DNA of 64,000 nt, from the NCBI GenBank assembly GCA_003154195.1, contig PMCS01000030.1, positions 123,446 to 187,445 on the forward strand. Direction: 5' to 3'. Positions 1 through 64,000 of the stretch are shown here, piece by piece. The notes under the pieces are model-generated. The model saw nothing but the letters and a program-made list of their open reading frames with translations, made no database searches and was not told the origin of the DNA. Positions within the stretch are counted from its first letter, which is position 1. Every line of letters begins with the position of its first letter. A program made the translations under genes and the position numbers. The stretch is from Candidatus Omnitrophota bacterium (lineage in GTDB: Bacteria > Omnitrophota > Gorgyraeia > Duberdicusellales > 4484-171).

Positions 1-369
1 ACGAAATCGGCTTTAATCTGCCGGGGGTTAAAAGAAATGGCCAGGTTTGCCAAGGCTTATAAAGTAAAAGAAGAAACCCTTTACGGTATAAGCGGCCTCG
101 GCGATTTATGTACGACTTGTTTTTCGCCGTTGTCGCGCAACCGTTCGGTAGGCGAGGTAATCGGTAAAGGCAAAGCTTTAGGAGAGGTGTTAAACGGCAT
201 GAAAATGGTGGCTGAGGGGATTACTACGGTAAAATCAGTATATAAATTGAGCAAAAAATTTAAAATAGATATGCCGATAACCAAAGAAGTCTATCGTGTT
301 CTTTATGAAAACAAACCCGCTGCCAGGGCAGTAAAAGACTTGATGTCCCGGCCGTTAAAAACGGAGTAA
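1..369 (+). CDS. gpsA: NAD(P)H-dependent glycerol-3-phosphate dehydrogenase, C-terminal part (5'-truncated at the window edge)
   Basis: The frame-1 ORF is open from nt 1. The translation TKSALICRGLKEM...VAEGITT...VYRVLYE matches the GpsA C-terminal domain. TAA stop at 367-369. Confidence 0.8.
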   Translation, partial: TKSALICRGLKEMARFAKAYKVKEETLYGISGLGDLCTTCFSPLSRNRSVGEVIGKGKALGEVLNGMKMVAEGITTVKSVYKLSKKFKIDMPITKEVYRVLYENKPAARAVKDLMSRPLKTE

Positions 370-372
370 AAT

Positions 373-510
373 ATGAGAGGGTGTTGCGTAAATCGGCGGC
401 GTATTGCTGAAAATATCGAGGCCGGCGATTGGACGACAGTTTTGTTAGGTATTGCCGTATTTATCGTTGTTGCCGCGATAGCGGTTTTAGCGGTTGTGAT
501 GATATTTTAA
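373..510 (+). CDS. hypothetical small membrane protein (45 aa, single predicted TM helix)
   Basis: ATG at 373 to TAA at 508-510; the hydrophobic stretch LLGIAVFIVVAAIAVLAVVMIF predicts one TM helix. It is below the size cutoff of the ORF track. Confidence 0.25.
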   Translation: MRGCCVNRRRIAENIEAGDWTTVLLGIAVFIVVAAIAVLAVVMIF

Positions 511-675
511 ACGCTTGTTCAAAACTTCCTTTACACCCCTATAAAACTGGGTATAATTAAATTTTCAGGGATTTTTTCAGGCAGTTTATCGCATGGCCGG
601 GAAAGTCTCGTAGGGGAGTTTGGTTAGATAACTATTTTATAAAGGAAATAAAAACCTGAATAATTGCTTTTTAAA

Positions 676-753
676 CGGGGAGTAGCGCAGTTGGCTTAGC
701 GCACTTGCTTGGGGTGCAAGAGGCCGCGGGTTCAAGTCCCGCCTCCCCGACCA
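676..753 (+). tRNA. tRNA-Pro (anticodon GGG), CCA encoded
   Basis: Cloverleaf: acceptor stem CGGGGAG/CTCCCCG, D-arm GCGC...GCGC, anticodon stem CTTGC/GCAAG with loop TTGGGGT, T-arm GCGGG-TTCAAGT-CCCGC, discriminator A plus CCA. Confidence 0.9.
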
Positions 754-870
754 TATTGGTAACTCGTAAGGCAGGCGAGGGAAGTAGGCTCATCGTAACG
801 CGGTAGGCCTAATACATTCTTGGAAGCAATAGCGCTTCGCGCACTGTGTCCTGCGGACACAGATTGTTTG

Positions 871-889
871 CAAGTCCCGCCTCCCCGAC
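871..889 (+). repeat. Direct repeat of the tRNA-Pro 3' end (CAAGTCCCGCCTCCCCGAC), att-site-like
   Basis: The 19 bp at 871-889 are identical to 734-752 (tRNA-Pro T-arm/acceptor 3' half). A hairpin GCACTGTGTCCTGCGGACACAG precedes it. Confidence 0.6.
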
Positions 890-1101
890 GTTTTATTTTT
901 ACTTCGTAAAAATAAAACGCGGTTGTAATTTTTCGCGAAGCGAAAAATTACGGGGATAAATTCAAGAATAATAAAAAACAGAAATTTTAAAAATGTTTTT
1001 ATGGGTAGTTATTTTTTATATAAATATTATTTTTTACGGAGTAAAAAATAATATTTAGGAGGATGTTTATTTTTTAAGAAGTAAAAAATAAACATAAAAT
1101 T

Positions 1102-1458
1102 ATGAAATATAACGGCCCGGAAAAAAGAAAATTTATCAGGATAACCGCAAGCTGTACGGTGAGTTATAAACCTGAAGAAGTTGACAGCCACCACGATATA
1201 ACCTTTACGAGAGACATCAGCCAGGGCGGAGCAATTATTACTACGGATAAGAGTTTCACTCCAGGAACTGCGCTTGCTATTGTAATAAGGCTGCCTTCTT
1301 TACCGGAGAAGATCGAGGCTACGGTAAAGGTGGTAAATTGCCGGGAAGTTGTAAAAAATTCCATATATGAAACAAGAGTAAAATTTATCGATTTAAGCCC
1401 GCAGTATGTTCAAAGATTAGGCGAATTCGTTGAGGCTAAAAGCGGAGGAAAAAAATGA
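1102..1458 (+). CDS. PilZ-domain c-di-GMP-binding protein
   Basis: RxxxR motif (RKFIR) plus DxSxGG motif (DISQGGA) are typical of PilZ. 118 aa. Confidence 0.75.
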   Translation: MKYNGPEKRKFIRITASCTVSYKPEEVDSHHDITFTRDISQGGAIITTDKSFTPGTALAIVIRLPSLPEKIEATVKVVNCREVVKNSIYETRVKFIDLSPQYVQRLGEFVEAKSGGKK

Positions 1459-1805
1459 AGACATATGTCGGCAGCGAAAAAAGAAAGCACCCCAGGCTTA
1501 GCGCAAATTTTATAATCAGCTACAGGATAACACAGGTTCCTGAAAATTATGATTTAAGCCAAACGAAAAACGTGAGCCAGGGCGGCATATTGCTGACTAC
1601 TAATAAAAAGTTTGAAAAAGGCTTATGTCTTGCTTTAACCATAAGATTTCCTTTTATTTCCCAAAGGATATCCGTGCACGGAGAAGTTGTGGAATCTAAA
1701 GAAGTGGTAAGAGACCTGATTTATGAAACAAGAGTAAAGTTTCTTGATTTAGATACGGAATTATTTGAAAAAGTAGGCGAGTTTGTTAAAAAATACCTGA
1801 AATAA
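1455..1805 (+). CDS. PilZ-domain protein, tandem paralog
   Basis: RKHPR and NVSQGG motifs. It overlaps the upstream paralog by 4 nt (ATGA) and is alignable to it along its full length. Confidence 0.75.
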   Translation: MKTYVGSEKRKHPRLSANFIISYRITQVPENYDLSQTKNVSQGGILLTTNKKFEKGLCLALTIRFPFISQRISVHGEVVESKEVVRDLIYETRVKFLDLDTELFEKVGEFVKKYLK

Positions 1806-1856
1806 ACTTATGCTCAAAGTGAAATTTGGGACGATTAGTCCCCAGCGGAGCTGGTT

Positions 1857-3125
1857 ATGATCAAGCGAATCGGTATAATCGGTTTAGGCAATGTCGGACA
1901 GGCAACAGTACGTTCAATTATCAAATATTCTTCCTTGATTGCGCGGCGCGCTTCGGTAAAAATAGAAATCAAAGGTTTGTGCGACGTGCGAAAAGCAAAA
2001 GGAAAGTTCGCCGCGAAGTTTTCCCTGCCCTTCACCACCGACGCGGAGCAGCTCATTAACGACCCGGATATAGATATAATTGTAGAGCTGATCGGCGGCA
2101 ATGAGCCGGCTAAGACTTTTATTACCAAAGCGTTAAAGGCCGGTAAAAGCGTAGTAACCGCGAATAAATCTTTGCTCGCCTGCTCCGGCCGCGAAATTTT
2201 TAGCCTTGCCAAAAAATACAATAAAGCTATTGGCTTCGAAGCTTCGGTATGCGGCGCGATACCGCTGATCAAGAGTATTTCGGAAGGTTTAGTAAGCTGC
2301 CAGGTGAATAAAATATACGGCATTCTTAATGGAACGACCAACTATATCCTTTATCAAATGGCCAAAGAAAGAATAGATTTCTCCAACGCTTTACGCGAAG
2401 CTCAAGGCAAAGGGTTTGCCGAAAGGAATCCTGTTCTTGATATCGAAGGAAAAGATACTTTACATAAACTTTGTATTTTAACTTACCTTTGTTTTGGCGT
2501 ATGGCCTGATCCGGCCAAAGTTTATACCGAAGGGATTTCCAATATATCGCTGCTGGATATTCTTTACGCGGAAGAACTCGACTACCATATAAAATTATTG
2601 GCGGTGGCGGAAAAAGAAAGAGGTAAATTGAACTTAAGGGTGCATCCTACTTTTTTATCCGAAGACCATCCCTTATCGGAAACCTCTTCGGCGTTTAACG
2701 CGGTTTTTCTTGATACCGAACCGGCAGGCGACCTTCTTTTTTACGGCCAGGGCGCGGGCGGGGCCGCGACATCGTCGGCGGTGATTTCCGATATCGTGAG
2801 CATATCTTTAGACGGTAAATCAAATTTACGAAAAGAAATACGGGTGAAATTCCGCAATATCGACGATACGGCGTCGCGTTATTATATACGGTTTATGGCG
2901 CAGGATAAGCCGGGGGTACTGGCCCGTATTTCCCGGATACTGGCGTCATTTAATATCAGCATTGCTTCGGTCAGCCAGAAGGAAAGAGGAAGAAAGAAAA
3001 CCGTGCCAATTATCATGATCACCCATGACGTTAAAGAGCGCGATATGAAAAAAGCGCTTGCCAAAATTGATGCTCTTCCTGAAATCAAATACCCTTCGCA
3101 GAAGATAAGGATAGAAGATTTGTAA
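1857..3125 (+). CDS. hom: homoserine dehydrogenase
   Basis: N-terminal Rossmann IGIIGLGNVGQ, catalytic domain and C-terminal ACT domain. The RBS GGAGCTGG precedes ATG 1857. Confidence 0.9.
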   Translation: MIKRIGIIGLGNVGQATVRSIIKYSSLIARRASVKIEIKGLCDVRKAKGKFAAKFSLPFTTDAEQLINDPDIDIIVELIGGNEPAKTFITKALKAGKSVVTANKSLLACSGREIFSLAKKYNKAIGFEASVCGAIPLIKSISEGLVSCQVNKIYGILNGTTNYILYQMAKERIDFSNALREAQGKGFAERNPVLDIEGKDTLHKLCILTYLCFGVWPDPAKVYTEGISNISLLDILYAEELDYHIKLLAVAEKERGKLNLRVHPTFLSEDHPLSETSSAFNAVFLDTEPAGDLLFYGQGAGGAATSSAVISDIVSISLDGKSNLRKEIRVKFRNIDDTASRYYIRFMAQDKPGVLARISRILASFNISIASVSQKERGRKKTVPIIMITHDVKERDMKKALAKIDALPEIKYPSQKIRIEDL

Positions 3126-3201
3126 ACGCAGATGATCGCAGATTAAATGATACTGATGATCGCTGATATGAAAATATAACGCAGTGGAAGAAATAAAACT
3201 T

Positions 3202-4284
3202 ATGGAAAATAATCACCGAGGAATAATTTTAAATTATAAGAAATATCTGCCGGTTAGCGATAAGACTCCGATCGTTACTTTGCGGGAGGGTAATACTCCG
3301 CTTATTTCTGCCCCGGTGCTTTCCGCTTTTTGCGGCAAAAACGTTAAGGTGTATCTTAAATACGAAGGCCTCAATCCTACCGGTTCGTTTAAAGACAGGG
3401 GGATGACCATGGCGATATCCAAGGCCAAAGAAGAGGGTGCTGGCGCCGTGATCTGCGCTTCTACGGGGAACACTTCCGCTTCCGCCGCGGCGTATAGTGC
3501 CAGGGCCGGCATAAAGTGTATCGTGGTGATACCGCAGGGCGCGATTGCCCTGGGAAAGCTTGCTCAGGCGATGATCCATGGGGCTAAAGTTGTCGCCGTC
3601 CAGGGTAATTTTGACGATGCCCTGAGAATTGTCTGTGAACTTTCGGAAAAATATAAAATATGCTTGGTGAATTCCATAAATCCCTACCGTATCGAAGGCC
3701 AGAAAACTGCGGCTTTTGAGATTTGCGATGATCTGGGCGCGCCGCCGCATTACCATATCTTGCCGGTGGGTAACGCCGGGAATATCACGGCTTATTGGAA
3801 AGGCTATAAAGAATACTACGCGCATGGGAAAACAGCCTATTTACCGCACATGTTCGGTTTTCAGGCCAAAGGCTCATGCCCGATTGTCAAGGGTAAGCCG
3901 GTTAAGAATCCCCACACCATTGCTACAGCGATAAAAATCGGCAATCCCGCCAGCTGGCAGAAAGCCGTGGAAGCGAGAGATGAATCTGGGGGGATTATTT
4001 CCGCGGTCAGCGATAGCGAGATTCTGGCGGCTTATAAAGTTTTAGCGGCTCGGGAAGGAGTTTTCGCGGAGCCGGCTTCCGCGGCATCCGTGGCGGGGCT
4101 GCTTAAACTGGCTAAAGAAGGGTTCTTTAAAACCCATAAGACTAAAGAGATGAAAGAGACGGTTGTTGTCTGCACCCTTACCGGCCATGGCCTTAAAGAC
4201 CCCGAGATAGTAATAAAAAATATAAAATACCCGCCGATTGTCCCCGCAAAAATAGAAGCGGTTATGAAAGCTGCGAGGATGTAA
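3202..4284 (+). CDS. thrC: threonine synthase
   Basis: PLP-fold motifs [10 protein letters not shown] and ASTGNTSAS. The ORF track starts at GTG 3184; ATG 3202 is the preferred start. Confidence 0.9.
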
Positions 4285-4358
4285 ACAAGCACAGATGATC
4301 ACTGATTGAATGAAGCAGATGATCGCTGAAAAAGCTTGAAACCGTTATCGCAAAAAAT

Positions 4359-5951
4359 ATGAAAGACTTTTACGATAAGTTAGTCAACATTCTTGATGAA
4401 GCTGTCCAGAAAGAATACGACGTAAAATTGGAAGCGCCGCTCTGGGAGCTTCCGTCCAAGCAGGAATTCGGCGACCTTTCCACGATGGCGGCGATGAAGC
4501 TTGCTTCGTCGACGAAACAGGATCCTTTAGCGATTGCCGAAAGACTGAAGGGCATTTTAGACAAAGAACTCTCAGGGATTGTCGAGAAAATCGAGATTCT
4601 GAAACCAGCTTTTATCAATATATTTTTCTCCCGCAAAATCATCTTCGATTCGTTGAGCGGTGTGTTGAACGAAAAGGACAAGTTTTTCCGCCGCGATTTT
4701 AAACGCAAAGTTTTAATTGAATTTTGCAGCGCCAACCCTACCGGCCCGATTTCTATCGCCCATGGCAGGCAGGCGGTAGTAGGGGACGCTATCGCTAATA
4801 TCCTGAAATTCTGCGGTAATGGTGTTGAGAAGGAGTATTATGTAAACGATGAAGGCAACCAGATTGATTTGTTGGTAGAATCGGTTGCCCAGCGGATAAA
4901 AGAAATCAAAGGCGAACCGTTTGCTATTCCTGAAGGCGGCTATGTCGGCGAATATATCAAAAATACGGCGCAAGCTTATCTAAATGAAGGCGCGCTGGAT
5001 TTAAGGGAATTTACCCTGGCCCATATGCTGAATTGGATTAAGAAGGATTTAGCGTCCGCCGGCATAGACTATGACAATTGGCAGAGTCAGAAAAAAATCA
5101 TGCAGGAATGCAAAGTCGCCGCCGCGGTAGAATTATTAAGGTCTAAGGGGCTGCTTTATGATAAAGAAGAGGCATTGTGGTTCAGTTCGACTAAATTTGG
5201 CGACGATAAAGACCGCGTAATAAGAAAAGAGAACGGCGATCTTACTTATTTTGCTTACGATATCGCTTATCATAGAGACAAAATCGTGCGAGGTTTTGAC
5301 TTATTGATAAACCTCTGGGGGCCCGACCACCACGGATATATCAACCGGGTAAAATCGGCGATTGAGGCGCTTGGCTATAGTCGGGATATCCTTCATGTGA
5401 TTATCATGCAGTTGGTAACGCTTAAGAGTAAAGAGAAGATGTCCAAGCGTAAAGGCACGGCGATTCTATTTTCCGAACTTCGGGAAGATGTCGGCAAGGA
5501 CGCGGCGCGCTATTTTTATTTAACCAGGCGTAATTCTTCGATTTTAGAGTTTGACATCGATTTAGCTAAAGAAGCCAGCGTCAACAACCCGCTTTTTTAC
5601 GCCCAATACGCCTGCGCCCGCATTGAGAGCATTTTCCAGAAAGCTCAAGGGCAAAACTTTACCGGCGCGGATATAAGCAAGCTTGATGAAGCCGCGGAAA
5701 TCAATTTAGTCCGCGCGATTTTGCAATTTTCCTTTGCCGTCGAGAAAGCGTATTATACTTATGAACCGGTTTTTATCGTCGAATATCTCAAAGTTTTAGC
5801 GGCATCCTTCCATAAATTCTACGAAACTACCCGCGTCATCGTCGACGACCAGGAATTGACCCGCGCCCGGCTGAATCTCATTGCCGCCACTAAAACGGTT
5901 TTGCATTGCGCTTTGAATTTGCTAGGGATAACCCCGGTGCAGAAAATGTAA
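4359..5951 (+). CDS. argS: arginine--tRNA ligase
   Basis: Class I motifs: PTGPISIAHGR (HIGH-like) and KMSKRKG. 530 aa. Confidence 0.9.
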   Translation: MKDFYDKLVNILDEAVQKEYDVKLEAPLWELPSKQEFGDLSTMAAMKLASSTKQDPLAIAERLKGILDKELSGIVEKIEILKPAFINIFFSRKIIFDSLSGVLNEKDKFFRRDFKRKVLIEFCSANPTGPISIAHGRQAVVGDAIANILKFCGNGVEKEYYVNDEGNQIDLLVESVAQRIKEIKGEPFAIPEGGYVGEYIKNTAQAYLNEGALDLREFTLAHMLNWIKKDLASAGIDYDNWQSQKKIMQECKVAAAVELLRSKGLLYDKEEALWFSSTKFGDDKDRVIRKENGDLTYFAYDIAYHRDKIVRGFDLLINLWGPDHHGYINRVKSAIEALGYSRDILHVIIMQLVTLKSKEKMSKRKGTAILFSELREDVGKDAARYFYLTRRNSSILEFDIDLAKEASVNNPLFYAQYACARIESIFQKAQGQNFTGADISKLDEAAEINLVRAILQFSFAVEKAYYTYEPVFIVEYLKVLAASFHKFYETTRVIVDDQELTRARLNLIAATKTVLHCALNLLGITPVQKM

Positions 5952-6096
5952 GATGGTTAATCATTCTTTGCCGGACAACTAGCCGGTTATTTGGATTCTG
6001 CCGGTTGGCAACCGGTTGTTTGTTCAAAAATGTTTTCAATAATATTTTACTAAACGCAAAAAAACAAAATTTTCTCTTAAATTCTTCCTAAATTGT

Positions 6097-6105
6097 GGTA
6101 CAATT
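6097..6105 (+). promoter_or_regulatory. extended -10 promoter element (TGGTACAAT) upstream of gcvT
   Basis: A TGnTAnAAT-type sequence lies about 25 nt upstream of ATG 6130. Confidence 0.3.
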
Positions 6106-6129
6106 ATCTTCCCTTTGCAAAAAATAAAT

Positions 6130-7230
6130 ATGGAACTAAAAAAGACGCCACTTTACCCAAAACATCTGGAAAATAAAGGCCGTATGGTTGATTTCGGCGG
6201 TTGGGCGATGCCGGTAGAATACGAGAGTATTTTAAAGGAAGCCAGGGCTACGCGTTTGACCTGCGGTTTGTTTGACGCTTCTCATATGGGGGAGATCAGG
6301 ATAAGAGGTAAACGAGCGCTCGAGTTTTTACAGAAAGTTATTTCCAACGATATTACTCTTACGCAGCCCGGGCAATTGCAGTATAACCTTTTTTTAAACG
6401 ATAACGGCACGGTTATCGACGATTTGATGGTGTATAACTTTGGCCGGGAGTATCTTTGTGTGGTGAATGCTTCCAATACGGATAAAGATTTTGAATGGCT
6501 GAAAGAGAATAAGCTTGAAGGCGTAGAGATTGTGAACGAAAGTGGTATTACCTCCCTCCTTTCCCTTCAGGGGCCGAACGCTTATGCTTTAATGAAAGAG
6601 GTTATCGGCAGGGATTTTAATTCAAAGTATATGCGTTTCGCCCAGGAGAATATAAACGGCAAGCTGATTCTGCTTTCCCGCAGCGGTTATACCGGCGAAG
6701 ACGGTTTTGAGATTTATTCTTCCAATGACGACGCGCTTTTTTTGTGGGATTTAATTTTAGAAAAAGGTAAAAAATCAGGGTTGGTTTTATGCGGCTTGGG
6801 TTCGCGGGATATCCTGCGTGTCGAAGCCGGTTATTCCCTGTACGGCCACGAAATCAGCGACGGCATCAATCCGCTGGAGGCGGGTTTAGCCTGGGCGGTA
6901 AAATTCAATAAAGATTTTATCGGTAAAGACAGGCTTTTAGAAATTAAAGAAAAAGGCTTATCGCGTAAGCGCGTCGGATTCATCATGCAGGAAAGAGCGA
7001 TGCCGCGTCAGGGTTATACCGTGTATGCCGGTAACGCGCCGGTAGGCGAACCAGTAGGTTCGGTTACCAGCGGCGCTTATTCTCCCAATCTGGATAAATT
7101 TATCGGCATGGCTTTAGTCGATGTGAATTGTGCTGCGAATGGTGGTGAAATCGTGATAAAAGTGAGAGATAATTTTTATAAAGCTAAAATCGAAAAATTT
7201 CCTTTTATCGTGCCCAAGACATTACATTAA
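6130..7230 (+). CDS. gcvT: glycine cleavage system aminomethyltransferase T
   Basis: N-terminus TPLYPKHLENKGRMVDFGGWAMPVEY plus a GCV_T domain. The ORF track TTG at 6115 was replaced by ATG 6130. Confidence 0.9.
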   Translation: MELKKTPLYPKHLENKGRMVDFGGWAMPVEYESILKEARATRLTCGLFDASHMGEIRIRGKRALEFLQKVISNDITLTQPGQLQYNLFLNDNGTVIDDLMVYNFGREYLCVVNASNTDKDFEWLKENKLEGVEIVNESGITSLLSLQGPNAYALMKEVIGRDFNSKYMRFAQENINGKLILLSRSGYTGEDGFEIYSSNDDALFLWDLILEKGKKSGLVLCGLGSRDILRVEAGYSLYGHEISDGINPLEAGLAWAVKFNKDFIGKDRLLEIKEKGLSRKRVGFIMQERAMPRQGYTVYAGNAPVGEPVGSVTSGAYSPNLDKFIGMALVDVNCAANGGEIVIKVRDNFYKAKIEKFPFIVPKTLH

Positions 7231-7443
7231 GAACATAAAAATTCCCCTTAAGAATCAAAGAAAGCCATAGGATGATTGTAGAAATTTTTAGCCACTAAGA
7301 CACAAAGGCACTAAGATTATACATCGAGCTAAAGACAAAGAACATTATGATTAATTTCATTATAAATTGTAAATTTATCATTTCGGTACCTGTTATTTTT
7401 TCTTAGTGTTTTGGTGCCTTTGTGGCGGAAAAAAGGGGGTAAG

Positions 7444-7818
7444 ATGTTAAAATTCAGTAAATCTCATGAATGGGCGAAGATAGACGGCAGTACGGCAATG
7501 ATGGGGATTACCGATTACGCCCAACATTCGCTGGGTGATATTGTTTTTGTGGAATTACCTAAAGCGGGGACAAAGGTAACCCAGTCCGGCCGTTTAGGGA
7601 CAATCGAATCGACCAAGGCAGCCAGTGAATTATATTCGCCAATATCCGGGGAAGTTATTGAGGTTAACAAAGAGCTCGCCGGCAAGCCTCAGCTGGTAAA
7701 TGAAGACCCTCTCGGCAGGGGTTGGATGATTAAAATTAAAATAGCTAATCAGAAAGAAAGCGAAGGTTTAATGGACGAAGCGCAGTATAGAGAGTTTGTA
7801 GAAAAAGAAAAACATTAA
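7444..7818 (+). CDS. gcvH: glycine cleavage system H protein
   Basis: Lipoyl-lysine context ESTKAASELYSPISGEV. The RBS AAGGGGGT precedes ATG 7444; the ORF track TTG at 7411 was rejected. Confidence 0.9.
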   Translation: MLKFSKSHEWAKIDGSTAMMGITDYAQHSLGDIVFVELPKAGTKVTQSGRLGTIESTKAASELYSPISGEVIEVNKELAGKPQLVNEDPLGRGWMIKIKIANQKESEGLMDEAQYREFVEKEKH

Positions 7819-7948
7819 ATAACCTAAAAACTGAAAAACTGAAGAAGTAAGAAAAAGATATAAAACTAGTTTCAGTTTCATGGTTTTTATATTTTCTAGT
7901 TTTTAGTTCTTCAGTTTTTAGGTTTTTACGTTTTTTGGTGCATTAATT

Positions 7949-9292
7949 ATGCCTTACATCCTAAACACCGAAGCCGACATCAAGGAAATGCTTAAAGCGA
8001 TAGGGTTAAATTCGCTCGATGAGCTTTTCCGCCGGTTGCCCGGGCAAATCAGATTAAAAGAACCGCTGAAGATCGCCGCCGGCCTCAGCGAGTATCAAGT
8101 TAAAAGCGCTGTTGCTGCTTTGGCGGCAAAAAACACCCCGGTCGATGGTTTTAATTCTTTTTTAGGCGCGGGTTGTTATGACCACTATATACCTGCGGCA
8201 TTACCGTCGATAATTTCGCGTTCAGAATTTGTTACCGCTTATACTCCCTATCAGGCGGAAGCCTCTCAGGGGTCTTTGCAGGCGATTTATGAGTATCAAA
8301 GCTATATCTGTCTTTTGACGGGCATGGATGTTGCCAATGCTTCGATGTTTGACGGCGCTTCCAGTATGGCGGAAGCGGCGTTGATGGCTTTGCGCATAAC
8401 CGGCAGGGATAAAATAGTTGTTTCCGGATCAATCCATCCCGAATTCCGGCAAACCTTAAAAACATATTTATCCGGTTTTGATTTCACGATAAAAAACGTC
8501 GGCTTTGATGAGCATGGTTTTGTCGATACCGGAAGCTTAAACGAGGCTATTGATGGCCGGTCGGCGTGTTTTATCGCGCAGAGCCCTAATTTTTTCGGGT
8601 TAATCGAAGACGCGGCAAAAATCGGCAGGATGATTAAGGAGAAGGGAGCCATTTTCATTATGGTTGCCAATCCTTTGTCTCTGGCGATTTTAAATGACCC
8701 GGCTTCCCTGGGCGTGGATATTTTTTGCGGCGACGGCCAGCCTTTAGGCGGAGCGCTGAATTTCGGCGGCCCTGCTTTCGGCATTCTGGCGACGCGAAAC
8801 GAATATTTGCGCCAGTTGCCGGGAAGGATCGTCGGTAAGACTACCGACCGGCAGGGGAAAGAAGCGTATTGCCTTACGATGCAGGCCAGAGAACAGCATA
8901 TCCGGAGAGAAAAAGCGACCAGTAATATTTGTTCCAACCAATCGCTTAACGCCATCGGCGCGGCGGTTTATCTTTCCCTTATGGGTAAAGAAGGGTTGAC
9001 CGGCGCGGCGCTGAGATCTTTAGAAATGGCGCGGTATCTTCATGAGTGTTTAAAGAATGTAGGAAAAGTTAAAATTAAATTTTCATCGCGATTTTTTAAC
9101 GAGTTTGTCTGGGAAATCGAAGGCGCAAAAAAAATTGTAAAGAAACTTTATAAAAAAAGAATAATCGCCGGTTTTCTTTTAGGCGAATTCTATCCCAAAT
9201 TAAAAAATTGTATTTTGAGTTGTTGCACTGAGAAAAAAAGTAAAGGCGATATTGATAATTTTATTGAAACATTGAAAAATGTAATTTGTTGA
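7949..9292 (+). CDS. gcvPA: glycine dehydrogenase (decarboxylating) subunit 1
   Basis: GDC-P N-terminal subunit signature. It follows gcvH in the operon. Confidence 0.9.
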   Translation: MPYILNTEADIKEMLKAIGLNSLDELFRRLPGQIRLKEPLKIAAGLSEYQVKSAVAALAAKNTPVDGFNSFLGAGCYDHYIPAALPSIISRSEFVTAYTPYQAEASQGSLQAIYEYQSYICLLTGMDVANASMFDGASSMAEAALMALRITGRDKIVVSGSIHPEFRQTLKTYLSGFDFTIKNVGFDEHGFVDTGSLNEAIDGRSACFIAQSPNFFGLIEDAAKIGRMIKEKGAIFIMVANPLSLAILNDPASLGVDIFCGDGQPLGGALNFGGPAFGILATRNEYLRQLPGRIVGKTTDRQGKEAYCLTMQAREQHIRREKATSNICSNQSLNAIGAAVYLSLMGKEGLTGAALRSLEMARYLHECLKNVGKVKIKFSSRFFNEFVWEIEGAKKIVKKLYKKRIIAGFLLGEFYPKLKNCILSCCTEKKSKGDIDNFIETLKNVIC

Positions 9293-9403
9293 GCCGGTTG
9301 GGATTGTTGAGCCTGTTAGTGCCGTTAGAAGATTTTAACGCTACAACCGGCTCAACCGACTTAACTGGCTCAACGAAAACACGATTTTAGTTCAGGTTAT
9401 TTT

Positions 9404-10846
9404 ATGAACAATAAGTTAATTTTTGAGAAAAGCAGCCCGGGGCGAAAAACCGGCTATTTTCCCGACAGCGGTATTTCTTTAGCGCAGGCGCAAGAGTTGC
9501 TCGGTAAAGATTATGTCCGCCGGGATTTACCGTTACCTTCCCTGGGAGAGCTTGAAGTAGTCAGGCATTATACTAATCTAAGCCGGATGAATTTTTCCGT
9601 GGACAGCAATTTTTATCCTTTAGGTTCCTGCACGATGAAGTATAACCCGAAAATCAATGAAGCGCTTTCTTCTCTGGAGGGGTTTACCAATATCCACCCC
9701 TATCAGAACGAGGATGGTGTCCAGGGGGCTTTAGAGATTATTTATAATCTGGAAGAAATGTTGCGCGAAATTACCGGGATGCGGCGTTTTTCTTTTCAGG
9801 CTTCCAGCGGCGCCCAGGGTGAATTTACCGGGATGTTAATGATAAAAAAGTACCATGAAACGTCGGGAAACAAAAAAACTAAAGTCATCGTTCCTGATTC
9901 GAGCCATGGTACCAACCCCGCTACCGCTTCAATGTGCGGCTACGAAACGGTTGTGGTAAAAAGCACCCGAGACGGCCTTATCGATTTAGATGAGCTGAAA
10001 AAGGTTGTGGACGGCCATACCGCGGGGATTATGCTCACCAATCCCAATACTATCGGTTTGTTTGAGGAAAATATTTTAGAAGTCGGCCGGCTTATTCATG
10101 AGCAAGGCGGCCTCCTATATTATGACGGCGCTAATTTTAACGCTCTTTTGGGCGTTACGAAAACGTCTCTGATGGGTTTTGACGTAGTCCATTTGAATCT
10201 TCATAAAACATTTTCTACGCCTCATGGTTGCGGTGGGCCGGGCGCGGGAGCCGTCGGCGTAACCGAAAAACTCGTTGATTTTTTGCCGGCGCCCGTCGTG
10301 GAAAAAAAAGACGGTACTTTTTATCTTAACCATAAGATAAAAAATTCAATCGGCAGGGTGCGCGGTTTTTATGGAAACTTCACGGTTTTGGTCAGAGCTT
10401 ACGCTTATCTTCTGCGCCTGGGCCGGGAAGGAATCTTGCGCGTTTCGCAAAACGCGGTTTTAAACGCAAGTTACATCAGGGAAAAATTGAAAGATTATTA
10501 CGAACTTGCTTCGACGCTGCCGTGTATGCATGAAGTAGTTTTTTCTTGCGAAAAACAAGCTCAAAAAGGCGCGCGTGTCATGGACATCGCCAAGCGCCTT
10601 ATCGATTACGGTATCCATCCGCCGACAATATACTTTCCTTTAATCGTGAAGGAAGCGTTGATGGTTGAGCCGACCGAAACGGAAAGCAAGGCCACAATCG
10701 ATTATTTTATCGAAGCAATGCTTGAAATAAACAAAGAAATAGATGCTAATCCCGATAGCGTTCGTAACGCACCGCATTCCACCTGCATTAAGCGGCCCGA
10801 TGAAGTTAAAGCGGCCCGCCAGCCTGATTTACGTTATCGTTACTGA
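9404..10846 (+). CDS. gcvPB: glycine dehydrogenase (decarboxylating) subunit 2
   Basis: PLP-lysine region NLHKTFSTPHGCGGPG. 480 aa. Confidence 0.9.
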   Translation: MNNKLIFEKSSPGRKTGYFPDSGISLAQAQELLGKDYVRRDLPLPSLGELEVVRHYTNLSRMNFSVDSNFYPLGSCTMKYNPKINEALSSLEGFTNIHPYQNEDGVQGALEIIYNLEEMLREITGMRRFSFQASSGAQGEFTGMLMIKKYHETSGNKKTKVIVPDSSHGTNPATASMCGYETVVVKSTRDGLIDLDELKKVVDGHTAGIMLTNPNTIGLFEENILEVGRLIHEQGGLLYYDGANFNALLGVTKTSLMGFDVVHLNLHKTFSTPHGCGGPGAGAVGVTEKLVDFLPAPVVEKKDGTFYLNHKIKNSIGRVRGFYGNFTVLVRAYAYLLRLGREGILRVSQNAVLNASYIREKLKDYYELASTLPCMHEVVFSCEKQAQKGARVMDIAKRLIDYGIHPPTIYFPLIVKEALMVEPTETESKATIDYFIEAMLEINKEIDANPDSVRNAPHSTCIKRPDEVKAARQPDLRYRY

Positions 10847-10904
10847 GCATTTTATCTGCGATCATCTGTATCCTCTAATCAGCAATAATCTGTGTTTATA
10901 AAAT

Positions 10905-11723
10905 ATGAACAACCAATGGCGGTTAATTTTAGACGATGACAACAACGGCTATTATAATATGGCGGTCGATGAGGCGCTATTTCTTCGCTATCCCACGCAA
11001 AAAATACCTACCTTGAGAATCTACGGATGGCATCCGGCGTGTGTTTCTTTGGGCTACAACCAGGTTTTCAAAACTGTTCTTAAGAAAAATCATCCCTTTG
11101 ATGTTGTGAGGCGTATTACCGGCGGAGCGTCGATCCTGCATTGTAAAGAGATAACCTATAGCTTGGCGTGCTCCGCAGCCGATTTGGATTTGCCGGTAAA
11201 AGTTAAAGATTCTTACGGTACAATTTGTTCATTTTTGTTGGAATTTTACGCAGCGTTAGGTTTGAAAGCCGGTTTTGCTAAAGATATTTTTAATGATGCC
11301 CTGGTGGGACGATATGGAAATTTTTGTTTTTCTCACCGTGAGCATTACGATTTGGTCGTTGACAATAAAAAAATCGGCGGCAATGCTCAAAGGCGTAACC
11401 GCGATGTGATTTTTCAGCACGGGAGTATTCCTTTAATGATTGATTATGATGCTGTTGAGTCGGTGATTAATGATACTGTAACATTGCGTGAGAAGGCGGC
11501 CTCCTTAGAGGATATGCTGGGGCAGCAAGATATTTTTTTATTGCGGGAGAAGTTGGCGGAAAGCTTCGCAAAAACATTTAAGGTTAAACTCGTCGAGTCG
11601 GTATTAAATTTTTCCGAAGAATTACTTGCCAAAAATCTAATAAAAAATAAGTATCAAACCGACGAGTGGAACTTGTATAAGAATACCACTGAAAAATACG
11701 GTTATCCGCTCTTATCCGCGTAA
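10905..11723 (+). CDS. lipoate-protein ligase / octanoyltransferase family protein (BPL/LPL catalytic domain)
   Basis: The LplA/LipM-like N-terminus MAVDEALF...LRIYGWHPACVSLGYNQ. It lies between the gcv genes and lipA. Confidence 0.75.
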   Translation: MNNQWRLILDDDNNGYYNMAVDEALFLRYPTQKIPTLRIYGWHPACVSLGYNQVFKTVLKKNHPFDVVRRITGGASILHCKEITYSLACSAADLDLPVKVKDSYGTICSFLLEFYAALGLKAGFAKDIFNDALVGRYGNFCFSHREHYDLVVDNKKIGGNAQRRNRDVIFQHGSIPLMIDYDAVESVINDTVTLREKAASLEDMLGQQDIFLLREKLAESFAKTFKVKLVESVLNFSEELLAKNLIKNKYQTDEWNLYKNTTEKYGYPLLSA

Positions 11724-11759
11724 GCGGATGGCGGATATTTTTTTGCGAAGCAACCCCTT

Positions 11760-11990
11760 CGCTTCGCTCAGGGGTAATTCGACTATCCCCTGCGGGGATA
11801 GTTCAACTACAGACATTTGCTTCACCTTCGGCTTGCAAATGTCTAAGTTTCACTACAGCCTCGCTGAACATGAGTACATGTTCACTCGGCTAAGTCTCAA
11901 ACCCCTTCGCTAATGCTTCAGGGGTAATTCGACTACAGCCTCGCTGAACATGAGTACATGTTCACTCGGCTAAGCCTCATTAAAATATGC
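11760..11990. repeat. Two tandem copies of the dispersed repeat family C (GGGGTAATTCGACTAC ... CGGCTAAG(T/C)CTCA)
   Basis: A near-identical roughly 75-bp unit occurs at 11861-11921 and 11924-11988. It is related to the copies at 63690-64000, 17640-17770 and 41705-41790. Confidence 0.5.
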
Positions 11991-12829
11991 ATAAACCTTA
12001 CTGGTTGGATAAAAAAATAAACTTAAGCGACATCCGGCGCACCAAGGAGCTTTTGCGCGGTTTCAAGCTCAGCACGGTTTGCGAAGAGGCGATGTGCCCT
12101 AATCTGGGCGAGTGTTTTCGTAAGGGGGTCGCCACATTTATGATTCTGGGTAATGTTTGCACGCGGCATTGTTCTTTCTGCGCGACTAAAAAAGGTAAAG
12201 GCAAACCGTGGGATATTGACGAGCCGATAAGAATAAAACAGGCGGCTGAAAAATTAAGATTAAGTTACGCGGTAGTTACTTCACCGACTCGCGATGATTT
12301 AGCCGATTATGGCGTGCAAGCTTTCTGCCGGACAGTCGAAGAAATCAAAAAAATAAAACCGGCGACTGCGGTGGAAATTTTAATTCCTGATTTTTGCGCC
12401 CAGGAAAGCGCTTTGAAAAAAATTTCCCGGTGCGGCGCCGATGTGGTGGCGCATAATCTGGAAACCGTACCCTCTTTATATATTAAGGTAAGGCAGGGCG
12501 CCGATTATGGCCGTTCCCTTGAGGTATTGCGCGCGGTTAAAAAAAACAACGCTGAAATAAAAACTAAGTCGGGAATTATGCTTGGGTTAGGGGAGAGGGA
12601 AAAAGAGGTGATGGAGGTGTTCAAGGACCTGGCGGGAGTAAACTGTGACCTTTTGACTTTAGGCCAGTATCTGTCTCCTTCGCGCAGGCATTATCCGGTT
12701 AGGGAATATATAAATCCCGCAAAGTTTATGGAATTTCAAGCGAAAGCTCTATCGTTCGGGTTCAAGAGCGTGCAGAGCTCGCCGTACTCACGTTCCTCGT
12801 ATTTAGCCGGGGAAATGTGCCGGCCATAA
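11987..12829 (+). CDS. lipA: lipoyl synthase
   Basis: Radical SAM motif CTRHCSFC plus the N-terminal cysteine cluster CEEAMCPNLGEC. Confidence 0.9.
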   Translation: MHKPYWLDKKINLSDIRRTKELLRGFKLSTVCEEAMCPNLGECFRKGVATFMILGNVCTRHCSFCATKKGKGKPWDIDEPIRIKQAAEKLRLSYAVVTSPTRDDLADYGVQAFCRTVEEIKKIKPATAVEILIPDFCAQESALKKISRCGADVVAHNLETVPSLYIKVRQGADYGRSLEVLRAVKKNNAEIKTKSGIMLGLGEREKEVMEVFKDLAGVNCDLLTLGQYLSPSRRHYPVREYINPAKFMEFQAKALSFGFKSVQSSPYSRSSYLAGEMCRP

Positions 12830-12946
12830 AATAAACTATTGCGCTAACGTATCTTTAGGCTAGAATAAATTCCCAGGGCAGAACCGAAAAAATGCATCGC
12901 GCCCGTTTAACGTGCGGGCAAATATTATTACGGTTAAGGAGGCTAA

Positions 12947-13222
12947 ATGGCTATAAAAACTATTGAAATAATTTGTACTCCTTGTTTTAAATGTGAAAAC
13001 ATAAAGAGGATGATCGGCGAAGCGGTCAAGGCCATCGAATTACAAAATAAAATAAAAATCGTTTATGATTTTAAACATACCATCCATCTTAGGGATGTGA
13101 ACCGGTATAGCGTTAATGCTTCGCAGGCGCCCGTTGTGATTATTAACGGTAAAGTTGAGCTTACCGGACAACCCTTGCCGGCAGTCCTGAAAAATAAGCT
13201 GGAAGCAATAAATAGATATTAA
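12947..13222 (+). CDS. thioredoxin-fold small redox-active disulfide protein (TIGR00412-like)
   Basis: 91 aa with a CTPC motif near the N-terminus and a VIINGKVE motif. Confidence 0.55.
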   Translation: MAIKTIEIICTPCFKCENIKRMIGEAVKAIELQNKIKIVYDFKHTIHLRDVNRYSVNASQAPVVIINGKVELTGQPLPAVLKNKLEAINRY

Positions 13223-13258
13223 AACAAAGAATTCTCTTCGTTAAAAGTATAGCGTTTA

Positions 13259-13292
13259 CCCCGTTAGAGAACGAAGTCCTCTAACGGGGTTT
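13259..13292 (+). terminator. hairpin (CCCCGTTAGAG ... CTCTAACGGGG) downstream of the thioredoxin-like gene
   Basis: An 11-bp perfect stem with only a short T-tract after it, so any terminator role would be weak. Confidence 0.35.
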
Positions 13293-13435
13293 ACTCCCCA
13301 GAAAATAATTAATTAGTGCTCTCAAAAACCCGAAAAACGCAGAACTTCTTGGAACTACTCACCTTTTCGCTCCCGCAGTCAAATTAACACACCCAATATA
13401 TAGTGGTATCAAAAAAAATATACCATATATAGAAT

Positions 13436-13465
13436 ATTATAACAAATTATAACAGATTATAATTG
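13436..13465 (+). promoter_or_regulatory. three 10-bp phased direct repeats (ATTATAACAA / ATTATAACAG / ATTATAATTG) upstream of the HTH-pilMNOPQ operon
   Basis: Exact 10-bp periodicity in an AT-rich promoter region. An adjacent imperfect inverted repeat (TATATAGTGGTAT / ATACCATATATA) lies at about 13397-13431. Confidence 0.35.
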
Positions 13466-13508
13466 ATTAGTTGAAAGAAATGTATTTAAATATAAACGTA
13501 ACCAATTT

Positions 13509-13706
13509 ATGAAAAAGATGAGAAAACAGAGAATAACACGATTGCTGAGCGTAGATGAGCTTGCCGATTATTTGGGTTTGCAAAAGCAGACTATTTATAA
13601 TTGGTTAAATCAAAAAAAGATTGCCGGGATAAAAATCGGCAAGGTCTGGCGTTTTGAGCGGAAATATATTGATGAATGGCTTACTAAATTGCAGCAGGGG
13701 CAATAA
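13509..13706 (+). CDS. small helix-turn-helix DNA-binding protein (excisionase/MerR-like HTH family)
   Basis: 65 aa. LSVDELADYLGLQKQTIYNWLNQKKIAGIKIGKVWRF is typical of Xis-family HTH_17. Its stop abuts the pilM start. Confidence 0.5.
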   Translation: MKKMRKQRITRLLSVDELADYLGLQKQTIYNWLNQKKIAGIKIGKVWRFERKYIDEWLTKLQQGQ

Positions 13707-15188
13707 ATGGCTAAAAAGAAAATAGGTTTATACATGGGGGTTAATTCTTTAGGCGGCGTTGTTGTGGAAAACCGAAAGCTCATTTCTTCGGTAAAATATG
13801 ATTTATCTTCTCTGGAAGAAGAGACCAAGGTGGAAAATTTAAACGAAGAAGTGAAGTGGGAGGCATTGATCAATAAAACTTTACGCGAGATGAAAGCTGA
13901 GGGGAAAGAGGTCTGCGTTTCCCTGGCCGATAAAGATTTTATTTTCCGGTCATTCGAAATGCCCTTGATGAGTAAACGTGAAATCGAATCGTCGCTCAAT
14001 TATGAAATCGAAAAATATATACCGTTTAAAGTAGAAGAGCTGCTGTGTGATTTCAGCTACGCGGCGTTTCCCCGCGAAAAAAAGATAACTATTTCTTTCG
14101 TGGGCATACGCGAGAGTACGCTCAACCGCAGCAGCGAAATATTCACCCGTTTGGGTTTAGAACCGGTTGTGGTTGAGCCTTCCGCTCTTTCCCTTGTCCG
14201 TATTCTGAAATCGATGAAAGGGTATGCCAACTTAAAGAATTTTGCCCTTTTGGATTTTACCGAGAACGAGGCGTACCTGACTTTTTTTTACTATGACCTC
14301 CCGGTGTTCAACCGTTATTTTGCCATACCCAAGAACGAAAGCGGCATCGACCTTGAGAAATTCATTGAACCGATACGCTTATCTTTCCAATATTTCCAGC
14401 GGGAATTTAAATCTTACGAATTAGATAAATTCATCATTATCGCCGACGCGAATAACGAAAAATTAACGGCGATGCTAAAAGAAGAATTGCAGACCAATAT
14501 CGAGTTGATTACCGCCGTTAATTTTACCGGTAAAGATCCCAGCTATGTGGAAAACCTTAAAGCGCTGGGCATTGCCGACCGGGATAGTTTTAGCTACAAG
14601 TTTAAACCGGTTTTTTTGAAAAGGACGAAAGAACAATTGACCACGGGAAAGGTTATCAAGGATGTTCCTTTACAGCCCGGGTTAATCATTCCGCTGATGG
14701 TTGTGGCTGCGATAATCTATTTTACGGCGGTATTGTTCTGGTCCAATGATATATCCGCCCGGCAACGGCAGATGAAACAGGAAGAAGACGCTTTGGTTAT
14801 ACCCGAATTTTTTAAAAATTTAAACTGGCAAGAAAGAGACGGCGCCTTAAAGAAAAAAGTCGAAGCAAACAACGCCTTGAAGTCTGTGGCAAGGATTTTG
14901 AAGAAAAGCTTTCCTTTTCTGGAGACGATCCCGGCTGTCCTTCCCGAAGGTTTATGGCTGGAAAGTTTTAGTCTAGGCGGCGAGTCAGGAAAATATAAAG
15001 GGACAATCGCCGGTTACGTTTTCCTGGGCGACGGCGACAAGGAAAGGCTCGCCATAAATGATTTTATTTCCAACCTGAAATCACGTAAAGAGATAAAAAG
15101 TATTTTTTCGGATATCAGTTTAGGGGCATCGCAAAAAACGGAATCGAACGGTTTTAATGTTACTTCTTTCAGCATGACACTGGAGTAG
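13707..15188 (+). CDS. type IV pilus assembly protein PilM fused to a PilN-like TM/periplasmic segment
   Basis: Actin-like PilM-type N-terminal ~300 aa, a single TM helix (LIIPLMVVAAIIYFTAVLFW) near aa 320, then a periplasmic segment. It sits directly upstream of the pilOPQ genes. Confidence 0.6.
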   Translation: MAKKKIGLYMGVNSLGGVVVENRKLISSVKYDLSSLEEETKVENLNEEVKWEALINKTLREMKAEGKEVCVSLADKDFIFRSFEMPLMSKREIESSLNYEIEKYIPFKVEELLCDFSYAAFPREKKITISFVGIRESTLNRSSEIFTRLGLEPVVVEPSALSLVRILKSMKGYANLKNFALLDFTENEAYLTFFYYDLPVFNRYFAIPKNESGIDLEKFIEPIRLSFQYFQREFKSYELDKFIIIADANNEKLTAMLKEELQTNIELITAVNFTGKDPSYVENLKALGIADRDSFSYKFKPVFLKRTKEQLTTGKVIKDVPLQPGLIIPLMVVAAIIYFTAVLFWSNDISARQRQMKQEEDALVIPEFFKNLNWQERDGALKKKVEANNALKSVARILKKSFPFLETIPAVLPEGLWLESFSLGGESGKYKGTIAGYVFLGDGDKERLAINDFISNLKSRKEIKSIFSDISLGASQKTESNGFNVTSFSMTLE

Positions 15189-15192
15189 AACA

Positions 15193-15672
15193 ATGGTGCA
15201 ACGATTTAAAAATATCTTGATCATCATCGCGGTTATCGCGGTTACTTTTATTATGATTAAGAATAAGTACGCTGATTATGACGCGCAAAAAAATAATATT
15301 GAATCCGACCGCACGGGTTTAGAAAAGAAAAAATTATTGGCAAAAGTCGGAGATAGCGTAGCGCGGGAATATGATGAAACCATTAAAAATTTCTCCTTTA
15401 AGGACGAGGAGGAGTTTAAAAAATTTGTGGGAGATGAAGCCGGCGAGCATAATGTCGTGGTTGATTCTTTCCGTCCCGCTAAAACCGATAAAGGGGTTTA
15501 TCTGGAGATAAAAATAGAGATTGTTTCGCCGTCGCCATACAAGAATGTGGCGGATTTTGTGAAAGCGCTGGAAGGGCAAAACATAGAGATTTTGAAGCTG
15601 GAAATAAAAAATATTTCCGAAAACGCAAGGCAGGCATTAATTGCGGTACGAGGAATAATTCCCAAGGTGTGA
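15193..15672 (+). CDS. PilO-like pilus assembly protein
   Basis: N-terminal TM helix and a charged coiled region, positioned between pilM/N and pilP. Confidence 0.45.
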   Translation: MVQRFKNILIIIAVIAVTFIMIKNKYADYDAQKNNIESDRTGLEKKKLLAKVGDSVAREYDETIKNFSFKDEEEFKKFVGDEAGEHNVVVDSFRPAKTDKGVYLEIKIEIVSPSPYKNVADFVKALEGQNIEILKLEIKNISENARQALIAVRGIIPKV

Positions 15673-15676
15673 CGCT

Positions 15677-16024
15677 ATGCGGAAAATAATTTTTCTCGCG
15701 GGAGGGATAGTTTACGTGATTTGTTTCAGCTTTCTGGGTTATGCCCAGGAGGCTCGCCGCGACCCTTTCGCGTCGTTACTTCCCAGAAAAACCCCGGTTG
15801 CGGATAATTCGCCACCTTCGGTTGAACGGGTAATAACGCCGCCGACGGTGAATATCCAGGGTTTGCTTTGCGGTACGAATATGCCGATGGCAATCATCGA
15901 TGGCGAGGTTTATAAAGAAGGCGATATCCTGGATAAAAGCGGAGCTAAATTATATAAAATAGAGAAAAATAAAATTTGTATCATTTATCAGGGGAAACCG
16001 TTCGACGTGATTATGGAGCAATGA
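15677..16024 (+). CDS. PilP-like pilus assembly lipoprotein
   Basis: Signal peptide plus the conserved RDPF motif. It is immediately upstream of the secretin. Confidence 0.45.
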   Translation: MRKIIFLAGGIVYVICFSFLGYAQEARRDPFASLLPRKTPVADNSPPSVERVITPPTVNIQGLLCGTNMPMAIIDGEVYKEGDILDKSGAKLYKIEKNKICIIYQGKPFDVIMEQ

Positions 16025-16055
16025 CCGGGGCGCGTAGTTTCAAATTTAAAATAAT

Positions 16056-17645
16056 ATGGTTATTCCTGAGCATACCTTGGGCGGATTGAGGGAGAAAAGA
16101 TTGAGAAAATATATTATTACGGCGATTTGTTTATGCATCGCTTTTTTACCGGAGGCGGGATTGCCGCAAGGGGATGTCGATAATATTTATGGCGATTATG
16201 CCATCGGCAAATCTCCCCAAAAAGTTTCCCTGGATCTTAGGGCCGCGAATCTTAATGATGTGTTAAAGATGCTTTCTCGGCAAACCGGCCTTAATTTTGT
16301 TTCCACGGAAACAGTTAAGGAGAGAGTCTTGACTCTGTATATGGATAATGTTCCCTTAAAAGAGGCGATGGATATAATTTTTAAGGCGAATAATTTAGGC
16401 TATGATTTTTATCCGGAAGCGAAGGTATTCGTGGTCAAGGAGCTGGGCAATCCTGCTATTGAAGTAAAAACCAAAGTTTACTATTTAAAATATATAACCG
16501 TCAATTCTTCGAACGTAAAAAGCGTTATTTCCGCCGGCGGCGAAACGGCAAAGACTCCCGGGGGCGGCGGGGGGCCAGGCGGCGGAGCTTCTTCCAGGGG
16601 CGGGGGCGCAGCGGCCGGCGGTTCGGGCGGCAGCCTTACGGATTCATTGAAGAACATGATGAGCGAATTTGGCAAGATATCGGAAGACCCGTTGACCAAC
16701 TCTTTGATTATTACCGATATCCCTACGCGCTTTCCTTTAATCGAGGAGTTGCTTTCCAAGCTGGATGTGCCTATCCCGCAGGTGATGATTGAAGTGGAGA
16801 TGCTTGATGTTTCCAGGGGGCTTATCGATCAATTAGGATTTAATTTTACCAACGGGTTTATCGCTACTTTTACGCCGGGGGGGTTCAGCACGCCATTCCC
16901 GTTGAAGGCTAAAGATAACTTCAACCTGGTTAATAAATTTTCTCCTATTTCTAATCTTGGCACGCCTGGTGGTCTTTTGAGCAACCTTGACTTCAGCAGT
17001 ATGCAAATGGTTATGCAATTTTTGAATAAAGACACTTCAACACGATTCTTAGCCCGGCCCAGGATATTGACTCTGGTTAATGAAAGCGCGGAAGTGGATT
17101 TAACGATGGATGAAGTAGTGAGCGCGGTGGGTACAAGTTCTCAAGGGACCGGACCAGCGGTAACTACTACTACGATTGAGCGAAAAGAAACCGGCACCAA
17201 GCTGACGGTTACTCCCCAGGTTAATCTGGAGACCGGGGAGGTTATCATGTCGCTGAACGTGAGCAACAAAGAATCGAAGATTTCAACCCTTACAGCAGCG
17301 ACTAAAGACATTGAAACGCGCGGCACAAAATCCATGGTACGCTTAAAAGACGGCGATACTCTTTTAATCGGCGGCCTCATCCGGAAAACCGACGAAGATG
17401 CTGTTACGAAAATTCCTTTTATTTCCGAGATACCGGTTTTGGGCAGGTTATTCCGGTATAAAAACACCAATCATACCGAACGTGAACTTTGCGTTTTCTT
17501 AACTCCGCATATAATAATCCCCTCAGCCGGTTCTTCTCCGGAGATTAAAAAGGAAGTTTTCCCTAAAGAAAGTTTTCAAAGGGAACAGGCCAACTACGCT
17601 AAGCAGGATGCCGTAAGGTCTTCGCTGGATAAATTCTCCCGTTAA
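16056..17645 (+). CDS. pilQ: type IV pilus secretin PilQ
   Basis: C-terminal secretin domain (LLIGGLIRKTDEDAVTKIPFISEIPVLGRLF), secretin-N domains and a Gly-rich linker. Confidence 0.85.
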   Translation: MVIPEHTLGGLREKRLRKYIITAICLCIAFLPEAGLPQGDVDNIYGDYAIGKSPQKVSLDLRAANLNDVLKMLSRQTGLNFVSTETVKERVLTLYMDNVPLKEAMDIIFKANNLGYDFYPEAKVFVVKELGNPAIEVKTKVYYLKYITVNSSNVKSVISAGGETAKTPGGGGGPGGGASSRGGGAAAGGSGGSLTDSLKNMMSEFGKISEDPLTNSLIITDIPTRFPLIEELLSKLDVPIPQVMIEVEMLDVSRGLIDQLGFNFTNGFIATFTPGGFSTPFPLKAKDNFNLVNKFSPISNLGTPGGLLSNLDFSSMQMVMQFLNKDTSTRFLARPRILTLVNESAEVDLTMDEVVSAVGTSSQGTGPAVTTTTIERKETGTKLTVTPQVNLETGEVIMSLNVSNKESKISTLTAATKDIETRGTKSMVRLKDGDTLLIGGLIRKTDEDAVTKIPFISEIPVLGRLFRYKNTNHTERELCVFLTPHIIIPSAGSSPEIKKEVFPKESFQREQANYAKQDAVRSSLDKFSR

Positions 17646-17849
17646 TTCGGCTACTGTCTCAATCTACGCCCCCGCCATCCCATAGATGGCGAGGTCTCGT
17701 CAATTCGTTTAACGAATTGACGGACTTCGGGCTTGATTTCGGTGAAGTCTCATTAAATATTTCCTTGCCCCCCGTAGTATTTCTATTATAATAAAATATA
17801 ACCTGGAATATAATTATAAAGCATAGAGTTCTCTTTTCAGGATATCGGG

Positions 17850-17990
17850 GAATCAGGATGTCAGGATTTGGGGATTGGGAAATCGGGGGATTAGGGAAAT
17901 GCCGAAGAAGCGATAGCTGTCAGCCAAATATCCCAATGCCCTAATTTCCAAATCCCAATTGCCTAATATCCTAATTCCTTTATTATTACA
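17850..17990. repeat. long imperfect palindrome built from GGGATT(A)GGG / CCCTAATCC-type short repeats (family B-like)
   Basis: Left arm GGATTTGGGGATTGGGAAATCGGGGGATTAGGG; right arm CCCAATGCCCTAATTTCCAAATCCCAATTGCCTAATATCC. Confidence 0.45.
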
Positions 17991-18041
17991 CTTGGTTAGC
18001 GCCGAAGGCACGCTAAGCTCAGTTAAAGGGGTTATAAACCA

Positions 18042-19751
18042 ATGGCCAGATATAGAAAAATAGGGGATATCCTGTTAGCGGAAGGGATTATCACCGAAAC
18101 ACAAATTAAAGAAGCGATTGCCGCCCAGCAAAAAGAAGGCGGGAAGTTGGGAGAAATCCTGGTTAAGCTGGGATATGTCACGGAAGAGCAAATCGTTATC
18201 GCCTTAAGCAAACAATTATCCATTTCTTATGTTTCCCTTGTCTCGGGAAAATTAAAGCCGGCCGCCGATCAGGAGCTGGAAGAGCTCGTTCCCCACGACT
18301 TTGCCGTGAGAAACCTGGTGCTGCCGCTTTTTCGCAATATCAATTCTTTAACGGTAGTGATGTTCAATCCCCTTGATTTAATCCTCATCGATAATTTAAA
18401 GAAACTGACCGGATGCGAGATAAATCTTATCATATCCACCAAAGCGGATATTTTAAAAGCAATCGAAGCGTTTTACGGCAAAGACAGCCTTTTGAAGGAT
18501 ATGATTGATGCGGCCGCCGGCGATAATATTGTCACCGCGGAGATCCGCAATGTGGCGCAGAGCGATTTAAGCATCGATAAACTTATCGAACAGGCGGAAG
18601 AGGCGCCGGTAATCAAGCTTGTTGATTTGATCATTAAGCAGGCGATTGACGAAAGCGCTTCGGATATCCACATCGAGCCCCAGTTTGATAAATTCAGCCT
18701 GCGCTATAGAATAGACGGTATGCTTTATGAGATGCCTTCCCCGGCCATGTCGTTGTATTCGCCGATCGTATCGAGGATTAAAATACTCTCCAAAATGGAT
18801 ATCGCGGAAAAACGCCTTCCTCAGGACGGAAGCTTTATGGTGAAGATGGGCGAACGGATCATCGATTTGCGGGTATCAAGTTTGCCTACGATTTACGGCG
18901 AGAAGGTCGTCATGAGGATTCTTGATAAAACGCGTATCCCCCTTGATCTGGCAAAACTGGGATTTTTGCCCCAGGAATTGGAGATGATCAGAAAAGGCAT
19001 ATCCTCGTCTTACGGTTTGGTTTTTCTTACCGGGCCTACGGGCAGCGGAAAATCAACGACGCTTTACGCGGCGCTTAATGAGCTGCGCTCGTCGACGACC
19101 AATATCCTTACCGCGGAGGACCCTGTCGAATACCGGGTCGAAGGGATCAACCAGGTGCAGGTTAAACCGGATATCGGCTTGACTTTTGCCACAGCCTTAC
19201 GCTGTTTTATGCGTCAGGACCCCGATATAATCCTGGTAGGAGAAGTGCGCGATTTGGAAACCGCGGAAATCTGCATAAAAGCGGCTTTGACCGGGCATCT
19301 GGTTTTATCTACCCTGCATACCAATGACGCGGCTTCTACTGTCACCCGGTTGGTGGATATCGGGTTGCCCAGTTATCTGGTTACGGCAAGTTTACGTTTG
19401 ATTGTTGCCCAACGATTAATACGTAAACTCTGCCCTCAATGCAAAGAGCCCTATGAGGTTAAGGAAGAAGAAATTCCCAAGGGGGTAAAGCTTAATTCCC
19501 CCGTGATTTATAAAGCGAAAGGCTGTGAAAAATGTAATTTTATCGGTTATAAAGGAAGGATGGTTATCCCCGAGATCATTCTGATGAGCGATGAATTGCG
19601 GGAAGCCATTCATAACAAGTGCAGTCCCGCTCAGTTTATGGAGATAGCCCGGCACAAAGGAACAATGACCCTTTTGGAGAGCGGTATCAAAAGAATCGAA
19701 GAGGGCGCTACTTCTTTAGAAGAAGTTCTTTCTTCGACTACGATATTTTAA
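18042..19751 (+). CDS. pilB: type IV pilus assembly ATPase PilB (GspE family)
   Basis: N-terminal GSPII_E_N domain, Walker A GPTGSGKST and the tetracysteine motif CPQC...CEKC. Confidence 0.9.
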   Translation: MARYRKIGDILLAEGIITETQIKEAIAAQQKEGGKLGEILVKLGYVTEEQIVIALSKQLSISYVSLVSGKLKPAADQELEELVPHDFAVRNLVLPLFRNINSLTVVMFNPLDLILIDNLKKLTGCEINLIISTKADILKAIEAFYGKDSLLKDMIDAAAGDNIVTAEIRNVAQSDLSIDKLIEQAEEAPVIKLVDLIIKQAIDESASDIHIEPQFDKFSLRYRIDGMLYEMPSPAMSLYSPIVSRIKILSKMDIAEKRLPQDGSFMVKMGERIIDLRVSSLPTIYGEKVVMRILDKTRIPLDLAKLGFLPQELEMIRKGISSSYGLVFLTGPTGSGKSTTLYAALNELRSSTTNILTAEDPVEYRVEGINQVQVKPDIGLTFATALRCFMRQDPDIILVGEVRDLETAEICIKAALTGHLVLSTLHTNDAASTVTRLVDIGLPSYLVTASLRLIVAQRLIRKLCPQCKEPYEVKEEEIPKGVKLNSPVIYKAKGCEKCNFIGYKGRMVIPEIILMSDELREAIHNKCSPAQFMEIARHKGTMTLLESGIKRIEEGATSLEEVLSSTTIF

Positions 19752-19799
19752 TAAAAATAACATAAAAACCAAAAAACTGAAAAACCAAAAAACTTAACA

Positions 19800-20174
19800 A
19801 TGAGCGATATTTTTAGATTCAGAGAATTTCCGGTATATAAAGACGCAAGAAAATTGAGAAAAGATTTAAAGCTGCTAAGTAAAGAAAAATTCCCCGGAAC
19901 CGAACAATATTGTTTAACATCTCAGTTGTGGAGAGCATTGGATTCGATTATTCTCAATATAGCCGAGGGTTCAGACAGATGTTCAGATACGGATTTCAGT
20001 AGATTTTTAAACAATTCCTTAACCTCCGTTAATGAAGTAGCCGCCCGTTTGGATTGTGCTTTAGATGATGGCTATATTACTGTAAAAGAGCAAGACATAT
20101 TTATTCCCTTGGCTGAAAATATTGCGAAACAGCTAAAGGCTTTTAGTTCAAAAGTACGAAATGATAATGGTTAG
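19800..20174 (+). CDS. four-helix-bundle protein (23S rRNA intervening-sequence protein family)
   Basis: 124 aa. The YKDARKL...FPGTEQYCLTSQLWRALDSIILNIAEGSDR...FLNNSLTSVNEVAARLDCALDDGYI pattern matches PF05635-type proteins. It is flanked by inverted A/T-rich repeats at 19752-19799 and 20175-20215. Confidence 0.7.
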   Translation: MSDIFRFREFPVYKDARKLRKDLKLLSKEKFPGTEQYCLTSQLWRALDSIILNIAEGSDRCSDTDFSRFLNNSLTSVNEVAARLDCALDDGYITVKEQDIFIPLAENIAKQLKAFSSKVRNDNG

Positions 20175-20215
20175 TTTCTCGGTTTTTAAGTTTTTTCGTT
20201 TTTAGGTTACCTACC

Positions 20216-21436
20216 ATGCCCCAATACCTCTACGTTGCTAAAACAAAAGACGCGCGTCAGATAAAAGAGAAAGAAGAAGCCGGCTCCCGGGAAGAGCTGG
20301 TGGCGCGGCTGCGCAGCCGCGGGCTGTTTATTATCTCGCTGGCGGAGGTGCAGGTTCAGAAAGGTCCCACGCTTTTTTTTATGAAGAAAAGCAAGCGCGG
20401 ATCGGTCAATCTTTACGACCTGACGCTTTTTTCGAGGAACCTGGCTACTACCTTGTCGAGCGGCGTAACATTATTGCGCAGCCTGGAGATACTCGCCGTT
20501 CAAACCGAGAGCGCTAAATTGGAAAAAATACTGAAAGCCTGCTCCGGATACATAAAAGGCGGGCTTTCTTTAAGTGATGCCATCGCCAAGTACCCCAATG
20601 TTTTTTCGCCGCTCTGGCGGGGTATTGTGGAAGTGGGGGAGGCCAGCGGAAATTTACCGTCGGTTCTGGAGAGATTGGCGGATTATTTAGAGATGCGCAT
20701 GGATTTTGAGCGTAAAGTGCAGAGCGCGATGGTATACCCGGCGATAATTCTTGTCGTTGCGGGCGGCGCGATGGTTGTTTTTTTTAAGTTTATCCTTCCT
20801 AAATTTACGGAAATATTCAAGCAATTTAATATGAAATTACCCCTGTCGACGCAGATTATGTTCACGATCAGCCAAATTTTTGAAAAATATTTTATTTTAC
20901 TTTTGGGAGGAACTGTAGGTTTAGTGATTGCCGGTATTTATGCGATGAAACAGCCCGAAGTAAGAAAGGTGTGGGATAGAGTCAGCCTTAAATTACCGAT
21001 ACTGGGCCCTCTTCTCACTCTCACTGCTTTGGAGAGGTTTACTTCTACGATTAATATTCTTTTAGACAGCGGGCTTCCCCTGGTATTCAGCCTCGAAGTT
21101 TCGGCGAGAGGTATCGGCAATTCTCTTTTGGAACATAGCATCCTGGCGGTTAAAGATAAGGTTAAGGAGGGTTCTCCTTTATCCGACGAATTAAGGAAGC
21201 TTAATATTTTTCCCGCTCTCGTATCGGAGATGTCCAAAATCGGCGAAGAAACCGGCAGTATGCCTGAGGTGTATAAAAAAATATCAGTATATTATCAAAA
21301 AGAATTATCGGCGCGCGTCGAGCGTCTTGTCGCGGCGTTCGAGCCGTTAATGATTGTTTTTATGGGACTGCTTATCGGAGCAATGGTTATTTCTTTATTT
21401 CTGCCCCTGTTTAAGCTTAGCTCGCCTGGCGGGTAA
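20216..21436 (+). CDS. pilC: type IV pilus inner-membrane platform protein PilC (T2SS-F family)
   Basis: Two T2SSF repeats and three TM segments. 406 aa. Confidence 0.9.
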   Translation: MPQYLYVAKTKDARQIKEKEEAGSREELVARLRSRGLFIISLAEVQVQKGPTLFFMKKSKRGSVNLYDLTLFSRNLATTLSSGVTLLRSLEILAVQTESAKLEKILKACSGYIKGGLSLSDAIAKYPNVFSPLWRGIVEVGEASGNLPSVLERLADYLEMRMDFERKVQSAMVYPAIILVVAGGAMVVFFKFILPKFTEIFKQFNMKLPLSTQIMFTISQIFEKYFILLLGGTVGLVIAGIYAMKQPEVRKVWDRVSLKLPILGPLLTLTALERFTSTINILLDSGLPLVFSLEVSARGIGNSLLEHSILAVKDKVKEGSPLSDELRKLNIFPALVSEMSKIGEETGSMPEVYKKISVYYQKELSARVERLVAAFEPLMIVFMGLLIGAMVISLFLPLFKLSSPGG

Positions 21437-21603
21437 TACTAAACCACCGACGAATTCGGTGGCAATCCACTCAAAAGTAACGTATCGGCGAATTGGGGAA
21501 TTTGCCATTCTCTAAACGCGGCAACCGCTGATCTGGCTAAGCATTCCAGCGGTAAGGCGGAGGCGGCGCTTCATATCTACTGGCGCGCTACCTAAAAAAA
21601 ACA

Positions 21604-21632
21604 TTTGACTTTTGCCAATGGAATATTATGAT
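21604..21632 (+). promoter_or_regulatory. putative sigma70 promoter (TTGACT-N17-TATGAT) for the pilin gene
   Basis: A -35/-10-like pair about 75 nt upstream of ATG 21709. Confidence 0.3.
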
Positions 21633-21708
21633 TAATAGTATAGAAATCAACAAAAAGTATTTCATTTATACATACCGGAAAGTTAATAAAGAAAAAAGGA
21701 GGATACTT

Positions 21709-22143
21709 ATGAGAAGAAAAAGCTTTACGCTTTTAGAATTGGTAATCGTTCTTATTATTCTCGGCGTTTTAGCTACATTAGGCATTTCGCAATACATGAG
21801 AAGTATTGAGCAATCTCGCGGCGCCGAAGCGCGGTCAATATTGGGCCAGATTCGCACTTCTGTTTTAGGCTATTATATGTCAATAAGTACTCTGACCGGT
21901 ATCGATAATACTGCTGTCGGCATAGGAACAACTAACGATCTTATTCCTTCTTCTTGCCGAGCCAGTCATTATTTTAACTACGCTTTGAGCCTTATAACTT
22001 CTACCACTCTTAGAATTGATGGAACTCGTTGCAGCGCCGGCGGCAAGACGCCCACGGCTAGTGTTGGTATAGGGGGTATTCAGTTGACGGTTGACGCTAA
22101 CGCCGGTACCGATACCTGGTCGATGTCCCCGGCTTATAGGTGA
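21709..22143 (+). CDS. type IV pilin (prepilin-type N-terminal domain), major pilin candidate
   Basis: RBS AAGGAGG, then MRRKSFTLLELVIVLIILGVLA (class III signal peptide with E at +5; Ser at -1). The ORF track start at 21628 lies upstream of the RBS. Confidence 0.7.
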   Translation: MRRKSFTLLELVIVLIILGVLATLGISQYMRSIEQSRGAEARSILGQIRTSVLGYYMSISTLTGIDNTAVGIGTTNDLIPSSCRASHYFNYALSLITSTTLRIDGTRCSAGGKTPTASVGIGGIQLTVDANAGTDTWSMSPAYR

Positions 22144-22291
22144 TACCCGGCGTAATATTTTTGAAATTAATAAGAGGTTTTTATTCCCAGCTTAATCGCT
22201 TTGGTATAACAGGGGTTACTAAGGGTATAGTTTTTTTCAAGGTAATAAGCGATAGGCAGGTATAAATAAGCAGGGGCAAAATTTTGTTTTA

Positions 22292-22336
22292 GGGCGATAG
22301 CTTTTTGAAGAAAAGCTATCGCCCTTTTTGTTTTTT
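22292..22336 (+). terminator. rho-independent-type terminator hairpin, probably bidirectional
   Basis: GGGCGATAGCTTTTT / AAAAGCTATCGCCC stem followed by TTTTTGTTTTTT, between the convergent pilin and minus-strand genes. Confidence 0.55.
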
Positions 22337-22441
22337 CCATAGCCAGGTATATTTTGCCTAAATTAAAATGGGCTTGTAAGTCAAAAGGATTTGTTTTTAT
22401 CCGGGCCCGGTAATAAGAGATTGTTTTTTTGCTTAGCCGGT

Positions 22442-24442
22442 TTATTTTTTCGTTTTTCCGTTTGCTTCGTAAAGTCCGGTAAGAAGCGGGTAAGCCGATA
22501 AAAAATCCGGGTCAAGCTTTATCGCTTTTTCCAGATTTTTTATCGCATCTTCCGGCAAGCCGGTTTTTCTGTATAAAACTGCCAGATTGTAATAAATTCC
22601 CGGCGTTTCATTATTCATCGCGATAGTCTGATTATATTCTTCTATAGCTTTTTTGTAATTGCCCAGCGCGGAATACGCTAGCCCGAGGTTATAGTGCGCC
22701 GGGGCGCTGGGCGTTGTCTGGAGAGATTTTTTCAGATACCGGACAGCTTTCGGGATATCTTGATGATTAAAATAATACATCCCCAGCGCGTTATATACCC
22801 ACTCGTGTTCGTTTTTTAGTTTCGGTTCTATCGCCAGGGTTTTTTTATATAATTTTACCGCTTTTCTAAAATCGCCCGCCATATAATATTCGTCAGCTAA
22901 ATTTTTCCACATCCGCGCGCTTTTCGGCGAGTATCGTAACGTCCGTTTGTAAAAAGCGAGAGGTTCCCGCCAATAATTATTTTGTTGTATCGTGCGGATA
23001 GAATAGAAAATCACCAGCGATAGCGTCAGAAGTATCAACGGCAGTCTTAAATTATTTTTTTTGTATAGAAAGGATAATTTTTCGGCGATAACAAGGAAAA
23101 AACCGATCGAGGGGAGATAGAGCCAGTGTTCAGCCATGTAAGCGTTTATTGGGTAGATATTCGCATAGGGAAGAAGGGTAAGAAAAAACCAGAGAATAGA
23201 AAATGTTACGAGATAATTTTCCTTTCTTTTTTTGAACGCATAAACAAGCAGACCTGAAAAAATAGTTGCGCCGGCAATTATTTTTGCGATATTCAAAGCG
23301 CCGGGGGCTTTGCCGTATTCTACGTGGAGGTTGAACGGCAATATCAATAATTTGAGGTAATCGAGAAGCGCGCAGAAAAAATTAATTGTCCTTACGGTAA
23401 AAGGAGGGGTTTCAACGCCGGCGAGCGGTAATTTTAACAGCGCGTGCCGGGCGATAAGATAAAGGGAGCTTAAAATAAAAAGAAAAAATATTTCTTTTCT
23501 TTTTATTCTCCTTCGCCGAATACCCTGCGGCTTGCCGCAGGGATGAAGGCTCTGCTGCTTGGCTTCGGAGAAATGAAGCTGGATACCCCGCGGCTTGCCG
23601 CGGGGAGAACATTGGTGCTTCATTTTACCGCAGAAAACCGCCGTTGTAAGGCGGCGGATGAATGCGGTAAAATAATCCCGCCGTATTTTGGCGGGATTAT
23701 ACCGGTAAGCCCCCGGCTCTACGAGCCGAAGGGTTCGGAGAGCCACCGGCGTAAGCCGGTGGTAGTTCACTGCCGCGATAAAGGATGGCGCGGTTGTTTT
23801 ACCCGATGGAGAAAGTTTAAGTTGATTGTTTTTTTGATCAAGATAAGCATAGAGAACCAGCAAGGCGGGCACAACGATTACCGACGATTCTTTTGACAAT
23901 AGCGCCGCCAGGTATGAAGCGGTTAACGCGGCGCGCCATCGTAATTCAGGTTCGCGGCAATACTTTATGTAAGACAATAGCGCGAGAAGAATAAATATTG
24001 CCGATAACAAATCGGCCCTGCCGGATATGAAAGAAACTGCTTCCGTGTGAAGAGGGCAGGCGATAAATAATACGCCGGTAATAAACGCGGTCAGATAATC
24101 GCCGGCAATAACAGAAATCAGCCAATATAATAATAGCGCTACGCTTATGTGCAGGAGGATATTGGTTAAACGGTATCCCGCGGGGTTTAATTTCCACAAC
24201 GCGTAGTCGCCGGCGTAGGTTACGATTTCCAGCGGCCGGTAAAAAGCGTTATCCCGGTCTAACCCCCCGGTGATATTAGTTTTGAATACTTCGCCTAAGC
24301 CGTTCCAGCTTCTTATGTGATTGTTGCGGACGACTAAAACCTTGTCGTCCCAGATAAATTTACCGCCCAGCGAGCCGGAATAAATAATAAATCCCAGGGA
24401 GGCGATTAAAAAAAGATGCGCAAAAATATATTTTTTAGCCAT
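22442..24442 (-). CDS. polytopic GT-C-type (TMTC/PMT-like) membrane protein with C-terminal TPR repeats
   Basis: N-terminus GGKFIWDDKVLV... with many TM helices, and at least five C-terminal TPR-like repeats. It contains an atypical GC-rich, hairpin-dense segment (23523-23763). Confidence 0.55.
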   Translation of the reverse strand: MAKKYIFAHLFLIASLGFIIYSGSLGGKFIWDDKVLVVRNNHIRSWNGLGEVFKTNITGGLDRDNAFYRPLEIVTYAGDYALWKLNPAGYRLTNILLHISVALLLYWLISVIAGDYLTAFITGVLFIACPLHTEAVSFISGRADLLSAIFILLALLSYIKYCREPELRWRAALTASYLAALLSKESSVIVVPALLVLYAYLDQKNNQLKLSPSGKTTAPSFIAAVNYHRLTPVALRTLRLVEPGAYRYNPAKIRRDYFTAFIRRLTTAVFCGKMKHQCSPRGKPRGIQLHFSEAKQQSLHPCGKPQGIRRRRIKRKEIFFLFILSSLYLIARHALLKLPLAGVETPPFTVRTINFFCALLDYLKLLILPFNLHVEYGKAPGALNIAKIIAGATIFSGLLVYAFKKRKENYLVTFSILWFFLTLLPYANIYPINAYMAEHWLYLPSIGFFLVIAEKLSFLYKKNNLRLPLILLTLSLVIFYSIRTIQQNNYWREPLAFYKRTLRYSPKSARMWKNLADEYYMAGDFRKAVKLYKKTLAIEPKLKNEHEWVYNALGMYYFNHQDIPKAVRYLKKSLQTTPSAPAHYNLGLAYSALGNYKKAIEEYNQTIAMNNETPGIYYNLAVLYRKTGLPEDAIKNLEKAIKLDPDFLSAYPLLTGLYEANGKTKK
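23523..23763. repeat. cluster of five GC-rich perfect palindromes inside the TPR/GT-C CDS
   Basis: CCCTGCGGCTTGCCGCAGGG, CCCCGCGGCTTGCCGCGGGG, CCGCCGTTGTAAGGCGGCGG, ATCCCGCCGTATTTTGGCGGGAT and CCACCGGCGTAAGCCGGTGG, spaced about 40-60 bp apart. Confidence 0.5.
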
Positions 24443-25124
24443 TTATTTTCCAGCAGATTATTTCTTTGAATGTTCCCCAGATTGTTTTTAAATTAGCTAC
24501 TTTAGATTTACCGCCGGCGCGGGGGAGGTTGACGATGGAGATTTTTTTAAAGCGAAATCCTTGTTGGTAGGCTTTGATCACTAATTCAAAATTGAAGACG
24601 AATCGAGAATTTACGCATATTTTATCAAGAATTTTACGATGGAACAAATAAATCCCTTCGAGTGTGGGAAATTTACCGAAAAGGAGCCGCAATAACAGCC
24701 TTACCCCGGCGGACATGATTTTTCGGAATAATGAAGTATTGCGTTGATGATAAACCGTCGTGACGAAGTCAACGCTGTCGTCAAGCGCTTTCGCGCATTG
24801 GCCAAGCGCGGCAGGTTCGATTTGGCCGTCGGCAGGAAAAAATGATATCCAGCGATAACGCGCCTGCCGGAAACCGTCCGCCAGGCATTTGCCGATACCT
24901 TGTTTGAGCGTATGGGTAATAATAGTTACGTGGGTGTTTTTTTTAGACAGGCGGTCGGCAATTTTTGGCGTTTCATCGGTTGAGCCGTCGTTGATAATAA
25001 TAATTTCGTAGGCGCTGCCGGATATTGTTTGTAATACGGCGTTGACACTTTCCGCAACTTCGCCGAGGGTTTTTTCTTCGTTATAGGCGGGGATAATAAC
25101 CGAAAGATCAATCATAATATTCAA
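24435..25124 (-). CDS. family 2 glycosyltransferase (polyprenyl-phosphate sugar synthase / Dpm1-like)
   Basis: VIIPAYNEE ... INDGSTDET (GT-A DxD region). It overlaps the downstream gene by 8 nt. Confidence 0.8.
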   Translation of the reverse strand: MNIMIDLSVIIPAYNEEKTLGEVAESVNAVLQTISGSAYEIIIINDGSTDETPKIADRLSKKNTHVTIITHTLKQGIGKCLADGFRQARYRWISFFPADGQIEPAALGQCAKALDDSVDFVTTVYHQRNTSLFRKIMSAGVRLLLRLLFGKFPTLEGIYLFHRKILDKICVNSRFVFNFELVIKAYQQGFRFKKISIVNLPRAGGKSKVANLKTIWGTFKEIICWKING

Positions 25125-27058
25125 TTACGAATGGGAAGAACAATTTCGCCGATGGCAACGCTTCCGTCGGGGTTAATCGATTTTTGGCTTATTTTTTGAT
25201 CGAAAGTAAAAAATGTGCCTCTGTCCATCGAAGCTAATGTTAAGAGCAGAGCATATTTTCCTTTCGGTAAGTAACCCGGTATGGTCATAATATAGTAATC
25301 GTTGATAGTTTCGTCTTTTTGCCAGCGCTGGGTAGGATATATTCCATAACAAAGTTGGCGGATAGTTTCGTAGCGGGTTTTGCCGTTCTGGTCGACTAAT
25401 CGGATAAGCATCCCCAGGGTATTGTCATTTGGGTTTAAACAGCGCCAGGTAAAAGAAAATTTAATTGCCGTTGTCCCGCCTGCCTTTACCGGCGAATAAT
25501 TATAATCCTGGAGGCTGATTTTACCGGCAAGCGCGGCTGACGGTGTTTTATCAAATCCGCGTATCTTCGCCGGGATAATTTCGTATAATTTTTTATTGCC
25601 GGGGTGATTTTTTTTAAAAAGGGCGATGCTGTCAATAAAATCTATTACTTGCCAATTATTTCCTTCAAGAAAACGACGCATGTTTAAATCGGAATCAGGT
25701 TTGCGAAAGTATATCGTTGTATAGATATCATTAAAATCAATAAGCGCGTATTCGATATTGTCGGGGATAGCGTAAGGAACCCCGGGCCTCAGTTCGCCCT
25801 GGTAGATATAGTGGAAGGCATATAAGTAGCGCCGGTTCGACAGGTGGCTTAAAAATTCAAAAGTGCTCACAACCGCCGCGTTTTTGGGAATCATGGCAAT
25901 CAAGCGTTGTTTTTGTTTGGCGGTATTTTCTCTCAATAGGAGCACTAATTCTTTATTCATAGAATGGATCGGGCCGTAGATTATGTTGCTGATAATCGGC
26001 AGGATAATAATGTAGGAAAAGATGCGGCGCGGCAGATTGCCGCCGGAAAATTTTAACAAGCCGTATATCGCGGAAATATAAATGAAGGGGGTCATCGCGA
26101 TAGTGTAATGATTGACGATACTATGTTCAGCTATTCGTGTCGAAAGAAGGTGCTGCAGGATATTGAGCGCGCAAATCATTAATTCTTTGAGGGCAAAAAG
26201 AGAAAAGAAACCAGCGGGCATTAATATTTGCAGGATGAAATAACCGTTATCTTCTTGCAATAATGGTTGGAATAATATGGATGGCCGTGTAAGGATATTT
26301 TTAAATATTTCCGGAAAATCTTTTCCTAAATAGGCGTAAAACTGTTCATAGTTTACACCGGTGCGAAAATGCGGCAGAAAAACAAAAATCCCCAGATATA
26401 ACCAGACGAGGCTTATCGTTATGGGCAGTATTGACCAGCGCCACGGTTTTTTATCCAGCGCCGCGTATATTCCTATCATCAGCGTAACCAGGGTCATATC
26501 CAGGCGGCAAGCAATCGTGAGCAGGATACAGGTTATGTACCACCAGAAGCGGTCAGTCTTTAAACAATAAAATGCCCATAACAGCGTCAACCCGGCTAAG
26601 ACTAAATCAAAGTATTCAAAAAGCGCAAGAAACCATAGCGCGGGATATAAAAGATAAGAAACGGCAAACGCGGCGCCTAACCTTGGGGAGTGAGCGTGGC
26701 GGCCGATTAGGAATATCGGCATCGCTCCGGCGGCGAGGATGATTACTTTTATTATCAACATTGCCTGCGGAGAACAAAAAAACAAAGCATAAAGAAGGCT
26801 AAAGGGATAAGCAATAATTTCAATAGCATTACCCCATATCGTGGTATTGTCGATAATCGAAGCGCGGGGGCTGCCATGCAGGATATTCCAATATTTTTGC
26901 AAATGGATGGCAAAATCAAAATCAATATGAGAAAATGAGTTGTATTTCCATAAGCAGATGGCGCTGAAAATCACTGTATAGATCAGCATTCCCAGCAATA
27001 CAATAAAAAAGTATTTTTGTTTTAAAATGTAATTAAACGCTATTTTAAGATTTTTCAT
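25121..27058 (-). CDS. large polytopic membrane protein (DUF2079-like, putative GT-C-type glycosyl transferase)
   Basis: About 12 predicted TM helices plus a C-terminal beta-rich soluble domain. The ORF extends to 27208, but Met 27058 (MKNLKIAF...) is preferred because it leaves a divergent intergenic region. Confidence 0.45.
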   Translation of the reverse strand: MKNLKIAFNYILKQKYFFIVLLGMLIYTVIFSAICLWKYNSFSHIDFDFAIHLQKYWNILHGSPRASIIDNTTIWGNAIEIIAYPFSLLYALFFCSPQAMLIIKVIILAAGAMPIFLIGRHAHSPRLGAAFAVSYLLYPALWFLALFEYFDLVLAGLTLLWAFYCLKTDRFWWYITCILLTIACRLDMTLVTLMIGIYAALDKKPWRWSILPITISLVWLYLGIFVFLPHFRTGVNYEQFYAYLGKDFPEIFKNILTRPSILFQPLLQEDNGYFILQILMPAGFFSLFALKELMICALNILQHLLSTRIAEHSIVNHYTIAMTPFIYISAIYGLLKFSGGNLPRRIFSYIIILPIISNIIYGPIHSMNKELVLLLRENTAKQKQRLIAMIPKNAAVVSTFEFLSHLSNRRYLYAFHYIYQGELRPGVPYAIPDNIEYALIDFNDIYTTIYFRKPDSDLNMRRFLEGNNWQVIDFIDSIALFKKNHPGNKKLYEIIPAKIRGFDKTPSAALAGKISLQDYNYSPVKAGGTTAIKFSFTWRCLNPNDNTLGMLIRLVDQNGKTRYETIRQLCYGIYPTQRWQKDETINDYYIMTIPGYLPKGKYALLLTLASMDRGTFFTFDQKISQKSINPDGSVAIGEIVLPIRN

Positions 27059-27251
27059 ATCATCAACAATACACTGTTTAAAAGGATTAGTCAAGAATTT
27101 TCCGGTAAGAAAATTACGCCGGATAGAGACGGCCAGGTATTCGGCGAAAAGCTTTTTTGTTTTTGTCGTTAGCCTGCCGCTAAACACCTCGCCGGTAATT
27201 TTGCACAAAACAGTTGCAGTTTAAGGTTGGCCGGTGTATTATTATTTCTTG

Positions 27252-28823
27252 ATGAAGAATAACGAGAAAGTAAATATAGGAATGATCGGGTTGGGTTATT
27301 GGGGAAAGAATATTTTACGTAATCTTGTCGAGTTGGGGGCAGTATACGGAGCCTGTGACTCCAACGCCGGTGTTATCGCCGAACGGAAAAAAGATTTTCC
27401 CAATTTGACCTATTTTTCCGATTATAAACAATTGCTGGCCGATGATCGGATGAAGGCGGTTGTTATTGCCGCTCCCGCGGCAGCTCATTATCAATTAGCC
27501 AAGGACGCGCTTTGCCGGGATAAGGATGTTTTTGTGGAGAAGCCTTTAGCGCTTACTTATGAACACGGACGGGAGCTGGCAGATCTGGCGGAACGCAAAG
27601 GAAAGATTTTGATGGTCGGCCATATCCTGAATTACCATCCTGCCTTATTGAAAATGAAAGATTTAATCGCCGGGGGCGATTTAGGGAAGATCCAGTATGT
27701 ATATTCAAATCGTTTGAATATAGGGAAGCTTAGAGTTGAAGAAAATATTCTTTGGAGTTTCGCTCCCCATGATATTTCGGCGATGCTGATGCTTTTAGAA
27801 GAAGAACCGGTAAGGGTGACTTGCTTTGCCGCTGATTATCTTAACGAAAATGTTTACGACGTTACTTTAAGTTCTTTCGAATTTAAAAATAAAGTTAAAG
27901 CTCATATTTTTGTCAGCTGGCTGCACCCCTTTAAAGAACAAAAACTTGTTGTTGTCGGTTCTAAGGCAATGGCGGTTTTTGACGACCTGGCTAAAGAAAA
28001 ACTTATCGTTTACCCTCATACGATCGAGTGGCGGAACGGCAAAATCCCCGTTTCTAACAAAGCGGAAGGTATAAGCGTTGACGTAGAGGAAAAAGAGCCC
28101 TTAAAAGAGGAGCTCAAACATTTTATAGAGTGTGTTGCCAGTCGCAATACCCCCCGGACCGACGCTAAAGAGGCTTTGCGTGTTTTAAAAGTTCTTGAAG
28201 CCGCGGAGGAGTCAATTAGATCATGCTCCGGAGCGCGAACGGCGATGGAAAATAAAAAACATTTTATCCATTCCAGCGCGGTTATCGATGAAAACGTTGA
28301 TATCGGCGAGGGGACGAAAATCTGGCATTTTTCTCATATTCTGAAAAATGTTACTATCGGTAAAAATTGCGTTGTCGGCCAGAATGTGATGATCGGGCCC
28401 GATGCCGTAGTCGGCAGCAATTGCAAAATACAGAACAATGTTTCGCTTTACAAAGGCGTAACGCTTCAGGATGACGTTTTTTGCGGCCCGAGTTGCGTGT
28501 TTACCAACGTTATCAATCCTCGTTCGTTTATCGAACGTAAAGATGAATTTAAAGATACGCTGGTTAAAAAAGGCGCTACCATCGGCGCCAACGCGACGAT
28601 TATCTGCGGTGTTGATATCGGCAGCTACAGCTTGGTCGGCGCGGGGGCGGTGGTTACCAGGGATGTAAGCGATTATGCGCTTGTCGCGGGAGTCCCGGCT
28701 AAGCAAATCGGCTGGGTATGCGTTTGTGGAACGACGTTAAGTTTACGCAAAAATAACGCAAAATGTATCAGGTGCCAAAGGCGTTATAAATTTAATGCCG
28801 GCAGGTTAAGCGAAAAAAAATAA
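27252..28823 (+). CDS. fusion protein: Gfo/Idh/MocA sugar dehydrogenase (WbpB-like) plus left-handed beta-helix N-acetyltransferase (WbpD-like), with a C-terminal Cys4 ribbon
   Basis: N-terminal [13 protein letters not shown] Rossmann domain; C-terminal hexapeptide repeats ([25 protein letters not shown]...) ending in [20 protein letters not shown]. Confidence 0.7.
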
Positions 28824-28841
28824 GCCGGGATATCGGATGCG

Positions 28842-29801
28842 ATGGACAAAATATTTCATAGAGACAGTATTTTTAAAAATACCCGAAAAGCCTGGCAAAA
28901 GTATAAAGATAACCCCAGGGTTTTTAATTTCCCCGAAAGAATTACCGTCGAAATAACCAACCGGTGCAATCTGAAGTGTTTTATGTGCCCCCGTAATTTT
29001 GTCGATATGAAGTTGGGCGATATGCAACCGGCGTTATTTAAAAAAATAATTAATGAGGCGGCGAATTTTTTACCGGTAGCGCTTGTGCCGTTTTTCCGGG
29101 GAGAATCGCTGCTCCACCACGATTTTTTGGAGATGCTTTCCTATGCTAAGGGAAAAGGCATCGCGCCGATCCAGCTTGCGACTAACGCTTATTTTTTAAA
29201 TTCTACCATTGCGAGAAGAATCATCGATCTTGAGATTGATTTTATTTCCTTCAGCGTCGACGCCAACAGTCCGCGGATTTATGAAAAGATCAGGAAGAAC
29301 TCGGATTTTAAAAGAGTATTCTCCAATATATTGGATTTTATCTCGCATAAGAAAAATAAAGGCGCAAAGTTGCCTTTTCTCCAGGTCTCCGCGGTAAAAA
29401 CCGATAAGAACAAGCTTTTTATCTCTGATTTTATAAATTTTTGGCGCGATAAAGTCGATAGGGTGCGAATATACCGGCAGCATTCCCTGAACGGAGAGTT
29501 GGGCCGCGTTAAGGCCGTTTCCGGCAGGAGGAAACCTTGTTTAAAGCTGCTTACCGATATGGTGGTTTATTGGAATGGCGACGTAGCGCTTTGCAACCAT
29601 GATTGGCAGAGAAATGTTTTTATTGGAAATGTCAACAACCGTTCGTTGGAGGATATCTTCGGCGGCGCGGTTTATAACTGTATACGGGGAAAACATCTTA
29701 ATAATACCCTGAAAGGTTTTATGCCGTGTGAATCTTGTTCGCATTGGAAAGTCCACTATCAAAAAAGAACACTCATGGGTGAAGCCTATGAAAAAATTTA
29801 A
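28842..29801 (+). CDS. radical SAM domain protein with a SPASM-like C-terminal Cys cluster
   Basis: CNLKCFMC is a CxxxCxxC motif; the C-terminal region CLKLL...CNHDW...CESCSHW carries additional cysteines. Confidence 0.7.
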   Translation: MDKIFHRDSIFKNTRKAWQKYKDNPRVFNFPERITVEITNRCNLKCFMCPRNFVDMKLGDMQPALFKKIINEAANFLPVALVPFFRGESLLHHDFLEMLSYAKGKGIAPIQLATNAYFLNSTIARRIIDLEIDFISFSVDANSPRIYEKIRKNSDFKRVFSNILDFISHKKNKGAKLPFLQVSAVKTDKNKLFISDFINFWRDKVDRVRIYRQHSLNGELGRVKAVSGRRKPCLKLLTDMVVYWNGDVALCNHDWQRNVFIGNVNNRSLEDIFGGAVYNCIRGKHLNNTLKGFMPCESCSHWKVHYQKRTLMGEAYEKI

Positions 29802-30909
29802 TTTTCCCATTATCAAGCCTTACGCGTGGGGTAAAGAATTGTCTAATGTCGCGAAGGTTTTGGCCAGCGGTTGGTTGACGCAAGGCCCTTATGCCGATAG
29901 ATTAGAAAAGAAGATAAACGCGTATATCGGTTCGCGGTTCTCTTTTCTGGTTAATTCTGCGACCTCAGGCTTGATCGCGGGCCTGGAGGCTTTAGGTTTA
30001 CAAAGCGGCGATGAGGTAATCGTGCCGTCTTTTACTTTTCCCGCCACCGCTAATTCTGTGGTTATCGCCGGAGGAAGACCGGTTTTTTGCGATATCGATT
30101 TGGCGACGTTTAATATTGACGCGGACAAGATTGAAGCTTTGATTACCGGAAAGACGAAAGGGATTATCGCGGTGCATGCCTTCGGGCTTGCGGCGGATAT
30201 GGCCGCGGTTAGAAAAATTGCCGGTAAACACCGTTTATTTATTATTGAGGATGCCGCTTGTTCTTTCGGCGCGGAATACCAGGGAAGGAAAACCGGTTTA
30301 TTTTCCGATGTCGGCGTATTTTCTTTTCACCCCCGTAAAATAATAACCTGCGGCGAAGGAGGGTGTGTTGTTACGAACAATAGAGAGACAGCGAAAAAAA
30401 TTGCTTGCTTGCGCAATCATGGCGAGTACGATAAGAAATTTATAAACCGCGGATATAATTTTCGTTTGTCGGATATCCAGGCGGCGGTTTTGGACGCTCA
30501 GATGGAGAGAGTCGACGCAATCATCGAACGGCGCATTAAACTTTCCCGAAATTACCAAGCTTTGCTTAAGCCTTGGGAGAAAAGAGGAATTTTGAAAGCG
30601 CCCTTATGCCCGCGGGGATACCGGCATATTTATCAATCTTATGTCGTTTTGCTGGCGGATTATGTTGACCGGGATAAAGTAAAGATGTTTTTAAAGGGGA
30701 AAAGCATAGAGACACAGTTCGGCACCTATTGCGTTCCCGCGCTTGATTACTATCTTAAAAATTTTCCTGCGCCGAAGGAGGCATACGCTGACGCGTATTA
30801 CGCGTTTGCCCATTCCCTTGCGCTTCCTTTATATCATACATTGAGCGCCGGCGACCAGGAATATATTATCGGCAGGCTAAACCAGGCGATTAACATGGTT
30901 GCGCGATAA
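29788..30909 (+). CDS. DegT/DnrJ/EryC1/StrS-family PLP-dependent sugar aminotransferase (WbpE-like)
   Basis: Fold-type I aminotransferase motifs for nucleotide-sugar amination. Start taken at MKKFNFPIIKPYAWG. Confidence 0.85.
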   Translation: MKKFNFPIIKPYAWGKELSNVAKVLASGWLTQGPYADRLEKKINAYIGSRFSFLVNSATSGLIAGLEALGLQSGDEVIVPSFTFPATANSVVIAGGRPVFCDIDLATFNIDADKIEALITGKTKGIIAVHAFGLAADMAAVRKIAGKHRLFIIEDAACSFGAEYQGRKTGLFSDVGVFSFHPRKIITCGEGGCVVTNNRETAKKIACLRNHGEYDKKFINRGYNFRLSDIQAAVLDAQMERVDAIIERRIKLSRNYQALLKPWEKRGILKAPLCPRGYRHIYQSYVVLLADYVDRDKVKMFLKGKSIETQFGTYCVPALDYYLKNFPAPKEAYADAYYAFAHSLALPLYHTLSAGDQEYIIGRLNQAINMVAR

Positions 30910-30970
30910 CGCAACGATTATAATACAGAAAAATGCGTAAGTTGTATTTTTTCACTTGGCGGGAGGCGGT

Positions 30971-32863
30971 ATGTGCGCGATAACGGGGATTATAAACCTC
31001 ACGAAAAACCCGGTCGATAGGAAGATACTGTGGGATATGACCGACGCGTTAGCCCATCGCGGCCCGGATGGCCGAGGTATCTATATCGATCATTATCTTG
31101 GTCTGGGCCATCGGCGTTTGGCGATAATTGATTTATCTGATGCGGCATCGCAGCCGATGCGTAGCGCGGATAAAAATTTTGTCGTAAGCTATAACGGCGA
31201 AATATATAATTTTTGCGCGTTACGCAGCCAGCTAAAGCATCGTTACGATTTTCGTTCGCGTTCCGATACGGAAGTAGTGGTTAACGCTTTCGCGGCGTGG
31301 GGCGTTAATGCCCTGAAAAAGTTCAACGGGATGTTCGCGCTGGCGTTGTGGGACAAGCGCAGCAGGACTCTTACCCTGGCGCGGGACAGGTATGGAATAA
31401 AACCGTTGTATTACTGGCGCAACGAAAAAGTTTTTATTTTTGCTTCGGAAATAAAGGCCTTTCTAAAGCATCCGGAATTTAAAGCCGTCGTGGATCGCGA
31501 AGCGCTTCTCGAATATTTTACTTTCCAAAATAATTTTACCGATAAAACATTGTTTAATGGGGTCAAGCTCTTGCCCGCCGGTTCTTTTTTACAGGTTTCC
31601 CTTAAAGAAGGAGCAGCGATCAATGCGCATTGTTATTGGGATTTTTGTTTTAAAGAAGAAAAATCATTGAAAAATAACAATGAGTACTATGAAGAGCTTG
31701 ACCGGTTATTTAAACGGGCGGTAAAACGCCAGCTTGTCGGCGACGTGGAGGTAGGGTCGTTTTTGAGCGGGGGGATCGACTCCGGTTCGATCGTCGCCGC
31801 GGCGAGCCATTATCAACCGGGCTTAAAGACTTTTTGCGTGGGGTTTGACCTTTCTTCGGCATCGGGATTAGAGTTGTCGTTTGACGAAAGGAAAAAAGCC
31901 GAGAGGCTTTCTTATCTTTATCAAACCGAGCATTACGAGATGGTTTTGAAATCCGGGGACATGAAACGCTGTCTTCCCCGATTGATATGGTCACTGGAGG
32001 ACCTTCGCCTGGGGCAGAGTTACCCCAATTTTTACGCCGCTAAAATTGCTTCACGTTTTGTTAAGGTCTGCCTCTCCGGTATCGGCGGAGACGAGTTGTT
32101 CGCGGGTTATCCGTGGCGATATTATCGTACCATACACAGCAAGAACTTTACCCATTATATCGAAGAGTATTATCGATATTGGCAGAGGCTTGTGCCTAAT
32201 AAGATTATCAGGAATTTATTTTCTCCGGTATGGGATAGCGTGAAGCATGTTTGGACCCAGGATATATTCAAGAATGTTTTTCCTCCCCGGATGTCTTTGC
32301 CTCGCACGGCGGAAGACTATATAAACCATTCTTTATATTTTGAAGGGAAGACATTTTTAAACGGCCTTTTTATCGTCGAAGATAAGCTGAGTATGGCCAA
32401 TAGTATGGAAGTGCGCGTTCCCTTTTTTGATAACGATCTTGTCGATTTTGCCATGAAGATTCCCGTGAAACTAAAATTAAAAAACATAAAAAAGGTTTTA
32501 AGCATTGATGAAGATGAGCTTGCGAAAAGGGAAAAATATTTTGCAAGGATGCGCGATGGGAAAATTATATTGCGAAAAGTCTTCGGCAAATACGTTGACG
32601 ACAGTATAATCAAACAGTATAAGCAGGGGTTCAGCGGCCCGGATGCGAGCTGGTTCAGGGGGGAGAGTATCGAATATGTTAAGACGCTATTGTTAAGCCG
32701 GAAGGCGAATATCTATGATTATTTTGATTACCGGACGGTTCAGTCGTTGATTGCGGAACATCTCGGCGGTAAATTTAACCGGCGTCTTTTTATCTGGTCT
32801 CTTTTGTGCTTCGAATGGTGGCTTAAGATTTTTATATCGGGCAAAGCGCAGGAAAAACTTTAA
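30971..32863 (+). CDS. asparagine synthase (glutamine-hydrolysing) family amidotransferase (WbpS-like)
   Basis: The N-terminal nucleophile Cys follows Met (MCAITGI) and a PP-loop SGGIDSG is present. 631 aa. Confidence 0.85.
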   Translation: MCAITGIINLTKNPVDRKILWDMTDALAHRGPDGRGIYIDHYLGLGHRRLAIIDLSDAASQPMRSADKNFVVSYNGEIYNFCALRSQLKHRYDFRSRSDTEVVVNAFAAWGVNALKKFNGMFALALWDKRSRTLTLARDRYGIKPLYYWRNEKVFIFASEIKAFLKHPEFKAVVDREALLEYFTFQNNFTDKTLFNGVKLLPAGSFLQVSLKEGAAINAHCYWDFCFKEEKSLKNNNEYYEELDRLFKRAVKRQLVGDVEVGSFLSGGIDSGSIVAAASHYQPGLKTFCVGFDLSSASGLELSFDERKKAERLSYLYQTEHYEMVLKSGDMKRCLPRLIWSLEDLRLGQSYPNFYAAKIASRFVKVCLSGIGGDELFAGYPWRYYRTIHSKNFTHYIEEYYRYWQRLVPNKIIRNLFSPVWDSVKHVWTQDIFKNVFPPRMSLPRTAEDYINHSLYFEGKTFLNGLFIVEDKLSMANSMEVRVPFFDNDLVDFAMKIPVKLKLKNIKKVLSIDEDELAKREKYFARMRDGKIILRKVFGKYVDDSIIKQYKQGFSGPDASWFRGESIEYVKTLLLSRKANIYDYFDYRTVQSLIAEHLGGKFNRRLFIWSLLCFEWWLKIFISGKAQEKL

Positions 32864-32878
32864 CCGGAGAGGTTTCTT

Positions 32879-33454
32879 ATGCGAAGACAAAATAAAATTT
32901 CGCACAAACAGATTATTGCCGCGCATCATTTATTGCGCGATGATATCTTAAGAAAATGGAAAAGGGTTTTGCCGCTTAACGAGGCGTTTGGCGATAGATG
33001 GGAAAAGGCTCGTTATCTGGGTTTTGGAAAAAATACGAGTATCTATGATTCCAGTTTTATTTTCGGCGATGTTAAAGTGGGCGAGAATACCTGGATCGGC
33101 CCGTTTACGCTTTTGGACGGGAGCGCCGGGCTATCGATAGGAAGTTTTTGTTCGGTATCGGCGGGGGTGCAGATATATACCCATGACAGTGTCGCGTGGG
33201 CTATCTCCGGCGGGAAAGCTAAATATGCGTATGCCCCGGTGGCGATCGGCGATTGTTCTTATATCGGGCCAAACGCCGTGATATCTAAAGGCGTGGTTAT
33301 CGGCAATCATTGTATTGTGGGTGCCGGCAGCTTTGTGAATAAGAATATACCATCGTTTTCTGCCGCTTTTGGTATCCCTGTCAAGGTGGTCGGCAGGGTG
33401 AAGATCGATAGGAACGGCGCGGTAACGATAGTCTATAAGAAAAATAAATCATAG
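32879..33454 (+). CDS. hexapeptide-repeat acetyltransferase (WbbJ/LacA-like)
   Basis: Left-handed beta-helix repeats VGENTWIGPFTLLDGSAGLSIGSFCSVSAGVQI. Confidence 0.7.
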   Translation: MRRQNKISHKQIIAAHHLLRDDILRKWKRVLPLNEAFGDRWEKARYLGFGKNTSIYDSSFIFGDVKVGENTWIGPFTLLDGSAGLSIGSFCSVSAGVQIYTHDSVAWAISGGKAKYAYAPVAIGDCSYIGPNAVISKGVVIGNHCIVGAGSFVNKNIPSFSAAFGIPVKVVGRVKIDRNGAVTIVYKKNKS

Positions 33455-33462
33455 GAGATATC

Positions 33463-33873
33463 ATGAGCCATCTTGATACCCGGAAAAGTTTTACGCTTAT
33501 TGAGCTTAGTATTGTTCTTGTTATTTTGGGCGTGTTGGCTACTCTTTCGCTTAATTATGCAGGGATTATGCACGAAAAGACGCTTGGCCGGGAAGCGGCG
33601 TCGCAGTTGAAACTTATCCAGTCCGCGTTAGAAGCTTTGCGCGTCGAAACCAATGCCGACAGCTATACGCCTTGCGGGCCTACCGCGGATTGCAACGCTA
33701 AGCTTCGTATTATACTGCCCGGTAACGGTAATTGGATTTATTCGGTTATGGCAGCAGGAAACGGCGCCGGCGCTACTTATACGGCTACGGCAACCCGGCA
33801 GGGAATAGCATTATGCACCTATACCATCAATCAAGCGCAGACAGATCCGGTGAATAATGGTTGCCAGCCGTAG
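33463..33873 (+). CDS. type IV pilin-like protein (prepilin-type N-terminal domain)
   Basis: RBS AGGAGA, then MSHLDTRKSFTLIELSIVLVILGVLATL. 136 aa with a Cys pair near the C-terminus. Confidence 0.6.
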   Translation: MSHLDTRKSFTLIELSIVLVILGVLATLSLNYAGIMHEKTLGREAASQLKLIQSALEALRVETNADSYTPCGPTADCNAKLRIILPGNGNWIYSVMAAGNGAGATYTATATRQGIALCTYTINQAQTDPVNNGCQP

Positions 33874-33914
33874 CGTCGGGCGATTGGCAGAAAGATTGTG
33901 CTTTGGCCGAATTT

Positions 33915-35348
33915 ATGAATAAAACCAGTCGTTATGATTTAATCAGCCTGAGCGTGATTGCGCTCGTCAGTATTTTTTCGCTCTGCCGGTTTAATTATCT
34001 CCCCCAATTTATTGACGGTTATTATCATTTATCCGTGGCTAACGCTTTTTTGAAATCCGGCGGCTGGGTAGGCTGGTCCTGGTGGGATTTTGCGCCGTTA
34101 GGCCGGCCGCATCTATATCCGCCTTTATATCATTTTATCTTAGCGGGCTTAATCAAATCCGGGATCAGCGGTATCAACGCCGTGCGGCTTACCGAAGTTT
34201 CAATTGTTCCTTTATTTTTTATAAACGTATGGTATGTTTTTCGGCGGCTCACCGGCGTTAAATTCGCTTTTTTTACTACCTTTATCTTAAGCGGATTTTT
34301 CCCTTTTTATTCCTCGGTTTCCGCCAATGTCCCGGCCAGCCTTGCCTTAATTTTTGGGGTTTTTACCTGGTTTTTTACGGCGCGACGACAAACCCGCCGC
34401 GCCGTGTTGATGCTAACTCTGTGTTTTTATACTCATGCGGCAATACCCTGGCTATTTTTTATTTCTCTTGTTTTTGCCGCGGTCTTCGATCAAGATTATC
34501 GAAAAATTATTTTAAAAATAATTATCCTCAGCCTTATTTTTTATTCGCCCCTCCTTGATCATCAAATTAAATACCTGAGTTATCTTAACATAAAGGTATG
34601 GGCTGAAGCGTCTTATACTTATGTTAATATTTTTGTCATGCTTTTCGGATTATTCTCGTTATTCAAAAATTTACGAAATAACACCCTGGCTTACCGATTT
34701 TTTTTAGGATATGTTTTAGCCGGGGCGGTTATCTTTGCGAAATATCCCTATCGTTTTTTCAGCGCGCAAGGTTTTATCGGTCCGGCGCTTATCAGCGCGT
34801 GGCTGCTTGAGCAGGCGGTGAAGCCGTTGAAAGGTTTAGGTTTACATTTATTTGTCGTTGCCGTAAGCGTTTATTTGTTTTTATTCAGTTCTATACTCAG
34901 TATTAATAGGGGAGACCCTAAGGTTGAGCTGATGGCGTCAACTTGCTATAAATTTATCAACGGCAGTATGCTTGATGTCGGTCAATATCAATCATCATTT
35001 TATCCCGGGTATTATAATGATGTTATCGCAGTGATTAAGAAGAATACTTCCCCCGATGACATAATTTCTTCCAACGTTATGGTTATTTCTCAGATTTTTT
35101 CAAGTCTTTGCAATCGGCCTTGCGCCAATTCCATGCTTATGGAGACGCGTCCGAAAAATATTTCCCATGGTTATGAGAATTCGAAAATTATCGTATGGCT
35201 TAAAGATGTGGCTGGAAGCAAAGGTGATTTTAAACATACGGGATGGGAAAAAATATTAGAAAATGACATTTTATATGTTTTTTTGAATCATAATTGCCGC
35301 GTGAAGGCGGTTATCCTGCCGGCTAAGATAAGATTTATCCGCGTATAG
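33915..35348 (+). CDS. polytopic membrane protein immediately downstream of the pilin; candidate pilin glycosyl/oligosaccharyl-transferase-like enzyme
   Basis: At least ten predicted TM helices plus a C-terminal soluble domain. The ORF track TTG at 33861 was replaced by ATG 33915. The functional call is an inference from synteny. Confidence 0.4.
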   Translation: MNKTSRYDLISLSVIALVSIFSLCRFNYLPQFIDGYYHLSVANAFLKSGGWVGWSWWDFAPLGRPHLYPPLYHFILAGLIKSGISGINAVRLTEVSIVPLFFINVWYVFRRLTGVKFAFFTTFILSGFFPFYSSVSANVPASLALIFGVFTWFFTARRQTRRAVLMLTLCFYTHAAIPWLFFISLVFAAVFDQDYRKIILKIIILSLIFYSPLLDHQIKYLSYLNIKVWAEASYTYVNIFVMLFGLFSLFKNLRNNTLAYRFFLGYVLAGAVIFAKYPYRFFSAQGFIGPALISAWLLEQAVKPLKGLGLHLFVVAVSVYLFLFSSILSINRGDPKVELMASTCYKFINGSMLDVGQYQSSFYPGYYNDVIAVIKKNTSPDDIISSNVMVISQIFSSLCNRPCANSMLMETRPKNISHGYENSKIIVWLKDVAGSKGDFKHTGWEKILENDILYVFLNHNCRVKAVILPAKIRFIRV

Positions 35349-35416
35349 GAAGAATTTGTCGCTATGTTTGTCGCCGGGGCGGTAGTATGGTATAATTTAG
35401 ATAGGGGATAGGGGAT

Positions 35417-35863
35417 ATGTTAACCAAAAAAAGCCCATTTTTTAGAGCATTCTTCCGGTTGAGGAAGGCTACCGGTTTCATCGAACTTATTGTGGCGGCG
35501 CTTATTTTATCCGCTGTGGTGGCCGGGCTTCTGTCTTCTTTTATCTCGGTGCGCAGTTACATCACCCATTCCAACAAACGGCTGGTATCGGCTAATCTGG
35601 GAAGAAGTATTTTGAGCCGGCTTGGCGGATGTGTCAGCGAGGCTTCATGGAACGTTAGCGGCACCGCGCTCTACGCGCCGCCGGGCCAAGCGTGGCAACC
35701 CCATACTGCCGGCGATGTGGCGGTGGGTTTAGGGCCGATTGATAATATAAATTACGATCCTGCTCCTGCCGGTTCTACCGGTTATCGGGTGCGGCGGGTC
35801 GAGACGCCGGCGGGCGACGAACGTTATCGCGAAGTCGAGGTAAATATTACCTATCCCGACTAA
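35417..35863 (+). CDS. minor pilin / pseudopilin (prepilin-type N-terminal cleavage/methylation domain)
   Basis: The G|FIELIVAALILSAVVAG motif. Confidence 0.6.
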   Translation: MLTKKSPFFRAFFRLRKATGFIELIVAALILSAVVAGLLSSFISVRSYITHSNKRLVSANLGRSILSRLGGCVSEASWNVSGTALYAPPGQAWQPHTAGDVAVGLGPIDNINYDPAPAGSTGYRVRRVETPAGDERYREVEVNITYPD

Positions 35864-35935
35864 TCAAAATAATGCTTACGCATTATTTTGATTAGTCGTA
35901 AACGAAAACGTAAAAACAAAACCTGAAAAAATTCT

Positions 35936-36622
35936 ATGGATTATCGGATTCTCGGTTTTCTTTCAAAATATTCCCAAAAAACAAAACGGCTGTATTTTTT
36001 TCCTACCTGCCGGCAGTCCGGTCGGAACCGAAAAAATGCGTCATGCTTGCCTGACGGTAGTCAGGAATTTTTCCGGTTTATAAAATCCGTTACGTTAATC
36101 GAATTGATAATTACGATGACTCTTTTCAGCGTGATCATTATTGCCGCCGGCTCTTTTGAGATCACCGCTAACCGGCTTTTTCTTTCTTCGGAAAGAAAAG
36201 CGGCGGTGCTTAATGAGATGACTTATGTTTTAGAGCATATCAATAAAAGTTCCCTCCGGGTGCATAGTATGGGCGGCGGTAGCGGCGTTCAAGTTACGCC
36301 CAATACGAGGATAGCGTTTAGGTTGGATAATAATCCGCCGACGCCGCTTGTCTTTACCGACGATATATGGGTAGCCTATCAATTTGATACTGCGACGAGT
36401 AATATAAGTTATTGTCCCAACTGGAATACAGCAGGGGCAGGGTCATGCACCGGAGCTTGGGAAGTATTAACTTCAAGATTAAATAGTGTGACTATTGCCA
36501 CTACTCCTTACGTCAGTTTGCAGCTTACGGGCGTGTACAATCCGGCGATAGCGAACGATTCCAGCATTAATCCTAACGTAACTGTTCAGACTACTATTTA
36601 TTGTCCCGGTTACTCCTCATAG
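35936..36622 (+). CDS. pilin-like protein with an unusually long leader; the true start is uncertain
   Basis: A KSVTLIELIITMTLFSVIIIAAGS prepilin-like hydrophobic segment follows a 46-aa N-terminal extension. A TTG or other internal start is possible. Confidence 0.4.
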   Translation: MDYRILGFLSKYSQKTKRLYFFPTCRQSGRNRKNASCLPDGSQEFFRFIKSVTLIELIITMTLFSVIIIAAGSFEITANRLFLSSERKAAVLNEMTYVLEHINKSSLRVHSMGGGSGVQVTPNTRIAFRLDNNPPTPLVFTDDIWVAYQFDTATSNISYCPNWNTAGAGSCTGAWEVLTSRLNSVTIATTPYVSLQLTGVYNPAIANDSSINPNVTVQTTIYCPGYSS

Positions 36623-36653
36623 CTTTTATTTTTTGCTGCGCAAAAAATAAAAG
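36623..36653. repeat. AT-rich palindrome, family A (CTTTTATTTTTTGCTGCGCAAAAAATAAAAG)
   Basis: Perfect inverted repeat. The same core occurs at 39659-39683, 46241-46265, 40053-40080, 52713-52740 and 47497-47525. Confidence 0.6.
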
Positions 36654-36868
36654 ATACCCTCTAACCGGCAAAGCGCTTTAGGCCAATCAGCCAGCCGCCG
36701 AATTGCCTCATAATTAGTATTGCCGCATCAAACACCAGAAGGTTTCAGCGCTTTACCAATACGGGATTATTATTGTTTTATTCTCTTTTAAGCGATAAGC
36801 CCTCCTGGGTAACGCTTATTTATTAGGCAATACTGCGGCGATGTGTTATCTTGCGGTGCCCGAAAAAT

Positions 36869-36877
36869 ATGATATAA
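36869..36877 (+). promoter_or_regulatory. extended -10 element TGATATAAT upstream of the OMP gene
   Basis: Sequence match about 25 nt upstream of ATG 36901. Confidence 0.3.
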
Positions 36878-36900
36878 TCCATATTTATATGGGCGGATCA

Positions 36901-37581
36901 ATGAAAAAAATATTTCTATTTATTTTGTTTATTTCCGGCGTAATTTTTTCTTCGAAAGCGGCGCCGTGTTACGGCACGAGAATGCCCAGCCGGAAGCAAT
37001 TTTTTGCCGGAGCCCAGAGCTATACTATTTTTCAAAGAAAGCTGGAGGGGGATTTCGGCAATCTCCGCAGCCAGCAGGGTTTTTTTACGCTTTCCGGCGG
37101 CCTGAGCGATTGGCTCAGCATCGATTTAAAAATCGGCACGGGAAATATCCTGCAGCACCCGGTCGGCCGGAACGAAATAGATTATCCTACGAGCTTTGCC
37201 GGCGGTTACGGGTATCGCCTGAAATTACTGGATAAAGAAACAACAAAAGCGGTTTTTGGTTTCCAGCATATCAGCGTGCATCCCTATTCTAGGGAAATCG
37301 GCGATGTGCGCAACGAAGCCATTCTTGACGATTGGCAATATTCCCTGCTTGTTTCTCAGCAGGTAAAAACGATTACGCCTTATATCGGCGCGTATTGGTC
37401 GCGTGTTGACTATATCCATCACTGGGATAACGAACATAAACGCAAGATGTCCAGCTTAGCGCATGCGGTCGGCCTGGTCTGCGGCGTTGATTTTGACGTC
37501 ACAAAAAAATCGTGGCTAAATTTAGAGGGGCAGTTTTTTGCCGGCTCCGCCTTTTCCGCAAGTTATAATTATTCATTTTAA
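36901..37581 (+). CDS. outer-membrane beta-barrel protein (hypothetical)
   Basis: Signal peptide MKKIFLFILFISGVIFSSKA, alternating beta-strand pattern and a C-terminal aromatic residue (...YNYSF). Confidence 0.5.
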   Translation: MKKIFLFILFISGVIFSSKAAPCYGTRMPSRKQFFAGAQSYTIFQRKLEGDFGNLRSQQGFFTLSGGLSDWLSIDLKIGTGNILQHPVGRNEIDYPTSFAGGYGYRLKLLDKETTKAVFGFQHISVHPYSREIGDVRNEAILDDWQYSLLVSQQVKTITPYIGAYWSRVDYIHHWDNEHKRKMSSLAHAVGLVCGVDFDVTKKSWLNLEGQFFAGSAFSASYNYSF

Positions 37582-38167
37582 CTAAAAAACTCGTTTTCCA
37601 AACGAATTTTTTAGTTAAGAAGGAAAAAATGCCGCCGTTTTTTGAAAGTTTCCTAAAGCCAAAATATAAGGAATAAAATAAATTCCTTGCAGCCGGCTCG
37701 CCTCACGGCGAAGCCGTGGGCTATCCCTGGGGCAAGCCCGCAGCCCCGTTTCCCTGATATATTGATTAAGGTTCGGGGCGTCCCGTACCTTAGTATACTA
37801 TCTAGGGTAACGGGACAGGGTATTTCGCTGGCTGCATGGCGCTTTGCGCCACCGGAATTTCTTTTATTTGTTTTGTCCGCCACAAATAATAAATTATTCA
37901 GGCGGATCCGCCTTCGGCGGAAAAACCTATGCTGCGGTTTTTCCGCTTGCAAAGCGAGACTTCGCCAAAAGATGGAAACTTTTGGCGAGCAAACTTTCCC
38001 TTTCGTTTCCGAAACGGGAAATTGGATTTTCCAATTTCCCGCGGCAAAAGACGCCATTCATCCCCGCTGCAAGCAGCGGGAAATTCTGGCGGATTTTGTT
38101 AAAAAGAGATTTGGGCGGCATTTTTTCCCGGAGCCGGGAAAATGCGCCAAACGCATTTTACCGGCTA

Positions 38168-39625
38168 ATGATAAAGAAAACCTCAGATTTTCAAACTTAC
38201 CTCGAAGATACATCCAATTTGAAAGGGCATGCTGAATGCCTTTATCTTCCCGAATCTAAAGAAGAAGTCCGGTTCTTAATCGGCGAGTGCAATCGGTCAA
38301 AGTCCCCCCTGACGGTTTCCGCGGGGAGGACCGGGACTACCGCCGGTTGCGTCCCCTTGTCCGGAGCCTTACTTTCTTTGCAAAATCTCAATAAAATTAT
38401 CAATATTGATGCCGGGGTAAAAGAAGCGCGCGTGGAAGCGGGAGTTTTGCTGGAGGATTTGTTGAAAGAGGCAGTTAAATTTAATCTTACCTTACGGGCG
38501 TCGCCTACCGAGCCTCTGGCTTATGCCGGTGGGGCGGTTTCAACCGCCGCTTCCGGCGTGCGGGGCTTTGGCTATGGTTCAATACGAAACTATGTCCGCG
38601 CGATCGAGATTGTCCTGGCGGGAGGCGATGTTCTTAAGATACAACGGGGAAAAATTTTTTCCCTGGGGAGGGCTTTCGATTTCACCTGCGGCGGTAAAAG
38701 ATTTAAATTCAATCTCCCTTCCTACGACATGCCGCCGGTTAAGTCTCAGGCCGGTTTTTTTGTTAAAGATAATATGGACTTGATCGATTTATTCATCGGC
38801 AGTGAAGGCGTGCTGGGGATTATTACCGAATGCTGTCTTTCGCTGCAAACAATCGCGCCGTACATTATCGACGGGTTGGTTTTTTTTGACTGTGAAGAGA
38901 AAGCGTTGGGGTTCAGCGGGAGCGTAAAAAGCCTTAAGCGGGATAACTTGATAAATCCGGCGTCGCTGGAGTTTTTTGATCATAATTCTTTAGAGTTGTT
39001 AGGGCCGGTTTATTCTTTTATCCCCGCTTCGGCCGCGGCGGCAATTTATTTCGAGCAGGAAGCCGAAGATAAATCGTCGTCGGAGCAATTAATGGATACC
39101 TGGGCGAAGCTTATCGAAAACGGCGGCGCGTCCCTGGATACTTGTATCATCGCCGATAATCCCAATGCCCGCCGGAGCATTTTTGAATTCCGGCATAAAG
39201 TGCCGCAGCTCATCAACGAATTTTTAAGAGCGTACGGCCAACAGAAGATTGCTTCCGATATTGCCGTGCCGCCGGAACATTTTGCGGCGATGTATGAATC
39301 CTATAAATCAACCGCCCGGGAAACGGCTCTGCGATACGTCAATTTCGGCCACATCGGCGAAGGGCACCTGCACTTTAATTTCCTGCCGCGCAGTGACCAA
39401 GAAAGCGTCCGGGCCGGGGAAGGCATCGCCCGCCTTTGCCGTCAAGCGGTTGCCTGGGGCGGGACAGTCTGCGCCGAGCATGGGGTAGGCAAGGTTAAAA
39501 AACCTTACCTTAAGATTATGTACGGCGATAAGCATATTAAAGAAATGGCGGCGTTGAAAAAATATTTCGACCCTAATTGCATACTCAATTTGGATAATAT
39601 ATTTGATAAGGAGTTTTTATTGTAG
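38168..39625 (+). CDS. FAD-linked oxidase (GlcD / D-lactate dehydrogenase-like, PCMH-type FAD binding)
   Basis: FAD_binding_4 motifs (RTGTTAGCVP, GSEGVLGIITE) and a C-terminal FAD-oxidase_C domain. The ORF track extension to 37844 runs through a hairpin-dense leader and was rejected. Confidence 0.75.
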   Translation: MIKKTSDFQTYLEDTSNLKGHAECLYLPESKEEVRFLIGECNRSKSPLTVSAGRTGTTAGCVPLSGALLSLQNLNKIINIDAGVKEARVEAGVLLEDLLKEAVKFNLTLRASPTEPLAYAGGAVSTAASGVRGFGYGSIRNYVRAIEIVLAGGDVLKIQRGKIFSLGRAFDFTCGGKRFKFNLPSYDMPPVKSQAGFFVKDNMDLIDLFIGSEGVLGIITECCLSLQTIAPYIIDGLVFFDCEEKALGFSGSVKSLKRDNLINPASLEFFDHNSLELLGPVYSFIPASAAAAIYFEQEAEDKSSSEQLMDTWAKLIENGGASLDTCIIADNPNARRSIFEFRHKVPQLINEFLRAYGQQKIASDIAVPPEHFAAMYESYKSTARETALRYVNFGHIGEGHLHFNFLPRSDQESVRAGEGIARLCRQAVAWGGTVCAEHGVGKVKKPYLKIMYGDKHIKEMAALKKYFDPNCILNLDNIFDKEFLL

Positions 39626-39636
39626 AAGCGGTTTTC

Positions 39637-39683
39637 CCATCCGCGAAGCGGATGGCGGTTATTTTTTGCGCAGCAAAAAATAA
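39637..39683. repeat. composite family A element: GC hairpin CCATCCGCGAAGCGGATGG plus AT palindrome TTATTTTTTGCGCAGCAAAAAATAA
   Basis: The same two modules occur in inverted order at 46241-46289. Confidence 0.6.
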
Positions 39684-39684
39684 T

Positions 39685-40077
39685 ATGAAACGAGAATTAG
39701 ACGTAGTCGCGGCGTTGATTAAAAAAGGCAGAAAGATACTCCTTTGCCGGCGGCATCTTCATGATCACTACGGCGGTTTGTGGGAATTTCCCGGCGGGGC
39801 GGTGGAAAAGGGAGAAACTTTTGAGGCGGCAATCGAGCGGGAGATAAAAGAGGAAACCGATTTAAACATTAAGGCTGTCCGATTGGTGGGTAAATTTTAC
39901 GATGAGGATGAAACGTTGATCATCCATATTTATTTGTATCGTTGCGATATCATTTCGGGGCAGATTGCCGCTCGCGATTGCGCCGATTTTGGATTTTTCC
40001 CCTTGCCGGATATCGCCCGGTTGGATTTAGCTCCAGCCGATAAGAAAATTTATTATTTTTTACTGCGTAAAAAATAA
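39685..40077 (+). CDS. NUDIX hydrolase (MutT-like)
   Basis: Nudix box GGAVEKGETFEAAIEREIKEETDL. Confidence 0.8.
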   Translation: MKRELDVVAALIKKGRKILLCRRHLHDHYGGLWEFPGGAVEKGETFEAAIEREIKEETDLNIKAVRLVGKFYDEDETLIIHIYLYRCDIISGQIAARDCADFGFFPLPDIARLDLAPADKKIYYFLLRKK

Positions 40078-40307
40078 TTTTTGTTCGCCGGTAGGCGAGG
40101 CCGCATTTTTTCCGGAGGAAAAAATGGAAAATATTGCAAATTTTAACGTTAAGGGGTATAATTTGATTCTATCCGCCTTCGCCGAGGCTTCGGCGGATGT
40201 CACTAAATAGGCAAGCCCATGTGGCGGGTAGCCTTGTGAGGCTTCGACGTATGTTGTAGCGGCGGATAATGCATTTAGTTACCATGGGCTTGCTCAAGGG
40301 GTGTTCC

Positions 40308-40868
40308 ATGAAAAAACAGACAATCAGGCAAGAATTGTTAGGGATTATCAGGAAAGACGCTTTTTTTAAGAAAAAAGTGGTTCTTTCCAGCGGTAAGGTC
40401 AGTAATTATTATGTCGATGTGCGCCGGATTAGTTTATCCAGCCGGGGTATTTATCTTACCTCGCGATTGATTTGGGATATTGTTAAAAAAGAAAAGGCTA
40501 CTGCTTTTGGCGGGCCCACTTTAGGCGCCGACCCGATTGTGGCGGGGGTGTGCCTGCTTGCCGCTCAGGAAGGGAAAACGTTAAAAGGGTTTATTATACG
40601 CAAGGAGCCCAAGAAACACGGCCGGCAAAATTTAATCGAAGGTAAAGAATTATCCAAAAAAGATAAAATTATTATCGTTGACGATACCGCTACCAGCGGT
40701 TCTTCGCTTATTAAATCTATCGAGGCGCTGAAACAATCCGGCCTTAAGCCATTTAAGGCGATCGCGGTTGTCGATCGGGAAGAAGGCGCGCGCGATAATC
40801 TTGCTAAATTAAACTGCCCCTTGATTTCCCTGTTTAAAGCCGGCGAAATCGTCGATTTTTCCGGCTGA
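40308..40868 (+). CDS. pyrE: orotate phosphoribosyltransferase-like (type I PRTase)
   Basis: PRPP-binding motif IIIVDDTATSGSS, an N-terminal VLSSGKVSNYY motif and the RBS AAGGGG. The ORF track start at 40269 is embedded in a predicted leader helix. Confidence 0.65.
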   Translation: MKKQTIRQELLGIIRKDAFFKKKVVLSSGKVSNYYVDVRRISLSSRGIYLTSRLIWDIVKKEKATAFGGPTLGADPIVAGVCLLAAQEGKTLKGFIIRKEPKKHGRQNLIEGKELSKKDKIIIVDDTATSGSSLIKSIEALKQSGLKPFKAIAVVDREEGARDNLAKLNCPLISLFKAGEIVDFSG

Positions 40869-40924
40869 ACTGCCGGCGGAATCGCCGGCGAGCCGGAAAA
40901 ATTTCCGACGGAGACTGCAAAACA

Positions 40925-41719
40925 ATGGTTTTTGAAAAAATCGCCAAAAAAGTTTTTATCCGGTATCTGTTATTTGCCATCTGCTTTCTGTCTTTATGCG
41001 GGTGCGCTACCGAGTATAATACCGGGACTCATAAGGAAGATTGGATTTTTTATTCGACGGAGAGCGAGGTTTCGATGGGGCTGGCAATCTCCCGGGCAAT
41101 CGCTAAAGACAAGGAAATGAAAATATCCAATGACCCCATCGATATAAAACGCGTCAATAGAATCGGCGATAAGATAGCTGAAGTTTGCGACCGGAGCGAA
41201 TTGACTTATTATTTTTATGTGCTCTTGGACGAGAAAGAGGTAAATGCTTTTAGCCTTCCCGGCGGGTATGTGTATATCTTTAAAAAGCTTCTCGATGATT
41301 TAAACGATGATGAGCTGGCGTTTGTCCTGGCGCATGAGGTGGGCCATATTGTATCGCGCCACGCCATAAAGGCATTACAGGCGGCGATAGCGGCTAATGT
41401 TTTGACCCTTGCCGGAGCGTTTGCGCCCGGAGGCAGCGGGGAATTTGCGCAGGGTCTTTCTTTTGCTTTAGCGCAGATCATGGTGGGTTATTCGCGGGAA
41501 GACGAATTCAACGCCGACGAACAGGCGGTAAAGTACACTAAAATATGCGGTTATGACTCTAAGGCCGGGATAAACGTCATGGAAAAACTTTATAAAGAAG
41601 AAAAGAAAACCATAAACCCGATTTCATTTTTTCGGACTCACCCTTATACCGCGCAGCGAATCCGCCATATCAGAGAAACCCTGCATCTCCCGCTTTCTGC
41701 CGCCGACTACCTCAATTAA
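40925..41719 (+). CDS. M48-family zinc metallopeptidase lipoprotein
   Basis: HEVGH (HExxH) motif plus a distal E; lipobox LSLCGC. Confidence 0.8.
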   Translation: MVFEKIAKKVFIRYLLFAICFLSLCGCATEYNTGTHKEDWIFYSTESEVSMGLAISRAIAKDKEMKISNDPIDIKRVNRIGDKIAEVCDRSELTYYFYVLLDEKEVNAFSLPGGYVYIFKKLLDDLNDDELAFVLAHEVGHIVSRHAIKALQAAIAANVLTLAGAFAPGGSGEFAQGLSFALAQIMVGYSREDEFNADEQAVKYTKICGYDSKAGINVMEKLYKEEKKTINPISFFRTHPYTAQRIRHIRETLHLPLSAADYLN

Positions 41720-41790
41720 TGAGGCTTCGCCGAAATCAAGCCCGAAGGGCGCAGATTGAGGCGGTAGCCGAATTACCCAGCACTAATTTT
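41705..41790. repeat. repeat family C copy (inverted orientation)
   Basis: TTAATGAGGCTTCGCCGAAATCAAGCCCGAAGG is the reverse complement of CTTCGGGCTTGATTTCGGTGAAGTCTCATTAA at 17712-17745. Confidence 0.5.
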
Positions 41791-41922
41791 GCTGTGGCAA
41801 AATTAGTGCTGGGTATAGCGTAAACAGCTACTTCGTCGGTGACGTTTCGCTTTCCCAGCAGGAAAAATTAATCTGCCAATAGGCAGGACGGAGCCGGAAA
41901 AATGCGTTTCTTATTTTTCCGG

Positions 41923-42912
41923 CTAAAGGGCGTTTTTTACCGCCAGCAGGGTGATGAGGCTGGTAGAATTAAAAATCGAATGAAAAATAATCGGCAGAGT
42001 AATATTTTGCGTTTTTTCGTAAAGATAACAGAGGCAGAGGCTTATTACCAAAAGAGGCAGGAAATATTGCGGTGTTCCATGAGGGAGAACAAAAAATATT
42101 GAAGTCAAAACAGCGGCAGCCACGGAAGAATATTTTTTTCTTACCAGCCGGTAGATAAAGCCGCGAAAAAATAACTCTTCGGCAACCGGCCCCAGAATTA
42201 TTATTTGTCCACAAAGCAATAAGGAAAAAAATATATTTTTCGAAGCAAGGACTAATTCCACCGCCGGGTTAAGCGAATATTTTAAGCCCAGCGCTTCGGC
42301 GATAAAGTTGTTGGCAACCGCGGCGGCTAACAATATGGGGATCATTGCCGTGTAGGTTTTCAGCGTCGCGGCGAGATGGCTCTTTTTTAAGGGAGAAAAA
42401 AGAAACGACGGTTTTAAAAACGCAACGGTCGCGGCAATGGCCGCTATTTCGATAATCAGGTTAACGATTATGGGAAAATTTGTTTTTTGGGATGAAAGAT
42501 AATTTTTAAACGGTTTTAATGCCGGAATAACTTTCGCCAGGCCGGCAAAAGATATTCCCGACGCGTAGAGCAGAAAAATAAGAAGCAGAATAATAAAGAT
42601 TAATTTCGCCGAGAGCTCTTCGTTTAAGGGGAATATTTTTTTCGCTTCGTCGATATCGAGGATAGGCTTTTTATTCATTTTTCTTACTACGAGGTCGGCT
42701 AAATTTAGCATTCCCGCAGTCAGGAGCACCAGATAGAGGATGCCGACTCCGGCCAGGGGCAGGGATTTTTCCGGCGCGGCGGTAATTTTTTCTTTGGTGA
42801 TTTGGGAGAAAATTTCCTTATCGTTATCTTTCCGGGGAGGATGGGAGATGTTATTCAGGAATATGGCCATAAAAAAAACGATGGATAAAATGATATAGAT
42901 GTTTTTTCGCAT
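41923..42912 (-). CDS. CPBP-family intramembrane metalloprotease (CAAX protease / Abi-like)
   Basis: Motifs EELFFRGF and FHSIFN, with about eight TM helices. Confidence 0.8.
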   Translation of the reverse strand: MRKNIYIILSIVFFMAIFLNNISHPPRKDNDKEIFSQITKEKITAAPEKSLPLAGVGILYLVLLTAGMLNLADLVVRKMNKKPILDIDEAKKIFPLNEELSAKLIFIILLLIFLLYASGISFAGLAKVIPALKPFKNYLSSQKTNFPIIVNLIIEIAAIAATVAFLKPSFLFSPLKKSHLAATLKTYTAMIPILLAAAVANNFIAEALGLKYSLNPAVELVLASKNIFFSLLLCGQIIILGPVAEELFFRGFIYRLVRKKYSSVAAAVLTSIFFVLPHGTPQYFLPLLVISLCLCYLYEKTQNITLPIIFHSIFNSTSLITLLAVKNAL

Positions 42913-43028
42913 TAAAGCATTGTAGCAAATTTAGAGTTTGCCGCAATGAAATAAAATATTTCATAGTTTGCCGGTTGTTTGGTATAATTGCTAAGGAAAT
43001 AAAAACCGGTATAAATACATTTTCAATT

Positions 43029-43118
43029 GGAGAGGTGGTCGAGTTGGTTTAAGGCGCCGGTCTCGAAAACCGGAGTCCGACTTATGTTGGACCGTGAGTT
43101 CAAATCTCACCCTCTCCG
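43029..43118 (+). tRNA. tRNA-Ser (anticodon CGA)
   Basis: Acceptor stem GGAGAGG/CCTCTCC, anticodon loop CTCGAAA, long variable arm and T-arm GTGAG-TTCAAAT-CTCAC. No CCA is encoded. Confidence 0.85.
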
Positions 43119-43282
43119 TTTTTTGCTTTGCAAAAAACGGAAAAGTCTCGCCCGCCAAAATTGTAAAACAATTTTGGCGAGACGGACTCTCCGCAAAAGT
43201 TTGCTACCGTTCGCTCAGACAAATTATGGCGAGATATTGTTCTTCAAAGCCGGGCGTAGAAAATTGAAGAAAATGCTTTTCT

Positions 43283-44416
43283 ATGTTTGAGCGGAAGGGA
43301 ATTAAAATTATTGATGCGCGAATGAAAAACATAGTTAAAGGCAATTCAACAAAAGTTATTTTAATAGCGCTTGGCGTGCTTTTCGTTGCTTCCATTCTGG
43401 TCGGTATCCCAATGCAAATGGTTATGGCCATTCATAAAGCGGCGGCCATAATATGGGAGGAGAAGAATTTATCTCATGGAATCGATGGCTATGTTTTAGA
43501 AGCACATGGAAATAGTCTGGTCGCTTTTGATCTTAACAATAAAAGCGCCCATATTGTAAAAGCTGTGCCGAAAGAATCATTTTCTGATGGATGGCGCATT
43601 TTTGATGTAACGGGGCCAAGCAGAGATGGGAAAATAATTTACCTCTTAACGAATCCATGGAATAAACAAACTAATTCATGGGATGATCACGCTGTATGCG
43701 CATGCGTGCTTTGAATGTGTGGTCTCCAAGGTTTGGATGATATTGTTTTGGCTGACAAATTTAATGTTGGATACGACACGACGCAACATTTATCAATTTC
43801 GCCCGATGGAAAATTGTTAGCGACGTTGTTCCATCGAGAAAAACAGAAAGATTCAAGCAGCGGAAGGGGTTCTGAAGCTGGTGTTTTGGAAATATTCCGC
43901 GTCCCCTCAATGGAAAAGGTTAAAGAAATTTCCTCTGTAGCTGATGGGAATATCTCTTGGTTTCCTGACAGCTCTTCAATTCTTTTTACCATGCCGGAAG
44001 GTAAGCGCAGTGTTATTAGAAAATTAGAAATAGGATCAGGAAAAATATTAAGTTTCAATCAAGGCATGTATCAACGAATATCTCCCGATGGTTCCAAGAT
44101 GGCTTATCTCGATTTAGAAAATAATCATTGGGATTTAAAAATAAGGAATTTAGACAATAAGGGGTCTATCCGAAGCCCTTTAACAAAAAAAGATGAAATA
44201 ATCGGTATTATTGGCATGGTTGACGCGAATCGAATTTTGTATGTTGGTGTTACAACCGGTATGCTTCCATCCAAGATCCAAAATGGATCCATATCATTAA
44301 AAATTGCGGATGCAGCGAAGGGAATGTTCGAGACTCTTCATGTATTTGAGGATGAAAATTGTGGCGGCTATTCATATGCGATAAATGAAGAAGTTAGTTA
44401 TGGAAATATTGATTAG
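43283..44416 (+). pseudogene. TolB-like beta-propeller (PD40 repeat) protein interrupted by an in-frame TGA at 43712-43714
   Basis: ORFs 43283..43714 and 43715..44416 share a reading frame. PD40-like motifs (ISPDGKLLA, ISPDGSKMAY) occur in both halves. It is a paralog of the 47625..48569 product. Confidence 0.5.
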
Positions 44417-44837
44417 AATATTTTAGCTATTTTGAATAGAACACATTTAGCTATAGGGTTTGGCTTTTGTCCATGGCTACTCGCCATTTTTGCCGATGGC
44501 AAGAATGATAAAACTCCGCGTTAGACTTTTGCCTTGTAAGAAACCCTGACCCAAATAAGGTATCCAGATTTTTTCCTTCCCGTTTGGCGCGAAGCTTTGA
44601 ATCAGTTAAGCCAGATTCCCGAATTATTAATGTGCGAGTTAGTTTTTCCCTCAAACCGCTAATGGCAACGCTAATTTTGAAAATTACGACTACCTTACTT
44701 TTGATATTACGGCGATGAACGACGTTAGCCCCAAGCAGGTGGAGGAGATGCTTATTGGGGAACGCCCTCGTTGAGCCGCCTTCACATTAGACTATCTTCG
44801 CAAACATTCTTATCTTATTGTCTTCGTGTATTGTATT

Positions 44838-44880
44838 TTTTTATCCTATTTTTTGTTGCAATTGCAATAAAAAATAGGAT
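44838..44880. promoter_or_regulatory. 40-bp palindrome containing TTGCAATTGCAA (candidate operator)
   Basis: ATCCTATTTTTTGTTGCAATTGCAATAAAAAATAGGAT sits directly upstream of the PaaX-like gene. A related palindrome is at 45838-45880. Confidence 0.45.
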
Positions 44881-44889
44881 AATAATTTT

Positions 44890-45732
44890 ATGAAAAAAAC
44901 CATTAATAAAATTGGTTATGCGCTTGTTGATACCGCAGGGGTTGCCAAGAATGTTCTACGGGACGGGTGGGAAGGTGTTTGTTATTTATTGTGGCTGGTT
45001 AATCCGCCTACGATGAGCAAGGCAATGTTCGGCCCGCAGATGCGGGAGTTGTATTCTTATAAGTCGCTTTATCAAAGAATGGACGGTTTATACGAGAAAG
45101 GTTATATCGGGCGCATCGGCCGGCACAAAAAATTTTCGTTTTTTTTCAAAAAAGGATTCCGTTATAATTTTCTCGATGATTATTTGGCGTTAAAAATAGA
45201 AAAATTCTACAAACCTTGGGACAGGAAATGGCGGCTTCTTATTTATGATATTCCTCAGAAAAACAGCCCCAAGCGGGAACAGTTCCGGAGGCATATTAAA
45301 AACCTGGGGTTCGGTATGTCCCAGAAAAGCTGTTGGGTTAATGCTTATGATTTTACCTACCCGATTGATGAGTTTTGCCGCCAGAATAAGATGAGTGATT
45401 GCATTTGTTCGTATGAAGGGGCATTTTTGACCGGGGAGAATATAGATACGATGGTGGAGCGGGTTTGGAAAATAAGCGATTTTTTCTCTGTTTACGAAAC
45501 GATAATATCGATGGCCGATGGTTATCTGCGCGCGATTAAAACACAACAAATATCATTTAAAGATTACTATGTGAAATATTGCGAGCTATTTGCGCAATAC
45601 AAAAATGCCTTATTACGCGATCCTTTCCTGCCCAAAGAATTTACGCCGCTGTGGCAAAAAAGAGATCTTGCCGAAAATAGATTAAGTATTTTACTCCGCG
45701 CGCTTTTTAAAGAATGCGGCATGAGTCTATAA
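44890..45732 (+). CDS. PaaX-family-like transcriptional regulator
   Basis: The RKWRLLIYDIPQKNSPKREQFRRHIKNLGFGMSQKSCWVN region resembles the PaaX middle (Cas2-like) domain. The N-terminal region is wHTH-like. Confidence 0.5.
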   Translation: MKKTINKIGYALVDTAGVAKNVLRDGWEGVCYLLWLVNPPTMSKAMFGPQMRELYSYKSLYQRMDGLYEKGYIGRIGRHKKFSFFFKKGFRYNFLDDYLALKIEKFYKPWDRKWRLLIYDIPQKNSPKREQFRRHIKNLGFGMSQKSCWVNAYDFTYPIDEFCRQNKMSDCICSYEGAFLTGENIDTMVERVWKISDFFSVYETIISMADGYLRAIKTQQISFKDYYVKYCELFAQYKNALLRDPFLPKEFTPLWQKRDLAENRLSILLRALFKECGMSL

Positions 45733-45837
45733 AAATTACACTACCCCCGCGCTAAAACTACTTTTTTTATCCCCAGTATCGCAAGGACTTAAATTACTTT
45801 ACTGACGTCTTTATGAAAAAGGGAAAACATTATCCTT

Positions 45838-45880
45838 AAATCTTGTTGCAATTGCAACAAGAAAATAGGATGAAAAGAGG
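45838..45880. promoter_or_regulatory. palindrome CTTGTTGCAATTGCAACAAG...AAAATAGGAT, related to 44838-44880
   Basis: It shares the GTTGCAATTGCAA core and the AAAATAGGAT tail with the upstream palindrome. Confidence 0.45.
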
Positions 45881-45912
45881 TTGATGAATTTGTGAGGAAG
45901 GCGATAAAACAA

Positions 45913-45942
45913 AAAAGAGCCGAAGAAATCCGGCTCTTTTTT
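45913..45942 (+). terminator. terminator-like hairpin AAAAGAGCCGAAGAAATCCGGCTCTTTTTT
   Basis: GC stem followed by a T-tract. Confidence 0.45.
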
Positions 45943-46158
45943 GTTGATGATGCGCGGGGTGTCCGCCGTATCGCATGCGGCATGTGAACTCGGGGAGATC
46001 TCGCCAAGCGAAGCTTGGCGGAGGACTTGCCACTTGTCTCTCCGGTAAGGCCGGAGAGGGTGTCCTAAGGATGCTGCAAGTGCCAATAATGTGCTAGCCA
46101 TTTGCTGAACGATAAACCTTCCGTTACATTTCAAACCGATTGAATTAAAAGAAAACCA

Positions 46159-46240
46159 TGCGCGGGGTGGGAGTTGAACCCACATGGGGGTTACCCATAC
46201 GCTTCTGAGGCGTACGCGTCTGCCATTTCGCCACCCGCGC
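46159..46240 (-). tRNA. tRNA-Leu (anticodon CAG)
   Basis: The reverse complement GCGCGGGTGGCGAAATGGCAGACGCGTACGCCTCAGAAGCGTATGGGTAACCCCCATGTGGGTTCAACTCCCACCCCGCGCA aligns well with bacterial tRNA-Leu, including the long variable arm. Confidence 0.85.
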
Positions 46241-46289
46241 TAATTTTTTGCTGCGCAAAAAATTAGAGCTCCATCCGCTTCGCGGATGG
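46241..46289. repeat. composite family A element (AT palindrome TAATTTTTTGCTGCGCAAAAAATTA plus hairpin CCATCCGCTTCGCGGATGG)
   Basis: Inverse arrangement of the element at 39637-39683. Confidence 0.6.
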
Positions 46290-46519
46290 AAAAATAAAAA
46301 CTTTTGATATTTTAAGGATAGGTTGCAAACCTGTTCTTACCGGAATTTATATTTTCCTAAATCCGCCGGAGGCGGATTTGGGGATAAAATAACCCCGCGG
46401 TGTTTCGCGGGGTTATTTTATCAATGCTATTATATTTTATTACCTTTGTCAACTAAATATGCTATAATCCCTAATCGGTAAACGCCGCAAAAGCGCTCTT
46501 CCGGTCAGGGGATTATCGT

Positions 46520-47470
46520 ATGAATGCCGCCATAACCTTAGCTATTATAAAACTTACGTTGCTTGCCGTATTCGGTTTTTTTCTCTACCGGAAGGCGGTA
46601 ATCGATGAAAAAAGCCTTACTTTTTTAACTACCTTTCTTATCTCTTTTGCCATACCATTTTTAATTTTTTCCCGTATTGTCGCTAACCGGAAACTCCACA
46701 GCGGGTTTTCGCCGCTTTTGTTCCTGCCGATAAGCCTGGGGATATTTGTTTTGGGGCTGGTTTTAGGTTTTTTATTTTCGCTTAAACGCAATCATGATTT
46801 TAAAAAAGAATTCATCGGCCTCGTCAGCTTTCAAAACGCGTTATATCTGCCGATGAGCCTGGCGTTCGCGCTTTTTCCCGCGGCGGTCAGGGAAGAATTT
46901 CTGCTCTACGCGTTTTTGTATTTAATCGGTTTTGACGTATTGATGTGGTCGGCGGGCAGTTTCCTGATTTTTAAAAAGGAAGGCGACCGATATGATGTTA
47001 AAACTCTTTTTACGCCGCCGATAATCAGTATTGCCGTTTCTTTATTTTTAGTTTATACGGGAAGCGCTAAGTTTATTCCTTCTTTTCTTATGGATACGGT
47101 TAAGATGCTCGGCGATACCAGTTTCGTCTTTTCGATGCTGGTACTGGGTTGTTTCCTGGCTAAAATCAGCCGCGAGGGGATGTGGCGCAAATTTTTAATT
47201 ACCGCCGAAGCCTCTATCCTGAAGCTTATCGTTATGCCTCTTGTTGTTTTAATCTTTTTAGCCTATTTTAAGATATTTTCTCTTTTGGGGATGTTTATCC
47301 TGATGCAGGCGGCGATGCCTTCGGCTTCTTCCCTGCCGATCGTCGCCGGTTTACGCGGCACGGATTCAAGTTTTGTTTCGCAGGGAGTATTGTCTACGCA
47401 TGTTTTGAGCATCATTACGATTCCTTTGTGGCTGAGTTTGTATTTAAAAATATCCGGGTTTTCGTGGTAA
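46520..47470 (+). CDS. AEC-family transporter (auxin efflux carrier / Mem_trans)
   Basis: About ten TM helices with the AEC-typical two-repeat architecture. An extended -10 TGCTATAAT lies at 46460-46468. Confidence 0.75.
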   Translation: MNAAITLAIIKLTLLAVFGFFLYRKAVIDEKSLTFLTTFLISFAIPFLIFSRIVANRKLHSGFSPLLFLPISLGIFVLGLVLGFLFSLKRNHDFKKEFIGLVSFQNALYLPMSLAFALFPAAVREEFLLYAFLYLIGFDVLMWSAGSFLIFKKEGDRYDVKTLFTPPIISIAVSLFLVYTGSAKFIPSFLMDTVKMLGDTSFVFSMLVLGCFLAKISREGMWRKFLITAEASILKLIVMPLVVLIFLAYFKIFSLLGMFILMQAAMPSASSLPIVAGLRGTDSSFVSQGVLSTHVLSIITIPLWLSLYLKISGFSW

Positions 47471-47624
47471 TGCTAAACCACCGACTTCGTCGATGGTAAT
47501 TCACTATTTTTTTTGCACGGCAAAAAAATAATTACCGTCCGCTTCGCGGAAGAAGAAAAAAATAAATATAAAAATACAAAATGTATTTATGTTGTGATGC
47601 GACAATCATGAGGGGGATTCGATT

Positions 47625-48569
47625 ATGGAAGGAAAAGTTGTTTTTGCTTCCGGTAAGGCGGGCGATTACGATATCTGGTCGCTGGATCTGGCGACCAGAG
47701 AATTAGGCCAGCTTACCGACGGCGCGTATTGGAATGACTGTCCTAAATGGTCGCCTGACGGCAGGAAAATAATTTTTATTTCCAACCGCATCGGCAGCGC
47801 GCAAATCTGGATGATGGACGAAAATGGATTGAACCAGGCTCAAGTCACTGAGACAGACCGTTGGCATGGCGCTCCCGCATGGTCTCCTGATGGAAAGCGG
47901 ATCGTATTCTGCGCCAACTACGACGGTAATATCAACATTTACGTCTTGGATCTGGCCGGCGGCAATCTTCAGCGGATTACTAATGATAAAAGTAAAGATT
48001 CTCATCCGCGTTTTTCGCCCGACGGCAAGAAGATTATTTTTGTTTCGCAGCGTTCCGGCAACGATGATATCTGGGCGTATCACCTTGAAACAGGACAGTT
48101 GCGGCAGTTAACGACATGCAAACAGAAGCATTTTTACCCGGTTTATTCGCCGGACGGCCAAACCATAGTTTTTGTGCGCGGTGTGATGATGCCCGGCGGG
48201 GAAGAAAATTTAGAGATTTATCTGATGGATGAGTCCGGCGGAAATATCAGAAAGTTGACCGATAATTTAAGGTCCGAGCATTACGTTAACTGGTCTCCCG
48301 ACGGAAAATTTTTGATACACGTTTCAAGAAGATTGTCGGTGGCGGAAAGGCTTGCCGGGATGCCGTCGTTCGCGGAGAGATTGATGGTTACCGATATCGA
48401 AACAAAAAAGAGCCGTTATGTCGAATTTGACCGGGAAAAATTAAACGACGAAATCGACGTAAAAACTCCCGGCGTGGGAATTTTTGCTATCCTGCCCAAT
48501 TTTATTACCAAGCGGCTTTATCCCCAGCAGTATTTCGGCACGGAGCGTTATCCGGACTGGAAGTTATAA
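47625..48569 (+). CDS. TolB-like periplasmic beta-propeller protein (PD40 repeats)
   Basis: Repeated WSPDGK/FSPDGK/YSPDGQ/WSPDGK motifs. Confidence 0.7.
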   Translation: MEGKVVFASGKAGDYDIWSLDLATRELGQLTDGAYWNDCPKWSPDGRKIIFISNRIGSAQIWMMDENGLNQAQVTETDRWHGAPAWSPDGKRIVFCANYDGNINIYVLDLAGGNLQRITNDKSKDSHPRFSPDGKKIIFVSQRSGNDDIWAYHLETGQLRQLTTCKQKHFYPVYSPDGQTIVFVRGVMMPGGEENLEIYLMDESGGNIRKLTDNLRSEHYVNWSPDGKFLIHVSRRLSVAERLAGMPSFAERLMVTDIETKKSRYVEFDREKLNDEIDVKTPGVGIFAILPNFITKRLYPQQYFGTERYPDWKL

Positions 48570-48685
48570 AAAAATCTATAAAAAAATGGAAAAGTGTGAA
48601 AAAAATAGTATAATAATAATTTAGTAAATGTTGTCGGAAGATGCCCCATGTGAGACAAAACTAAAATTACAAAGAGGAGCCGAAG

Positions 48686-49144
48686 ATGAAGATATCGGAA
48701 TATTTGAAAAAAGAATTTTGCGTGATGGATTTGCAAGCGGTAAAAAAAGAGGATGCTATTAACGAAATCGTTTCTTGTTTGTCGGCTTGCGGCAAGGTGA
48801 AAGATAAAGAGAAATTTATCGGCGATATCCTGGAAAGAGAGAGCCTGGGCTCTACCGGCATCGGGAAAAATATCGCCATTCCTCATTCCCGGACCGGCGC
48901 CGTGGAAGGTTTTGTCATCGGTTTCGGCCGTTCGCGCGATGGTATTGATTTTAAGTCGCTCGACGGCGAAAAAGTCAATTTAGTTTTTTTGATGGGGACG
49001 AGCCTGCAGGAATTAAATTTATACTTACGGCTGTTGGCGGAACTGTCCCGGTTGTTGATGGAAAATACTTTTCGCCGCGAGCTTTTAGCGGCTAAAAGCG
49101 CCGAGGAGATTATCGATACGTTTAAAAAATTTGAAAAAACCTGA
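48686..49144 (+). CDS. ptsN: PTS EIIA type-2 domain protein (nitrogen-regulatory PtsN-like)
   Basis: Active-site His context GKNIAIPHSRT. 152 aa. RBS AAAGAGGAG. Confidence 0.7.
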   Translation: MKISEYLKKEFCVMDLQAVKKEDAINEIVSCLSACGKVKDKEKFIGDILERESLGSTGIGKNIAIPHSRTGAVEGFVIGFGRSRDGIDFKSLDGEKVNLVFLMGTSLQELNLYLRLLAELSRLLMENTFRRELLAAKSAEEIIDTFKKFEKT

Positions 49145-49146
49145 TT

Positions 49147-50367
49147 ATGAAACAATACCGCGAAGAAATACTTTCCATGGTGATGGCCGGCGGCCGGGGC
49201 GAACGTCTTTTCCCTTTGACGATGGAGCGCACCAAGCCTTCGGTTCCTTTCGGCGGGAAATACCGTATCATTGATTTCGCGCTGAGTAATTTTATAAATT
49301 CCGGGGTTTACTCGATTTATGTGCTCGTTCAATATAAATCCCAGTCGTTGATTGAACACATCAGGACCACCTGGACCAAGGGCAGTACTTTGCCGAATCA
49401 TTTCGTTACCGTGGTGCCGCCGCAGATGCGCAAAGAAAAAGAGTGGTACCGCGGCACCGCCGATTCGATTCATCAAAATATAAACCTGGTGTATGATTTT
49501 AAGCCGAGGCTGGTCGCCATCTTCGGCGGCGACCATATTTACCGGATGAATATTAAAGAAATGATTGATTATCACCTGAAGAAAAAAGCGCAGGCGACAG
49601 TTGCGGTTATTCCGATAGATTCTAAGGACGCCGGCCAGTTCGGCGTGGCTGATACGGCAAGCGACGGCCGGATTTCCAGATTTATCGAAAAACCGAAAAT
49701 GCCGAAAGGTAAAACTGTTTTGGCTTCGATGGGTAATTATATTTTTAATGCCGAATTCCTTATTGATGTTTTGGCGGAAGATGCTCGAAAAAATACCGAT
49801 CATGATTTCGGCAAGAATATTCTTCCTTTTTTAATTGAAGGTAAAAAAGCTAAAATATACGCTTATGATTTTTCTTCCAACAGGATTCCCTCGCTTAAAA
49901 AATACGAAGCCGATTATTACTGGCGGGATGTCGGTACGATTAAAAGTTATTGGGAAGCTAATATGGATTTACTGGGCAAGAATCCCAAACTTGATTTAGA
50001 CAATCAGGATTGGCCGATTTACGCTTCCAACCTCGATTGTCCGCCGGCGCATATTTCAGATTCTCAGGTGGAAAATTCTCTTATTTGTGAAGGGGCAAGG
50101 GTGGACGGCGCGATTGTGAATAATTCTATCGTGGGCCGGTCGGTAAAGATTGAGCCGGGTTGTGTAGTCCAGGATTCGATAATCCTTGATTTCAGCCGGG
50201 TAGGCGCCGGGTCGCAAGTCAAAAAAGCAATCGTGGACCGGTTTAATATTATTGACAAAAATTCTAAAGTTTACCGCGACAAAAATCTGGATTCTTCTAA
50301 ATATTTTCTTGATTCCTCGGGCATCGTGGTGGTAAAACGGGGGGCAAGAAAAGTATTTTACTTCTAA
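49147..50367 (+). CDS. glgC: glucose-1-phosphate adenylyltransferase
   Basis: Nucleotidyltransferase motif MAGGRGERLFPLT...KPSVPFGGKYRIIDF plus a C-terminal LbH domain. Confidence 0.9.
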   Translation: MKQYREEILSMVMAGGRGERLFPLTMERTKPSVPFGGKYRIIDFALSNFINSGVYSIYVLVQYKSQSLIEHIRTTWTKGSTLPNHFVTVVPPQMRKEKEWYRGTADSIHQNINLVYDFKPRLVAIFGGDHIYRMNIKEMIDYHLKKKAQATVAVIPIDSKDAGQFGVADTASDGRISRFIEKPKMPKGKTVLASMGNYIFNAEFLIDVLAEDARKNTDHDFGKNILPFLIEGKKAKIYAYDFSSNRIPSLKKYEADYYWRDVGTIKSYWEANMDLLGKNPKLDLDNQDWPIYASNLDCPPAHISDSQVENSLICEGARVDGAIVNNSIVGRSVKIEPGCVVQDSIILDFSRVGAGSQVKKAIVDRFNIIDKNSKVYRDKNLDSSKYFLDSSGIVVVKRGARKVFYF

Positions 50368-50410
50368 GTTATTTTTTTACCACGAAGACACAAAGTCGAG
50401 AAAATCAAAA

Positions 50411-50537
50411 ACCGGTTAAGGTAATGGTAAGGATGCCAGTATAGGTTAGGGTAAAGGTAAAGGCTTTAAAATTAGTATCAGCCTTTACCTTTGCCTTAGC
50501 CCAAACCGGCTTCCTTACCCTAACCCTAACCTTAGTG
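50411..50537. repeat. about 125-bp imperfect palindrome built from GGTAAGG / GGTTAGGGT short repeats (family B)
   Basis: Arms GGTTAAGGTAATGGTAAGG...GGTTAGGGTAAAGGTAAAGGC and GCCTTTACCTTTGCCTTAGCCC...CCTTACCCTAACCCTAACC. Confidence 0.55.
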
Positions 50538-50604
50538 TTCGTGCTTGTTGTGGCTAAAATATTTATAGTTTTGTTATTATATTTGGTTTGTGAGAGGTAA
50601 TATT

Positions 50605-52710
50605 ATGGCGCGTAAATATCCGTTGGAAAAAATCAGGAATATCGGAATCGTGGCGCATATCGACGCCGGTAAAACTACTACTACCGAGCGGGTGCTTTTC
50701 TATACGGGAAAATCTCATAAGTTGGGAGAGGTCCATAACGGCAGCGCGGTTATGGATTGGATGAAGCAGGAACAGGAAAGAGGAATCACTATTACCAGCG
50801 CTGCTACTACTTGTTTCTGGCAAGATTGCAGTATTACTATCATTGATACTCCCGGGCATGTCGATTTTACTGCGGAGGTGGAAAGGAGTTTACGCGTTCT
50901 TGACGGAGCGGTCGTTCTTTTTTGTGCCGTAGGCGGCGTAGAGCCGCAGAGTGAAACAGTGTGGCGCCAGTCGCAGAAATATAATGTCCCCAAGGTTGTT
51001 TTTATTAATAAAATGGATCGAGTGGGGGCTGATTTTTTTATGGTTTTAAAAGAAATACAGCATAATCTGGGCGCTAACGCCATACCTTTGCAGGTTCCTA
51101 TTGGGGCAGAAGAGAATTTTCGCGGCGTGATTGACTTGATCGAGATGAAGGCTTATATCTATGAAGAAGATTCATTGGGCAAGGAGTTTCGTATAGAAGA
51201 TATTCCTGCGGATTTAATAGCGATCGCTAAAGAATACAACCATAAGACTGTGGAAAAAGCCGTGGAGCTTGATGACAAATTGATGGAAAAGTATCTTGAG
51301 TCACAGGAATCGATTACCCCCGAAGAATTAAAAGCGGCAATCCGTAAAGGAACGGTTGCCAACAAGGTTGTTCCGGTGATCTGCGGCGCGTCTTTTAAAA
51401 ATAAAGGCGTACAGAAACTCCTTGACGCGATTATCGATTATCTTCCTTCGCCGGCGGATTTACCGCCGGTTACCGGCCACGATCCCCGGGATACCGATAA
51501 GCAGCTCGTCAGAAGTTGCGACGATAAGGAACCGTTCAGCGCGTTGGCGTTCAAAGTCCAGGCTGATTCTCACATGGGAAAACTTGTTTATTTGCGTGTT
51601 TATTCCGGCAGTCTTCCCGCCGGTACCTATATTACTAATGCCACAAAAGATAAAAAAGAAAGAATCAGCAGGATCTTCCAGATGCATGCCAACCAGCGCC
51701 AGTCTCAAGCTGAAGTTAATGCCGGCGATATTGTAGCGGTGGTAGGTTTGGAAGATACGATAACCGGCGATACTCTTTGTGATGAAAATAATCCGGTTAT
51801 ATTAGAGGCGATAGAATTTCCTACCCCGGTTATTTCCATAAGCGTCGCGCCTAAGACGCGCGCCGACCAGGATAAGCTGGGTAAGGGATTAATGCGGCTG
51901 GCAGAAGAAGACCCCACGTTCAATGTCGAGTCGGACCAGGAAACCAATGAAACTATTCTTTCCGGCATGGGCGAGCTACACCTGGAGATAATTGTCGACC
52001 GCTTAAAGCATGAATTCGGCGTTGAGGCTATCGTGGGTAAGCCTAAGGTTGCCTATAAGGAAACGATTACTCATAGCGTTGAAGAGGAATATAAGCACAT
52101 TAAGCAGTCCGGCGGCCGCGGCCAATACGGGCATGTTATTTTAAAGCTTGAGCCGGCCGATCCCGAGACCGGTTTCGAATTTATCAATGCCGTGGTAGGA
52201 GGAAGGATCCCCCGCGAATACATTCCGGCCGTAGAAAAAGGCGTAATCGAAGCGATGAAAGAAGGCGCTTATGCCGGCTATCCGGTTGTGGACGTGAAAG
52301 TCACGCTGCTCGATGGTTCATTCCACGAAGTTGATTCCAGCGAGATAGCCTTTAAGATTGCCGCCATCACTTGCTTCAAGAAAGCTTTCTTAAGGTGTTC
52401 TCCAATTTTACTTGAGCCGGAAATGTCTATGGAAATAATTTCTCCCCGAGATTTTGCCGCCAATATCGTCGGCAATCTTTGTTCCCGCCGGGGAAAAGTT
52501 TTAGGCATGGAGGAAAAGGTCGGCCAGCAAGTTATCGCTGCCAACGCTCCGCTTTCGGAGCTATTCGGTTATACTACCACTTTGCGTTCGCTTTCCAGCG
52601 GCCGCGCCAACTATTCGATGCACTTCGAAAAATACGTCCCCGTGCCGTTTGCCATCGCCGAAGCCGTAAGGGAAGAACGGGCAAAAGAAAAAGCGGCGCG
52701 TAACAAATAG
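50605..52710 (+). CDS. fusA: translation elongation factor G
   Basis: G domain [17 protein letters not shown] and NKMD motifs. 701 aa. Confidence 0.95.
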
Positions 52711-52869
52711 GTTATTTTTTACGCAGTAAAAAATAACCTTGGACCGCTGGCGCGGATCGGGAAAGTTCCGGTTCAGGCATTTTTCCCGGTTTGGCAAACT
52801 CTTTCAAAATACCTCAACTCCCCGAGTCAAATCAATCCGGGAAAATCGATAACCCTTTATTCTCCTTCG

Positions 52870-53000
52870 CTGAAGTTCGCCTTCGCCAAGACTTCGGCGA
52901 GATTCCTCCGAAGCTCGAAGAGCGAAGGAGAACTTCGGCGAAATCTCTCCGAAGCTAAAAAAAAGCGAAGGAGGACTTCGGAGAAATGAAGCTATATGTC
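52870..53000. repeat. three roughly 40-bp tandem direct repeats (CTTCGGCGAGATTCCTCCGAAGCT... variants)
   Basis: Each unit carries a GAAG...CTTC hairpin. A family A-like palindrome GGTTATTTTTTACGCAGTAAAAAATAACC lies at 52711-52740. Confidence 0.5.
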
Positions 53001-53053
53001 GCGGGGAGGAAATTTGGGCTTCATTATTTTCTCCTTGGTGGTAAAATCTTATT

Positions 53054-53878
53054 GTGATTATTACCGATAAAAATAAAAATATTCTTTATCGCAAATGGGT
53101 GGCCGGCAACACGAAGGAGGTATTTCTCCTGGTGCACGGCCTGGGTGGCCATAGCGAGCGCTGGGAAGAATTTGCGAAGTTCTTTTTGTCTTACGGCATA
53201 AGTTCTTACGCGATAGAATTGAGGGGTTTCGGCGAAACACCGGAACTTAAAGGGCATATCCCGTCATTTGAACAATATTACGGCGATATCCTTGCTCTCT
53301 GCCAAGTAATAAGGAATGAAAACCCGGATAAGAAGATTTTTCTGGCCGGGGAAAGCCTGGGTGGTTTACTTGCTTTTAAAATATCCTGCCGGTATTGGGA
53401 TTTTTTTAGCGGGTTGGCCTGTATCGCTCCGGTTTTTTCCGACAGATTAAAGGCTTCGCTGTTGGAGTATTTGCGGGTATTCTTTGCTCTTTTTTTTAAT
53501 CCCCGCAGACAATTCATCGTTCCTTTAGACGCGGCGATGCTTACGCGTGATCCCGTTTATCAGGAAAAGCTAGATACCGACAGCCGGGAGCATCGTTTTG
53601 TCACCAGCCGGATGATTTTTAATATCTTTGCCTTGCAGGCGCAAACACGATTTTCTAAAAACACCATCAAGCTGCCGGTATTGTTTTTGCTGGCCGGGGA
53701 TGACCGGGTAGTCAAGAATAGCGCCGGCCGGAAAGTTTTTGAGCGTTTGCAGTCGGAGGATAAAACCATAATCGAATATCCCGGCGCGCGCCACGCGCTT
53801 TCCATCGATTCGGACCGGGATAAAATGTTTAAGGATATTCTGGAGTGGGTGAGGCAAAGGCTGAAGGATGAGGGATGA
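53054..53878 (+). CDS. alpha/beta hydrolase (lysophospholipase / monoacylglycerol lipase-like)
   Basis: GESLGG nucleophile elbow and an HGLGGHSERW motif. GTG start. Confidence 0.7.
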   Translation: MIITDKNKNILYRKWVAGNTKEVFLLVHGLGGHSERWEEFAKFFLSYGISSYAIELRGFGETPELKGHIPSFEQYYGDILALCQVIRNENPDKKIFLAGESLGGLLAFKISCRYWDFFSGLACIAPVFSDRLKASLLEYLRVFFALFFNPRRQFIVPLDAAMLTRDPVYQEKLDTDSREHRFVTSRMIFNIFALQAQTRFSKNTIKLPVLFLLAGDDRVVKNSAGRKVFERLQSEDKTIIEYPGARHALSIDSDRDKMFKDILEWVRQRLKDEG

Positions 53879-53899
53879 GAGAAGAAGGACGAAAGAATA

Positions 53900-54045
53900 G
53901 TGTTGGAGTGTCAGAGAAAAACCGAAGGACGTGGGACGTCCGCGGTAGTAACCGCTGGGACGAAGGACGAGCGTCAAAGTGTCAGGGCGTCAGAGCGGTT
54001 TTTAACTATGACGCTGTGACGCTATGACACTTTGACACTATAATA
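53900..54045. repeat. palindromic short-repeat element (GTCAAAGTGTCAGGGCGTCAGAGCG / CGCTGTGACGCTATGACACTTTGAC)
   Basis: Inverted arms built from GTCA/GACG-type short repeats. Confidence 0.45.
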
Positions 54046-54057
54046 ATTGCGGTGATT

Positions 54058-55539
54058 ATGGAGTATATCTTAGCCATTGACCAGGGGACGACCGGCAGCC
54101 GTGCTGTTGTCTACGATAAATACGGGAAAAAAATCGCCGCTTCTTATCATGAATTTAAACAGTATTTTCCCCGGCCCGGCTGGGTTGAGCATAATCCGCG
54201 GGAAATCTGGCAAAGCGTAAACAATTCTATCCAGGAAGTCCTTAAAGACATTCCCGCCGCTTCGATCGCCGCAATCGGTATTACCAACCAGCGTGAAACA
54301 ACAATCGTCTGGGACAAGGATACCGGTAAGCCCGTCTACAATGCCATTGTCTGGCAGTGCCGGCGTACTGCCGCGGCTTGTGACGCGTTGAAAAATAAAA
54401 GAGGCGAAGGGGAATTTTTCCGTTCGCGCACCGGCCTGCCGATTGACGCTTATTTCAGCGCGACCAAGCTGGCCTGGATCCTGAAAAATGTCCCCGGCGC
54501 TTTGCCTAAAGCAAAAAAAGGAAAACTTCTATTCGGCACAACCGACAGCTGGGTTTTATGGCAATTGACCGGCGCCATGGTTCACGCCACTGATTATACC
54601 AATGCCGGCCGCACCATGCTGTTTAATATCAACAAATTAGAGTGGGATAAGGATATTCTTGGTAAATTCAATATCCCTTCGCTAATACTGCCGCGGGCTT
54701 TGCCGTCTTCGGGCATCTTCGGCGTAAGCGCTAAAATTGGAAGACTGGGGCAGGGCATCCCCATATCTGGTATTGCCGGTGACCAGCAGGCGGCATTATT
54801 CGGCCAGGCCTGTTTCGCGCCGGGTACGCTGAAGAATACCTATGGCACCGGGGCATTTATGCTGCTCAATACCGGCAAAAACCGGCCGGTCTCAAAATAC
54901 GGCTTGATCACTACTCTTGCCTGTGGCCCGCAAGCGGAGCCGGTTTATGCCTTGGAGGGATCAATCTTTATCGCCGGCGCGGCAATCCAGTGGCTGCGCG
55001 ACGGGCTTAAGATTTTAGACAAAGCTTCCCAGTCGCAGGATTTAGCGTTAGCGTTAAAAGACAATGAAGGCGTATATTTTGTCCCGGCGTTGACCGGCCT
55101 GGGCGCGCCTTATTGGGACCAGAATGCCCGGGGCCTGATAAATGGTATCACGCGGGGAACCACTCGCCAGCACCTGGCGCGGGCGGCGCTGGAAGCGATG
55201 TGCTACCAGACTATGGACGTGATGACGGCGATGAAAAAAGACAGCGGCTTGAGCATAAAAGATTTGAAGATTGACGGCGGCGCGTCCGCCAACGATTTTT
55301 TATGCCAGTTCCAGGCGGATATCTCCGGGGTAAATGTCCTGCGTCCGCGGGTCATCGAGACTACTTCCCTGGGCGCGGCGTACCTGGCGGGTTTGGCCGT
55401 AGGGTATTGGAAAAATACCGGCGAGATTAAAAAATGCTGGCGGCTCGACCGCGTTTTTAAGCCGAAGATGCAAAGAGCGCAAGCGCGTAAGTTCTACGAA
55501 GGGTGGCAGGGGGCGGTAGCCAAGACGTTAACTATTTGA
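54058..55539 (+). CDS. glpK: glycerol kinase
   Basis: FGGY family. N-terminus YILAIDQGTTGSRAVVYD. Confidence 0.9.
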   Translation: MEYILAIDQGTTGSRAVVYDKYGKKIAASYHEFKQYFPRPGWVEHNPREIWQSVNNSIQEVLKDIPAASIAAIGITNQRETTIVWDKDTGKPVYNAIVWQCRRTAAACDALKNKRGEGEFFRSRTGLPIDAYFSATKLAWILKNVPGALPKAKKGKLLFGTTDSWVLWQLTGAMVHATDYTNAGRTMLFNINKLEWDKDILGKFNIPSLILPRALPSSGIFGVSAKIGRLGQGIPISGIAGDQQAALFGQACFAPGTLKNTYGTGAFMLLNTGKNRPVSKYGLITTLACGPQAEPVYALEGSIFIAGAAIQWLRDGLKILDKASQSQDLALALKDNEGVYFVPALTGLGAPYWDQNARGLINGITRGTTRQHLARAALEAMCYQTMDVMTAMKKDSGLSIKDLKIDGGASANDFLCQFQADISGVNVLRPRVIETTSLGAAYLAGLAVGYWKNTGEIKKCWRLDRVFKPKMQRAQARKFYEGWQGAVAKTLTI

Positions 55540-55548
55540 TCAGTCGGT

Positions 55549-55932
55549 TTGGGCAGAAATGTTGTATTTTTGTCGCGCTCCCGCAATTTTGACATCAATT
55601 GTGTCGACCCGATACAAAATAATAAAATATCCAATAATCATGAAATAAATCATAGCGGGCGGACACACCGGTCCGCCCTTACAATATCCGGTATAATCCA
55701 ATGGTTTAAAACAATGACAACGAATAAATATATTCAAAATATCGAAAATAATAATTGGTCGTCATTTGTCAAATGTCTATGGCAACGTAATTTCCACGAC
55801 CATGTTATACGTAACGACAAATCGTTGGGTAAAATCCGGGAATATATAATCAATAATCCTGCAACCTGGAATAATGATATTGAAAATCCCGATAGAACAG
55901 GCAGTATGGAATCAAAATTGATTGAGGTTTAA
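55549..55932 (+). pseudogene. remnant (C-terminal part) of a REP-associated tyrosine transposase (RayT / IS200-like HUH family)
   Basis: IQWFKTMTTNKYIQN...WQRNFHDHVIRNDKSLGKIREYIINNPATW matches the characteristic RayT C-terminal segment. No N-terminal HUH motif is present, so the gene is truncated. Confidence 0.45.
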
Positions 55933-55992
55933 CCAACTTATCCAGCGGATTTTTGCGTCAGACAAAATATGTAAAATAAAAATTAAAAATTT

Positions 55993-57420
55993 ATGCTTTA
56001 CGACGTTATCATCATCGGCGGCGGAGTGGCGGGGACGGCAATCGCGCGGGAGTTATCGCGGTTCCGGATATCAACCGCTCTTTTAGAAAAGGAAGAAGAG
56101 CTCGCTTTTGGCGTTTCTAAATCCAATAGCGGTATCATCCACCCGGGGACGCAGAATCCACCCGGTTCTTTAAAGGGGCAGCTTTGCGTATGGGGGAACC
56201 GGCTGACCAGGGAAATTGCCGGAGAACTGGGCGTTGATTTTAAGGAAGTGGGAGAATTAATCGTCGCGTTTAACCAGGGAGAGCTCGCGCAGCTGCAGCA
56301 GATTAAAAAAGACGCGCAAGCCCTGGGCGTGCCGCGCTTGAAAATCGTCAACCGCGCCTGGCTCGATAAAAACGAACCCAATCTTTCGCGGGAAGCGATC
56401 GCCGCGCTTTACGCGCCTACCGCGGGGATCATCAGCCCCTATCGGCTGGTTTACGCTTTAGCCGCCGACGCTTTAGCTAACGGCGTGGAAATTTTTACGC
56501 GGGCAAAAGTGCAGAATATCCGGCGTAAGGGCGACTGTTTCGAGGTTCATACCACGCGCGGCATTTTCGACGGCCAATATATCGTTAATGCCGCCGGGCT
56601 TTTTGCCGACGAAGTGGCGGCAATGGCCGGCGCCGGTAATTTTACGATCACCCCGCGTAAAGGCGAAGAATTTTTGTTGGATAAAAAATGCCGCGATTTA
56701 ACCAACCACCTTATTTTTCCTTTGCCATCAAAGGCTTCCAAGGGTATTCTGGTTATAAAGACAAGCGACGGCAATCCGATGATCGGCCCGACTGCCTGCG
56801 AGGCGGCCGGCAAAGATGATTTATCGACTACCGATGAGGGGTTGGCGAATGTTCTGGCGGCGGCAAAAAAACTGGTTCCCTCAATCGACGGAAAGGATAT
56901 CATCGCTTACTTCGCGGGATTGCGTCCTATCGCGGGGGATGATTTTATCATTCGCGCCGAAGAAGGCGAGCGGAAATTTATTAATGTCGCCGGTATCCAG
57001 TCGCCGGGGTTGACCGCGGCGCCGGCAATTGCGATTGTTGTGATCGAGACCTTAAACAAAAACGGCTTGGCCTTTAAACGAAAATCTCTTTTTAAGCAAA
57101 ACTGTGTGGAACCCGGCCATTTGTTTTCCGTACCGTTGGCGAAGACAAAAGAATTCATCGAGAAAGACCCGGCTTACGGCGATATCGTTTGCCGCTGCGA
57201 ACTTGTTTCGGCCAAAGAGATAAAAGATGCCGTATCTGCCGGCGCGGCAACGCTGGACGGTATAAAATTCCGCACCCGCGCCCAGGCCGGACGCTGCCAT
57301 GGGAGTTTTTGCACGACCAGGATCATGAAAATTTTGGCTGAGAGTACAAATAAAAAATTAACAGAAATTACCAAACGTGGCAAAGGGTCGGAGATCGTGA
57401 AGGGGGATAGAGGTGGATAG
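55993..57420 (+). CDS. FAD-dependent oxidoreductase, GlpA-like (anaerobic glycerol-3-phosphate dehydrogenase subunit A-like), with a C-terminal BFD-like [2Fe-2S] domain
   Basis: DVIIIGGGVAGTAIA motif; C-terminal CRCELVSAKEIKDAV...CHGSFC. Confidence 0.75.
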   Translation: MLYDVIIIGGGVAGTAIARELSRFRISTALLEKEEELAFGVSKSNSGIIHPGTQNPPGSLKGQLCVWGNRLTREIAGELGVDFKEVGELIVAFNQGELAQLQQIKKDAQALGVPRLKIVNRAWLDKNEPNLSREAIAALYAPTAGIISPYRLVYALAADALANGVEIFTRAKVQNIRRKGDCFEVHTTRGIFDGQYIVNAAGLFADEVAAMAGAGNFTITPRKGEEFLLDKKCRDLTNHLIFPLPSKASKGILVIKTSDGNPMIGPTACEAAGKDDLSTTDEGLANVLAAAKKLVPSIDGKDIIAYFAGLRPIAGDDFIIRAEEGERKFINVAGIQSPGLTAAPAIAIVVIETLNKNGLAFKRKSLFKQNCVEPGHLFSVPLAKTKEFIEKDPAYGDIVCRCELVSAKEIKDAVSAGAATLDGIKFRTRAQAGRCHGSFCTTRIMKILAESTNKKLTEITKRGKGSEIVKGDRGG

Positions 57421-57435
57421 TAAAAAGTAATAATC

Positions 57436-57568
57436 GGCTAAGGCTAAGGTTATGAAGCCGGTATAGGTAAAGGTGAGGGTTAGGGCTTAAAACAATTTTT
57501 TAGCCTTAACCTTGACCCTAACCCTAACCTATACGGGCATCATTACCCTTACCCTAACCATTTTGTAT
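57436..57568. repeat. about 130-bp imperfect palindrome of GGCTAAGG / GGTTAGGG / CCCTAACC short repeats (family B)
   Basis: Arms GGCTAAGGCTAAGGTTATG...GGTGAGGGTTAGGGC and GCCTTAACCTTGACCCTAACCCTAACC...CCCTTACCCTAACC. Confidence 0.55.
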
Positions 57569-57610
57569 ACTATGCCGGCGTCGTAACCATAGCCTTTACC
57601 GGAGTATATT

Positions 57611-58618
57611 ATGTTAACTCGTGATTTGGTGATTATCGGTGGTGGCCCGGCAGGAATGGCGGCGGCAATTTCCGCGCAGGAAGCCGGCGTAAAAAATATC
57701 CTGTTGCTGGAGCGTGACCAATTCCTGGGGGGGATATTGAACCAGTGTATCCATACCGGTTTCGGGCTGGATTATTTTAAGGAAATCTTGACCGGGCCGG
57801 AATATGCCGGCCGTTTCATCGAACGCGTGGAAAAAAATAAGGAGATAGAAGTAAGTTTAAAATCTTTTGCGGTCAGCTTGACAAGAGACAAGGAAATTAC
57901 TTATTTAAAACCCGGAAAATTGGAGCAGCTGAAAGCTAAAGCGATTATCATGGCTACGGGTTGCCGTGAGAAAACCCGCGAGATGATTCATATCCCGGGA
58001 ACCCGGCCGGCGGGGATTTTCAGCGCGGGATTGGCGCAAAAACTTATCAATATCGAAGGGTTATTGCCCGGCAAAGAAGCGGTGATCGTGGGCAGCGGCG
58101 ATATCGGTTTAATCATGGCGCGCCGTTTTATTTTAGAGGGAGCAAAAGTAAACGCGGTCGTGGAAATACAGGACAAAAGCCGGGGGCTATTGCGCAATAT
58201 CGTACAGTGCCTGGAAGATTTCGATATACCTATATATTATAACCATAAAATCTCTCAAGTCTACGGTAAGGACAGGGTCGAGGCGGTTGATGTAGTTAAG
58301 GTTGACGCCGGCAATAATGAAATAGCCGGTTCAAAGTCAAAGTTGGCATGTGACACTCTGCTTGTTTCGGTAGGATTGATTCCCGAAAACGAATTAATCG
58401 AAATGGCCGGGGTTGCTCTCGATAAAAAAACCAATTCGCCGATAGCGGACGGCGTAAACAAAACGTCGCTCCCGGGCATTTTCGCCTGCGGGAATTGTTT
58501 TAAAGTTTACGATCTGGTAGATAACGTCACTAAAGATGCGGAGCTGGCGGGACGAATGGCGGCGGAATATCTTAATCAGGAAAATACCGCTTCCGACATT
58601 TTACCGATATGGGAATAA
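57611..58618 (+). CDS. NAD(P)/FAD-dependent pyridine-nucleotide-disulfide-type oxidoreductase (second component of the GlpA-like module)
   Basis: Two Rossmann motifs: VIIGGGPAGMAAA and VIVGSGDIGLIMA. Confidence 0.7.
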   Translation: MLTRDLVIIGGGPAGMAAAISAQEAGVKNILLLERDQFLGGILNQCIHTGFGLDYFKEILTGPEYAGRFIERVEKNKEIEVSLKSFAVSLTRDKEITYLKPGKLEQLKAKAIIMATGCREKTREMIHIPGTRPAGIFSAGLAQKLINIEGLLPGKEAVIVGSGDIGLIMARRFILEGAKVNAVVEIQDKSRGLLRNIVQCLEDFDIPIYYNHKISQVYGKDRVEAVDVVKVDAGNNEIAGSKSKLACDTLLVSVGLIPENELIEMAGVALDKKTNSPIADGVNKTSLPGIFACGNCFKVYDLVDNVTKDAELAGRMAAEYLNQENTASDILPIWE

Positions 58619-58638
58619 ATTTTAAAAAGATAATTTTT

Positions 58639-59004
58639 ATGAATAATATAACTAAAAAATTGACCTGTATCGAATGTCCTAAGGGCTGCGCTTTGACGAT
58701 CGATATCCAGAAAGGCAAGGTTGTCGGGGTTTCCGGCAATACCTGTCCCAAGGGTGATGATTATGCCCGGGTTGAGGTGGAAAACCCGATGCGTATTCTT
58801 ACGGCAACCGTGTTGGCGCAAGGGTTAGCGCTTAAGGTGATACCGGTTAAAACCAGCGGCCCGATCGCGAAAGCCAAGATAAAAGACGCGTTGAGCCGGA
58901 TTAAAAAACTTAAGATAACCATGCCGGTTAAAACCGGTGATTGTCTCGTGGAAAATTTTTTGGGGGCGGGGGTAAACTTGGTGGTAACGCGCCATTGTGC
59001 TTAA
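58639..59004 (+). CDS. DUF1667-domain protein (third component of the GlpA-like module)
   Basis: CIECPKGC ... CPKGDDY cysteine motifs. Start at ATG 58639; the ORF track start overlaps the upstream stop. Confidence 0.6.
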   Translation: MNNITKKLTCIECPKGCALTIDIQKGKVVGVSGNTCPKGDDYARVEVENPMRILTATVLAQGLALKVIPVKTSGPIAKAKIKDALSRIKKLKITMPVKTGDCLVENFLGAGVNLVVTRHCA

Positions 59005-59075
59005 ATCCGGTTTTTGTTTGAATTTTCTGTTGGCTTTCCGGAGAAACAGAGCTATAATTATTTAGATAGGAGAGG

Positions 59076-62000
59076 ATGATGAATAAAAAAATAATAACCG
59101 GCCGGATGTTATTTTGCGCATTAGCGCTGTGCCTGGTTGCTGTTTTTCAGGTTTTCGCGGAAAATATTATCTTGAAATCCGGGCGCGTAATCAACAAGCC
59201 CGTTATCGAGAAAGGTTACGATTTTATAAAAATCGATTTTGACGAAACGGTTTTAAAATTCTATTATTACGAGATTGCCAGCATTGATGGTAAGAGCGTT
59301 GAGATATTTACCGCGCCCGCCGAACAAACCGCCCAAGAAATTCCTGCCGCGGCTAACGCCGGAGAAGGAACCGCTAACCCCGAACCCGTAAAGAAAGAAA
59401 CGGCAGATAAAGATAAGCAAACGGTTGAGTCGCCGGCAGAAGGGCAAAGCGCAAAAAGCGCAGGGGAAAGCGTAAAACCGGAAATTTCCGAAAAAGATAA
59501 AGAAGCCGCCGATGCCGGGCAGCAAGCCCCGGCGTTATTTCCTGCGCCGGTGAGCGAAAAAGTTACGGCGCAAATTACAGTTTCTCCTGATTCTCACGGC
59601 GGCAGCCTCGCGGAAGAAATAGAAGTTCTTAAAAGAGAAATCAAGGATAAAGAAGATGAGCTGGCGCGGTTGAAGGCGGATTCGGCGGAAAAAGATAAGC
59701 TCACCGCTTTGTTGAAAGAACAGAATGAAGCGTTCGCGGCAAAAGAAAAAGACATTTTTTCCGGTACCGTTCGTTTCAACGATGAAATAAGCCGTTTATC
59801 CCAGGAGCTCGAGGCGGTTAAGAAATCGTTAAGGGATAAGGAGGACGATTTGGCGCAGGAAAAAAGCCTTTCGTCCGATAAGGATAAGCTTATCGCCGGT
59901 TTAAAAGAGCAGGTCTCCGCTTTTTCTTCCACGGAGCAGGAGCTGAATACTACTCTCAACCGGGCCAATTCCGGCATGATCGGCCTTGCCGAGGAATTGC
60001 AGGGATTTAAGAAAAGCCTTAAGGAAAAAGAAGCGGCGCTTGAGGAAATGAAACAACAGGCAGGGGGAAAGGACAGGGCTCTCGCTCATTTGCAGGAAAA
60101 AGCCAATTCGGCGGCAGATAAAGAAAAAAATTTCGATTCTTCCCTGGACGAAGCCGGCAGGAAAATTGCCGAACTTACAAAAAATAATGAAACCCTGACA
60201 GCCGATTTAAACGCGAAAAGCGCAAACCTTAATGAAGAGGCGGCAAAGATTTCCCGGAAGGATAAGATTATCGAAGACCTCAGCGCCAGGCAGGCCATCC
60301 TTTCGGAAAAAGAAAAAGAAAGTACCGATATTATAAATAAACTTAACGTTCAGCTCTCCGGTTTGTCCCGGGATATCGCTTCGTTTAAAAACGGCCTTGA
60401 GGCGAAAGATAATCATTTGCGCGAAAACGAAGGAAAATTTATCGCTAAGGACGAGCTTATCGCGAACCTCGCGGAAAAAAATAAAACTTTATCCGAGAAG
60501 GAAAAGCAATTGGCTGAGAACCTCGCGCGGGTAAACGCTGACTTAGGAAATATTTCCCGGGAAAGGGAAGCGTTAAGAAAAAGCGCCGGGGAAAAAGAGG
60601 CGGCGTTATCCCGTCTTGATAAAGATTTCTCCGATTTGTCGGCAAGAGAAAAAAATCTTAACGCGCAATCGGCAAAATCAAACGCCGTCGCTGAGAGCCT
60701 GGCAAATAATATCGATTCGTTGAAGAAGGAGCTCGGCGTAAAAGATAATGTTATCAACGAAATAAACGCTAAGTCAAAGGATAAAGACGCCGTCATCGTT
60801 TCCCTGCAGGAAACCAACGCGCAGTTTGCCGAAAAAGAAAAGGGATTGTCTTCTTCTCTGGCCCAGGCGGGGCTTAGCCTTTCCAATTTTTCCCAGGAAG
60901 TCGGCGCCCTTAAAAAAGTGATTCAAGCTAAAGATGACGCCATCCGGCAGGAAAAAGACCAATCCGCCGCAAAAGATAAACTTATCGCTTCGTTGAGCGC
61001 GCAGAATGAAAATATTCTCCGGAAGGAGGCGTTGATTGAGTCGAATTTCGATAAAGCGGGAGAAAGCATTTCTGCGCTTACGAAAGAAATGGAAACTCTT
61101 AAGAAAGACTTAAGCGCCGCGGAATTCCGCTACAAAGATGAAGTGGCACGTTCCCTGGAAAAAGATAATTCGCTCGAAGCCTTGAAAGCGCAGAGCGCCG
61201 CTGTAATCAAAAAGAACGACGAATATGAAACGACCGCCCGGGCGCTTAATTCAAAGCTGGAGAGTTTATCCAGGGAGATGGAAGATGTAAAAAATGAATT
61301 GGCGTTAGAGAAATCCCGTTCGCGGGATAAAGATAAACTGATTGTTGCCTTTAAAGATGAAAATGTGCGCGTTCTTTTAAGCGAGAAGGAATTATCCGCT
61401 AAATTTGACCGGGCCAATTCGCGCGCCGGCATTTTAGAAAAAACTTGCGGTGAAAAAGACGCTCAAGCAATCCAAAAAGATAATTTAATCGCGGGCTTGC
61501 AGAGTCAGAATAATGTTCTGGCGAAAAAGGCGGAGAGTGTGGCGGTAACGCTCGCGCAATCAAATCTAAGCGTTTCTCATTTCGCTAAGGAACTGGAAAA
61601 TTTTAAGAAAGAATTCAGTTTCCAGGGAGAAGCGATAAAAGCCAAAGACAGCCAGATCTCCCAGAAGGATGCAGCCCTCTCGGAGCTCAGCACTAAGCTC
61701 GCGTCTCTGACCCAGGAAAAGAATAACCAGCTTAACGAAAAGGAAGGTATCATCTCGTCTATTCCGGCAAAAGATAAGCTTATCGAATCTTTAAGGGGGC
61801 AGAATGTTGAATTGTCCAGGAAGAGAGAAGAGCTTAACGCCGAAACAGCCAGGCTTAATTCAGAAACTTCGCGTTTTACCAAAGAGATAGGCGCGCTTAA
61901 AGAAACCCTTGCGTCTAAAGACGCCGTTTTATTCCGGTCGGATGCTCAGGCTGCGGAGAAGGATAAGACTATCGCTTCGCTGAAAGAAGAAGCGGCTGCC

Positions 62001-63680
62001 GCTATTCAGAAAGGCGGCGCGATCACCGGGCTTAAGGGCCAGATCTCCCAGAAGGATGCAGCCCTCTCGGAGCTCAGCACTAAGCTCGCGTCTCTGACCC
62101 AGGAAAAGAAAGCCTTAGACGATACAGCGGCTAAATTAAACTCGGAGATCAGCCGTCTGTCCGGGGACAGAGAAGCTTTGCGAAAAGATAACGAGACTAA
62201 AGATAAATTGCTCAAGGAAAAGAATAACCAGCTTAACGAAAAGGAAGGTATCATCTCGTCTATTCCGGCAAAAGATAAGCTTATCGAATCAAAAGATACA
62301 GCTATCGCCGGTTTACAACAGCGTTTTAATGTTCTTGCGGCGGATAAAGACAGCCTTTTAGGAAAACTTAATGAGGCGGCGAAAAAAATCGATAGTTTAG
62401 AACGATCCACTACTTCTTTGCAAAAAGATACCGCCGGGCGCGAGAGTTTAAATAAGAAACTTCAGGCGCAGATTTCCGTCAACGATGAAGCAATCGCCGC
62501 TTTAAGAAAACAGGCCGATGCCGGCGCGGAAAAAGATAAGTTATTGGCCGTCGGGAAAGAAGAAAGGCAGAAATTTTTACAGAAAGAAAATAATTTGAAA
62601 GAGGAATTAGCTAAAGCCGGTTCCGAGATCAATCGCCTGAATGGAGCGTTGAATACCGGCCGGGGTGATCTTTTAACGCAGAGCGGGCAAATCCAGAAAC
62701 TTGAGGAGCAAGCCGAGGGAAAAGATAAGCTTTTGGCCGCCGCGAATCAACGCAATGACGTTTTATCCCGTAAAGAAAAAGATTCTGCCGCGGCGGTTTT
62801 CCGTTACGAAAATCTTGCTAAAGAGCTTGAGTCGGTAAGAAAAGATTTTGCGGGTAAAGAAACGGCTTATAAAGAAAAGCAGGCAAGATCTTTAGAAAAA
62901 GACAGCTTGATCGCGGAACTTAAGGCGCAAAATGCCAATCTTGCGAAAAAGGAAAACGATATTAACCGGAGTTTCACGAGCGCTAACCTGGAGATCAACC
63001 GTTTGTCGGCCGACCTTGCTGCGGCGCGTAACGAGATTAAATCCAAAGAGGGAATATTACAACGGTTGAGCAATCAGTCGCAGGGCCGGCAGGCGGTTGC
63101 CGCGACGATAAAAGGGCAGCAGCTGGCCGGGGGTTCTTCTCCGTCTAAAAATACCGCCGGTAAGGCCGGCGATAAGAACGAGGCGTTATTCTTATATGAA
63201 GAGATAGGAAGGCTTAACCGTAAGCTGGAAACAGACAGCAATATTTTAAAGGCAAAATACGGCCAGTCTCTGAGAAAAGACAAAGTGATTGACGATTTAA
63301 AAAATGAGATTACCAAAATGATTGATGAGTATAATGATGAGAGTGTGGCAAAAGAAAAAAATGTGGCCCAATTAAATAATCGAATAGCAGCTTTATCGAA
63401 AAGCAAACAAGATTTAGCCGGCGAGCTTGACGCGGTTACCGACGAAATCGGCCGTCTTACTGCCGCTTTCGTCGAGGAAAGCAAAACCGAAGATTCATCG
63501 AAGTTTTCCGGAGAAGCGCCAGCCGGCGCCGGCCGGTTGCGGAACATCTCCCGGTTAATTGAAGAAAAAGATAAGCAGATTGGGGAAAAAGAGAAACAAA
63601 TAGAATATTTAAAGAAAGTTATTGCCGACGTGATGGCAAAAATGAAGGTTGCTTCCGGCGGGGATTCGGCCGGCAGGTAA
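59076..63680 (+). CDS. giant (1534 aa) secreted coiled-coil repeat protein
   Basis: Signal peptide and a small N-terminal domain, then a Glu/Lys/Ala-rich region with more than 20 degenerate repeats carrying (E)KDKLIAxLKxQN motifs. Exact internal DNA duplications (61653-61789 versus 62040-62110 plus 62218-62288). Confidence 0.7.
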   Translation: MMNKKIITGRMLFCALALCLVAVFQVFAENIILKSGRVINKPVIEKGYDFIKIDFDETVLKFYYYEIASIDGKSVEIFTAPAEQTAQEIPAAANAGEGTANPEPVKKETADKDKQTVESPAEGQSAKSAGESVKPEISEKDKEAADAGQQAPALFPAPVSEKVTAQITVSPDSHGGSLAEEIEVLKREIKDKEDELARLKADSAEKDKLTALLKEQNEAFAAKEKDIFSGTVRFNDEISRLSQELEAVKKSLRDKEDDLAQEKSLSSDKDKLIAGLKEQVSAFSSTEQELNTTLNRANSGMIGLAEELQGFKKSLKEKEAALEEMKQQAGGKDRALAHLQEKANSAADKEKNFDSSLDEAGRKIAELTKNNETLTADLNAKSANLNEEAAKISRKDKIIEDLSARQAILSEKEKESTDIINKLNVQLSGLSRDIASFKNGLEAKDNHLRENEGKFIAKDELIANLAEKNKTLSEKEKQLAENLARVNADLGNISREREALRKSAGEKEAALSRLDKDFSDLSAREKNLNAQSAKSNAVAESLANNIDSLKKELGVKDNVINEINAKSKDKDAVIVSLQETNAQFAEKEKGLSSSLAQAGLSLSNFSQEVGALKKVIQAKDDAIRQEKDQSAAKDKLIASLSAQNENILRKEALIESNFDKAGESISALTKEMETLKKDLSAAEFRYKDEVARSLEKDNSLEALKAQSAAVIKKNDEYETTARALNSKLESLSREMEDVKNELALEKSRSRDKDKLIVAFKDENVRVLLSEKELSAKFDRANSRAGILEKTCGEKDAQAIQKDNLIAGLQSQNNVLAKKAESVAVTLAQSNLSVSHFAKELENFKKEFSFQGEAIKAKDSQISQKDAALSELSTKLASLTQEKNNQLNEKEGIISSIPAKDKLIESLRGQNVELSRKREELNAETARLNSETSRFTKEIGALKETLASKDAVLFRSDAQAAEKDKTIASLKEEAAAAIQKGGAITGLKGQISQKDAALSELSTKLASLTQEKKALDDTAAKLNSEISRLSGDREALRKDNETKDKLLKEKNNQLNEKEGIISSIPAKDKLIESKDTAIAGLQQRFNVLAADKDSLLGKLNEAAKKIDSLERSTTSLQKDTAGRESLNKKLQAQISVNDEAIAALRKQADAGAEKDKLLAVGKEERQKFLQKENNLKEELAKAGSEINRLNGALNTGRGDLLTQSGQIQKLEEQAEGKDKLLAAANQRNDVLSRKEKDSAAAVFRYENLAKELESVRKDFAGKETAYKEKQARSLEKDSLIAELKAQNANLAKKENDINRSFTSANLEINRLSADLAAARNEIKSKEGILQRLSNQSQGRQAVAATIKGQQLAGGSSPSKNTAGKAGDKNEALFLYEEIGRLNRKLETDSNILKAKYGQSLRKDKVIDDLKNEITKMIDEYNDESVAKEKNVAQLNNRIAALSKSKQDLAGELDAVTDEIGRLTAAFVEESKTEDSSKFSGEAPAGAGRLRNISRLIEEKDKQIGEKEKQIEYLKKVIADVMAKMKVASGGDSAGR

Positions 63681-63689
63681 TTTAACTAC

Positions 63690-64000
63690 CATTTTCGGGG
63701 ATAGTCCAACTACAAGTATTTTTTTGCGTCTTCGGTACAAATATCTAAATTTCACTAACCCCTTCGCTTCGCTCCGGGGTAATTCAACTACCGTTTCAAT
63801 CTGCGTTCTTCAGGCTTGATAATTCAACTAAGCCCGGAGTACCGGGCAAGTTTCATTACGGCGAAGTTTCAAACTCATTACCCTTCGGCTCCCTTCGGTC
63901 GCTCAGGGTAATTCGACTACAGCCTCTCGCTTCGCTCTTCCAGAGCTTGCGCTCGGCTAAGTCTCATTATAATAAATTGCTGCCCACTTCCGCAAGTTGA
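63690..64000. repeat. repeat family C array (at least three units ending GGGTAATTC(G/A)ACTAC ... CGGCTAAGTCTCATTA)
   Basis: Shares CCCCTTCGCTTCGCTC(A/C)GGGGTAATTCGACTAC and GGGGATAGT(T/C)CAACTACA motifs with 11728-11990. Confidence 0.5.

Follow-up and report, generated by a model that had tools for sequence, protein, structure and literature searches.

A PaaX-family regulator gene bracketed by two related palindromes, its presumptive binding sites, in Omnitrophota and Patescibacteria

Why should a single regulator gene lie between two related palindromes, one directly before its start codon and the other shortly past its stop codon? The question is raised by a 64-kb stretch of an Omnitrophota genome (hereafter the window), in which sequence inspection and a repeat finder revealed two such palindromes, A and B, flanking an open reading frame for a 280-aa protein (Table 1). 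To our knowledge, almost no regulators have been characterised in the small genomes of Omnitrophota and Patescibacteria.

Table 1. Positions of the features in and around the bracketed gene, numbered from the first nucleotide of the window.
Feature	Position	Strand	Basis
Palindrome A, upstream presumptive operator	44838..44885	none	Repeat finder, folding, pattern scan
σ70-like promoter inside palindrome A	44856..44883	+	Consensus scan only
PaaX-family protein gene, 280 aa	44890..45732	+	Pfam, profile, predicted structure
Promoter-like TTGCAA-17-GATAAT inside and adjoining palindrome B	45829..45857	-	Consensus match only
Palindrome B, downstream copy of presumptive operator	45832..45871	none	Repeat finder, folding, pattern scan
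Bidirectional hairpin, intrinsic-terminator-like	45908..45945	none	15-nt arms, 100% complementary (repeat finder)

Palindrome A is nearly perfect, with 21-nt arms over 42 nt (44841-44882) in which 20 of the 21 pairs match, the sole exception being G44855/T44868; widened to the limits in Table 1, its arms reach 24 nt with 92% complementarity. It is bipartite, with outer arms ATCCT (44843-44847) and AGGAT (44876-44880) and an inner core of two adjoining TTGCAA halves (44856-44867), which meet at the dyad centre between 44861 and 44862. A sequence-only reading of this DNA had announced a perfect 40-bp palindrome 10 bp upstream of the start codon; the palindrome itself is there, but with a G·T mismatch and with its end only 7 nt from the ATG, the portion bounded by ATCCT and AGGAT (44843-44880) lying 9 nt 5' of it. 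The related downstream palindrome, placed by the same reading at about 105 bp, was also confirmed. Palindrome B begins 99 nt past the stop codon, its core 108 nt past, and it is situated in 3' untranslated DNA between the stop codon on one side and a terminator on the other. Its inner core, TCTTGTTGCAATTGCAACAAGA (45841-45862), is perfect, and 4-5 unpaired nucleotides separate this core from the paired outer arms ATCCT/AGGAT.

The two palindromes have TTGTTGCAATTGCAA and the tail AAAATAGGAT in common, and around the core TTGCAATTGCAA they are laid out as ATCCT-N28-AGGAT in A and ATCCT-N30-AGGAT in B. Read on its reverse strand, B aligns with A via a GGATAAT element. Throughout the 64 kb, TTGCAATTGCAA occurs in two places only, i.e. 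A and B, and the pattern ATCCT-N24-30-AGGAT is likewise restricted to them. No further full site was found within the window, the other core-like matches (8035 and 23265) being intragenic and devoid of outer arms. As single strands, both palindromes form much more stable folds than shuffled sequences do (z = -6.5 for A and -4.4 for B). The within-window statistics are modest, since at least two matches per short pattern were seen in 6 to 9 of 100 shuffles.

The protein is built from three domains, namely a winged helix-turn-helix (wHTH) domain (residues ~24-86), a central Cas2-like domain (~108-180, with a conserved Asp120) and a helical C-terminal domain (~185-275). The PaaX assignment proposed from the sequence held in a Pfam search, where PaaX_M (PF20803) matched residues 108-180 with E = 1e-17 (64.4 bits, cut-off 24) and PaaX_C (PF08223) was found at 1.7e-4, its 22.4 bits being marginal to the cut-off of 22. 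The helical C-terminal domain is also backed by a profile alignment to residue 260 of the protein and by a full-length fold match, both with PDB 8A39, i.e. E. coli PaaX. The N-terminal PaaX model of Pfam had no match in the protein. Nevertheless, a profile of 18 subfamily members aligned with 8A39 over residues 48-260 (2.5e-13), of which residues 48-100 fall on its wHTH domain, and residues 24-76 of the same profile matched the wHTH of MecI (E = 3.6e-4). In the AlphaFold2 model (pLDDT 84.5), helices 41-52 and 57-70 are followed by a β-hairpin at 73-86, and the best Foldseek matches of the model were 8A39 (8e-10, 267 columns), 3kfw and 3l09. The equivalog for PaaX proper, TIGR02277, scored 55.3 bits against a cut-off of 264.55, and the identity to 8A39 is ~15%. 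Judged by these comparisons, the protein is a member of the PaaX family and not an ortholog of PaaX proper. No paa catabolic genes were found nearby; the gene is surrounded by an Rce1-like protease, tRNAs, PD40 β-propeller proteins and an AEC transporter, and the neighbors of its homologs are diverse housekeeping genes.

The central domain was also matched by Cas2 models, i.e. TIGR01573 (2.9e-4, 21 bits with a cut-off of 24.5) and the PADLOC Cas2 model (5e-6), and by Cas2 structures, with the Asp at the end of the first strand being kept. Asp120, part of a YDIP motif, is conserved in no fewer than 90% of 66 diverse members; a further hallmark of Cas2 is a G..Q.S.W motif. A tandem-repeat finder gave no CRISPR array, no Cas1-like ORF or cas genes were found nearby, and no defence-system model besides Cas2 itself had a match. 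Domain-model searches identified no recombinase or transposase domain in the protein.

The family to which the protein belongs comprises at least 1,700 relatives at E ≤ 0.001, counted as cluster representatives at 50% identity. Out of 84 non-redundant family loci in Omnitrophota and Patescibacteria, 54 were bracketed by two palindrome copies with a score above 13, i.e. above the 95th percentile of the controls, while the same was true for only 5 of 157 neighboring control genes. This recurrence in homologous loci makes a chance origin of the arrangement untenable. The bracketing palindrome is bipartite and lineage-specific, with a median length of 40 bp; the upstream copy ends a median of 26 bp before the start codon and the downstream copy starts a median of 23 bp after the stop codon. 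Among the close homologs, 7 of 11 loci exceeded the control percentile, and a visible pair is present in another two (L050 and L052). Exactly two copies were found in 45 of 63 loci covering 429 kb. Their orientation varies by locus, being direct in some and inverted in others, and the two copies are 46/46 identical in L006 and form a 43-nt direct repeat in L009. Enrichment of the motif upstream of other genes, the lack of which the sequence-only reading had named among its refuting conditions, was not seen anywhere in the 64-kb window and no regulon is visible there; this does not refute binding, because a position on both flanks of the gene itself is the family-wide pattern. Literature searches for such a bracketing arrangement, or for PaaX-like proteins in these phyla, returned nothing relevant within the searchable literature.

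Could the downstream copy be the operator of the next gene? This would fit one locus, L002, where the next gene is panC. The downstream neighbor is convergent in 22 and co-directional in 20 of 42 loci, and control of the next gene is therefore not the general role of the downstream copy. A terminator follows the copy in both the window and L050, which also speaks against such control.

The family sites share a common anatomy, as deduced from 52 copies. Pairing is found in 96-98% of the copies at offsets 1-4 from the centre and in 92-98% in the outer arms at offsets 12-19; offset 3 is occupied by G or C in 99%, with an almost invariant C on the -3 side and G on the +3 side. In between, offsets 7-8 form a hinge that is paired in only 62-69%. 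Mismatches in the arms are without strand bias (39 G:T and 31 A:C), which favors a site acting at the DNA level over an RNA hairpin. A sense-strand RNA hairpin was accordingly rejected as the main reading, given the lack of G:U bias and a putative promoter within A that would leave most of A untranscribed. Between the two copies of a locus, 31 symmetric double changes were observed, as compared to ~2 expected from independent changes. In L041, L126 and L040, only the core is common to both copies, the outer arms being self-complementary within each copy but different between the two. Neither of these two patterns is predicted by recognition by one protein alone; they point to self-complementarity itself as the property that is selected for, or that is maintained by replication-templated correction. 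Perfect palindromes of 40-54 bp, longer than operators usually are, were also seen among the copies.

Promoter-like sequences coincide with the palindromes. Inside A, the -35 hexamer TTGCAA (44856-44861) is separated by a 16-nt spacer from the -10 hexamer GATAAT (44878-44883); as the latter ends 6 nt 5' of the ATG, no leader, or only a very short one, would be expected on the mRNA. In homologs, -35 or extended -10 elements likewise overlap the upstream palindrome, and beside the upstream family copies, -10-like hexamers are in about two-fold excess on the gene-facing side, with no sharp and conserved distance from the dyad. On the minus strand, the promoter-like sequence at B is aimed at the 3' end of the gene and could, from its sequence, be an antisense promoter. 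Beyond B lies a hairpin of the form AACAAAAAAGAGCCG-N8-CGGCTCTTTTTTGTT, which looks like a terminator for two transcription units, that of the regulator and, from the opposite strand, that of tRNA-Leu.

We consider it probable that the protein is a homodimeric PaaX-type transcription factor with palindromes A and B as its presumptive binding sites. Each site would be a bipartite dyad of ~40 bp, in which the two wHTH domains of the dimer may bind the outer arms ATCCT/AGGAT, each at a distance of ~15-19 bp from the centre, and the Cas2-like dimerisation module may sit over the inner core, i.e. the TTGCAA halves in the window. The outer-arm contacts would have the geometry of the E. coli PaaX box, TGATTC(N27)GAATCA (PMC9493321). 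Since site A covers the -35 and -10 elements of the gene's own putative promoter, a bound dimer would exclude RNA polymerase and thereby cause negative autoregulation; this overlap and the PaaX-box-like geometry make autorepression the best reading of site A. The sequence-only reading had likewise proposed an autoregulated wHTH regulator with its operator, and this gains further support from the PaaX domains, the wHTH and the fold. It accounts for the upstream site, but the downstream copy is not explained by it. Site B would, in our proposal, act on the same gene and not on the neighbor, either by dimer-dimer contact with A, whereby the 990-bp gene would be looped out and repression sharpened, or as a roadblock to polymerases that approach convergently or set out from the possible antisense promoter inside B. 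Binding of a small ligand to the C-terminal domain would be expected to relieve DNA binding. The spacing of the arms, 28 nt in A and 30 nt in B, counts against this main reading, as one rigid dimer would have to tolerate both. The promoter match is by consensus only and the -10 excess only about two-fold, which also counts against it, as do the symmetric double changes, the long perfect palindromes and the lack of a visible regulon in the window.

The closest known counterpart is PaaX of E. coli and Pseudomonas (PDB 8A39, 3L09), a phenylacetyl-CoA-responsive repressor of paa catabolic genes. It has the same three domains, i.e. wHTH, Cas2-like dimerisation domain and helical C-terminal domain, and its site is also a long dyad, with 5-6-bp outer half-sites ~27-30 bp apart, although the agreement is one of geometry only. 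At its own promoter, Px, PaaX acts as a repressor through steric hindrance (PMC9493321), comparable to the overlap of site A with a putative promoter. The foremost difference is the second copy of the site just 3' of the gene, which is not described for paaX. Furthermore, the middle of the site is here a conserved palindrome, while it is N27 in the E. coli box, the Cas2 Asp is kept where E. coli PaaX has a Glu at the aligned position, and the hosts are Omnitrophota and Patescibacteria. With regard to the bracketing itself, the cI gene of phage lambda lies between OL and OR, and auxiliary operators cooperate by DNA looping in the lac, gal and deo systems; repressors at two such sites can contact each other and thereby strengthen autoregulation. 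These systems resemble the present one in that a repressor gene is flanked by related operators, with distances between them of a few hundred up to a few thousand bp. The flanking operators of lambda, in contrast, are arrays of 17-bp sites that control outward promoters of other genes, whereas the present protein is of a different family, its single ~40-bp dyads are tight against the ORF, and looping would be by analogy. RAYT genes (REP-associated tyrosine transposases) are flanked by their cognate REP palindromes, and are thus also single-copy genes between lineage-specific palindromes that co-vary with the encoded protein. REPs are dispersed, however, with tens to hundreds per genome, whereas two flanking copies are usual here and are the only ones in the window, and the protein is not a Y1/HUH transposase. 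Lastly, the likeness to the Cas2/VapD endonuclease fold is confined to the central domain and the Asp at the end of its first strand; here this domain forms the middle of a fusion with a wHTH on one side and a helical domain on the other, and there is no Cas1, CRISPR array or partner gene.

A rather unlikely alternative is that the palindromes act mainly as structures, i.e. as cruciforms of DNA or as single-strand hairpins of either DNA or RNA, which the protein recognises or processes or which by themselves serve as terminators or insulators flanking the gene. The symmetric double changes would fit this, as would the perfect palindromes of several loci, the strong single-strand folding of both A and B, and the copies in L015, L051 and L014, which resemble bidirectional intrinsic terminators (A-run, GC-rich stem, T-run). 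Palindrome A, on the other hand, has a T-run before its stem and an A-run after it, which is the wrong polarity for a terminator, and the window already has a separate one. A structural role also agrees poorly with the poorly paired hinge between a core and outer arms that are conserved as blocks, with the non-complementary spacers of palindrome B and L049, and with the lack of a G:U-type bias. Template-switch mutation in quasi-palindromes can generate symmetric changes without selection, and the occurrence of the same lineage-specific sequence on both sides of a gene family would be left unexplained. The retained Cas2 hallmarks have bearing on another reading, that of an active Cas2-like nuclease guided to the palindromes by its wHTH domain. 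The dyad centre would then be the place where the protein cuts or nicks DNA, or processes its own transcript, which would make it a self-targeting, toxin-like or defence-related module and not a simple repressor. We regard this as improbable, even though the YDIP and G..Q.S.W motifs, the direct but weak matches to Cas2 models, and dyad centres that are short GC-containing palindromes, similar to restriction sites and with an almost invariant C-3/G+3, are in its favor. In PaaX, the Cas2-like domain is a dimerisation module (PMC9493321). The lack of nearby cas genes and CRISPR arrays, with Cas2 as the only defence-model match, also speaks against a nuclease, and stable vertical inheritance beside housekeeping genes is atypical of toxin or defence islands.

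The sequence-only reading had offered a further possibility, i.e. a small cassette delimited by direct repeats and inserted next to tRNA genes. Such a unit would be mobile or recombining, with the palindromes as terminal repeats or site-specific recombination sites and a tRNA-flanked hot spot as the place of insertion in the window. As a general explanation this was not upheld, and we consider it highly improbable. It draws on the tight bracketing of the ORF, on genomic contexts that differ among distant members, and on asymmetric positions common to both copies in some loci (L006, L009); in the window, it can also point to a 12-nt repeat of the tRNA-Leu 3' end at 45950, a slightly lower GC content across 43800-45800 and related Omnitrophota in which tRNA-Ser and tRNA-Leu are adjacent without the module. 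Many orthologous sets are syntenic, however, with flanks as conserved as the gene or more so, and an all-against-all blastn search found only syntenic orthologs and duplicates in the same organism, a near-identical module in two contexts not being seen. The modules occur once per locus and not as multi-copy elements, only 2 of 62 family loci are associated with tRNAs, and each repeat is symmetric about its own centre. The variable orientation of the copies, the syntenic orthologs and the missing recombinase or transposase domain also set the module apart from insertion sequences. The tRNA-Ser/tRNA-Leu region is rearranged relative to related genomes lacking the module, so that this one locus may have undergone an insertion or inversion in the past. 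Comparison with empty sites is limited by the relatives at hand, the nearest homologs of the neighboring genes being only ~57% identical; a 73%-identical homolog is located on a 1-kb contig that breaks inside the upstream palindrome.

With palindromes A and B read as binding sites of the regulator, the family offers a readable rule, in that the presumptive recognition site is legible from both flanks of the regulator's own gene. This yields dozens of predicted protein-site pairs for the study of wHTH specificity. A regulator gene with an operator copy on either flank would be a conserved arrangement outside the textbook picture of PaaX, and the bracketing suggests that compact genomes may commonly resort to looping or insulation. 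The Cas2 hallmarks kept by the protein, together with palindrome arms that co-vary symmetrically, would allow for a more unusual activity that depends on DNA structure or is that of a nuclease. A bolder proposal, to which we assign a distinctly low probability, is that the PaaX_M proteins of Omnitrophota and Patescibacteria constitute an unrecognised class of bracketed modules that recognise, and possibly cut or remodel, their own cruciform-prone palindromes of ~40 bp. If so, the functional unit would be the bracket and not a distant regulon, and a protein-closed DNA loop or insulator could serve genomes with very short intergenic regions. It could also be a case of a Cas2-fold protein in physical association with palindromic repeats outside CRISPR, which would have bearing on the origin of the Cas2-repeat association.

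An Rfam scan of the locus and its surroundings gave only tRNAs at gathering score. The GC-rich 200-bp spacer 3' of the tRNA-Leu gene (45950-46157) was considered as a structured RNA and discarded (z = -1.29, no Rfam match). Below threshold, RF03532 ("Cis-regulator of HTH transcription factor") was located over palindrome B on the minus strand, with 32 bits against a gathering score of 100, and miRNA-like Rfam matches on palindrome A merely reflect its hairpin.

The regulator gene is bracketed by two related palindromes, A upstream and B downstream, with the common layout ATCCT-N28/30-AGGAT around TTGTTGCAATTGCAA. Palindrome A can be extended to 44838-44885 with 92% complementarity, and in palindrome B a short unpaired stretch separates the inner core from the outer arms. 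In a scan of the 64-kb window, the 12-mer TTGCAATTGCAA and the outer-arm pattern were each confined to A and B, looser core matches at 8035 and 23265 being intragenic and without outer arms. The sequence-only reading had described this pair correctly, except that it called A perfect, overlooking one mismatch, and that its distances were a few bases off. A terminator-like hairpin lies beyond B, which places B in the 3' untranslated DNA of the regulator gene, outside the promoter of any neighbor. In Rfam, RF03532 (SQ2397, "Cis-regulator of HTH transcription factor") gave a match below threshold (32 bits, gathering score 100, E = 0.0027) at 45703-45902 on the minus strand, across palindrome B; the hairpin probably accounts for it, though the family description is suggestive.

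Features of the regulator module in the window, and dyads or repeats at homolog loci (L handles)
Feature	Position	Strand	Details
Regulator ORF	44890-45732	+	280 aa
Palindrome A, before the ORF	44841-44882		21-nt arms, one mismatched pair (G44855/T44868)
Palindrome B, after the gene	45832-45871		inner core 45841-45862 perfect; outer arms ATCCT/AGGAT pair
σ70-like promoter	within palindrome A, end 6 nt before ATG		TTGCAA-16-GATAAT, consensus match
Mirror-image promoter-like sequence	at palindrome B	-	TTGCAA-17-GATAAT, consensus match
Bidirectional terminator-like hairpin	45908-45945		3' of palindrome B
L005/L051 dyad			TCAAAAAACTCTGCTATAGCAGAGTTT[C/T]TTGA; downstream copy a perfect 50-mer
L002 dyad			ATTGCGGCCGCAGT upstream, AATGCGGCCGCAAT downstream
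L008 and L053 dyad			CTTGCTATAGCAAG
L049 dyad			TGTAATA-N-TCAACGTACGTTGA-N-TATTACA; three copies
L006 repeat			46-nt unit, both sides identical
L009 repeat			43-nt unit

In Pfam searches, the 280-aa protein matched the Cas2-like central domain PaaX_M (1e-17) and, barely at cut-off, PaaX_C; in NCBIfam the PaaX equivalog fell far under its cut-off (55 vs 264.55 bits), with Cas2 as a weak second match. A profile of 18 subfamily members matched E. coli PaaX (PDB 8A39) over residues 48-260 (2.5e-13) and the MecI/BlaI wHTH over residues 24-76 (3.6e-4). The AlphaFold2 model (pLDDT 84.5) had 8A39 as its best fold match (267 columns, 8e-10), followed by Rv0674 (3kfw) and 3l09, and its middle domain matched Cas2 structures. 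Together, these matches identify a PaaX-family regulator with a wHTH, distinct from PaaX proper, the phenylacetyl-CoA-responsive repressor; no phenylacetate catabolism genes were found near the regulator gene. Homologs of the neighboring gene place the host within Candidatus Omnitrophota. The Cas2-like domain keeps the hallmarks of Cas2: its catalytic position is Asp in at least 90% of 66 diverse members, and is aligned with a Glu of E. coli PaaX. Together with the symmetric palindrome changes described below, this leaves a small chance that the protein has a structure-dependent or nuclease activity.

Approximately 14 full-length close relatives (E ≤ 1e-30) and 1,700 sequences with the family core were found among the cluster representatives (50% identity) of a 1.8 billion library. 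Bracketing was scored as the best ungapped segment common to the two flanks of the gene (300 bp upstream, 350 bp downstream). The 11 close-subfamily loci with both flanks scored 16, 23, 13, 46, 11, 22, 40, 20, 8, 32 and 12, whereas control genes of these loci had a median score of 9 (95th percentile 13); in two of the low scorers, L050 and L052, a degenerate palindrome pair is visible by eye. The segments common to both flanks are palindromes, the sequence of which differs lineage by lineage. The same bracketing by lineage-specific palindromes is seen in the distant members, mostly from Patescibacteria and 180-270 aa in length. Scores above 13 were obtained for 54 of 84 non-redundant family loci vs 5 of 157 control genes, and scores above 20 for 34 and 2 of these, respectively. 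Exactly two dyad copies are present in 45 of 63 loci. The median gap is 26 bp from the end of the upstream copy to the start codon and 23 bp from the stop codon to the downstream copy, which frequently overlaps the stop codon.

Certain loci deviate in their configuration. L049 has copies of its 40-bp dyad at 2836-2877, 2929-2968 and 3831-3870, the first two upstream of the gene and flanking a -10-like GCTATAAT, and the third beginning at the stop codon; of the three, the middle one combines intact outer arms with a degenerate core. L025 (2207-4446) carries tandem family paralogs (2334-2888 and 3701-4255), each preceded by its own dyad variant, the variants differing by symmetric changes, which looks like duplicated modules with diverging specificity. 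L022 (4311-6640) has an additional, third copy about 70 bp upstream of recG, a gene that runs convergently to the regulator gene. Two copies thereby enclose recG as well, so some family members may control a neighboring gene too. The diverged subfamily members in L002 (4122-6556) and L050 (2174-4497) share a position between folK (HPPK) and panC despite different palindrome sequences. Lastly, the homologs in L005 (~340-480) and L051 (~410-500) are apparently frameshifted near the 5' end, beside a T6 run, with the family-typical N-terminus (MGRIGKKILYKAKDIGKLLLEEG...) out of frame with the remaining ORF; pseudogenization, misassembly or programmed frameshifting may account for this.

When 52 dyad copies were aligned at the dyad center, the family site was found to be a bipartite dyad with a median length of 40 bp. 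Pairing reaches 96-98% at offsets 1-4 from the center, where G or C at offset 3 in 99% of copies gives a near-universal C-N4-G, falls to 62-69% at offsets 7-8, and is again 92-98% at offsets 12-19. The outer arms occupy the positions of the E. coli PaaX half-sites, TGATTC-N27-GAATCA, 39 bp in all (PMC9493321). Mismatches within the arms (39 G:T vs 31 A:C) were without strand bias, and thus give no sign of a sense-strand RNA hairpin. Overlap of the upstream copy with -35 or extended -10 elements is seen in the close subfamily (the window, L003, L006, L008, L009 and L052), and family-wide, -10-like hexamers are in approximately two-fold excess on the gene-facing side, which is weak evidence for promoter overlap.

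The downstream copy does not generally serve the next gene as operator, since that gene converges on the regulator gene in 22 loci and runs co-directionally with it in 20. The copy precedes a terminator in both the window and L050, and the neighbors of family genes are unrelated housekeeping genes, including panC, recO, recG, rnc, ligA, ftsZ and pheT. A role as a transposon end or as a recombination site dependent on orientation was likewise rejected, as the relative orientation of the two copies varies between direct and inverted among loci. Many orthologous sets keep a single syntenic gene position with flank conservation equal to or above that of the gene, no near-identical unit was found in two contexts among the family loci compared, and family loci are not associated with tRNA genes (2 of 62). 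Of the two options in the sequence-only reading, an autoregulated wHTH regulator with its operator or a cassette between direct repeats beside tRNAs, the former is closer to the best-supported reading of the observed family, fold, site anatomy and bracketing, which is a four-step mechanism. In this, a PaaX-type dimer would bind each dyad, with the wHTH domains at the outer arms and the Cas2-like dimer over the core; occupancy of A would block the regulator gene's own promoter; B would act on the regulator gene itself, either by looping with A (centers 990 bp apart) or as a roadblock halting convergent or antisense polymerases; and a ligand would free the protein from the DNA.

Autoregulation leaves one pattern unexplained. 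Symmetric double changes between the two copies of one locus numbered 31, against approximately 2 expected under independent arm change, and in a few loci the two copies have only the core in common, their outer arms being self-complementary within each copy but different between copies. Such changes are not required if a single protein reads both sites. Either self-complementarity itself is under selection, through cruciform or hairpin formation, or the arms would be kept matched by template-switch correction of quasi-palindromes, an established process. The protein adds a new member to a family already known, and autoregulation through a palindromic operator is nothing unusual; no description of family-wide bracketing by two copies of a lineage-specific, ~40-bp bipartite dyad was found in the literature searched, and something more unusual may, with minority probability, underlie the bracket.

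In the related Omnitrophota loci L130 (4566-4910), L131 (4734-4932) and L132 (67-265), tRNA-Ser(cga) sits next to tRNA-Leu(cag) on the same strand; the pair directly precedes the AEC transporter gene, and the module is absent. In the window (43028-46240), tRNA-Ser is inverted and 3 kb from tRNA-Leu, with a split PD40 gene and the regulator module between them, so this stretch was rearranged or gained DNA in this lineage. Given the lack of a mobility or tRNA link family-wide, the rearrangement belongs to the window locus and not to the module. In L129 (870-2300), tRNA-Ser is located past the AEC transporter, and this tRNA pair is apparently a hot spot for rearrangement. A single in-frame TGA (43712-43714), immediately followed by ATG, divides the PD40 (WD40-like β-propeller) gene (43283-44416, plus strand) into ORFs of 143 and 233 aa in one frame, the N-terminal part being without Pfam match; the gene may be a pseudogene, or be subject to read-through or recoding at the TGA. 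The 12-nt sequence ATGCGCGGGGTG is present as a direct repeat at 45950-45961 and 46158-46169, and the second of these copies overlaps the minus-strand tRNA-Leu(cag) at its 3' end. The GC-rich spacer of ~200 bp between the copies has no Rfam match and no significant fold (z = -1.29), and the repeat may be left over from an old attachment or duplication event, or be due to chance. Upstream of the AEC transporter gene, two successive GC-rich hairpins (46351-46419), with a T-run after the second and sub-threshold Rfam matches to Leu_leader and sRNA-like families, are probably plain terminators. Further on, a tandem repeat at 52891-52987 (period 43, 2.3 copies, 82% match, consensus ACTTCGGCGAAATCCCTCCGAAGCTAAAAAAAGCGAAGGAGA) has a hairpin in every unit.

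Follow-up and report, generated by a model that had tools for sequence, protein, structure and literature searches.

Foldback elements with tandem-unit arms at operon junctions of an Omnitrophota genome and their likeness to the terminal stems of S23p cassettes

Introduction

Intervening sequences in 23S rRNA, as found in Coxiella burnetii and Leptospira, are regarded as selfish, horizontally acquired elements, and ORF-less versions are present in other bacteria (PMC4990558). The intervening sequence of Coxiella has a 28-bp stem with tandem GACAGAT heptamers, and the RNase III cuts in it have been mapped (PMC4990558). The tandem, G-rich heptamers GGGAATC and GGGGA(C/T)T of Xanthomonas and Nostoc were described by Rehm et al. 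in 2015, and their function is unknown (PMC4692102). In Xanthomonas, 70-75 convergent inverted pairs of these heptamers are present per genome; the pairs are capable of forming stem-loops and are enriched between same-strand ORFs (PMC4692102). The terms S23, xcc0516, intervening and four-helix are all absent from the text of that paper. TAACTGA heptamer arrays of Beggiatoaceae, Cyanobacteria and Bacteroidetes are intergenic, lie just upstream of start codons and have a patchy distribution across phyla, which suggests horizontal spread (PMC4679880). Unlike the elements described below, these arrays are almost all direct repeats, with one inverted case reported (PMC4679880), and they therefore form no hairpins.

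In this study, hairpins with arms of short tandem units are described in a stretch of 64,000 nucleotides from a Candidatus Omnitrophota bacterium. This whole stretch is called the window, and coordinates are counted from its first letter.

Two homologous foldback elements

Two of the hairpins, E1 and E2, are true homologues and are here called Family B. Both lie in the gene context given by an earlier, sequence-only reading of this DNA, and E1 is enclosed by an additional outer clamp.

50414-50531, unstranded: E1, Family B foldback element between a glgC-like gene and fusA
57434-57562, unstranded: E2, Family B foldback element between the GlpA-like and GlpB-like genes
50378-50395, unstranded: left half of the E1 outer clamp, CACnAAG units (CACGAAGACACAAAG)
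50534-50560, unstranded: right half of the E1 outer clamp, CTTnGTG units (CTTAGTGTTCGTGCTTGTTGTGG)

The arms of E1 are 52 nt long, 81% complementary (inverted repeat I1) and separated by a loop of 14 nt, Family B loops being just 14-24 nt; units of the types GGTTAAGG and GGTAAAGG stand opposite CCTTTACC and CCCTAACC. E1 and E2 align end to end with about 68% invariant columns, a common non-repeat core and three compensatory pairs. Scored by the Family B models, E1 gives a profile E-value of 3.7e-41 and 125 bits with the covariance model, and E2 gives 135 bits with the latter. The unit period in both is mostly 6-7 nt instead of the 7-9 bp proposed earlier, and the units are GGTTARG and GGTAAAG (GGTWARG), which have no G3 runs. 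The supposed likeness to telomeric TTAGGG repeats comes down to about three units of one among many unit types. In the fold of the spacer, the two clamp halves pair with each other; the CACnAAG pattern occurs 6 times against 0.08 expected, and the CTTnGTG unit type recurs at 7285-7432 and in the sequences L080, L129 and L063.

Using the profile and the covariance model, a third copy was found in the same genome, 3.5 kb upstream of the window (L168, 515-658), together with a weak fourth copy (L168, 1864-2001). Relatives are present in three other Omnitrophota (L100, L155 and L072), at non-orthologous operon junctions. Their near-invariant core reads GAAGCCSGTAT / AWACSGGCWTC, and this non-repeat core and the block order are kept in at least three copies here and in three other genomes, at unrelated sites. 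The sequences of E1, E2 and E4 (see below) do not differ between independent metagenome assemblies, of which five cover E1, four E4 and three E2.

Other hairpins with tandem-unit arms

Five further hairpins in the window have arms of this kind:

17847-17980, unstranded: E3, hairpin between the secretin gene and the T2SS-E gene, GGGGATT / GGGAATC-type units
53897-54041, unstranded: E4, composite hairpin between a hydrolase gene and glpK (inverted repeat I9)
7813-7940, unstranded: ORF-less hairpin between gcvH and gcvPA, AAAAACTG / CAGTTTTT units
9285-9377, unstranded: hairpin between gcvPA and gcvPB, TGTTGAGCC / GGCTCAACC units (inverted repeat I7)
7285-7432, unstranded: CACnAAG / CTTnGTG inverted arms between gcvT and gcvH (inverted repeat I5)

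The earlier reading had placed E1 to E4 in one family of long hairpins, for which it looked to folding energies better than those of shuffled controls and to further copies in the genome. Long hairpins are formed at all four sites: with 200 dinucleotide shuffles per site, none of the shuffles was as good as E1 (50405-50545; -64.9 kcal/mol, z -9.05), E2 (57425-57575; -55.6 kcal/mol, z -4.93), E3 (17835-17995; z -3.84) or E4 (53880-54050; z -7.33). Further copies exist too, as the one at L168 515-658 demonstrates. The single family holds for E1 and E2, but E3 and E4 match neither their profile nor their covariance model. What E3 and E4 have in common with E1 and E2 is architecture and not sequence: degenerate units of 6-9 nt follow one another along one arm, and the second arm is complementary to the first. 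In E3 the period is 8, and the sequence includes GGGGAATC, GGGGATT and GGGAAATC; in E4, GTGTCAGR and GGACGAA units stand opposite CTATGACR. The hairpins at 7285-7432, in which the inverted arms surround an 84-nt AT-rich spacer, 7813-7940 and 9285-9377, which folds at -51.4 kcal/mol, are of the same architectural class as E1-E4. Each site or family in this genome has its own unit sequence, and the units are degenerate. The unusual class of intergenic hairpins with short-unit repeat arms that had been proposed is real.

A detector that demands inverted and short-range direct 6-mer matches together is passed by seven regions of the 64-kb window and by no window in five shuffles. The density of such regions differs strongly by genome, with 7 in 64 kb here versus 37 in 2.18 Mb elsewhere. 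Across six Family B sequences, 90% of the structure cells pair versus 81% in shuffles, and only 24-47% do so in slid controls. The pairing or covariation score was reached by 0 of 500 shuffles and the number of pairs in which both bases had changed by 18 of 500; compensatory change is seen in 8 of the 29 pairs. Four elements fold better on the plus strand and four on the minus strand, with about equal quality, and G-U pairs total 33 versus 28 by strand. Since both strands fold about equally, the folds carry no specific sign of a function of the sense transcript at the RNA level.

In the minimum-energy folds predicted for Family B, neither arm folds back on itself. A scan for intrinsic terminators flagged no element, the tails being TTAGTGTTCG, ATTTTGTATA and ATAATAATTG and not U runs. 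In a scan of the window against Rfam 15, the gathering threshold was passed by three tRNAs and by no element, and a permissive scan gave just sub-threshold matches to eukaryotic miRNA hairpins. The window contains no rRNA, and the elements are all between protein-coding genes.

Compared with the heptamers of Rehm et al., the hairpins likewise have short tandem G-rich units in convergent inverted pairs between same-strand ORFs. The E3 unit is nearly identical to theirs, and E3 agrees with the GGGNATC / GGGGAYT patterns and has G3 tracts. The E1 and E2 units, on the other hand, do not fit these patterns and have no G3 runs, without which no stable quadruplex forms. Further differences are that one unit dominates a Xanthomonas genome, whereas here the unit changes from site to site or from family to family, and that Family B has a conserved non-repeat core.

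An S23p cassette in the window

Between the T2SS-E and T2SS-F genes, inverted tandem-unit arms enclose a gene:

19758-19786, unstranded: left arm of the S23p cassette, AAAAACYN units
19800-20174, plus strand: S23p gene in the cassette loop, encoding a PF05635 / TIGR02436 four-helix-bundle protein ('23S rRNA intervening sequence protein')
20181-20209, unstranded: right arm of the S23p cassette, NRGTTTTT units

The protein matches PF05635 (E 3.7e-23), TIGR02436 (2.1e-20) and PDB 2GSC (XCC0516), and has homologues at 70-79% identity in several phyla. The two arms form a 26-bp stem that is present in both the minimum-energy and the centroid fold. The arms of the ORF-less hairpin 7813-7940 resemble those of the cassette, the alignment scores being 26, 22 and 27, where shuffles reached no more than 22, 17 and 23.

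Eleven PF05635 genes from at least five phyla, including XCC0516-type genes of Xanthomonas, were sampled. Tandem 7-8-nt arrays are present beside all 11, with inverted arms in 8 of them. When nine of these genes were scored, leaving out the two from Xanthomonas, the array thresholds were passed by six, compared with no more than 4.8% of the 2198 control ORFs. The S23p subfamily tracks the unit sequence across phyla, and in Xanthomonas an S23p gene lies between accB and accC, enclosed by GGGAATC arms.

Family B elements are similar to S23p intervening sequences in that terminal inverted repeats form a long stem with tandem units in the stem region; in the intervening sequences these are heptamers of varying number, and the loop can hold a PF05635 gene. 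The elements here differ in that they lie between protein-coding cistrons and not in 23S rRNA helices 9, 25 or 45, and Family B has no ORF in the loop and arms about twice as long, cassette 19758-20209 being the only one with an ORF. No S23p gene lies within or adjoining any Family B copy; it is the common architecture and genomic niche that suggest a link between the two.

Insertion into compact operons

Every element in the window has same-strand genes on both sides, and these belong to known operons (gcvT-H-PA-PB, glp and T2SS). The junctions occupied by Family B are unrelated to each other: pdxJ/acpS, glgC-like/fusA, glpA/glpB, pheS/pheT and NIF3-like/dnaG. In the two nearest relatives, the genes of the same hydrolase-glpK-glpA-glpB operon abut or overlap. 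The hydrolase gene and glpK abut there but are separated by a 179-nt spacer with E4 here, and the GlpA-like and GlpB-like genes overlap there but are separated by a 190-nt spacer with E2 here. Because the protein termini are conserved relative to these relatives, the 179-nt and 190-nt spacers are additions in this genome, and E2 and E4 are therefore lineage-specific insertions. The best of the relatives has 71-72% amino-acid identity, so the timing and polarity of insertion depend on a pair of distant outgroups. E1, E2 and the L168 copy show no direct target-site duplication at their flanks.

Proposed origin and alternative explanations

The terminal stems of S23p cassettes, as seen in the Coxiella 23S rRNA intervening sequence, in 19758-20209 and at Xanthomonas accB-accC (GGGAATC arms), match the elements in architecture. 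It is proposed, with a probability of about 0.5, that Family B consists of dispersed, ORF-less foldback insertion elements of about 130 nt with this architecture, which are co-transcribed and cut by RNase III like rRNA intervening sequences. Family B would be one of several such families at same-strand junctions of housekeeping operons in this Omnitrophota genome. Each element is an imperfect hairpin in which arms of degenerate 6-7-nt units surround a conserved core helix. As the glp comparison shows, the elements came as insertions into formerly compact operons; they would be transcribed together with the operon. RNase III excision, shown for the rRNA elements, would extend to the present ones by analogy, and their 40-50-bp imperfect dsRNA stem is probably cleaved. 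Cleavage would make the insertion tolerated, leaving the flanking cistrons on separate RNAs with stem-protected ends. The ORF-less copies may be the non-autonomous kin of ORF-bearing cassettes.

An unlikely alternative is that these are REPIN-like elements moved by a Y1 (IS200-like / RAYT) transposase, with the hairpins as ssDNA substrates, as for proteobacterial REP doublets, and with S23p unrelated to Family B. A candidate enzyme is present in the same operon:

55549-55932, plus strand: probable IS200-like Y1 transposase remnant in a 453-nt insertion between glpK and glpA

In the relatives, the glpK-glpA spacer is 72 nt or negative. E4 and E2 are each about 1.5 kb away from the remnant. With such a gene in the operon, the elements could have been moved by a different enzyme. 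Y1_Tnp genes are also found in related genomes, namely in L188 beside the same operon and in L157 flanked by REP-like hairpins, and the equal fold quality of both strands suits an element acting at the DNA level. Like REP and REPIN sequences, the elements are imperfect hairpins of about 100 nt, intergenic or intercistronic, in several copies. However, the remnant matches Y1_Tnp in its C-terminal half only and under the Pfam cut-off (E 0.0017; 18.9 bits against 23), and it has no flanking Family B arms; nor, in the part of the genome covered, was any other transposase gene seen with such arms on its flanks. The hairpins near the transposase gene of L157 are short stems of the ordinary REP type, without tandem-unit arms, and Family B has tandem-unit arrays and one shared core helix instead of two inverted REP singlets (short palindromes). 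To our knowledge, tandem-unit arms are not a described feature of REPINs. They are known from the Foldback (FB) transposons of Drosophila, which have long inverted arms of short tandem repeats and, in some copies, coding loops. Family B resembles these and MITEs as non-autonomous inserted elements with inverted arms, but is bacterial and much shorter, with no target-site duplication or transposase evident.

It is quite improbable that the hairpins are intercistronic RNA structures that arose where they now lie under selection by the host and set the relative stability or processing of operon segments, like REP/BIME in enterobacterial operons. Such structures would fit the positions between same-strand genes of known operons, the compensatory changes that keep pairing and the identity of E1, E2 and E4 across assemblies. 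However, in the two nearest relatives no elements are present at the orthologous junctions, and the same family occupies unrelated junctions in other genera; for these reasons, a gene-specific version of the regulatory role envisaged earlier is also unlikely. In addition, G-U versus A-C pairs show no sense-strand bias, and the core (helix 2) is near-invariant on both arms, beyond what structure alone requires.

It is very unlikely that the palindromes are functionless, non-mobile by-products of replication slippage and template switching between the arms of short hairpins. The degenerate, site-specific units, the differing unit number among Coxiella strains and the strong density difference between genomes would agree with such an origin. 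Slippage is disfavoured, however, by the core and block order kept across copies, genomes and unrelated sites, and by the matching unit types of S23p subfamilies across phyla.

Quadruplex switches, in which a G-rich arm as DNA or RNA quadruplex controls the downstream gene, are the most improbable: the suggested quadruplex stands at 17870-17896 in E3 (canonical G3+ motif, G4Hunter 1.88), and GGGAATC and GGGGAYT repeat oligonucleotides fold to quadruplexes in vitro (PMC4692102), but E1, E2 and E4 reach maxima of only 0.88, 1.16 and 0.60 without a canonical motif of four G3+ runs, other class members have A-rich or A/C-rich arms without G runs, and each G-rich arm has its full complement just 14-24 nt further on, so that the hairpin would be expected to win.

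Implications for S23p cassettes

Returning to the reading of Family B as foldback insertion elements akin to S23p cassette stems, a broader and more tentative extension is possible. There might be a widespread but so far unrecognised class of mobile 'intervening-sequence cassettes' in which the autonomous members carry the Avd-like pentameric S23p (PF05635) and tandem-unit palindromes are the non-autonomous ones. The 7-8-nt arrays would then be putative multivalent binding sites for the cognate S23p, and the joint change of protein subfamily and unit sequence across phyla would follow from this. RNase III excision of the stem would make such cassettes harmless at operon junctions and at the tips of rRNA helices, which would be why they target these places. 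If true, this cassette class would explain the STRR-like heptamer arrays of cyanobacteria as well, together with the GGGAATC arrays of Xanthomonas, for which there is no explanation so far.

Hairpin-forming elements in the window

The elements described here are hairpin-forming insertions at operon junctions that belong to several families, one of which occurs in both ORF-bearing and ORF-less forms. Long hairpins at four sites had been proposed by the sequence-only reading, and this is borne out by folding, as none of 200 dinucleotide shuffles folded as well at any of the sites.

Hairpins at the four sites (element, position, region folded, energy, z-score)
E1, Family B hairpin, 50414-50531: folded 50405-50545, -64.9 kcal/mol, z -9.05
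E2, Family B hairpin, 57434-57562: folded 57425-57575, -55.6 kcal/mol, z -4.93
E3, other hairpin, 17847-17980: folded 17835-17995, -58.4 kcal/mol, z -3.84
E4, other hairpin, 53897-54041: folded 53880-54050, -66.1 kcal/mol, z -7.33

The arms contain short-period repeats, with autocorrelation peaks at 6 nt (E1) and 8 nt (E3 and E4), and Tandem Repeats Finder reported CCTAAC x3.2 and TAACCC x3.8. For detection, an ungapped hairpin finder was over-strict (three elements only) and a sliding-window RNA-fold detector was too noisy, obtaining at least 24 pairs from any sequence; a 6-mer detector that demands inverted as well as short-range direct matches was used instead. It marked seven regions in the window and no passing windows in five shuffles. 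The additional regions are 7813-7940, 9285-9377 and 52866-52990, and inverted arms are also present at 7285-7432. The region at 52866-52990, downstream of fusA, is a repeat class distinct from the tandem-unit palindromes, consisting of a different, 43-nt unit (x2.3) with a CTTCGG...CCGAAG hairpin in every unit.

Other palindromes were also observed. A/T-rich perfect stem-loops (e.g. GTTATTTTTTACGCAGTAAAAAATAAC) are found at 890-918, 1027-1051, 1067-1091, 35864-35891, 36623-36653, approximately 46239-46266 and 52711-52737; at least some lie directly 3' of a stop codon, such as 52711 after the fusA stop, and they may be of the terminator type or another repeat family. A near-perfect 48-nt palindrome at 44838-44885 (TTTTTATCCTATTTTTTGTTGCAA / TTGCAATAAAAAATAGGATAATAA) ends 4 nt ahead of a PaaX-like regulator gene and looks like a candidate operator.

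The arms had also been described as telomere-like and capable of forming G-quadruplexes. Real G-quadruplex potential is present only at 17870-17896 (G4Hunter 1.88), whereas the scores of E1 (0.88), E2 (1.16) and E4 (0.60) are low, and the telomere and G-quadruplex reading is rejected for these three. In the right arms of E4 (54016-54044, GTGACG-17-TATAAT) and E3 (17959-17986, TTGCCT-16-TATTAT), sigma-70-like sequences occur as consensus matches only, and the CTNTGACR units of E4 are similar to -35 boxes. No Rfam family was matched by the elements in a scan of the window. A permissive Rfam scan of 50439-50506 and 57447-57548 returned only sub-threshold eukaryotic miRNA precursor models (mir-548, MIR5020), probably due to the generic shape of a long hairpin.

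Family B and its conserved core

The four sites had been taken as one family, which holds for E1 and E2, which are homologous, but not for E3 and E4, which are unmatched by profile (nhmmer) and covariance models built from E1 and E2 and have only their architecture in common with Family B. E1 and E2 align over their full length with approximately 68% invariant columns, have a non-repeat block in common (GCCRGTATAGGT and its mirror) and show compensatory change at three pairs; how the two are oriented with respect to each other is ambiguous. With the same two models, further copies were found, including a third in the same genome, approximately 3.5 kb before the window begins (L168 515-658, between pdxJ and acpS). 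A fourth, weak copy is located at L168 1864-2001, and relatives are present at three other Omnitrophota loci (L100, L155 and L072).

Across six sequences, the core helix is near-invariant in both arms (GGYWAYGAAGCCSGTAT ... AWACSGGCWTCRTWACC), and the outer and inner helices are variable with compensation, both sides having changed in 8 of 29 pairs. Pairing is found in 90% of the structure cells, compared with 81% in shuffles and 24-47% when partner columns are slid. The observed pairing or covariation score was matched by none of 500 shuffles, and 18 of 500 had at least as many pairs with changes on both sides.

In other Omnitrophota loci, the 6-mer detector marked 37 regions in 2.18 Mb, or approximately one per 59 kb, compared with one per 9 kb in the window; element-dense loci include L129, L151 and L072. 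The unit sequence is site-specific, with one arm poor in C and the opposite arm poor in G. Some unit types are shared between genomes; one of them, CACnAAG / CTTnGTG, makes an outer clamp around E1 as well.

Insertion at operon junctions

The source of the window, which has a G+C content of 44.6%, is an uncultured Candidatus Omnitrophota bacterium. The closest matches of its fusA and GlpA-like proteins are Omnitrophota MAGs, with at most 71-72% amino-acid identity, and when fusA was used to scan genomes and metagenomes, and GlpA to search proteins, identity rose above 72% only in contigs 100% identical to the window, which are present in six metagenome assemblies. Because the best identity is 71-72%, the orthology comparison is based on distant relatives and paralogous copies rather than on a close relative. 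One metagenome assembly (L005) lacks 37 bp in the 5' portion of the hydrolase gene (window 53105-53141) and matches at 100% elsewhere; this may be a population variant or an assembly artefact.

Family B copies occupy unrelated junctions between genes on the same strand.

Family B junctions
glgC-like / fusA: window (E1)
glpA / glpB-like: window (E2)
pdxJ / acpS: L168, same genome
pheS / pheT: L072, other Omnitrophota locus
NIF3-like / dnaG: L100, other Omnitrophota locus

In the two nearest relatives, the hydrolase-glpK-glpA-glpB-DUF1667 operon is compact and the protein termini are conserved. In addition, all three spacers of the gcvT-H-PA-PB operon are occupied by an element.

Spacers of the glp operon (relatives; window; occupant)
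hydrolase / glpK: 0 nt (abutting); 179 nt; E4
glpK / glpA: 72 nt or overlap; 453 nt; sub-threshold Y1 transposase remnant
glpA / glpB: overlap of 8-20 nt; 190 nt; E2

The remnant in the 453-nt insertion (55540-55992) is a truncated Y1_Tnp-like (IS200/RAYT) ORF whose E-value of 0.0017 does not reach the cut-off. The same insertion contains a G+C-rich hairpin (55657-55678, minus strand). The elements could have been mobilised by a Y1 (RAYT-like) transposase, given this truncated ORF between glpK and glpA and the Y1 transposase genes present in relatives, but no Family B arms flank the ORF, and REPINs are not known to be built from tandem units. In another Omnitrophota genome, an intact Y1 transposase (L157 8494-8979, minus strand; Y1_Tnp, E 9.6e-17) has ordinary REP-like hairpins on either side. 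The orthologous junctions are empty and one family occurs at unrelated sites, both of which contradict an origin of the elements as regulatory stems evolving in place. Pure slippage with template switching cannot account for a core that is conserved yet not made of repeats.

S23p cassettes

S23p proteins ('23S rRNA intervening sequence protein', also 'four helix bundle') are relatives of Avd, a retroelement accessory protein, that occur on their own. The ORF at 19800-20174, between the T2SS-E and T2SS-F genes, is an S23p gene (PF05635 / TIGR02436), and in both minimum-energy and centroid folds it is enclosed by a 26-bp stem of AAAAACYN units. The similarity of this stem's arms to those of the 7813-7940 hairpin, which lacks an ORF, exceeds shuffle expectation. 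Homologs of the window S23p with 70-79% identity are found in Parcubacteria, WOR-1, Dehalococcoidia and Nealsonbacteria. This cross-phylum identity exceeds the same-phylum identity of the genome's housekeeping proteins, which argues for horizontal spread of the S23p gene.

Eleven PF05635 genes from at least five phyla were compared: the window gene, those of L129, L147, L175 and L179, two in L169, and those of Pseudanabaena and Calothrix plasmids and two Xanthomonas genomes. Tandem 7-8-nt arrays adjoin all 11 and form inverted arms in 8. The usual setting is between same-strand operon genes (T4SS genes, cas6|cas4, accB|accC); the exception is the Calothrix gene, which is antisense and flanked by two opposite-strand genes. 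When the nine genes other than those of Xanthomonas were scored, six passed the array thresholds, versus at most 4.8% of 2198 control ORFs. The flank statistic, which works on exact 6-mers, has little sensitivity to arms rich in A, and the window cassette scores only 5. Across phyla, S23p subfamily and unit type go together, with RARAACYN units accompanying an S23p group at 68-75% identity and TTAGCT / AAAAGCT units a group at 47-74% identity.

On the Pseudanabaena plasmid pPg_01 (L181), the four-helix-bundle gene between cas6 and cas4 has (AAAAGCT)x17 upstream and (AAAAGCC)x10 downstream, with an inverted AGCTTTT array farther upstream, all within the cas operon. In WOR-1-type contigs (L175-L178), the S23p gene (299-703) is preceded by at least 14 direct GAAGAACN units and followed by units in the same direction; no inverted partner is visible, and it may lie beyond the contig end. 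PIN-domain ORFs are located within inverted tandem-unit arms at L013 8580-9071 (Pfam E 6.5e-7) and L064 7168-7602 (7.1e-10), and therefore stem loops can hold cargo other than S23p.

Comparison with known elements and proposed mechanism

Intervening sequences, REP/REPIN elements and G-rich heptamer arrays are already known kinds of elements. The 23S intervening sequence of Coxiella, with a 28-bp terminal stem and an S23p ORF (PMC4990558), has the same anatomy as the S23p cassettes described here; it carries a variable number of tandem GACAGAT heptamers, and RNase III cuts have been mapped in its stem (PMC4990558). In Xanthomonas, 70-75 inverted GGGAATC pairs per genome have been reported (Rehm et al., PMC4692102), in a text that does not mention S23, xcc0516, intervening or four-helix. 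In two Xanthomonas loci (L183 and L186), an XCC0516-type S23p gene in the accB-accC spacer has arms of GGGAATC units (CGGGAATCGGGAGTGGAGAATCGGGAATCGG / CCCATTCCCCATTCTCGACTCCCTATTCCC), which connects the heptamer repeats already published with an S23p cassette; for XCC0516 itself, a pentameric structure has been solved (2GSC). Searches of the accessible literature did not turn up an identification of these arms with an S23p cassette. Nor did they turn up S23p cassettes with ORF-less relatives at mRNA operon junctions, tandem-unit arms as a cross-phylum common feature of S23p cassettes, or an earlier description of the Omnitrophota palindromes or of S23p with tandem repeats.

The elements would be co-transcribed with the operon and, by analogy with rRNA intervening sequences, the stem may be cut by RNase III, which would make the insertion tolerable and uncouple the flanking cistrons. 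A strand-asymmetry test (G-U versus A-C) for an RNA role of the sense strand gave no bias, with the better fold on the plus strand for four elements and on the minus strand for four, and 33 versus 28 G-U pairs. This symmetry is as compatible with an element acting as DNA as with a symmetric double-stranded RNA substrate. Intrinsic terminators are ruled out because the elements have no U tail, and a terminator scan flagged none of them.

Significance

These insertions link three puzzles: the nature of intervening sequences, the role of S23p, and the heptamer arrays of Xanthomonas and cyanobacteria, which have no accepted function. The linking facts are a stem of tandem units around S23p genes in at least five phyla, an ORF-less version of the same build in several families within one genome, and the presence of such stems in essential operons, among them accBC, pheST, gcvTHP and glp. 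If true, this would define a class of insertions tolerated by bacteria within operons and would explain the unusually long intercistronic spacers in Omnitrophota, which would be useful for genome annotation.

Follow-up and report, generated by a model that had tools for sequence, protein, structure and literature searches.

A 5′-truncated RAYT gene fragment of TnpA-Y1 subclass 2.4, probably without function, between glpK and a GlpA-like gene of an Omnitrophota bacterium

The stretch of DNA analyzed here (hereafter, the window) spans 64 kb of a contig assigned to Candidatus Omnitrophota. On its plus strand, a frame of 127 amino acids opening with a TTG codon sits between a glycerol kinase gene (glpK) and a gene for a GlpA-like FAD oxidoreductase, exactly where the first-pass annotation had placed it, as confirmed by the open reading frame itself and by the domain matches of its neighbors (Table 1). 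The closest named relatives of the glpK product are GlpK proteins from Omnitrophota, with 72–75% identity, a similarity which identifies the host as a member of this phylum. Neither a plus-strand terminator nor a convincing promoter was found in the glpK–glpA spacer and, judging from the sequence, the frame is probably co-transcribed with the operon. Searches against Rfam returned no match in this region at E ≤ 1 and, across the 64-kb window, three tRNAs only.

Table 1. Features of the locus and multi-copy repeats of the window (positions are those of the window).
Feature	Position	Strand	Remarks
glpK (glycerol kinase)	54052..55539	+	upstream neighbor, complete; FGGY_N/FGGY_C on the identical gene in L001–L005
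Spacer without RAYT homology	55540..55593	+	3′ part = codons 1 to ~15 of the mechanical ORF; alignment A3
Mechanical ORF, 127 aa, TTG start	55549..55932	+	holds the remnant
RAYT-derived DNA	55594..55912	+	C-terminal ~105 codons of a TnpA-Y1 subclass 2.4 gene; blastn, alignment A1, AF2 model mapping
REP1 3′ arm GTCGACCC	55603..55610	+	versus intact GTAGGGGTCGACCGATGTGTCGACCC of L009 (alignments A2/A3); unique in the window
REP2 (internal)	55657..55682	-	8-bp GC-rich hairpin GGGCGGAC-ACACCG-GTCCGCCC at 55657-55678; encodes 'GRTHRSAL'
72-aa gene call P0003 (MTTNKY...)	55714..55932	+	call by metagenome annotators
WQR motif, W78 Q79 R80	55780..55788	+	= W94/Q95 of E. coli TnpA-REP; invariant columns of A1
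Y99 codon	55843..55845	+	counterpart of the catalytic Tyr, Y115 in 4ER8
GlpA-like FAD oxidoreductase gene	55993..57420	+	DAO + Fer2_BFD; downstream neighbor, same operon
AT-rich 25-nt palindrome, copies	1027, 1067, 36626, 39659, 40053, 40103, 46241, 47508, 52712
Modular multi-copy element	11724-11986, 17640-17765, 41712-41785, 63689-63940

Most of the frame is derived from a gene for a REP-associated tyrosine transposase (RAYT). A search of 5.8 billion proteins retrieved 79 relatives, mostly of 190–210 amino acids, with E-values from 8e-4 down to 5.6e-48. The top relative, P0001 (200 amino acids), is 78% identical to the remnant (E 5.6e-48), and a word-indexed protein search found no full-length protein exceeding this identity. 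Profile searches point to the same family: NCBIfam NF047646 (REP_Tyr_transpos) matches residues 45–104 on positions 71–131 of a model of 146 (E 2.8e-9, 37 bits, for an equivalog cut-off of 80), while the profile check proposed by the first-pass annotation, Pfam PF01797 (Y1_Tnp), matches residues 42–103 on positions 61–121 of 121 (E 1.7e-3, 18.9 bits, for a curated cut-off of 23). Both scores are below their cut-offs, which is unsurprising for half a domain; in the Pfam model, the match is confined to the C-terminal half. Moreover, intact relatives themselves reach only 54–68 bits on NF047646, hence this model under-represents the subclass 2.4 to which they belong.

The first-pass annotation had read the frame as a truncated RayT/TnpA-REP gene lacking its HUH N-terminus, with homology in the C-terminal 85 residues. 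This identity is borne out, but the homologous part is longer, with about 105 codons. It begins at residues ~16–18 of the frame ('C VDPIQNNK...') and, from 'CVDPIQNNK' on, is collinear with residues ~92–200 of the full-length proteins (alignment A1). The nucleotide sequence is homologous to three full-length genes from 55594–55600 to ~55912, with 83% identity over 313 nt to L009 (1770–2082), 83% to L114 (822–1119) and 79% to L111 (5271–5558). Upstream of this point, the stretch 'MPNHIHGIINI' and about 75 further N-terminal residues of the homologs, whose HUH motif reads MPNHIHGII in A1, have no counterpart. Indeed, tblastn with 46 N-terminal halves did not find the HUH-bearing ~90 N-terminal codons in the 7-kb slice 52001–59000, and tblastn with all 79 whole homologs found no second significant piece in the 64-kb window. 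When 55540–55593 was aligned locally to the 5′ flanks and N-terminal DNA of L009, L114 and L111, scores stayed at the level of shuffled sequences, with the sole exception of a marginal 17-nt match to the region upstream of L111, and no 3′-flank homology rose above shuffles.

Since P0001 is undetected by Pfam at E ≤ 1e-5, its fold was compared instead. The AF2 model (pLDDT 80.2, pTM 0.75) has exclusively Y1 HUH transposases as its top 30 PDB matches, namely ISDra2, IS608, IS200 and E. coli TnpA-REP (4ER8, TMq 0.52). Projected on this model, the remnant corresponds to residues 92–200, i.e., a linker (pLDDT <50 at 97–114), helix C (120–142), strand 4 (157–161) and the Tyr helix (164–183). The Y1 transposase fold is thus found for full-length P0001 only; the strands spanning residues 22–86 are missing from the remnant and, with them, the HUH (His-hydrophobic-His) metal-binding motif on strand 3. 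Based on this model, the remnant would be unable to form the HUH fold or to cleave DNA and is predicted not to be an active nuclease; we infer that the activity has been lost. What is left carries the functional residues of the C-terminal half. W78, Q79 and R88, all invariant among the homologs, correspond to W94, Q95 and R104 of E. coli TnpA-REP, which recognize GTAG (PMC6006769), and Y99, an invariant residue of A1 located in 'REYIINNP', aligns with the catalytic Y115 of 4ER8. The family profile built from A1 matches one solved structure only, 4ER8 (E 0.0029, versus 0.44 for the remnant alone), in an alignment that takes in HUH as well as WQ...R...Y.

The remnant derives from a RAYT of TnpA-Y1 class 2, subclass 2.4, which is equated with RAYT group 4 of Bertels et al., 2017 (PMC6006769; PMC5581495). 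This placement is based on hallmark features and on the presence of Haemophilus-type (Pasteurellaceae) and cyanobacterial relatives among the matches. Like this subclass, the remnant has the core motifs WQR, IRN and YIxNNP and no conserved C-terminal extension, the frame stopping 28 residues past Y99 as do its relatives of 190–210 residues. [quoted passage not shown] It differs from the subclass in that only the C-terminal ~55% of the gene is present, without the HUH motif and without the conserved N-terminal motif RRSIRL..DYS..YFVT, which the relatives keep upstream of the core, and in that, of its two internal REPs, the first is cut and the second mutated in its foot; besides, Omnitrophota are not among the phyla named as rich in subclass 2.4 (PMC6006769). 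E. coli TnpA-REP (YafM), of RAYT group 2/subclass 2.2, shares its fold with the full-length homolog model and the WQ...R and catalytic Tyr columns with the remnant. It differs in an identity of about 19%, in REPs with bulged stems located on either side of the gene and none within it, and in a shorter HuH–Y distance. The TnpA proteins of IS200/IS605 elements (IS608, ISDra2) share the HUH/Y1 fold and give the best Foldseek E-values (around 7e-7), but they belong to multi-copy autonomous insertion sequences with subterminal hairpins, and full-length relatives score 22–30 bits on the NCBIfam transpos_IS200 model versus 54–68 bits on the REP-associated one.

In the homologous genes, the coding DNA directly 3′ of the HUH motif contains the REPs cognate to this clade, which are GTAG-tagged, GC-rich and built as GTAGGGGCGGAC-loop-GTCCGCCC hairpins; they encode peptides such as VGADxCVxP and GxTHxSAPT. 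Among the metagenome loci examined (80 of at least 583), 58 of the 69 full-length loci carried one or more GT[AG]G hairpins between HUH and WQ, and 50 carried two or more, usually as an inverted pair; the internal pair of L009 folds as an intact REPIN (ΔG −24.6 kcal/mol, z −5.1). In the Pasteurellaceae relatives L012 and L013, the same REP flanks the gene rather than sitting inside it. These in-frame hairpins are not new, having been published in 2018 (PMC6006769). In several homologs (L052 1–300, L074 1–200 and L090 322–650), the in-frame linker has grown into tandem REP pairs or short repeats, such as repeated VGADLCVGP...GAHAGAPL units or GLVPAQ repeated nine times, and evidently this linker tolerates large REP-driven changes in length.

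Both in-frame REPs have left traces in the remnant. Of REP1, only the loop and the 3′ arm persist, the GTAG foot and the 5′ arm being replaced by unrelated sequence, which places the truncation breakpoint inside the internal REP. The REP2 hairpin is complete, with seven GC pairs out of eight, and starts 118 nt past the glpK stop codon. Its 22 nt are identical in L009 and L111 and one base off in L114, in genes which are overall only ~80% identical. Its foot (55679–55682) reads TTAC on the plus strand, i.e., GTAA on the minus strand, instead of the CTAC/GTAG of the intact version present in L009, L111 and L114. This remnant-specific change turns a proline into a leucine (CCT to CTT) in 'SALT'; where RAYT systems have been assayed, cleavage drops severely upon mutation in the last two GTAG positions (PMC8266576).

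Other truncated or internally deleted RAYT copies with usable flanks offered a sample of breakpoints. The 5′ breakpoint falls within about 15 nt of REP1 in the window, in L037, in L115, where homology starts at ...CCCT|GTAGGGGCAGAC..., and in L022 (Shapirobacteria); it adjoins the usual REP position in L083 and L024 and lies elsewhere in L025, L023, L099 and L049. Compared with a uniform expectation, the enrichment at REPs is modest, with a rough binomial p of about 0.03 that is subject to ascertainment caveats. It suggests that internal REPs may be fragile or self-targeted sites, and a mildly new hint from these data is that they may act as recurrent breakpoints. We raise only tentatively, as a possibility with more against it than for it, that subclass 2.4 genes are cut at an internal REP by their own enzyme or by a host nuclease processing hairpins, the C-terminal halves starting at REP1 being a recurrent product and the remnant one of them. 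If general, such breakpoints would represent a built-in route of self-inactivation for subclass 2.4 RAYT elements.

Three Omnitrophota relatives (L105, L107 and L109), whose GlpK is only 74–75% identical to that of the window, have the same gene order, glpK, DAO/Fer2_BFD, Pyr_redox_2 and DUF1667. Their glpK–glpA spacers of 59, 5 and 207 nt contain no RAYT sequence, versus 453 nt in the window, which makes the fragment a lineage-specific insert, in the orientation of the operon. It was found in the same context in eight metagenome contigs from several samples, with 99.9–100% identity; assemblies that sample this population are ERZ27250262, ERZ27247323, ERZ27254220, JGI 3300014494 and those of WOOD18. 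At 0.345, the GC content of the remnant is below that of either flanking gene (0.53 and 0.52) and of each of the 40 long ORFs in the window (0.379–0.532). The nearest full-length RAYT genes are at ~0.31–0.35 GC, one of them in the 0.50-GC contig L111. An AT-rich remnant with AT-rich full-length relatives fits a clade of horizontally moving AT-rich genes, and, by its composition, the remnant resembles a foreign sequence more than a domesticated gene resident in the genome. Composition, together with the comparison to three relatives only ~75% identical in GlpK, hence argues for a horizontal origin. In L111 itself (5001–5573), a full-length RAYT gene of 0.35 GC lies between tgt and a DUF4160 gene, a mismatch with its contig which suggests that this AT-rich clade has recently spread by horizontal transfer. 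The spacers of L105 (4985–5045) and L109 (2479–2685) carry other small palindromic repeats, for instance GTCATTGCGAGCGAAGCGAAGCAATC... and TCATCCCTGCGAAGGCAGGGATC, of kinds common in candidate-phyla genomes, and small elements seem to have landed repeatedly in the glpK–glpA spacer.

Regarding the age of the truncation, neither a stop nor a frameshift interrupts the 111 codons between the beginning of homology at C18 (55600) and the stop codon. Versus the nearest intact gene (L009), dN/dS is 0.22 and dS 0.55. Ten changes are specific to the remnant, three synonymous and seven non-synonymous, as compared to 6:10, 9:9 and 12:14 in intact lineages, all of these numbers being small. Among those at conserved sites are the proline-to-leucine change in the REP foot and an arginine-to-cysteine change just before the invariant WQR. 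The near-identity of the eight contigs leaves no population variation. With an open frame, a low dN/dS and few lineage-specific changes, decay is slight, meaning that the truncation is recent or that some constraint persists; read most simply, the gene would have been truncated fairly recently and had little time to decay.

Taken together, we consider it highly probable that the fragment is a non-functional, 5′-truncated pseudogene fragment of a subclass 2.4/group 4 RAYT. All or part of an AT-rich RAYT gene would have been gained horizontally and would have landed in the short glpK–glpA-like operon spacer of one Omnitrophota lineage. Its first ~90 codons (strands 1–3 and HUH) are missing, with the breakpoint inside the first of the two in-frame REPs. 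The residue, in which a disordered linker encoded by REPs precedes helix C, a single strand and the Tyr helix, would be passively carried. The remnant is an example, in Omnitrophota, of a RAYT fragment probably gained by horizontal transfer, and otherwise ordinary genomic debris of little wider weight.

The first-pass annotation had linked the fragment to the palindromes of the window, implying a decayed copy of the host's own RAYT, spreader of the REP-like families around it. The window is truly rich in intergenic palindromes and hairpins, RAYTs mobilize REPs in other bacteria (PMC8266576) and one family of six copies has a conserved GTAG in a GTAGYYRAATTACCC motif followed by a variable hairpin. 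Yet the architectures of these palindromes are unlike the cognate REP of the clade: hairpins with GTAG at the foot of a GGGNNNNC stem occur nowhere in the 64-kb window outside the remnant, and no cognate GTAG-footed REP flanks it. Using rules close to the published ones, a scan for GT[AG]G-footed hairpins returned 5 in the 64 kb versus a mean of 5.6 in composition-preserving shuffles, i.e., chance frequency. In the six-copy family, GTAG is located 7 nt from the stem, in a larger conserved module, which puts this family outside the rule of 0–2 nt between GTAG and hairpin (PMC6006769). Hosts of active systems, by comparison, show many cognate REPs nearby, with 30 GTAG hairpins in 6.2 kb for L089, and the remnant is a compositionally foreign, lineage-specific insert. 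Absence from 64 kb is no proof for the whole genome, since several intact RAYT loci have no external REPs in their 6–8 kb and only modest repeat counts have been reported for RAYT group 4 (PMC5581495). The link between the remnant and the palindromes is not supported, and descent from a resident mobilizing enzyme appears very unlikely. The intergenic palindromes of the window, not being explained by a RAYT gene, need an explanation of their own. As a side observation, contigs L089, L069 and L059, with intact subclass 2.4 genes, are saturated with cognate GTAG hairpins, none of those of L089 being inside the RAYT gene, in contrast to L009 and L011, in which REPs are internal only.

A co-opted role was likewise weighed, either of the REP hairpin as an intra-operon stabilizer or attenuator of the mRNA, or of a peptide of 72–127 residues binding REP DNA. 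The frame is intact and fixed in eight of the eight contigs sampled, a GC-rich hairpin stands close downstream of glpK, REPs are known downstream of ORFs where they are thought to act on mRNA (PMC3733652), and a peptide retaining W78, Q79, R88 and Y99 would hold the GTAG-recognition residues and the Tyr helix. Nevertheless, no T-run follows the hairpin on the plus strand, the only terminator-like call being on the minus strand, and the fragment, having a single strand of the central sheet, would not fold alone according to the AF2 model. The same arrangement occurs in no independent lineage, conserved positions have been substituted and ribosome-binding evidence is lacking, all of which makes co-option highly improbable. 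As for a chance similarity, or a complete and unrelated small protein, it could draw on the two profile scores lying under the family cut-offs; this reading is refuted by the 79 homologs, by a full-length gene whose DNA is 83% identical over 313 nt and by the collinearity with residues 92–200 of 200-residue proteins of Y1-transposase fold, and retains practically no credibility. A RAYT pseudogene fragment is hence the reading we retain.

Several further repeats were noticed in the window. Near-perfect intergenic hairpins of 100–150 nt lie at 50409–50531, 57436–57564, 53897–54041, 7817–7936, 19756–19800 with 20171–20210, and 4287–4333 with 10851–10897; four of them were folded as single hairpins with RNAfold, reaching −41 to −66 kcal/mol. 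Degenerate tandem units of 6–8 nt, different at each locus (GGTAAGG/GGTTAGG, AGTGTCA/GCGTCA, AAAAACTG and CAGATGATC), make up the arms. These hairpins lack a GTAG or CGTC foot and match nothing in Rfam; a comparable stretch of CTAACCGCTA units is found downstream of the RAYT gene of L009 (2200–2250). An AT-rich perfect palindrome of 25 nt, TTATTTTTT[AG]C-NNN-G[TC]AAAAAATAA, is present in at least eight copies, mostly directly past stop codons and often paired with a short GC hairpin (TCCGCGAAGCGGA), and looks like a lineage-specific, possibly bidirectional, terminator motif. A modular element recurs as well, without Rfam match, in which a conserved TTAATGAGRCTTMGCCG module is followed by a variable hairpin, GAGRCNGTAGYCGAATTACCC and a second variable hairpin; its six GTAG-containing copies are on both strands, some in tandem, with conserved outer sequences and differing inner hairpins. 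Finally, an ORF of 1534 amino acids (59076–63680) has internal repeats beginning AAAGATAAGCTTATCGC..., with start-to-start spacings of 189 nt and other multiples of 3, and two exact duplications of 73–76 nt (61651/62038 and 61714/62215); its product is probably a repetitive coiled-coil or surface protein.

Follow-up and report, generated by a model that had tools for sequence, protein, structure and literature searches.

Thermotoga Omp-alpha and the Braun lipoprotein Lpp are exported coiled coils that set or bridge distances within the envelope, and the streptococcal M proteins are secreted dimeric coiled-coil fibres whose internal repeat blocks recombine and vary in number. In Vibrio cholerae, CrvA is described as a periplasmic coiled-coil-rich 'periskeleton' polymer (PMC5502672; PMC8938487). 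The Omnitrophota, an uncultured phylum with cells of ~0.2 µm, have been proposed to live as predators or parasites, attaching by means of pili and large proteins (PMC10066038). Their cell biology is little known, published work on their unusual proteins centres on giant multi-domain ORFs, and the word 'coiled' is absent from two Omnitrophota genomics papers, PMC10066038 being one of them. A sequence-only reading of the locus analysed here had stated that fibre, ruler or cytoskeleton-like proteins of this kind are poorly described in this type of lineage, which is fair for its Omnitrophota-like host.

Results

The window, i.e. the whole stretch of DNA that was analysed (64,000 nt; GCA_003154195.1, PMCS01000030.1:123446-187445), contains a complete coding sequence of 1534 aa plus stop at 59076-63680 on the plus strand, as had been reported. 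A sigma-70-like promoter candidate, put forward on 10 of 12 consensus matches (TTGGCT-17-TATAAT, 59030-59058, +), lies in the 71-nt gap downstream of a DUF1667 gene; it is followed by a Shine-Dalgarno AGGAG and adjacent ATGs at 59076 and 59079 (59068-59081, +), the second of which is better spaced from the Shine-Dalgarno and yields a 1533-aa form (P0001). The gene is surrounded by others for glycerol catabolism and housekeeping functions; the window also encodes a secretin and a PilB/GspE ATPase, ~40 kb from the coiled-coil gene and unlinked to it. The host is an Omnitrophota-like diderm, as indicated by the secretin and by an Omnitrophota-like EF-G.

The protein starts with a predicted signal peptide (aa 1-28; 59076-59159, +), its one N-terminal hydrophobic segment, which has no lipobox and a putative SPase I site, VFA-EN; the FA-E junction is kept across 46 sequences with the same N-terminal module, in agreement with the claim that the product is secreted. 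The small N-terminal domain noted earlier is, in the AF2 model, a six-stranded beta-barrel of 46 residues (aa 29-74; 59160-59297, +) with a pLDDT of ~95, the model as a whole reaching 85, and structure comparison with Hfq and designed SH3 barrels (TM 0.7, rmsd 1.1 A) places it among the small beta-barrels. The homology search that had been advised for the N terminus returned NF047433 ('LA_0442/LA_0875 N-terminal domain'), with 22 bits when the full-length sequence was used and, for aa 1-100 on their own, 26.8 bits (E 3e-6), where the cut-off is 43; 45 of the 46 module relatives detected by phmmer match the same model (best E 8e-11). By these scores the module is a remote relative of NF047433 rather than a curated member. 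It is widespread, other carriers having TPR, protease (Trypsin_2) or short helical bodies; it has no Pfam model, and our literature search returned no published function. The barrel is followed by an acidic Pro/Ala/Glu-rich linker of ~110 residues (aa 75-185; 59298-59630, +) with 10 of the 15 prolines of the protein, which is presumed to be disordered from its composition and across which, at aa 81-100, the AF2 pLDDT drops to ~62-69.

Beyond the linker we observed an alpha-helical rod of ~1340 aa in total, in which ~20 degenerate units of 63 aa (189 nt, nine heptads) extend over aa 186-1462; the lag-63 identity of the protein is 19%, compared with 8.8 +/- 1.6%. The main part of the rod (aa 186-1340; 59631-63095, +) has ~18 of these units and would measure ~171 nm if fully extended, while a Gly/Ser-rich break (aa 1341-1372; 63096-63191, +) separates it from a second, shorter coiled-coil segment (aa 1373-1465; 63192-63470, +). 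Five perfect units succeed one another at aa 186-500 (59631-60575, +), and AF2 predicts in this segment a helix without interruption over 265 residues (segment residues 2-266, ~four units) and no bundles. The hydrophobic period is exactly 3.50 (power 15.5), LIVMF occupancy is 0.65 at a and 0.62 at d when compared to 0.07 at other positions, and the ~1340 aa include 4 prolines; with the AF2 helix, these are the properties of a canonical heptad coiled coil. The heptad-like repeats claimed before are thus borne out, and they are more regular than claimed since they follow a 63-aa unit, in which the motif KDKLIAxLKxQN recurs as described. A single heptad register is unbroken over ~790 residues (aa ~211-999; 59706-62072, +), where the motif-to-motif spacings (63, 49, 56, 35 and 98) are all multiples of 7; there are 13 of them between aa 206 and 962, five of which are not 63. 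On the evidence of the gene itself, indels in whole heptads show selection for an uninterrupted coiled-coil phase. Of the 18 core positions in each unit, 4 have conserved polar or charged residues (K d7, K d21, N a32 and E a39), an unusual feature if the rod were a simple homodimer in register, and a charge-stagger scan of the rod gave no clear signal of lateral assembly. The predicted length of the rod, ~170-200 nm if fully extended, is about one cell diameter for Omnitrophota.

The sequence-only reading had also reported two 71-bp segments repeated exactly 387 bp downstream, with a 107-bp insertion between them. The exact repeats are real and the first offset is 387, but the segments measure 73 and 76 nt. 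Copy 1 is a contiguous 139-nt block (aa 859-905; 61651-61789, +) in heptad phase with both flanks. The first part of copy 2 (73 nt; 62038-62110, +) is 100% identical to 61651-61723 at the offset of 387 and the second part (76 nt; 62215-62290, +) is 100% identical to 61714-61789 at an offset of 501; in copy 1 the two share 10 nt (AGGAAAAGAA) and so form one 139-nt block. An insert is indeed present in copy 2, with 104 unique nt (62111-62214, +) that encode canonical unit columns ~40-63 and a net length of 114 nt or 38 codons, in frame; it is flanked by the 10-nt direct repeat AGGAAAAGAA (62101-62110 and 62215-62224). The second part of copy 2 ends within a conserved KDKLIE motif and abuts another motif (KDKLIES-KDTAIAGL), and all duplication junctions are in frame. 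The next-longest exact match within the gene has 15 nt and 100 codon shuffles give at most 19 nt, which places the duplication far beyond chance. Since the duplicated blocks are 100% identical while canonical units share 46% DNA identity (37-53%), the duplication is recent. The GC-rich codon usage attributed to the duplicated segment applies, weakly, to its first half (GC 57.5%, GC3 78%, z about +2.7), which with a codon-usage z of -2.05 is not the most atypical part of this gene. In the second half, which is AT-rich (38% GC), codon usage is typical (z +0.39).

An exhaustive search of 1.84 billion representative proteins gave two true relatives only, P0006 (E 3e-31) and P0008 (E 3e-14), so that the family amounts to 3 clusters among these representatives; with the sequence patterns used, no member was found in 185,579 species genomes. 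Both relatives have a signal peptide, the unit motif of the query in 66-aa units, and its C-terminal tail (aa 1487-1534; 63534-63677, +), a short amphipathic helix with the pattern K.I..[KR][ED]K.I.YLK.VI.....K.K..SG. The tail lay outside the search query, and its conservation therefore supports a real family. Neither relative has the N-terminal beta-barrel, which is therefore not essential to rod function. The relatives are 875 and 1207 aa long and the query 1534 aa, and P0006 holds its own young 198-nt tandem array (86% identity). Taken from these searches, this is a real orphan family, extremely sparse and fast-evolving, a pattern that would be more usual in proteins exposed at the surface or interacting with a host than in core scaffolds of the envelope. 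The suggestion of recent duplication and ongoing turnover stands in kind, with 100% against 46% identity, the P0006 array and the different family lengths; the length polymorphism suggested with it was not seen, as all assemblies covering the region give an identical protein.

We also compared the protein with known systems. As stated before, there is no enzymatic domain in Pfam or NCBIfam. SMC models (TIGR02168/TIGR02169) gave 103.6 bits against a cut-off of 567 and 66.4 against 729, at coiled-coil arm positions only, and neither the head motifs ([AG]xxxxGK[ST], hhhhD[ED] and LSGG, sought in the whole protein) nor a Pfam SMC_N or hinge domain were found; an SMC identity is essentially refuted. 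The crescentin rod (Pfam PF19220) gave 17.7 bits against 100, and the query has a signal peptide at aa 1-28, while the Mycoplasma helix-rich protein model (TIGR04523) gave 91.3 bits against a cut-off of 270. A Gram-positive M-protein-type fibril was rejected since there is no LPXTG and no C-terminal hydrophobic segment, and the host is a diderm; a trimeric autotransporter or outer-membrane-anchored fibre, since the C terminus has no YadA_anchor, autotransporter or other Pfam domain; and a phage tape-measure or fibre protein, with 0 PHROG families, no tblastn match in 50,697 phage records and non-phage neighbours. The range proposed earlier (periplasmic or surface fibre, ruler or cytoskeleton-like protein) was the right hypothesis space, and it can be narrowed to a predicted exported, extended rod with no SMC, phage, autotransporter or LPXTG features.

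Discussion

We give about even credence to the view that the product is exported by Sec and serves as a non-enzymatic structural fibre in the envelope of this Omnitrophota-like diderm. Once cleaved at VFA-EN, the protein would form a parallel, probably dimeric, coiled coil, as suggested by a d position that is mostly Leu, an a position that is Ile or Leu, and the recurrent Asn at a; the rod, at ~170-200 nm if fully extended, would reach about one cell diameter. The beta-barrel, on its flexible tether, may serve as a shared module for envelope targeting or anchoring, and the conserved C-terminal tail as a site for partner binding or end-to-end assembly. We lean slightly towards a scaffold or 'periskeleton' retained in the periplasm, like Vibrio CrvA or an envelope spacer, over a surface fibre, given that the only export signal is of the Sec type and that no signal for outer-membrane translocation or anchoring is recognisable. 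Such a 170-200-nm rod could not span the periplasm and would need to run lengthwise within it. Whole heptads are probably gained and lost as the rod evolves, so that the coiled-coil phase would be kept; very recently, a rearrangement between repeat motifs probably made the second copy of the 139-nt block and brought the first register shifts into the rod, and the 114-nt indel with its 10-nt direct repeat is consistent with a microhomology or slippage signature.

Alternatively, the rod may cross the outer membrane and project up to ~200 nm from the ~200-nm cell as a fibril or adhesin that contacts prey or host, being exported e.g. via the type II secretion/type IV pilus-like machinery of the window; reshuffling of the repeats would then vary its length or antigenicity, as it does in the streptococcal M proteins. 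The orphan, fast-evolving character of the family, its different lengths (875, 1207 and 1534 aa), the recent intragenic rearrangement together with the young tandem array of P0006, and the secretin and PilB/GspE ATPase of the window all fit with this, as does the proposal that Omnitrophota are predators or parasites attaching by pili and large proteins (PMC10066038). Nevertheless, we regard a surface fibril as rather unlikely: the protein has no adhesin, lectin or dockerin, no autotransporter barrel, no LPXTG and no further known signal for surface anchoring or passage through the outer membrane; its N-terminal module also occurs in periplasmic-type TPR and protease proteins; its gene is unlinked to the secretion genes, ~40 kb away; and the available assemblies show no polymorphism.

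The duplication itself could be false, the product of a chimeric or strain-mixed contig over a gene that truly has one copy of the block. The sequence derives entirely from short-read assembly of metagenomes, L001 matches the window base for base and is therefore the same contig, and metagenome scans gave no independent contig across the duplication. Yet the contig name, k141_3007447, implies a final assembly k-mer longer than both repeats (73 and 76 nt) and even than the whole of copy 1 (139 nt), so that single k-mers or reads should cover each junction and its unique flank. In addition, NCBI, ENA and GEM contigs (three length classes) and one of 54 kb from JGI encode exactly the same protein. 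The in-frame junctions, the perfect heptad phase of copy 1 and the 10-nt direct repeat that bounds the indel, a biological signature, likewise speak against an artefact, which we hold to be very improbable. Even harder to credit is the idea that the protein stays in the cytoplasm, SMC-like or cytoskeletal, and is anchored to the membrane by its hydrophobic N-terminal stretch. It would agree with the sub-threshold matches to SMC, Rad50, JetC and LmuB models and to the crescentin rod, and with the label 'chromosome segregation ATPase' given by JGI to fragments P0003 and P0004; these matches, however, cover coiled-coil arms only and are far under the cut-offs (e.g. 104 bits against 567), Walker A, Walker B, signature motif and hinge are all absent, a conserved cleavage-site-like FA-E junction and a beta-barrel directly follow the hydrophobic helix, and P0006 and P0008 likewise begin with signal peptides.

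For these putative predators or parasites, the gene offers a cleanly defined, predicted exported and purely structural protein with a predicted length that matches the cell diameter. If it is a filament of the periplasm, it would join CrvA as a rare second bacterial 'periskeleton'; if a surface fibre, it is a candidate host-contact organelle. A bolder proposal, which we consider distinctly doubtful, is an unrecognised envelope filament system of ultra-small Omnitrophota, either a periskeleton with ~200-nm rods around a ~200-nm cell or a prey-contact fibre tuned in length by recombination of nine-heptad units, with the beta-barrel as a general envelope-targeting tag for secreted TPR scaffolds, proteases and fibres. 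The barrel, which recurs in many secreted proteins, is in any case a small and tractable object of study, and the database mislabel 'chromosome segregation ATPase' is corrected. Long coiled-coil proteins are common, and a structural role that is predicted does not overturn current understanding.

Among known systems, the SMC/Rad50/JetC arms share a generic coiled-coil profile similarity with the query, which accounts for the label on the fragments; the query differs from them by having no ATPase head motifs or hinge and by being, as predicted, exported rather than cytoplasmic. Crescentin and bacterial IF-like proteins also have a long heptad rod without enzymatic domains and weak profile similarity, but crescentin is cytoplasmic, has no signal peptide and shows another domain layout. 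The N-terminal module of the query (signal peptide plus small beta-barrel), with its score below the cut-off, is remotely related to the domain of the Leptospira LA_0442/LA_0875 (NF047433) proteins; the other carriers of the module have TPR, protease or short helical bodies without a giant coiled coil. Unlike Omp-alpha and Lpp, the query has no SLH domain, lipobox or membrane anchor, and its rod of ~170-200 nm is far too long for a perpendicular periplasmic ruler. With the M proteins it may be compared as a secreted coiled-coil fibre with recombining internal repeat blocks; it differs from them in having no LPXTG/YSIRK, a diderm host, a predicted rod ~3-4x longer and no binding domains identified. 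Finally, by architecture rather than by sequence comparison, the protein can be likened to CrvA, the periskeleton polymer, in that both would be Sec-exported, coiled-coil-rich and structural outside the cytoplasm of a diderm (PMC5502672; PMC8938487), the query being set apart by its far greater length, its regular 63-aa unit, its small N-terminal beta-barrel and its distinct C-terminal tail.

Architecture of the putative fibre protein

The open reading frame lies where the sequence-only reading had put it (59076..63680, + strand) and encodes a 1534 aa protein. Two adjacent ATG codons are present at the gene start with an AGGAG Shine-Dalgarno sequence 5' of both, and the databases hold the protein as 1533-aa and 1534-aa forms. 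A σ70-like promoter candidate that matches the consensus at 10 of 12 positions (TTGGCT-17-TATAAT, 59030-59058) is located within the 71-nt gap 3' of the DUF1667 gene. The sole hydrophobic segment of the protein spans aa 5-35, an SPase-I-type cleavage site (VFA/EN) is predicted after residue 28, and a lipobox was not found in the protein. An AlphaFold2 model of aa 1-100, run with a 46-sequence alignment (mean pLDDT 85), displays a signal helix (aa 4-26) followed by a compact six-stranded β-domain (aa 29-74, pLDDT ~95). Foldseek assigns this domain to the small-β-barrel fold class (SH3/Sm-like) with Hfq and de novo 'sh3' barrels as the best matches (target TM ~0.7, rmsd 1.1 Å over 43 residues, E ~4e-3), and these matches, made with a predicted model, indicate fold class only and nothing on function. 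The linker that follows (aa 75-185) is acidic and Pro/Ala/Glu-rich, contains 10 of the 15 prolines of the protein and is presumed to be disordered from its composition; AlphaFold2 pLDDT goes down to ~62-69 across aa 81-100.

The N-terminal ~70 residues are matched at 35-50% identity by ~75 otherwise unrelated secreted proteins in a search of 1.84 billion cluster representatives. Among 46 of these that we examined, the bodies behind the module are TPR arrays (12/46), trypsin-like proteases (3/46) or short helical domains, and all but one (45/46) match NCBIfam NF047433, 'LA_0442/LA_0875 N-terminal domain'; the window protein scores 26.8 bits against this family, under the cut-off of 43. No Pfam family covers the module, a literature search on LA_0442, LA_0875, LB_137 and PTPDL gave nothing relevant to it, and a functional clue was not found in the genomic contexts of two of its carriers. 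With aa 1-100 as query, a word-indexed search across 5.8 billion proteins gave no usable match, and the PDB sequence search gave one insignificant match for aa 1-200 and none for the whole protein.

From residue 186 onwards the heptad-like repeats proposed earlier are borne out, with a hydrophobic period of exactly 3.50 and a clear a/d core: within the unit, LIVMF residues occupy 65% of a, 62% of d and 7% of the other positions. Identity at lag 63 is 19% vs a background of 8.8 ± 1.6%, most other top lags being multiples of 7, and an HMM of the 63-aa unit tiles ~20 units over aa 186-1462, the first five of which are perfect 63-mers. One heptad register is kept from about aa 211 to 999. The motif-to-motif spacings over aa 206-962 are 63, 63, 63, 63, 49, 63, 63, 63, 56, 49, 63, 35 and 63; since all are divisible by seven, units have been shortened by whole heptads only, which argues that a continuous coiled-coil phase is maintained by selection. 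In an AlphaFold2 model aa 186-500 form a single uninterrupted 265-residue helix without folded-back bundles (pLDDT 75), and spectrin-like three-helix-bundle beads were rejected on this basis. At 0.1485 nm per residue, the computed extended length is ~171 nm for aa 186-1340 and ~199 nm for aa 186-1525. Of the 18 core positions in each unit, four carry conserved polar or charged residues (K d7, K d21, N a32 and E a39), which would be odd in a simple in-register homodimer, and a charge-stagger analysis for lateral assembly gave no convincing preferred stagger. The main rod ends at a Gly/Ser-rich break (aa 1341-1372), followed by a second short rod (aa 1373-1465), another break and a conserved C-terminal helix; a profile search with the C-terminal tail had zero matches.

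A probable recent duplication inside the rod

The exact internal DNA repeats described by the sequence-only reading exist, with a geometry that differs slightly from the two 71-bp segments and 107-bp insertion it had given. A contiguous 139-nt block (copy 1, 61651-61789, + strand) recurs downstream on the same strand in two pieces (copy 2), one of 73 nt at 62038-62110 (offset 387) and one of 76 nt at 62215-62290 (offset 501). In copy 1 these pieces share the 10-mer AGGAAAAGAA as an overlap. In copy 2, 104 unique nt lie between them, giving a net insert of 114 nt (38 codons) that keeps the reading frame; this 114-nt difference is flanked by a 10-nt direct repeat. An exact duplication of this length far exceeds what chance would give: outside it the longest exact repeat of the gene measures 15 nt, the maximum in 100 codon shuffles is 19 nt, canonical units aligned in register have 46% (37-53%) DNA identity, and identity falls abruptly at all four duplication boundaries.

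The GC-rich codon usage ascribed to the duplicated segment applies to its first half (GC 57.5%, GC3 78% vs a gene mean of 49 ± 11%) and not to its second half, which has 38% GC and typical codons. The first half is not the most atypical codon-usage window of the gene, and its z of -2.05 points weakly to a foreign origin of the block. Separately, the duplicated SSIPAKDKLIES segment holds two of the four prolines of the ~1340-aa rod (aa 897 at window ~61764 and aa 1064 at window ~62265), so that the block is structurally atypical for the rod too.

Copy 1 continues the unit and heptad phase of its two flanks perfectly (motif spacings 63, 35, 63). Copy 2 matches the phase of neither flank: at its left edge the motif-like KGGAITGLKGQ is directly followed by ISQKDAAL, at its right edge a truncated motif adjoins another one (KDKLIES/KDTAIAGL), and the first register shifts of the rod coincide with it. 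The duplicated block spans roughly one conserved motif to the next, and these motifs are the best-conserved DNA between units (62-82% identity). Our reading is that the duplication probably arose through recent recombination between repeat motifs, either illegitimate or over short homology, together with an indel of the slippage type. Alternatively, it may represent two patchy gene-conversion tracts.

That the assembler created the duplication is unlikely, because repeats of 73, 76 and even 139 nt are shorter than the k = 141 inferred from the contig name and because the identical protein is encoded by contigs of three size classes (NCBI, ENA and GEM) and by a 54-kb JGI contig. To the credit of an artefact, the database contig carrying the gene (L001) is the window's own contig (0 mismatches in 14,922 nt) and thus no separate witness. 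An exact 42-mer of the GC-rich block had 0 matches in JGI metagenome contigs, and a protein-based metagenome scan retrieved only one other contig, L086, which covers aa 150-715 only. The length polymorphism proposed earlier was not observed among the NCBI, ENA, GEM and JGI contigs. L086 (Ga0182022_1260582), from a second metagenome, carries a frameshift-ridden copy of the same gene, which explains the odd 77-aa and 95-aa 'relatives' P0007 and P0009 with their scrambled C-termini.

A rare family with repeat turnover

The full-length query, searched by word index against 5.8 billion proteins, matched the protein itself and nothing else. The exhaustive HMMER search, run with aa 1-1200 against 1.84 billion cluster representatives, yielded 92 matches at E ≤ 1e-3, which separate cleanly into a rod group and an N-terminal module group. 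The rod matches comprise only P0006 (1207 aa, E 3e-31), P0008 (875 aa, E 3e-14), the frameshifted fragments P0007 and P0009 of the protein's own gene, and generic coiled coils. We discarded P0010 (4364 aa) and the lower coiled-coil matches, which on inspection are generic coiled coils or proteins with 14-aa xKDxxIAxLNxQ repeats, without the unit and the tail.

Judged by their sequences, P0006 and P0008 are true homologues of the window protein. Both have N-terminal signal peptides and have in common with it the unit motif ENKxIxxLQEKLK … KExEL … ANKEIYxL … YLKKEL and a C-terminal tail, K.I..[KR][ED]K.I.YLK.VI.....K.K..SG, which lies beyond the query span; both are without the β-barrel and the linker. 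Their unit is a strictly regular 66 aa (198 nt) vs 63 aa in the window protein, and their hydrophobic period is 3.47 (66/19, with 19 core positions per unit) vs exactly 3.50. Each 66-aa unit adds a single 3-residue core step to nine heptads; a hendecad geometry was rejected, the period being 3.47 and not 3.67. The three proteins form one family with differing coiled-coil geometry.

Within the P0006 gene, at 2300-2986 of contig L002, 3.5 copies of the 198-nt (66-aa) unit form a young tandem array with 86% identity. This array is a recent repeat expansion, and repeat turnover is a family trait. The recent repeat expansion put forward earlier is seen twice, in the exact duplication of the window gene and independently in P0006. 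A scan of GTDB species genomes based on the family alignment returned 600 pattern matches, none of which was a true relative. Long coiled-coil proteins are common; this one belongs to an uncharacterised, very rare family inside a well-known structural class.

Genomic surroundings and host

The same-strand genes upstream are glpK, a RAYT fragment, a GlpA-like dehydrogenase, a pyridine-nucleotide oxidoreductase and DUF1667, and downstream are REP-like elements, an opposite-strand PIN-PhoH gene and a SWEET transporter; none of these neighbours suggests a functional link to the coiled-coil gene. Several antisense ORFs of 90-157 aa occur inside the gene (59253-63547, - strand; e.g. 60413-60886 and 63074-63547), and with their Ser/Phe/Leu-rich products they look less like genes than like by-products of a coding strand rich in GAA/AAA coiled-coil codons. 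We also observed a dispersed intergenic element of ~60 nt that contains an inverted repeat (ATTACCC...GGGTAAT; CTCATTACCCTTCGGCTCCCTTCGGTCGCTCAGGGTAATTCGACTAC is one example), in 3-4 copies just downstream of the gene and again beyond PIN-PhoH (window 63680-64000; L001 14699-14862 and 16380-16446). It looks like a REP/MITE element and is without an Rfam match. The 127-aa C-terminal fragment of a REP-associated tyrosine transposase (RAYT, 55549-55932, + strand), between glpK and the GlpA-like gene, fits these elements; it matches NF047646 at profile positions 71-131 of 146 (E 2.8e-9, 37 bits, cut-off 80) and had no match in a Pfam search.

The window EF-G (TIGR00484, 1072 bits) has a best identity of 70-72% to MAG proteins, mostly labelled Candidatus Omnitrophota, with some binned as Planctomycetia or Auribacterota; on this basis we place the host among Omnitrophota-like PVC bacteria, with no species representative close to it. 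A gene cluster for a type IV pilus / type II secretion system (16056-19751, + strand) encodes a secretin (PilQ/GspD-like) and a PilB/GspE ATPase whose N-terminal domain is of the c-di-GMP-binding MshEN type (NF053729, E 2e-19). A secretin together with this ATPase implies an outer membrane, and the cluster shows the host to be a diderm with pilus or secretion machinery. A PMT-like glycosyltransferase with C-terminal TPR repeats (666 aa) and the adjoining DUF2079 membrane protein (695 aa; 22442-27208, - strand) may constitute an envelope glycosylation locus. In a synteny check, rod and N-terminal module were both absent from 80 Omnitrophota loci within 10 kb of EF-G, and the P0006 and P0008 genes are found in unrelated contexts.

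Known classes and proposed role

Matches to SMC-type ATPases fall on the coiled-coil arms only and far under cut-off, and Walker A, Walker B, signature motif and hinge are all missing from the window protein. Its JGI fragments, P0003 and P0004, are publicly annotated 'chromosome segregation ATPase', a coiled-coil-driven mislabel since the ATPase motifs are absent. The predicted signal peptide and the absence of enzymatic matches in Pfam and NCBIfam uphold the earlier description of a secreted product without an enzymatic domain. Crescentin (17.7 bits vs a cut-off of 100) was rejected and is cytoplasmic, unlike the predicted-exported window protein. An M-protein-type fibril was set aside because the protein has no LPXTG and the host is a diderm, and an autotransporter or an OM-anchored fibre of another kind because Pfam shows neither a barrel nor any other domain at the C-terminus. 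A phage tape-measure or fibre was rejected, with no PHROG family and no match in the phage collection, and PADLOC matches to JetC/LmuB are confined to coiled-coil arms.

Altogether, the analysis shows a predicted-exported, apparently non-enzymatic protein with an extended heptad coiled coil and conserved end modules, notable for its heptad-preserving evolution, cell-sized length and reusable N-terminal module; its function we can only infer. Coiled-coil rules link parallel dimers to Leu at d positions and to Ile/Leu and Asn at a positions, by which the rod would be a parallel dimer of ~170-200 nm. As Omnitrophota cells measure ~0.2 µm (PMC10066038), the rod would be about one cell diameter long, far too long to stand across the periplasm, so that it would either follow the envelope or extend outwards from the surface. 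In the periplasmic reading favoured below, the β-barrel would act as a tethered anchoring module and the C-terminal tail as a site for partner binding or assembly.

The main rival to a periplasmic location is a surface or host-contact fibre with variation driven by its repeats, and both the extremely sparse, rapidly evolving family and the predatory or parasitic lifestyle proposed for the lineage speak for it. We slightly favour a periplasmic scaffold, because the protein carries a Sec signal only and its N-terminal module is common to periplasmic-type TPR and protease proteins. Such a scaffold, or 'periskeleton', would work like Vibrio CrvA (PMC5502672).
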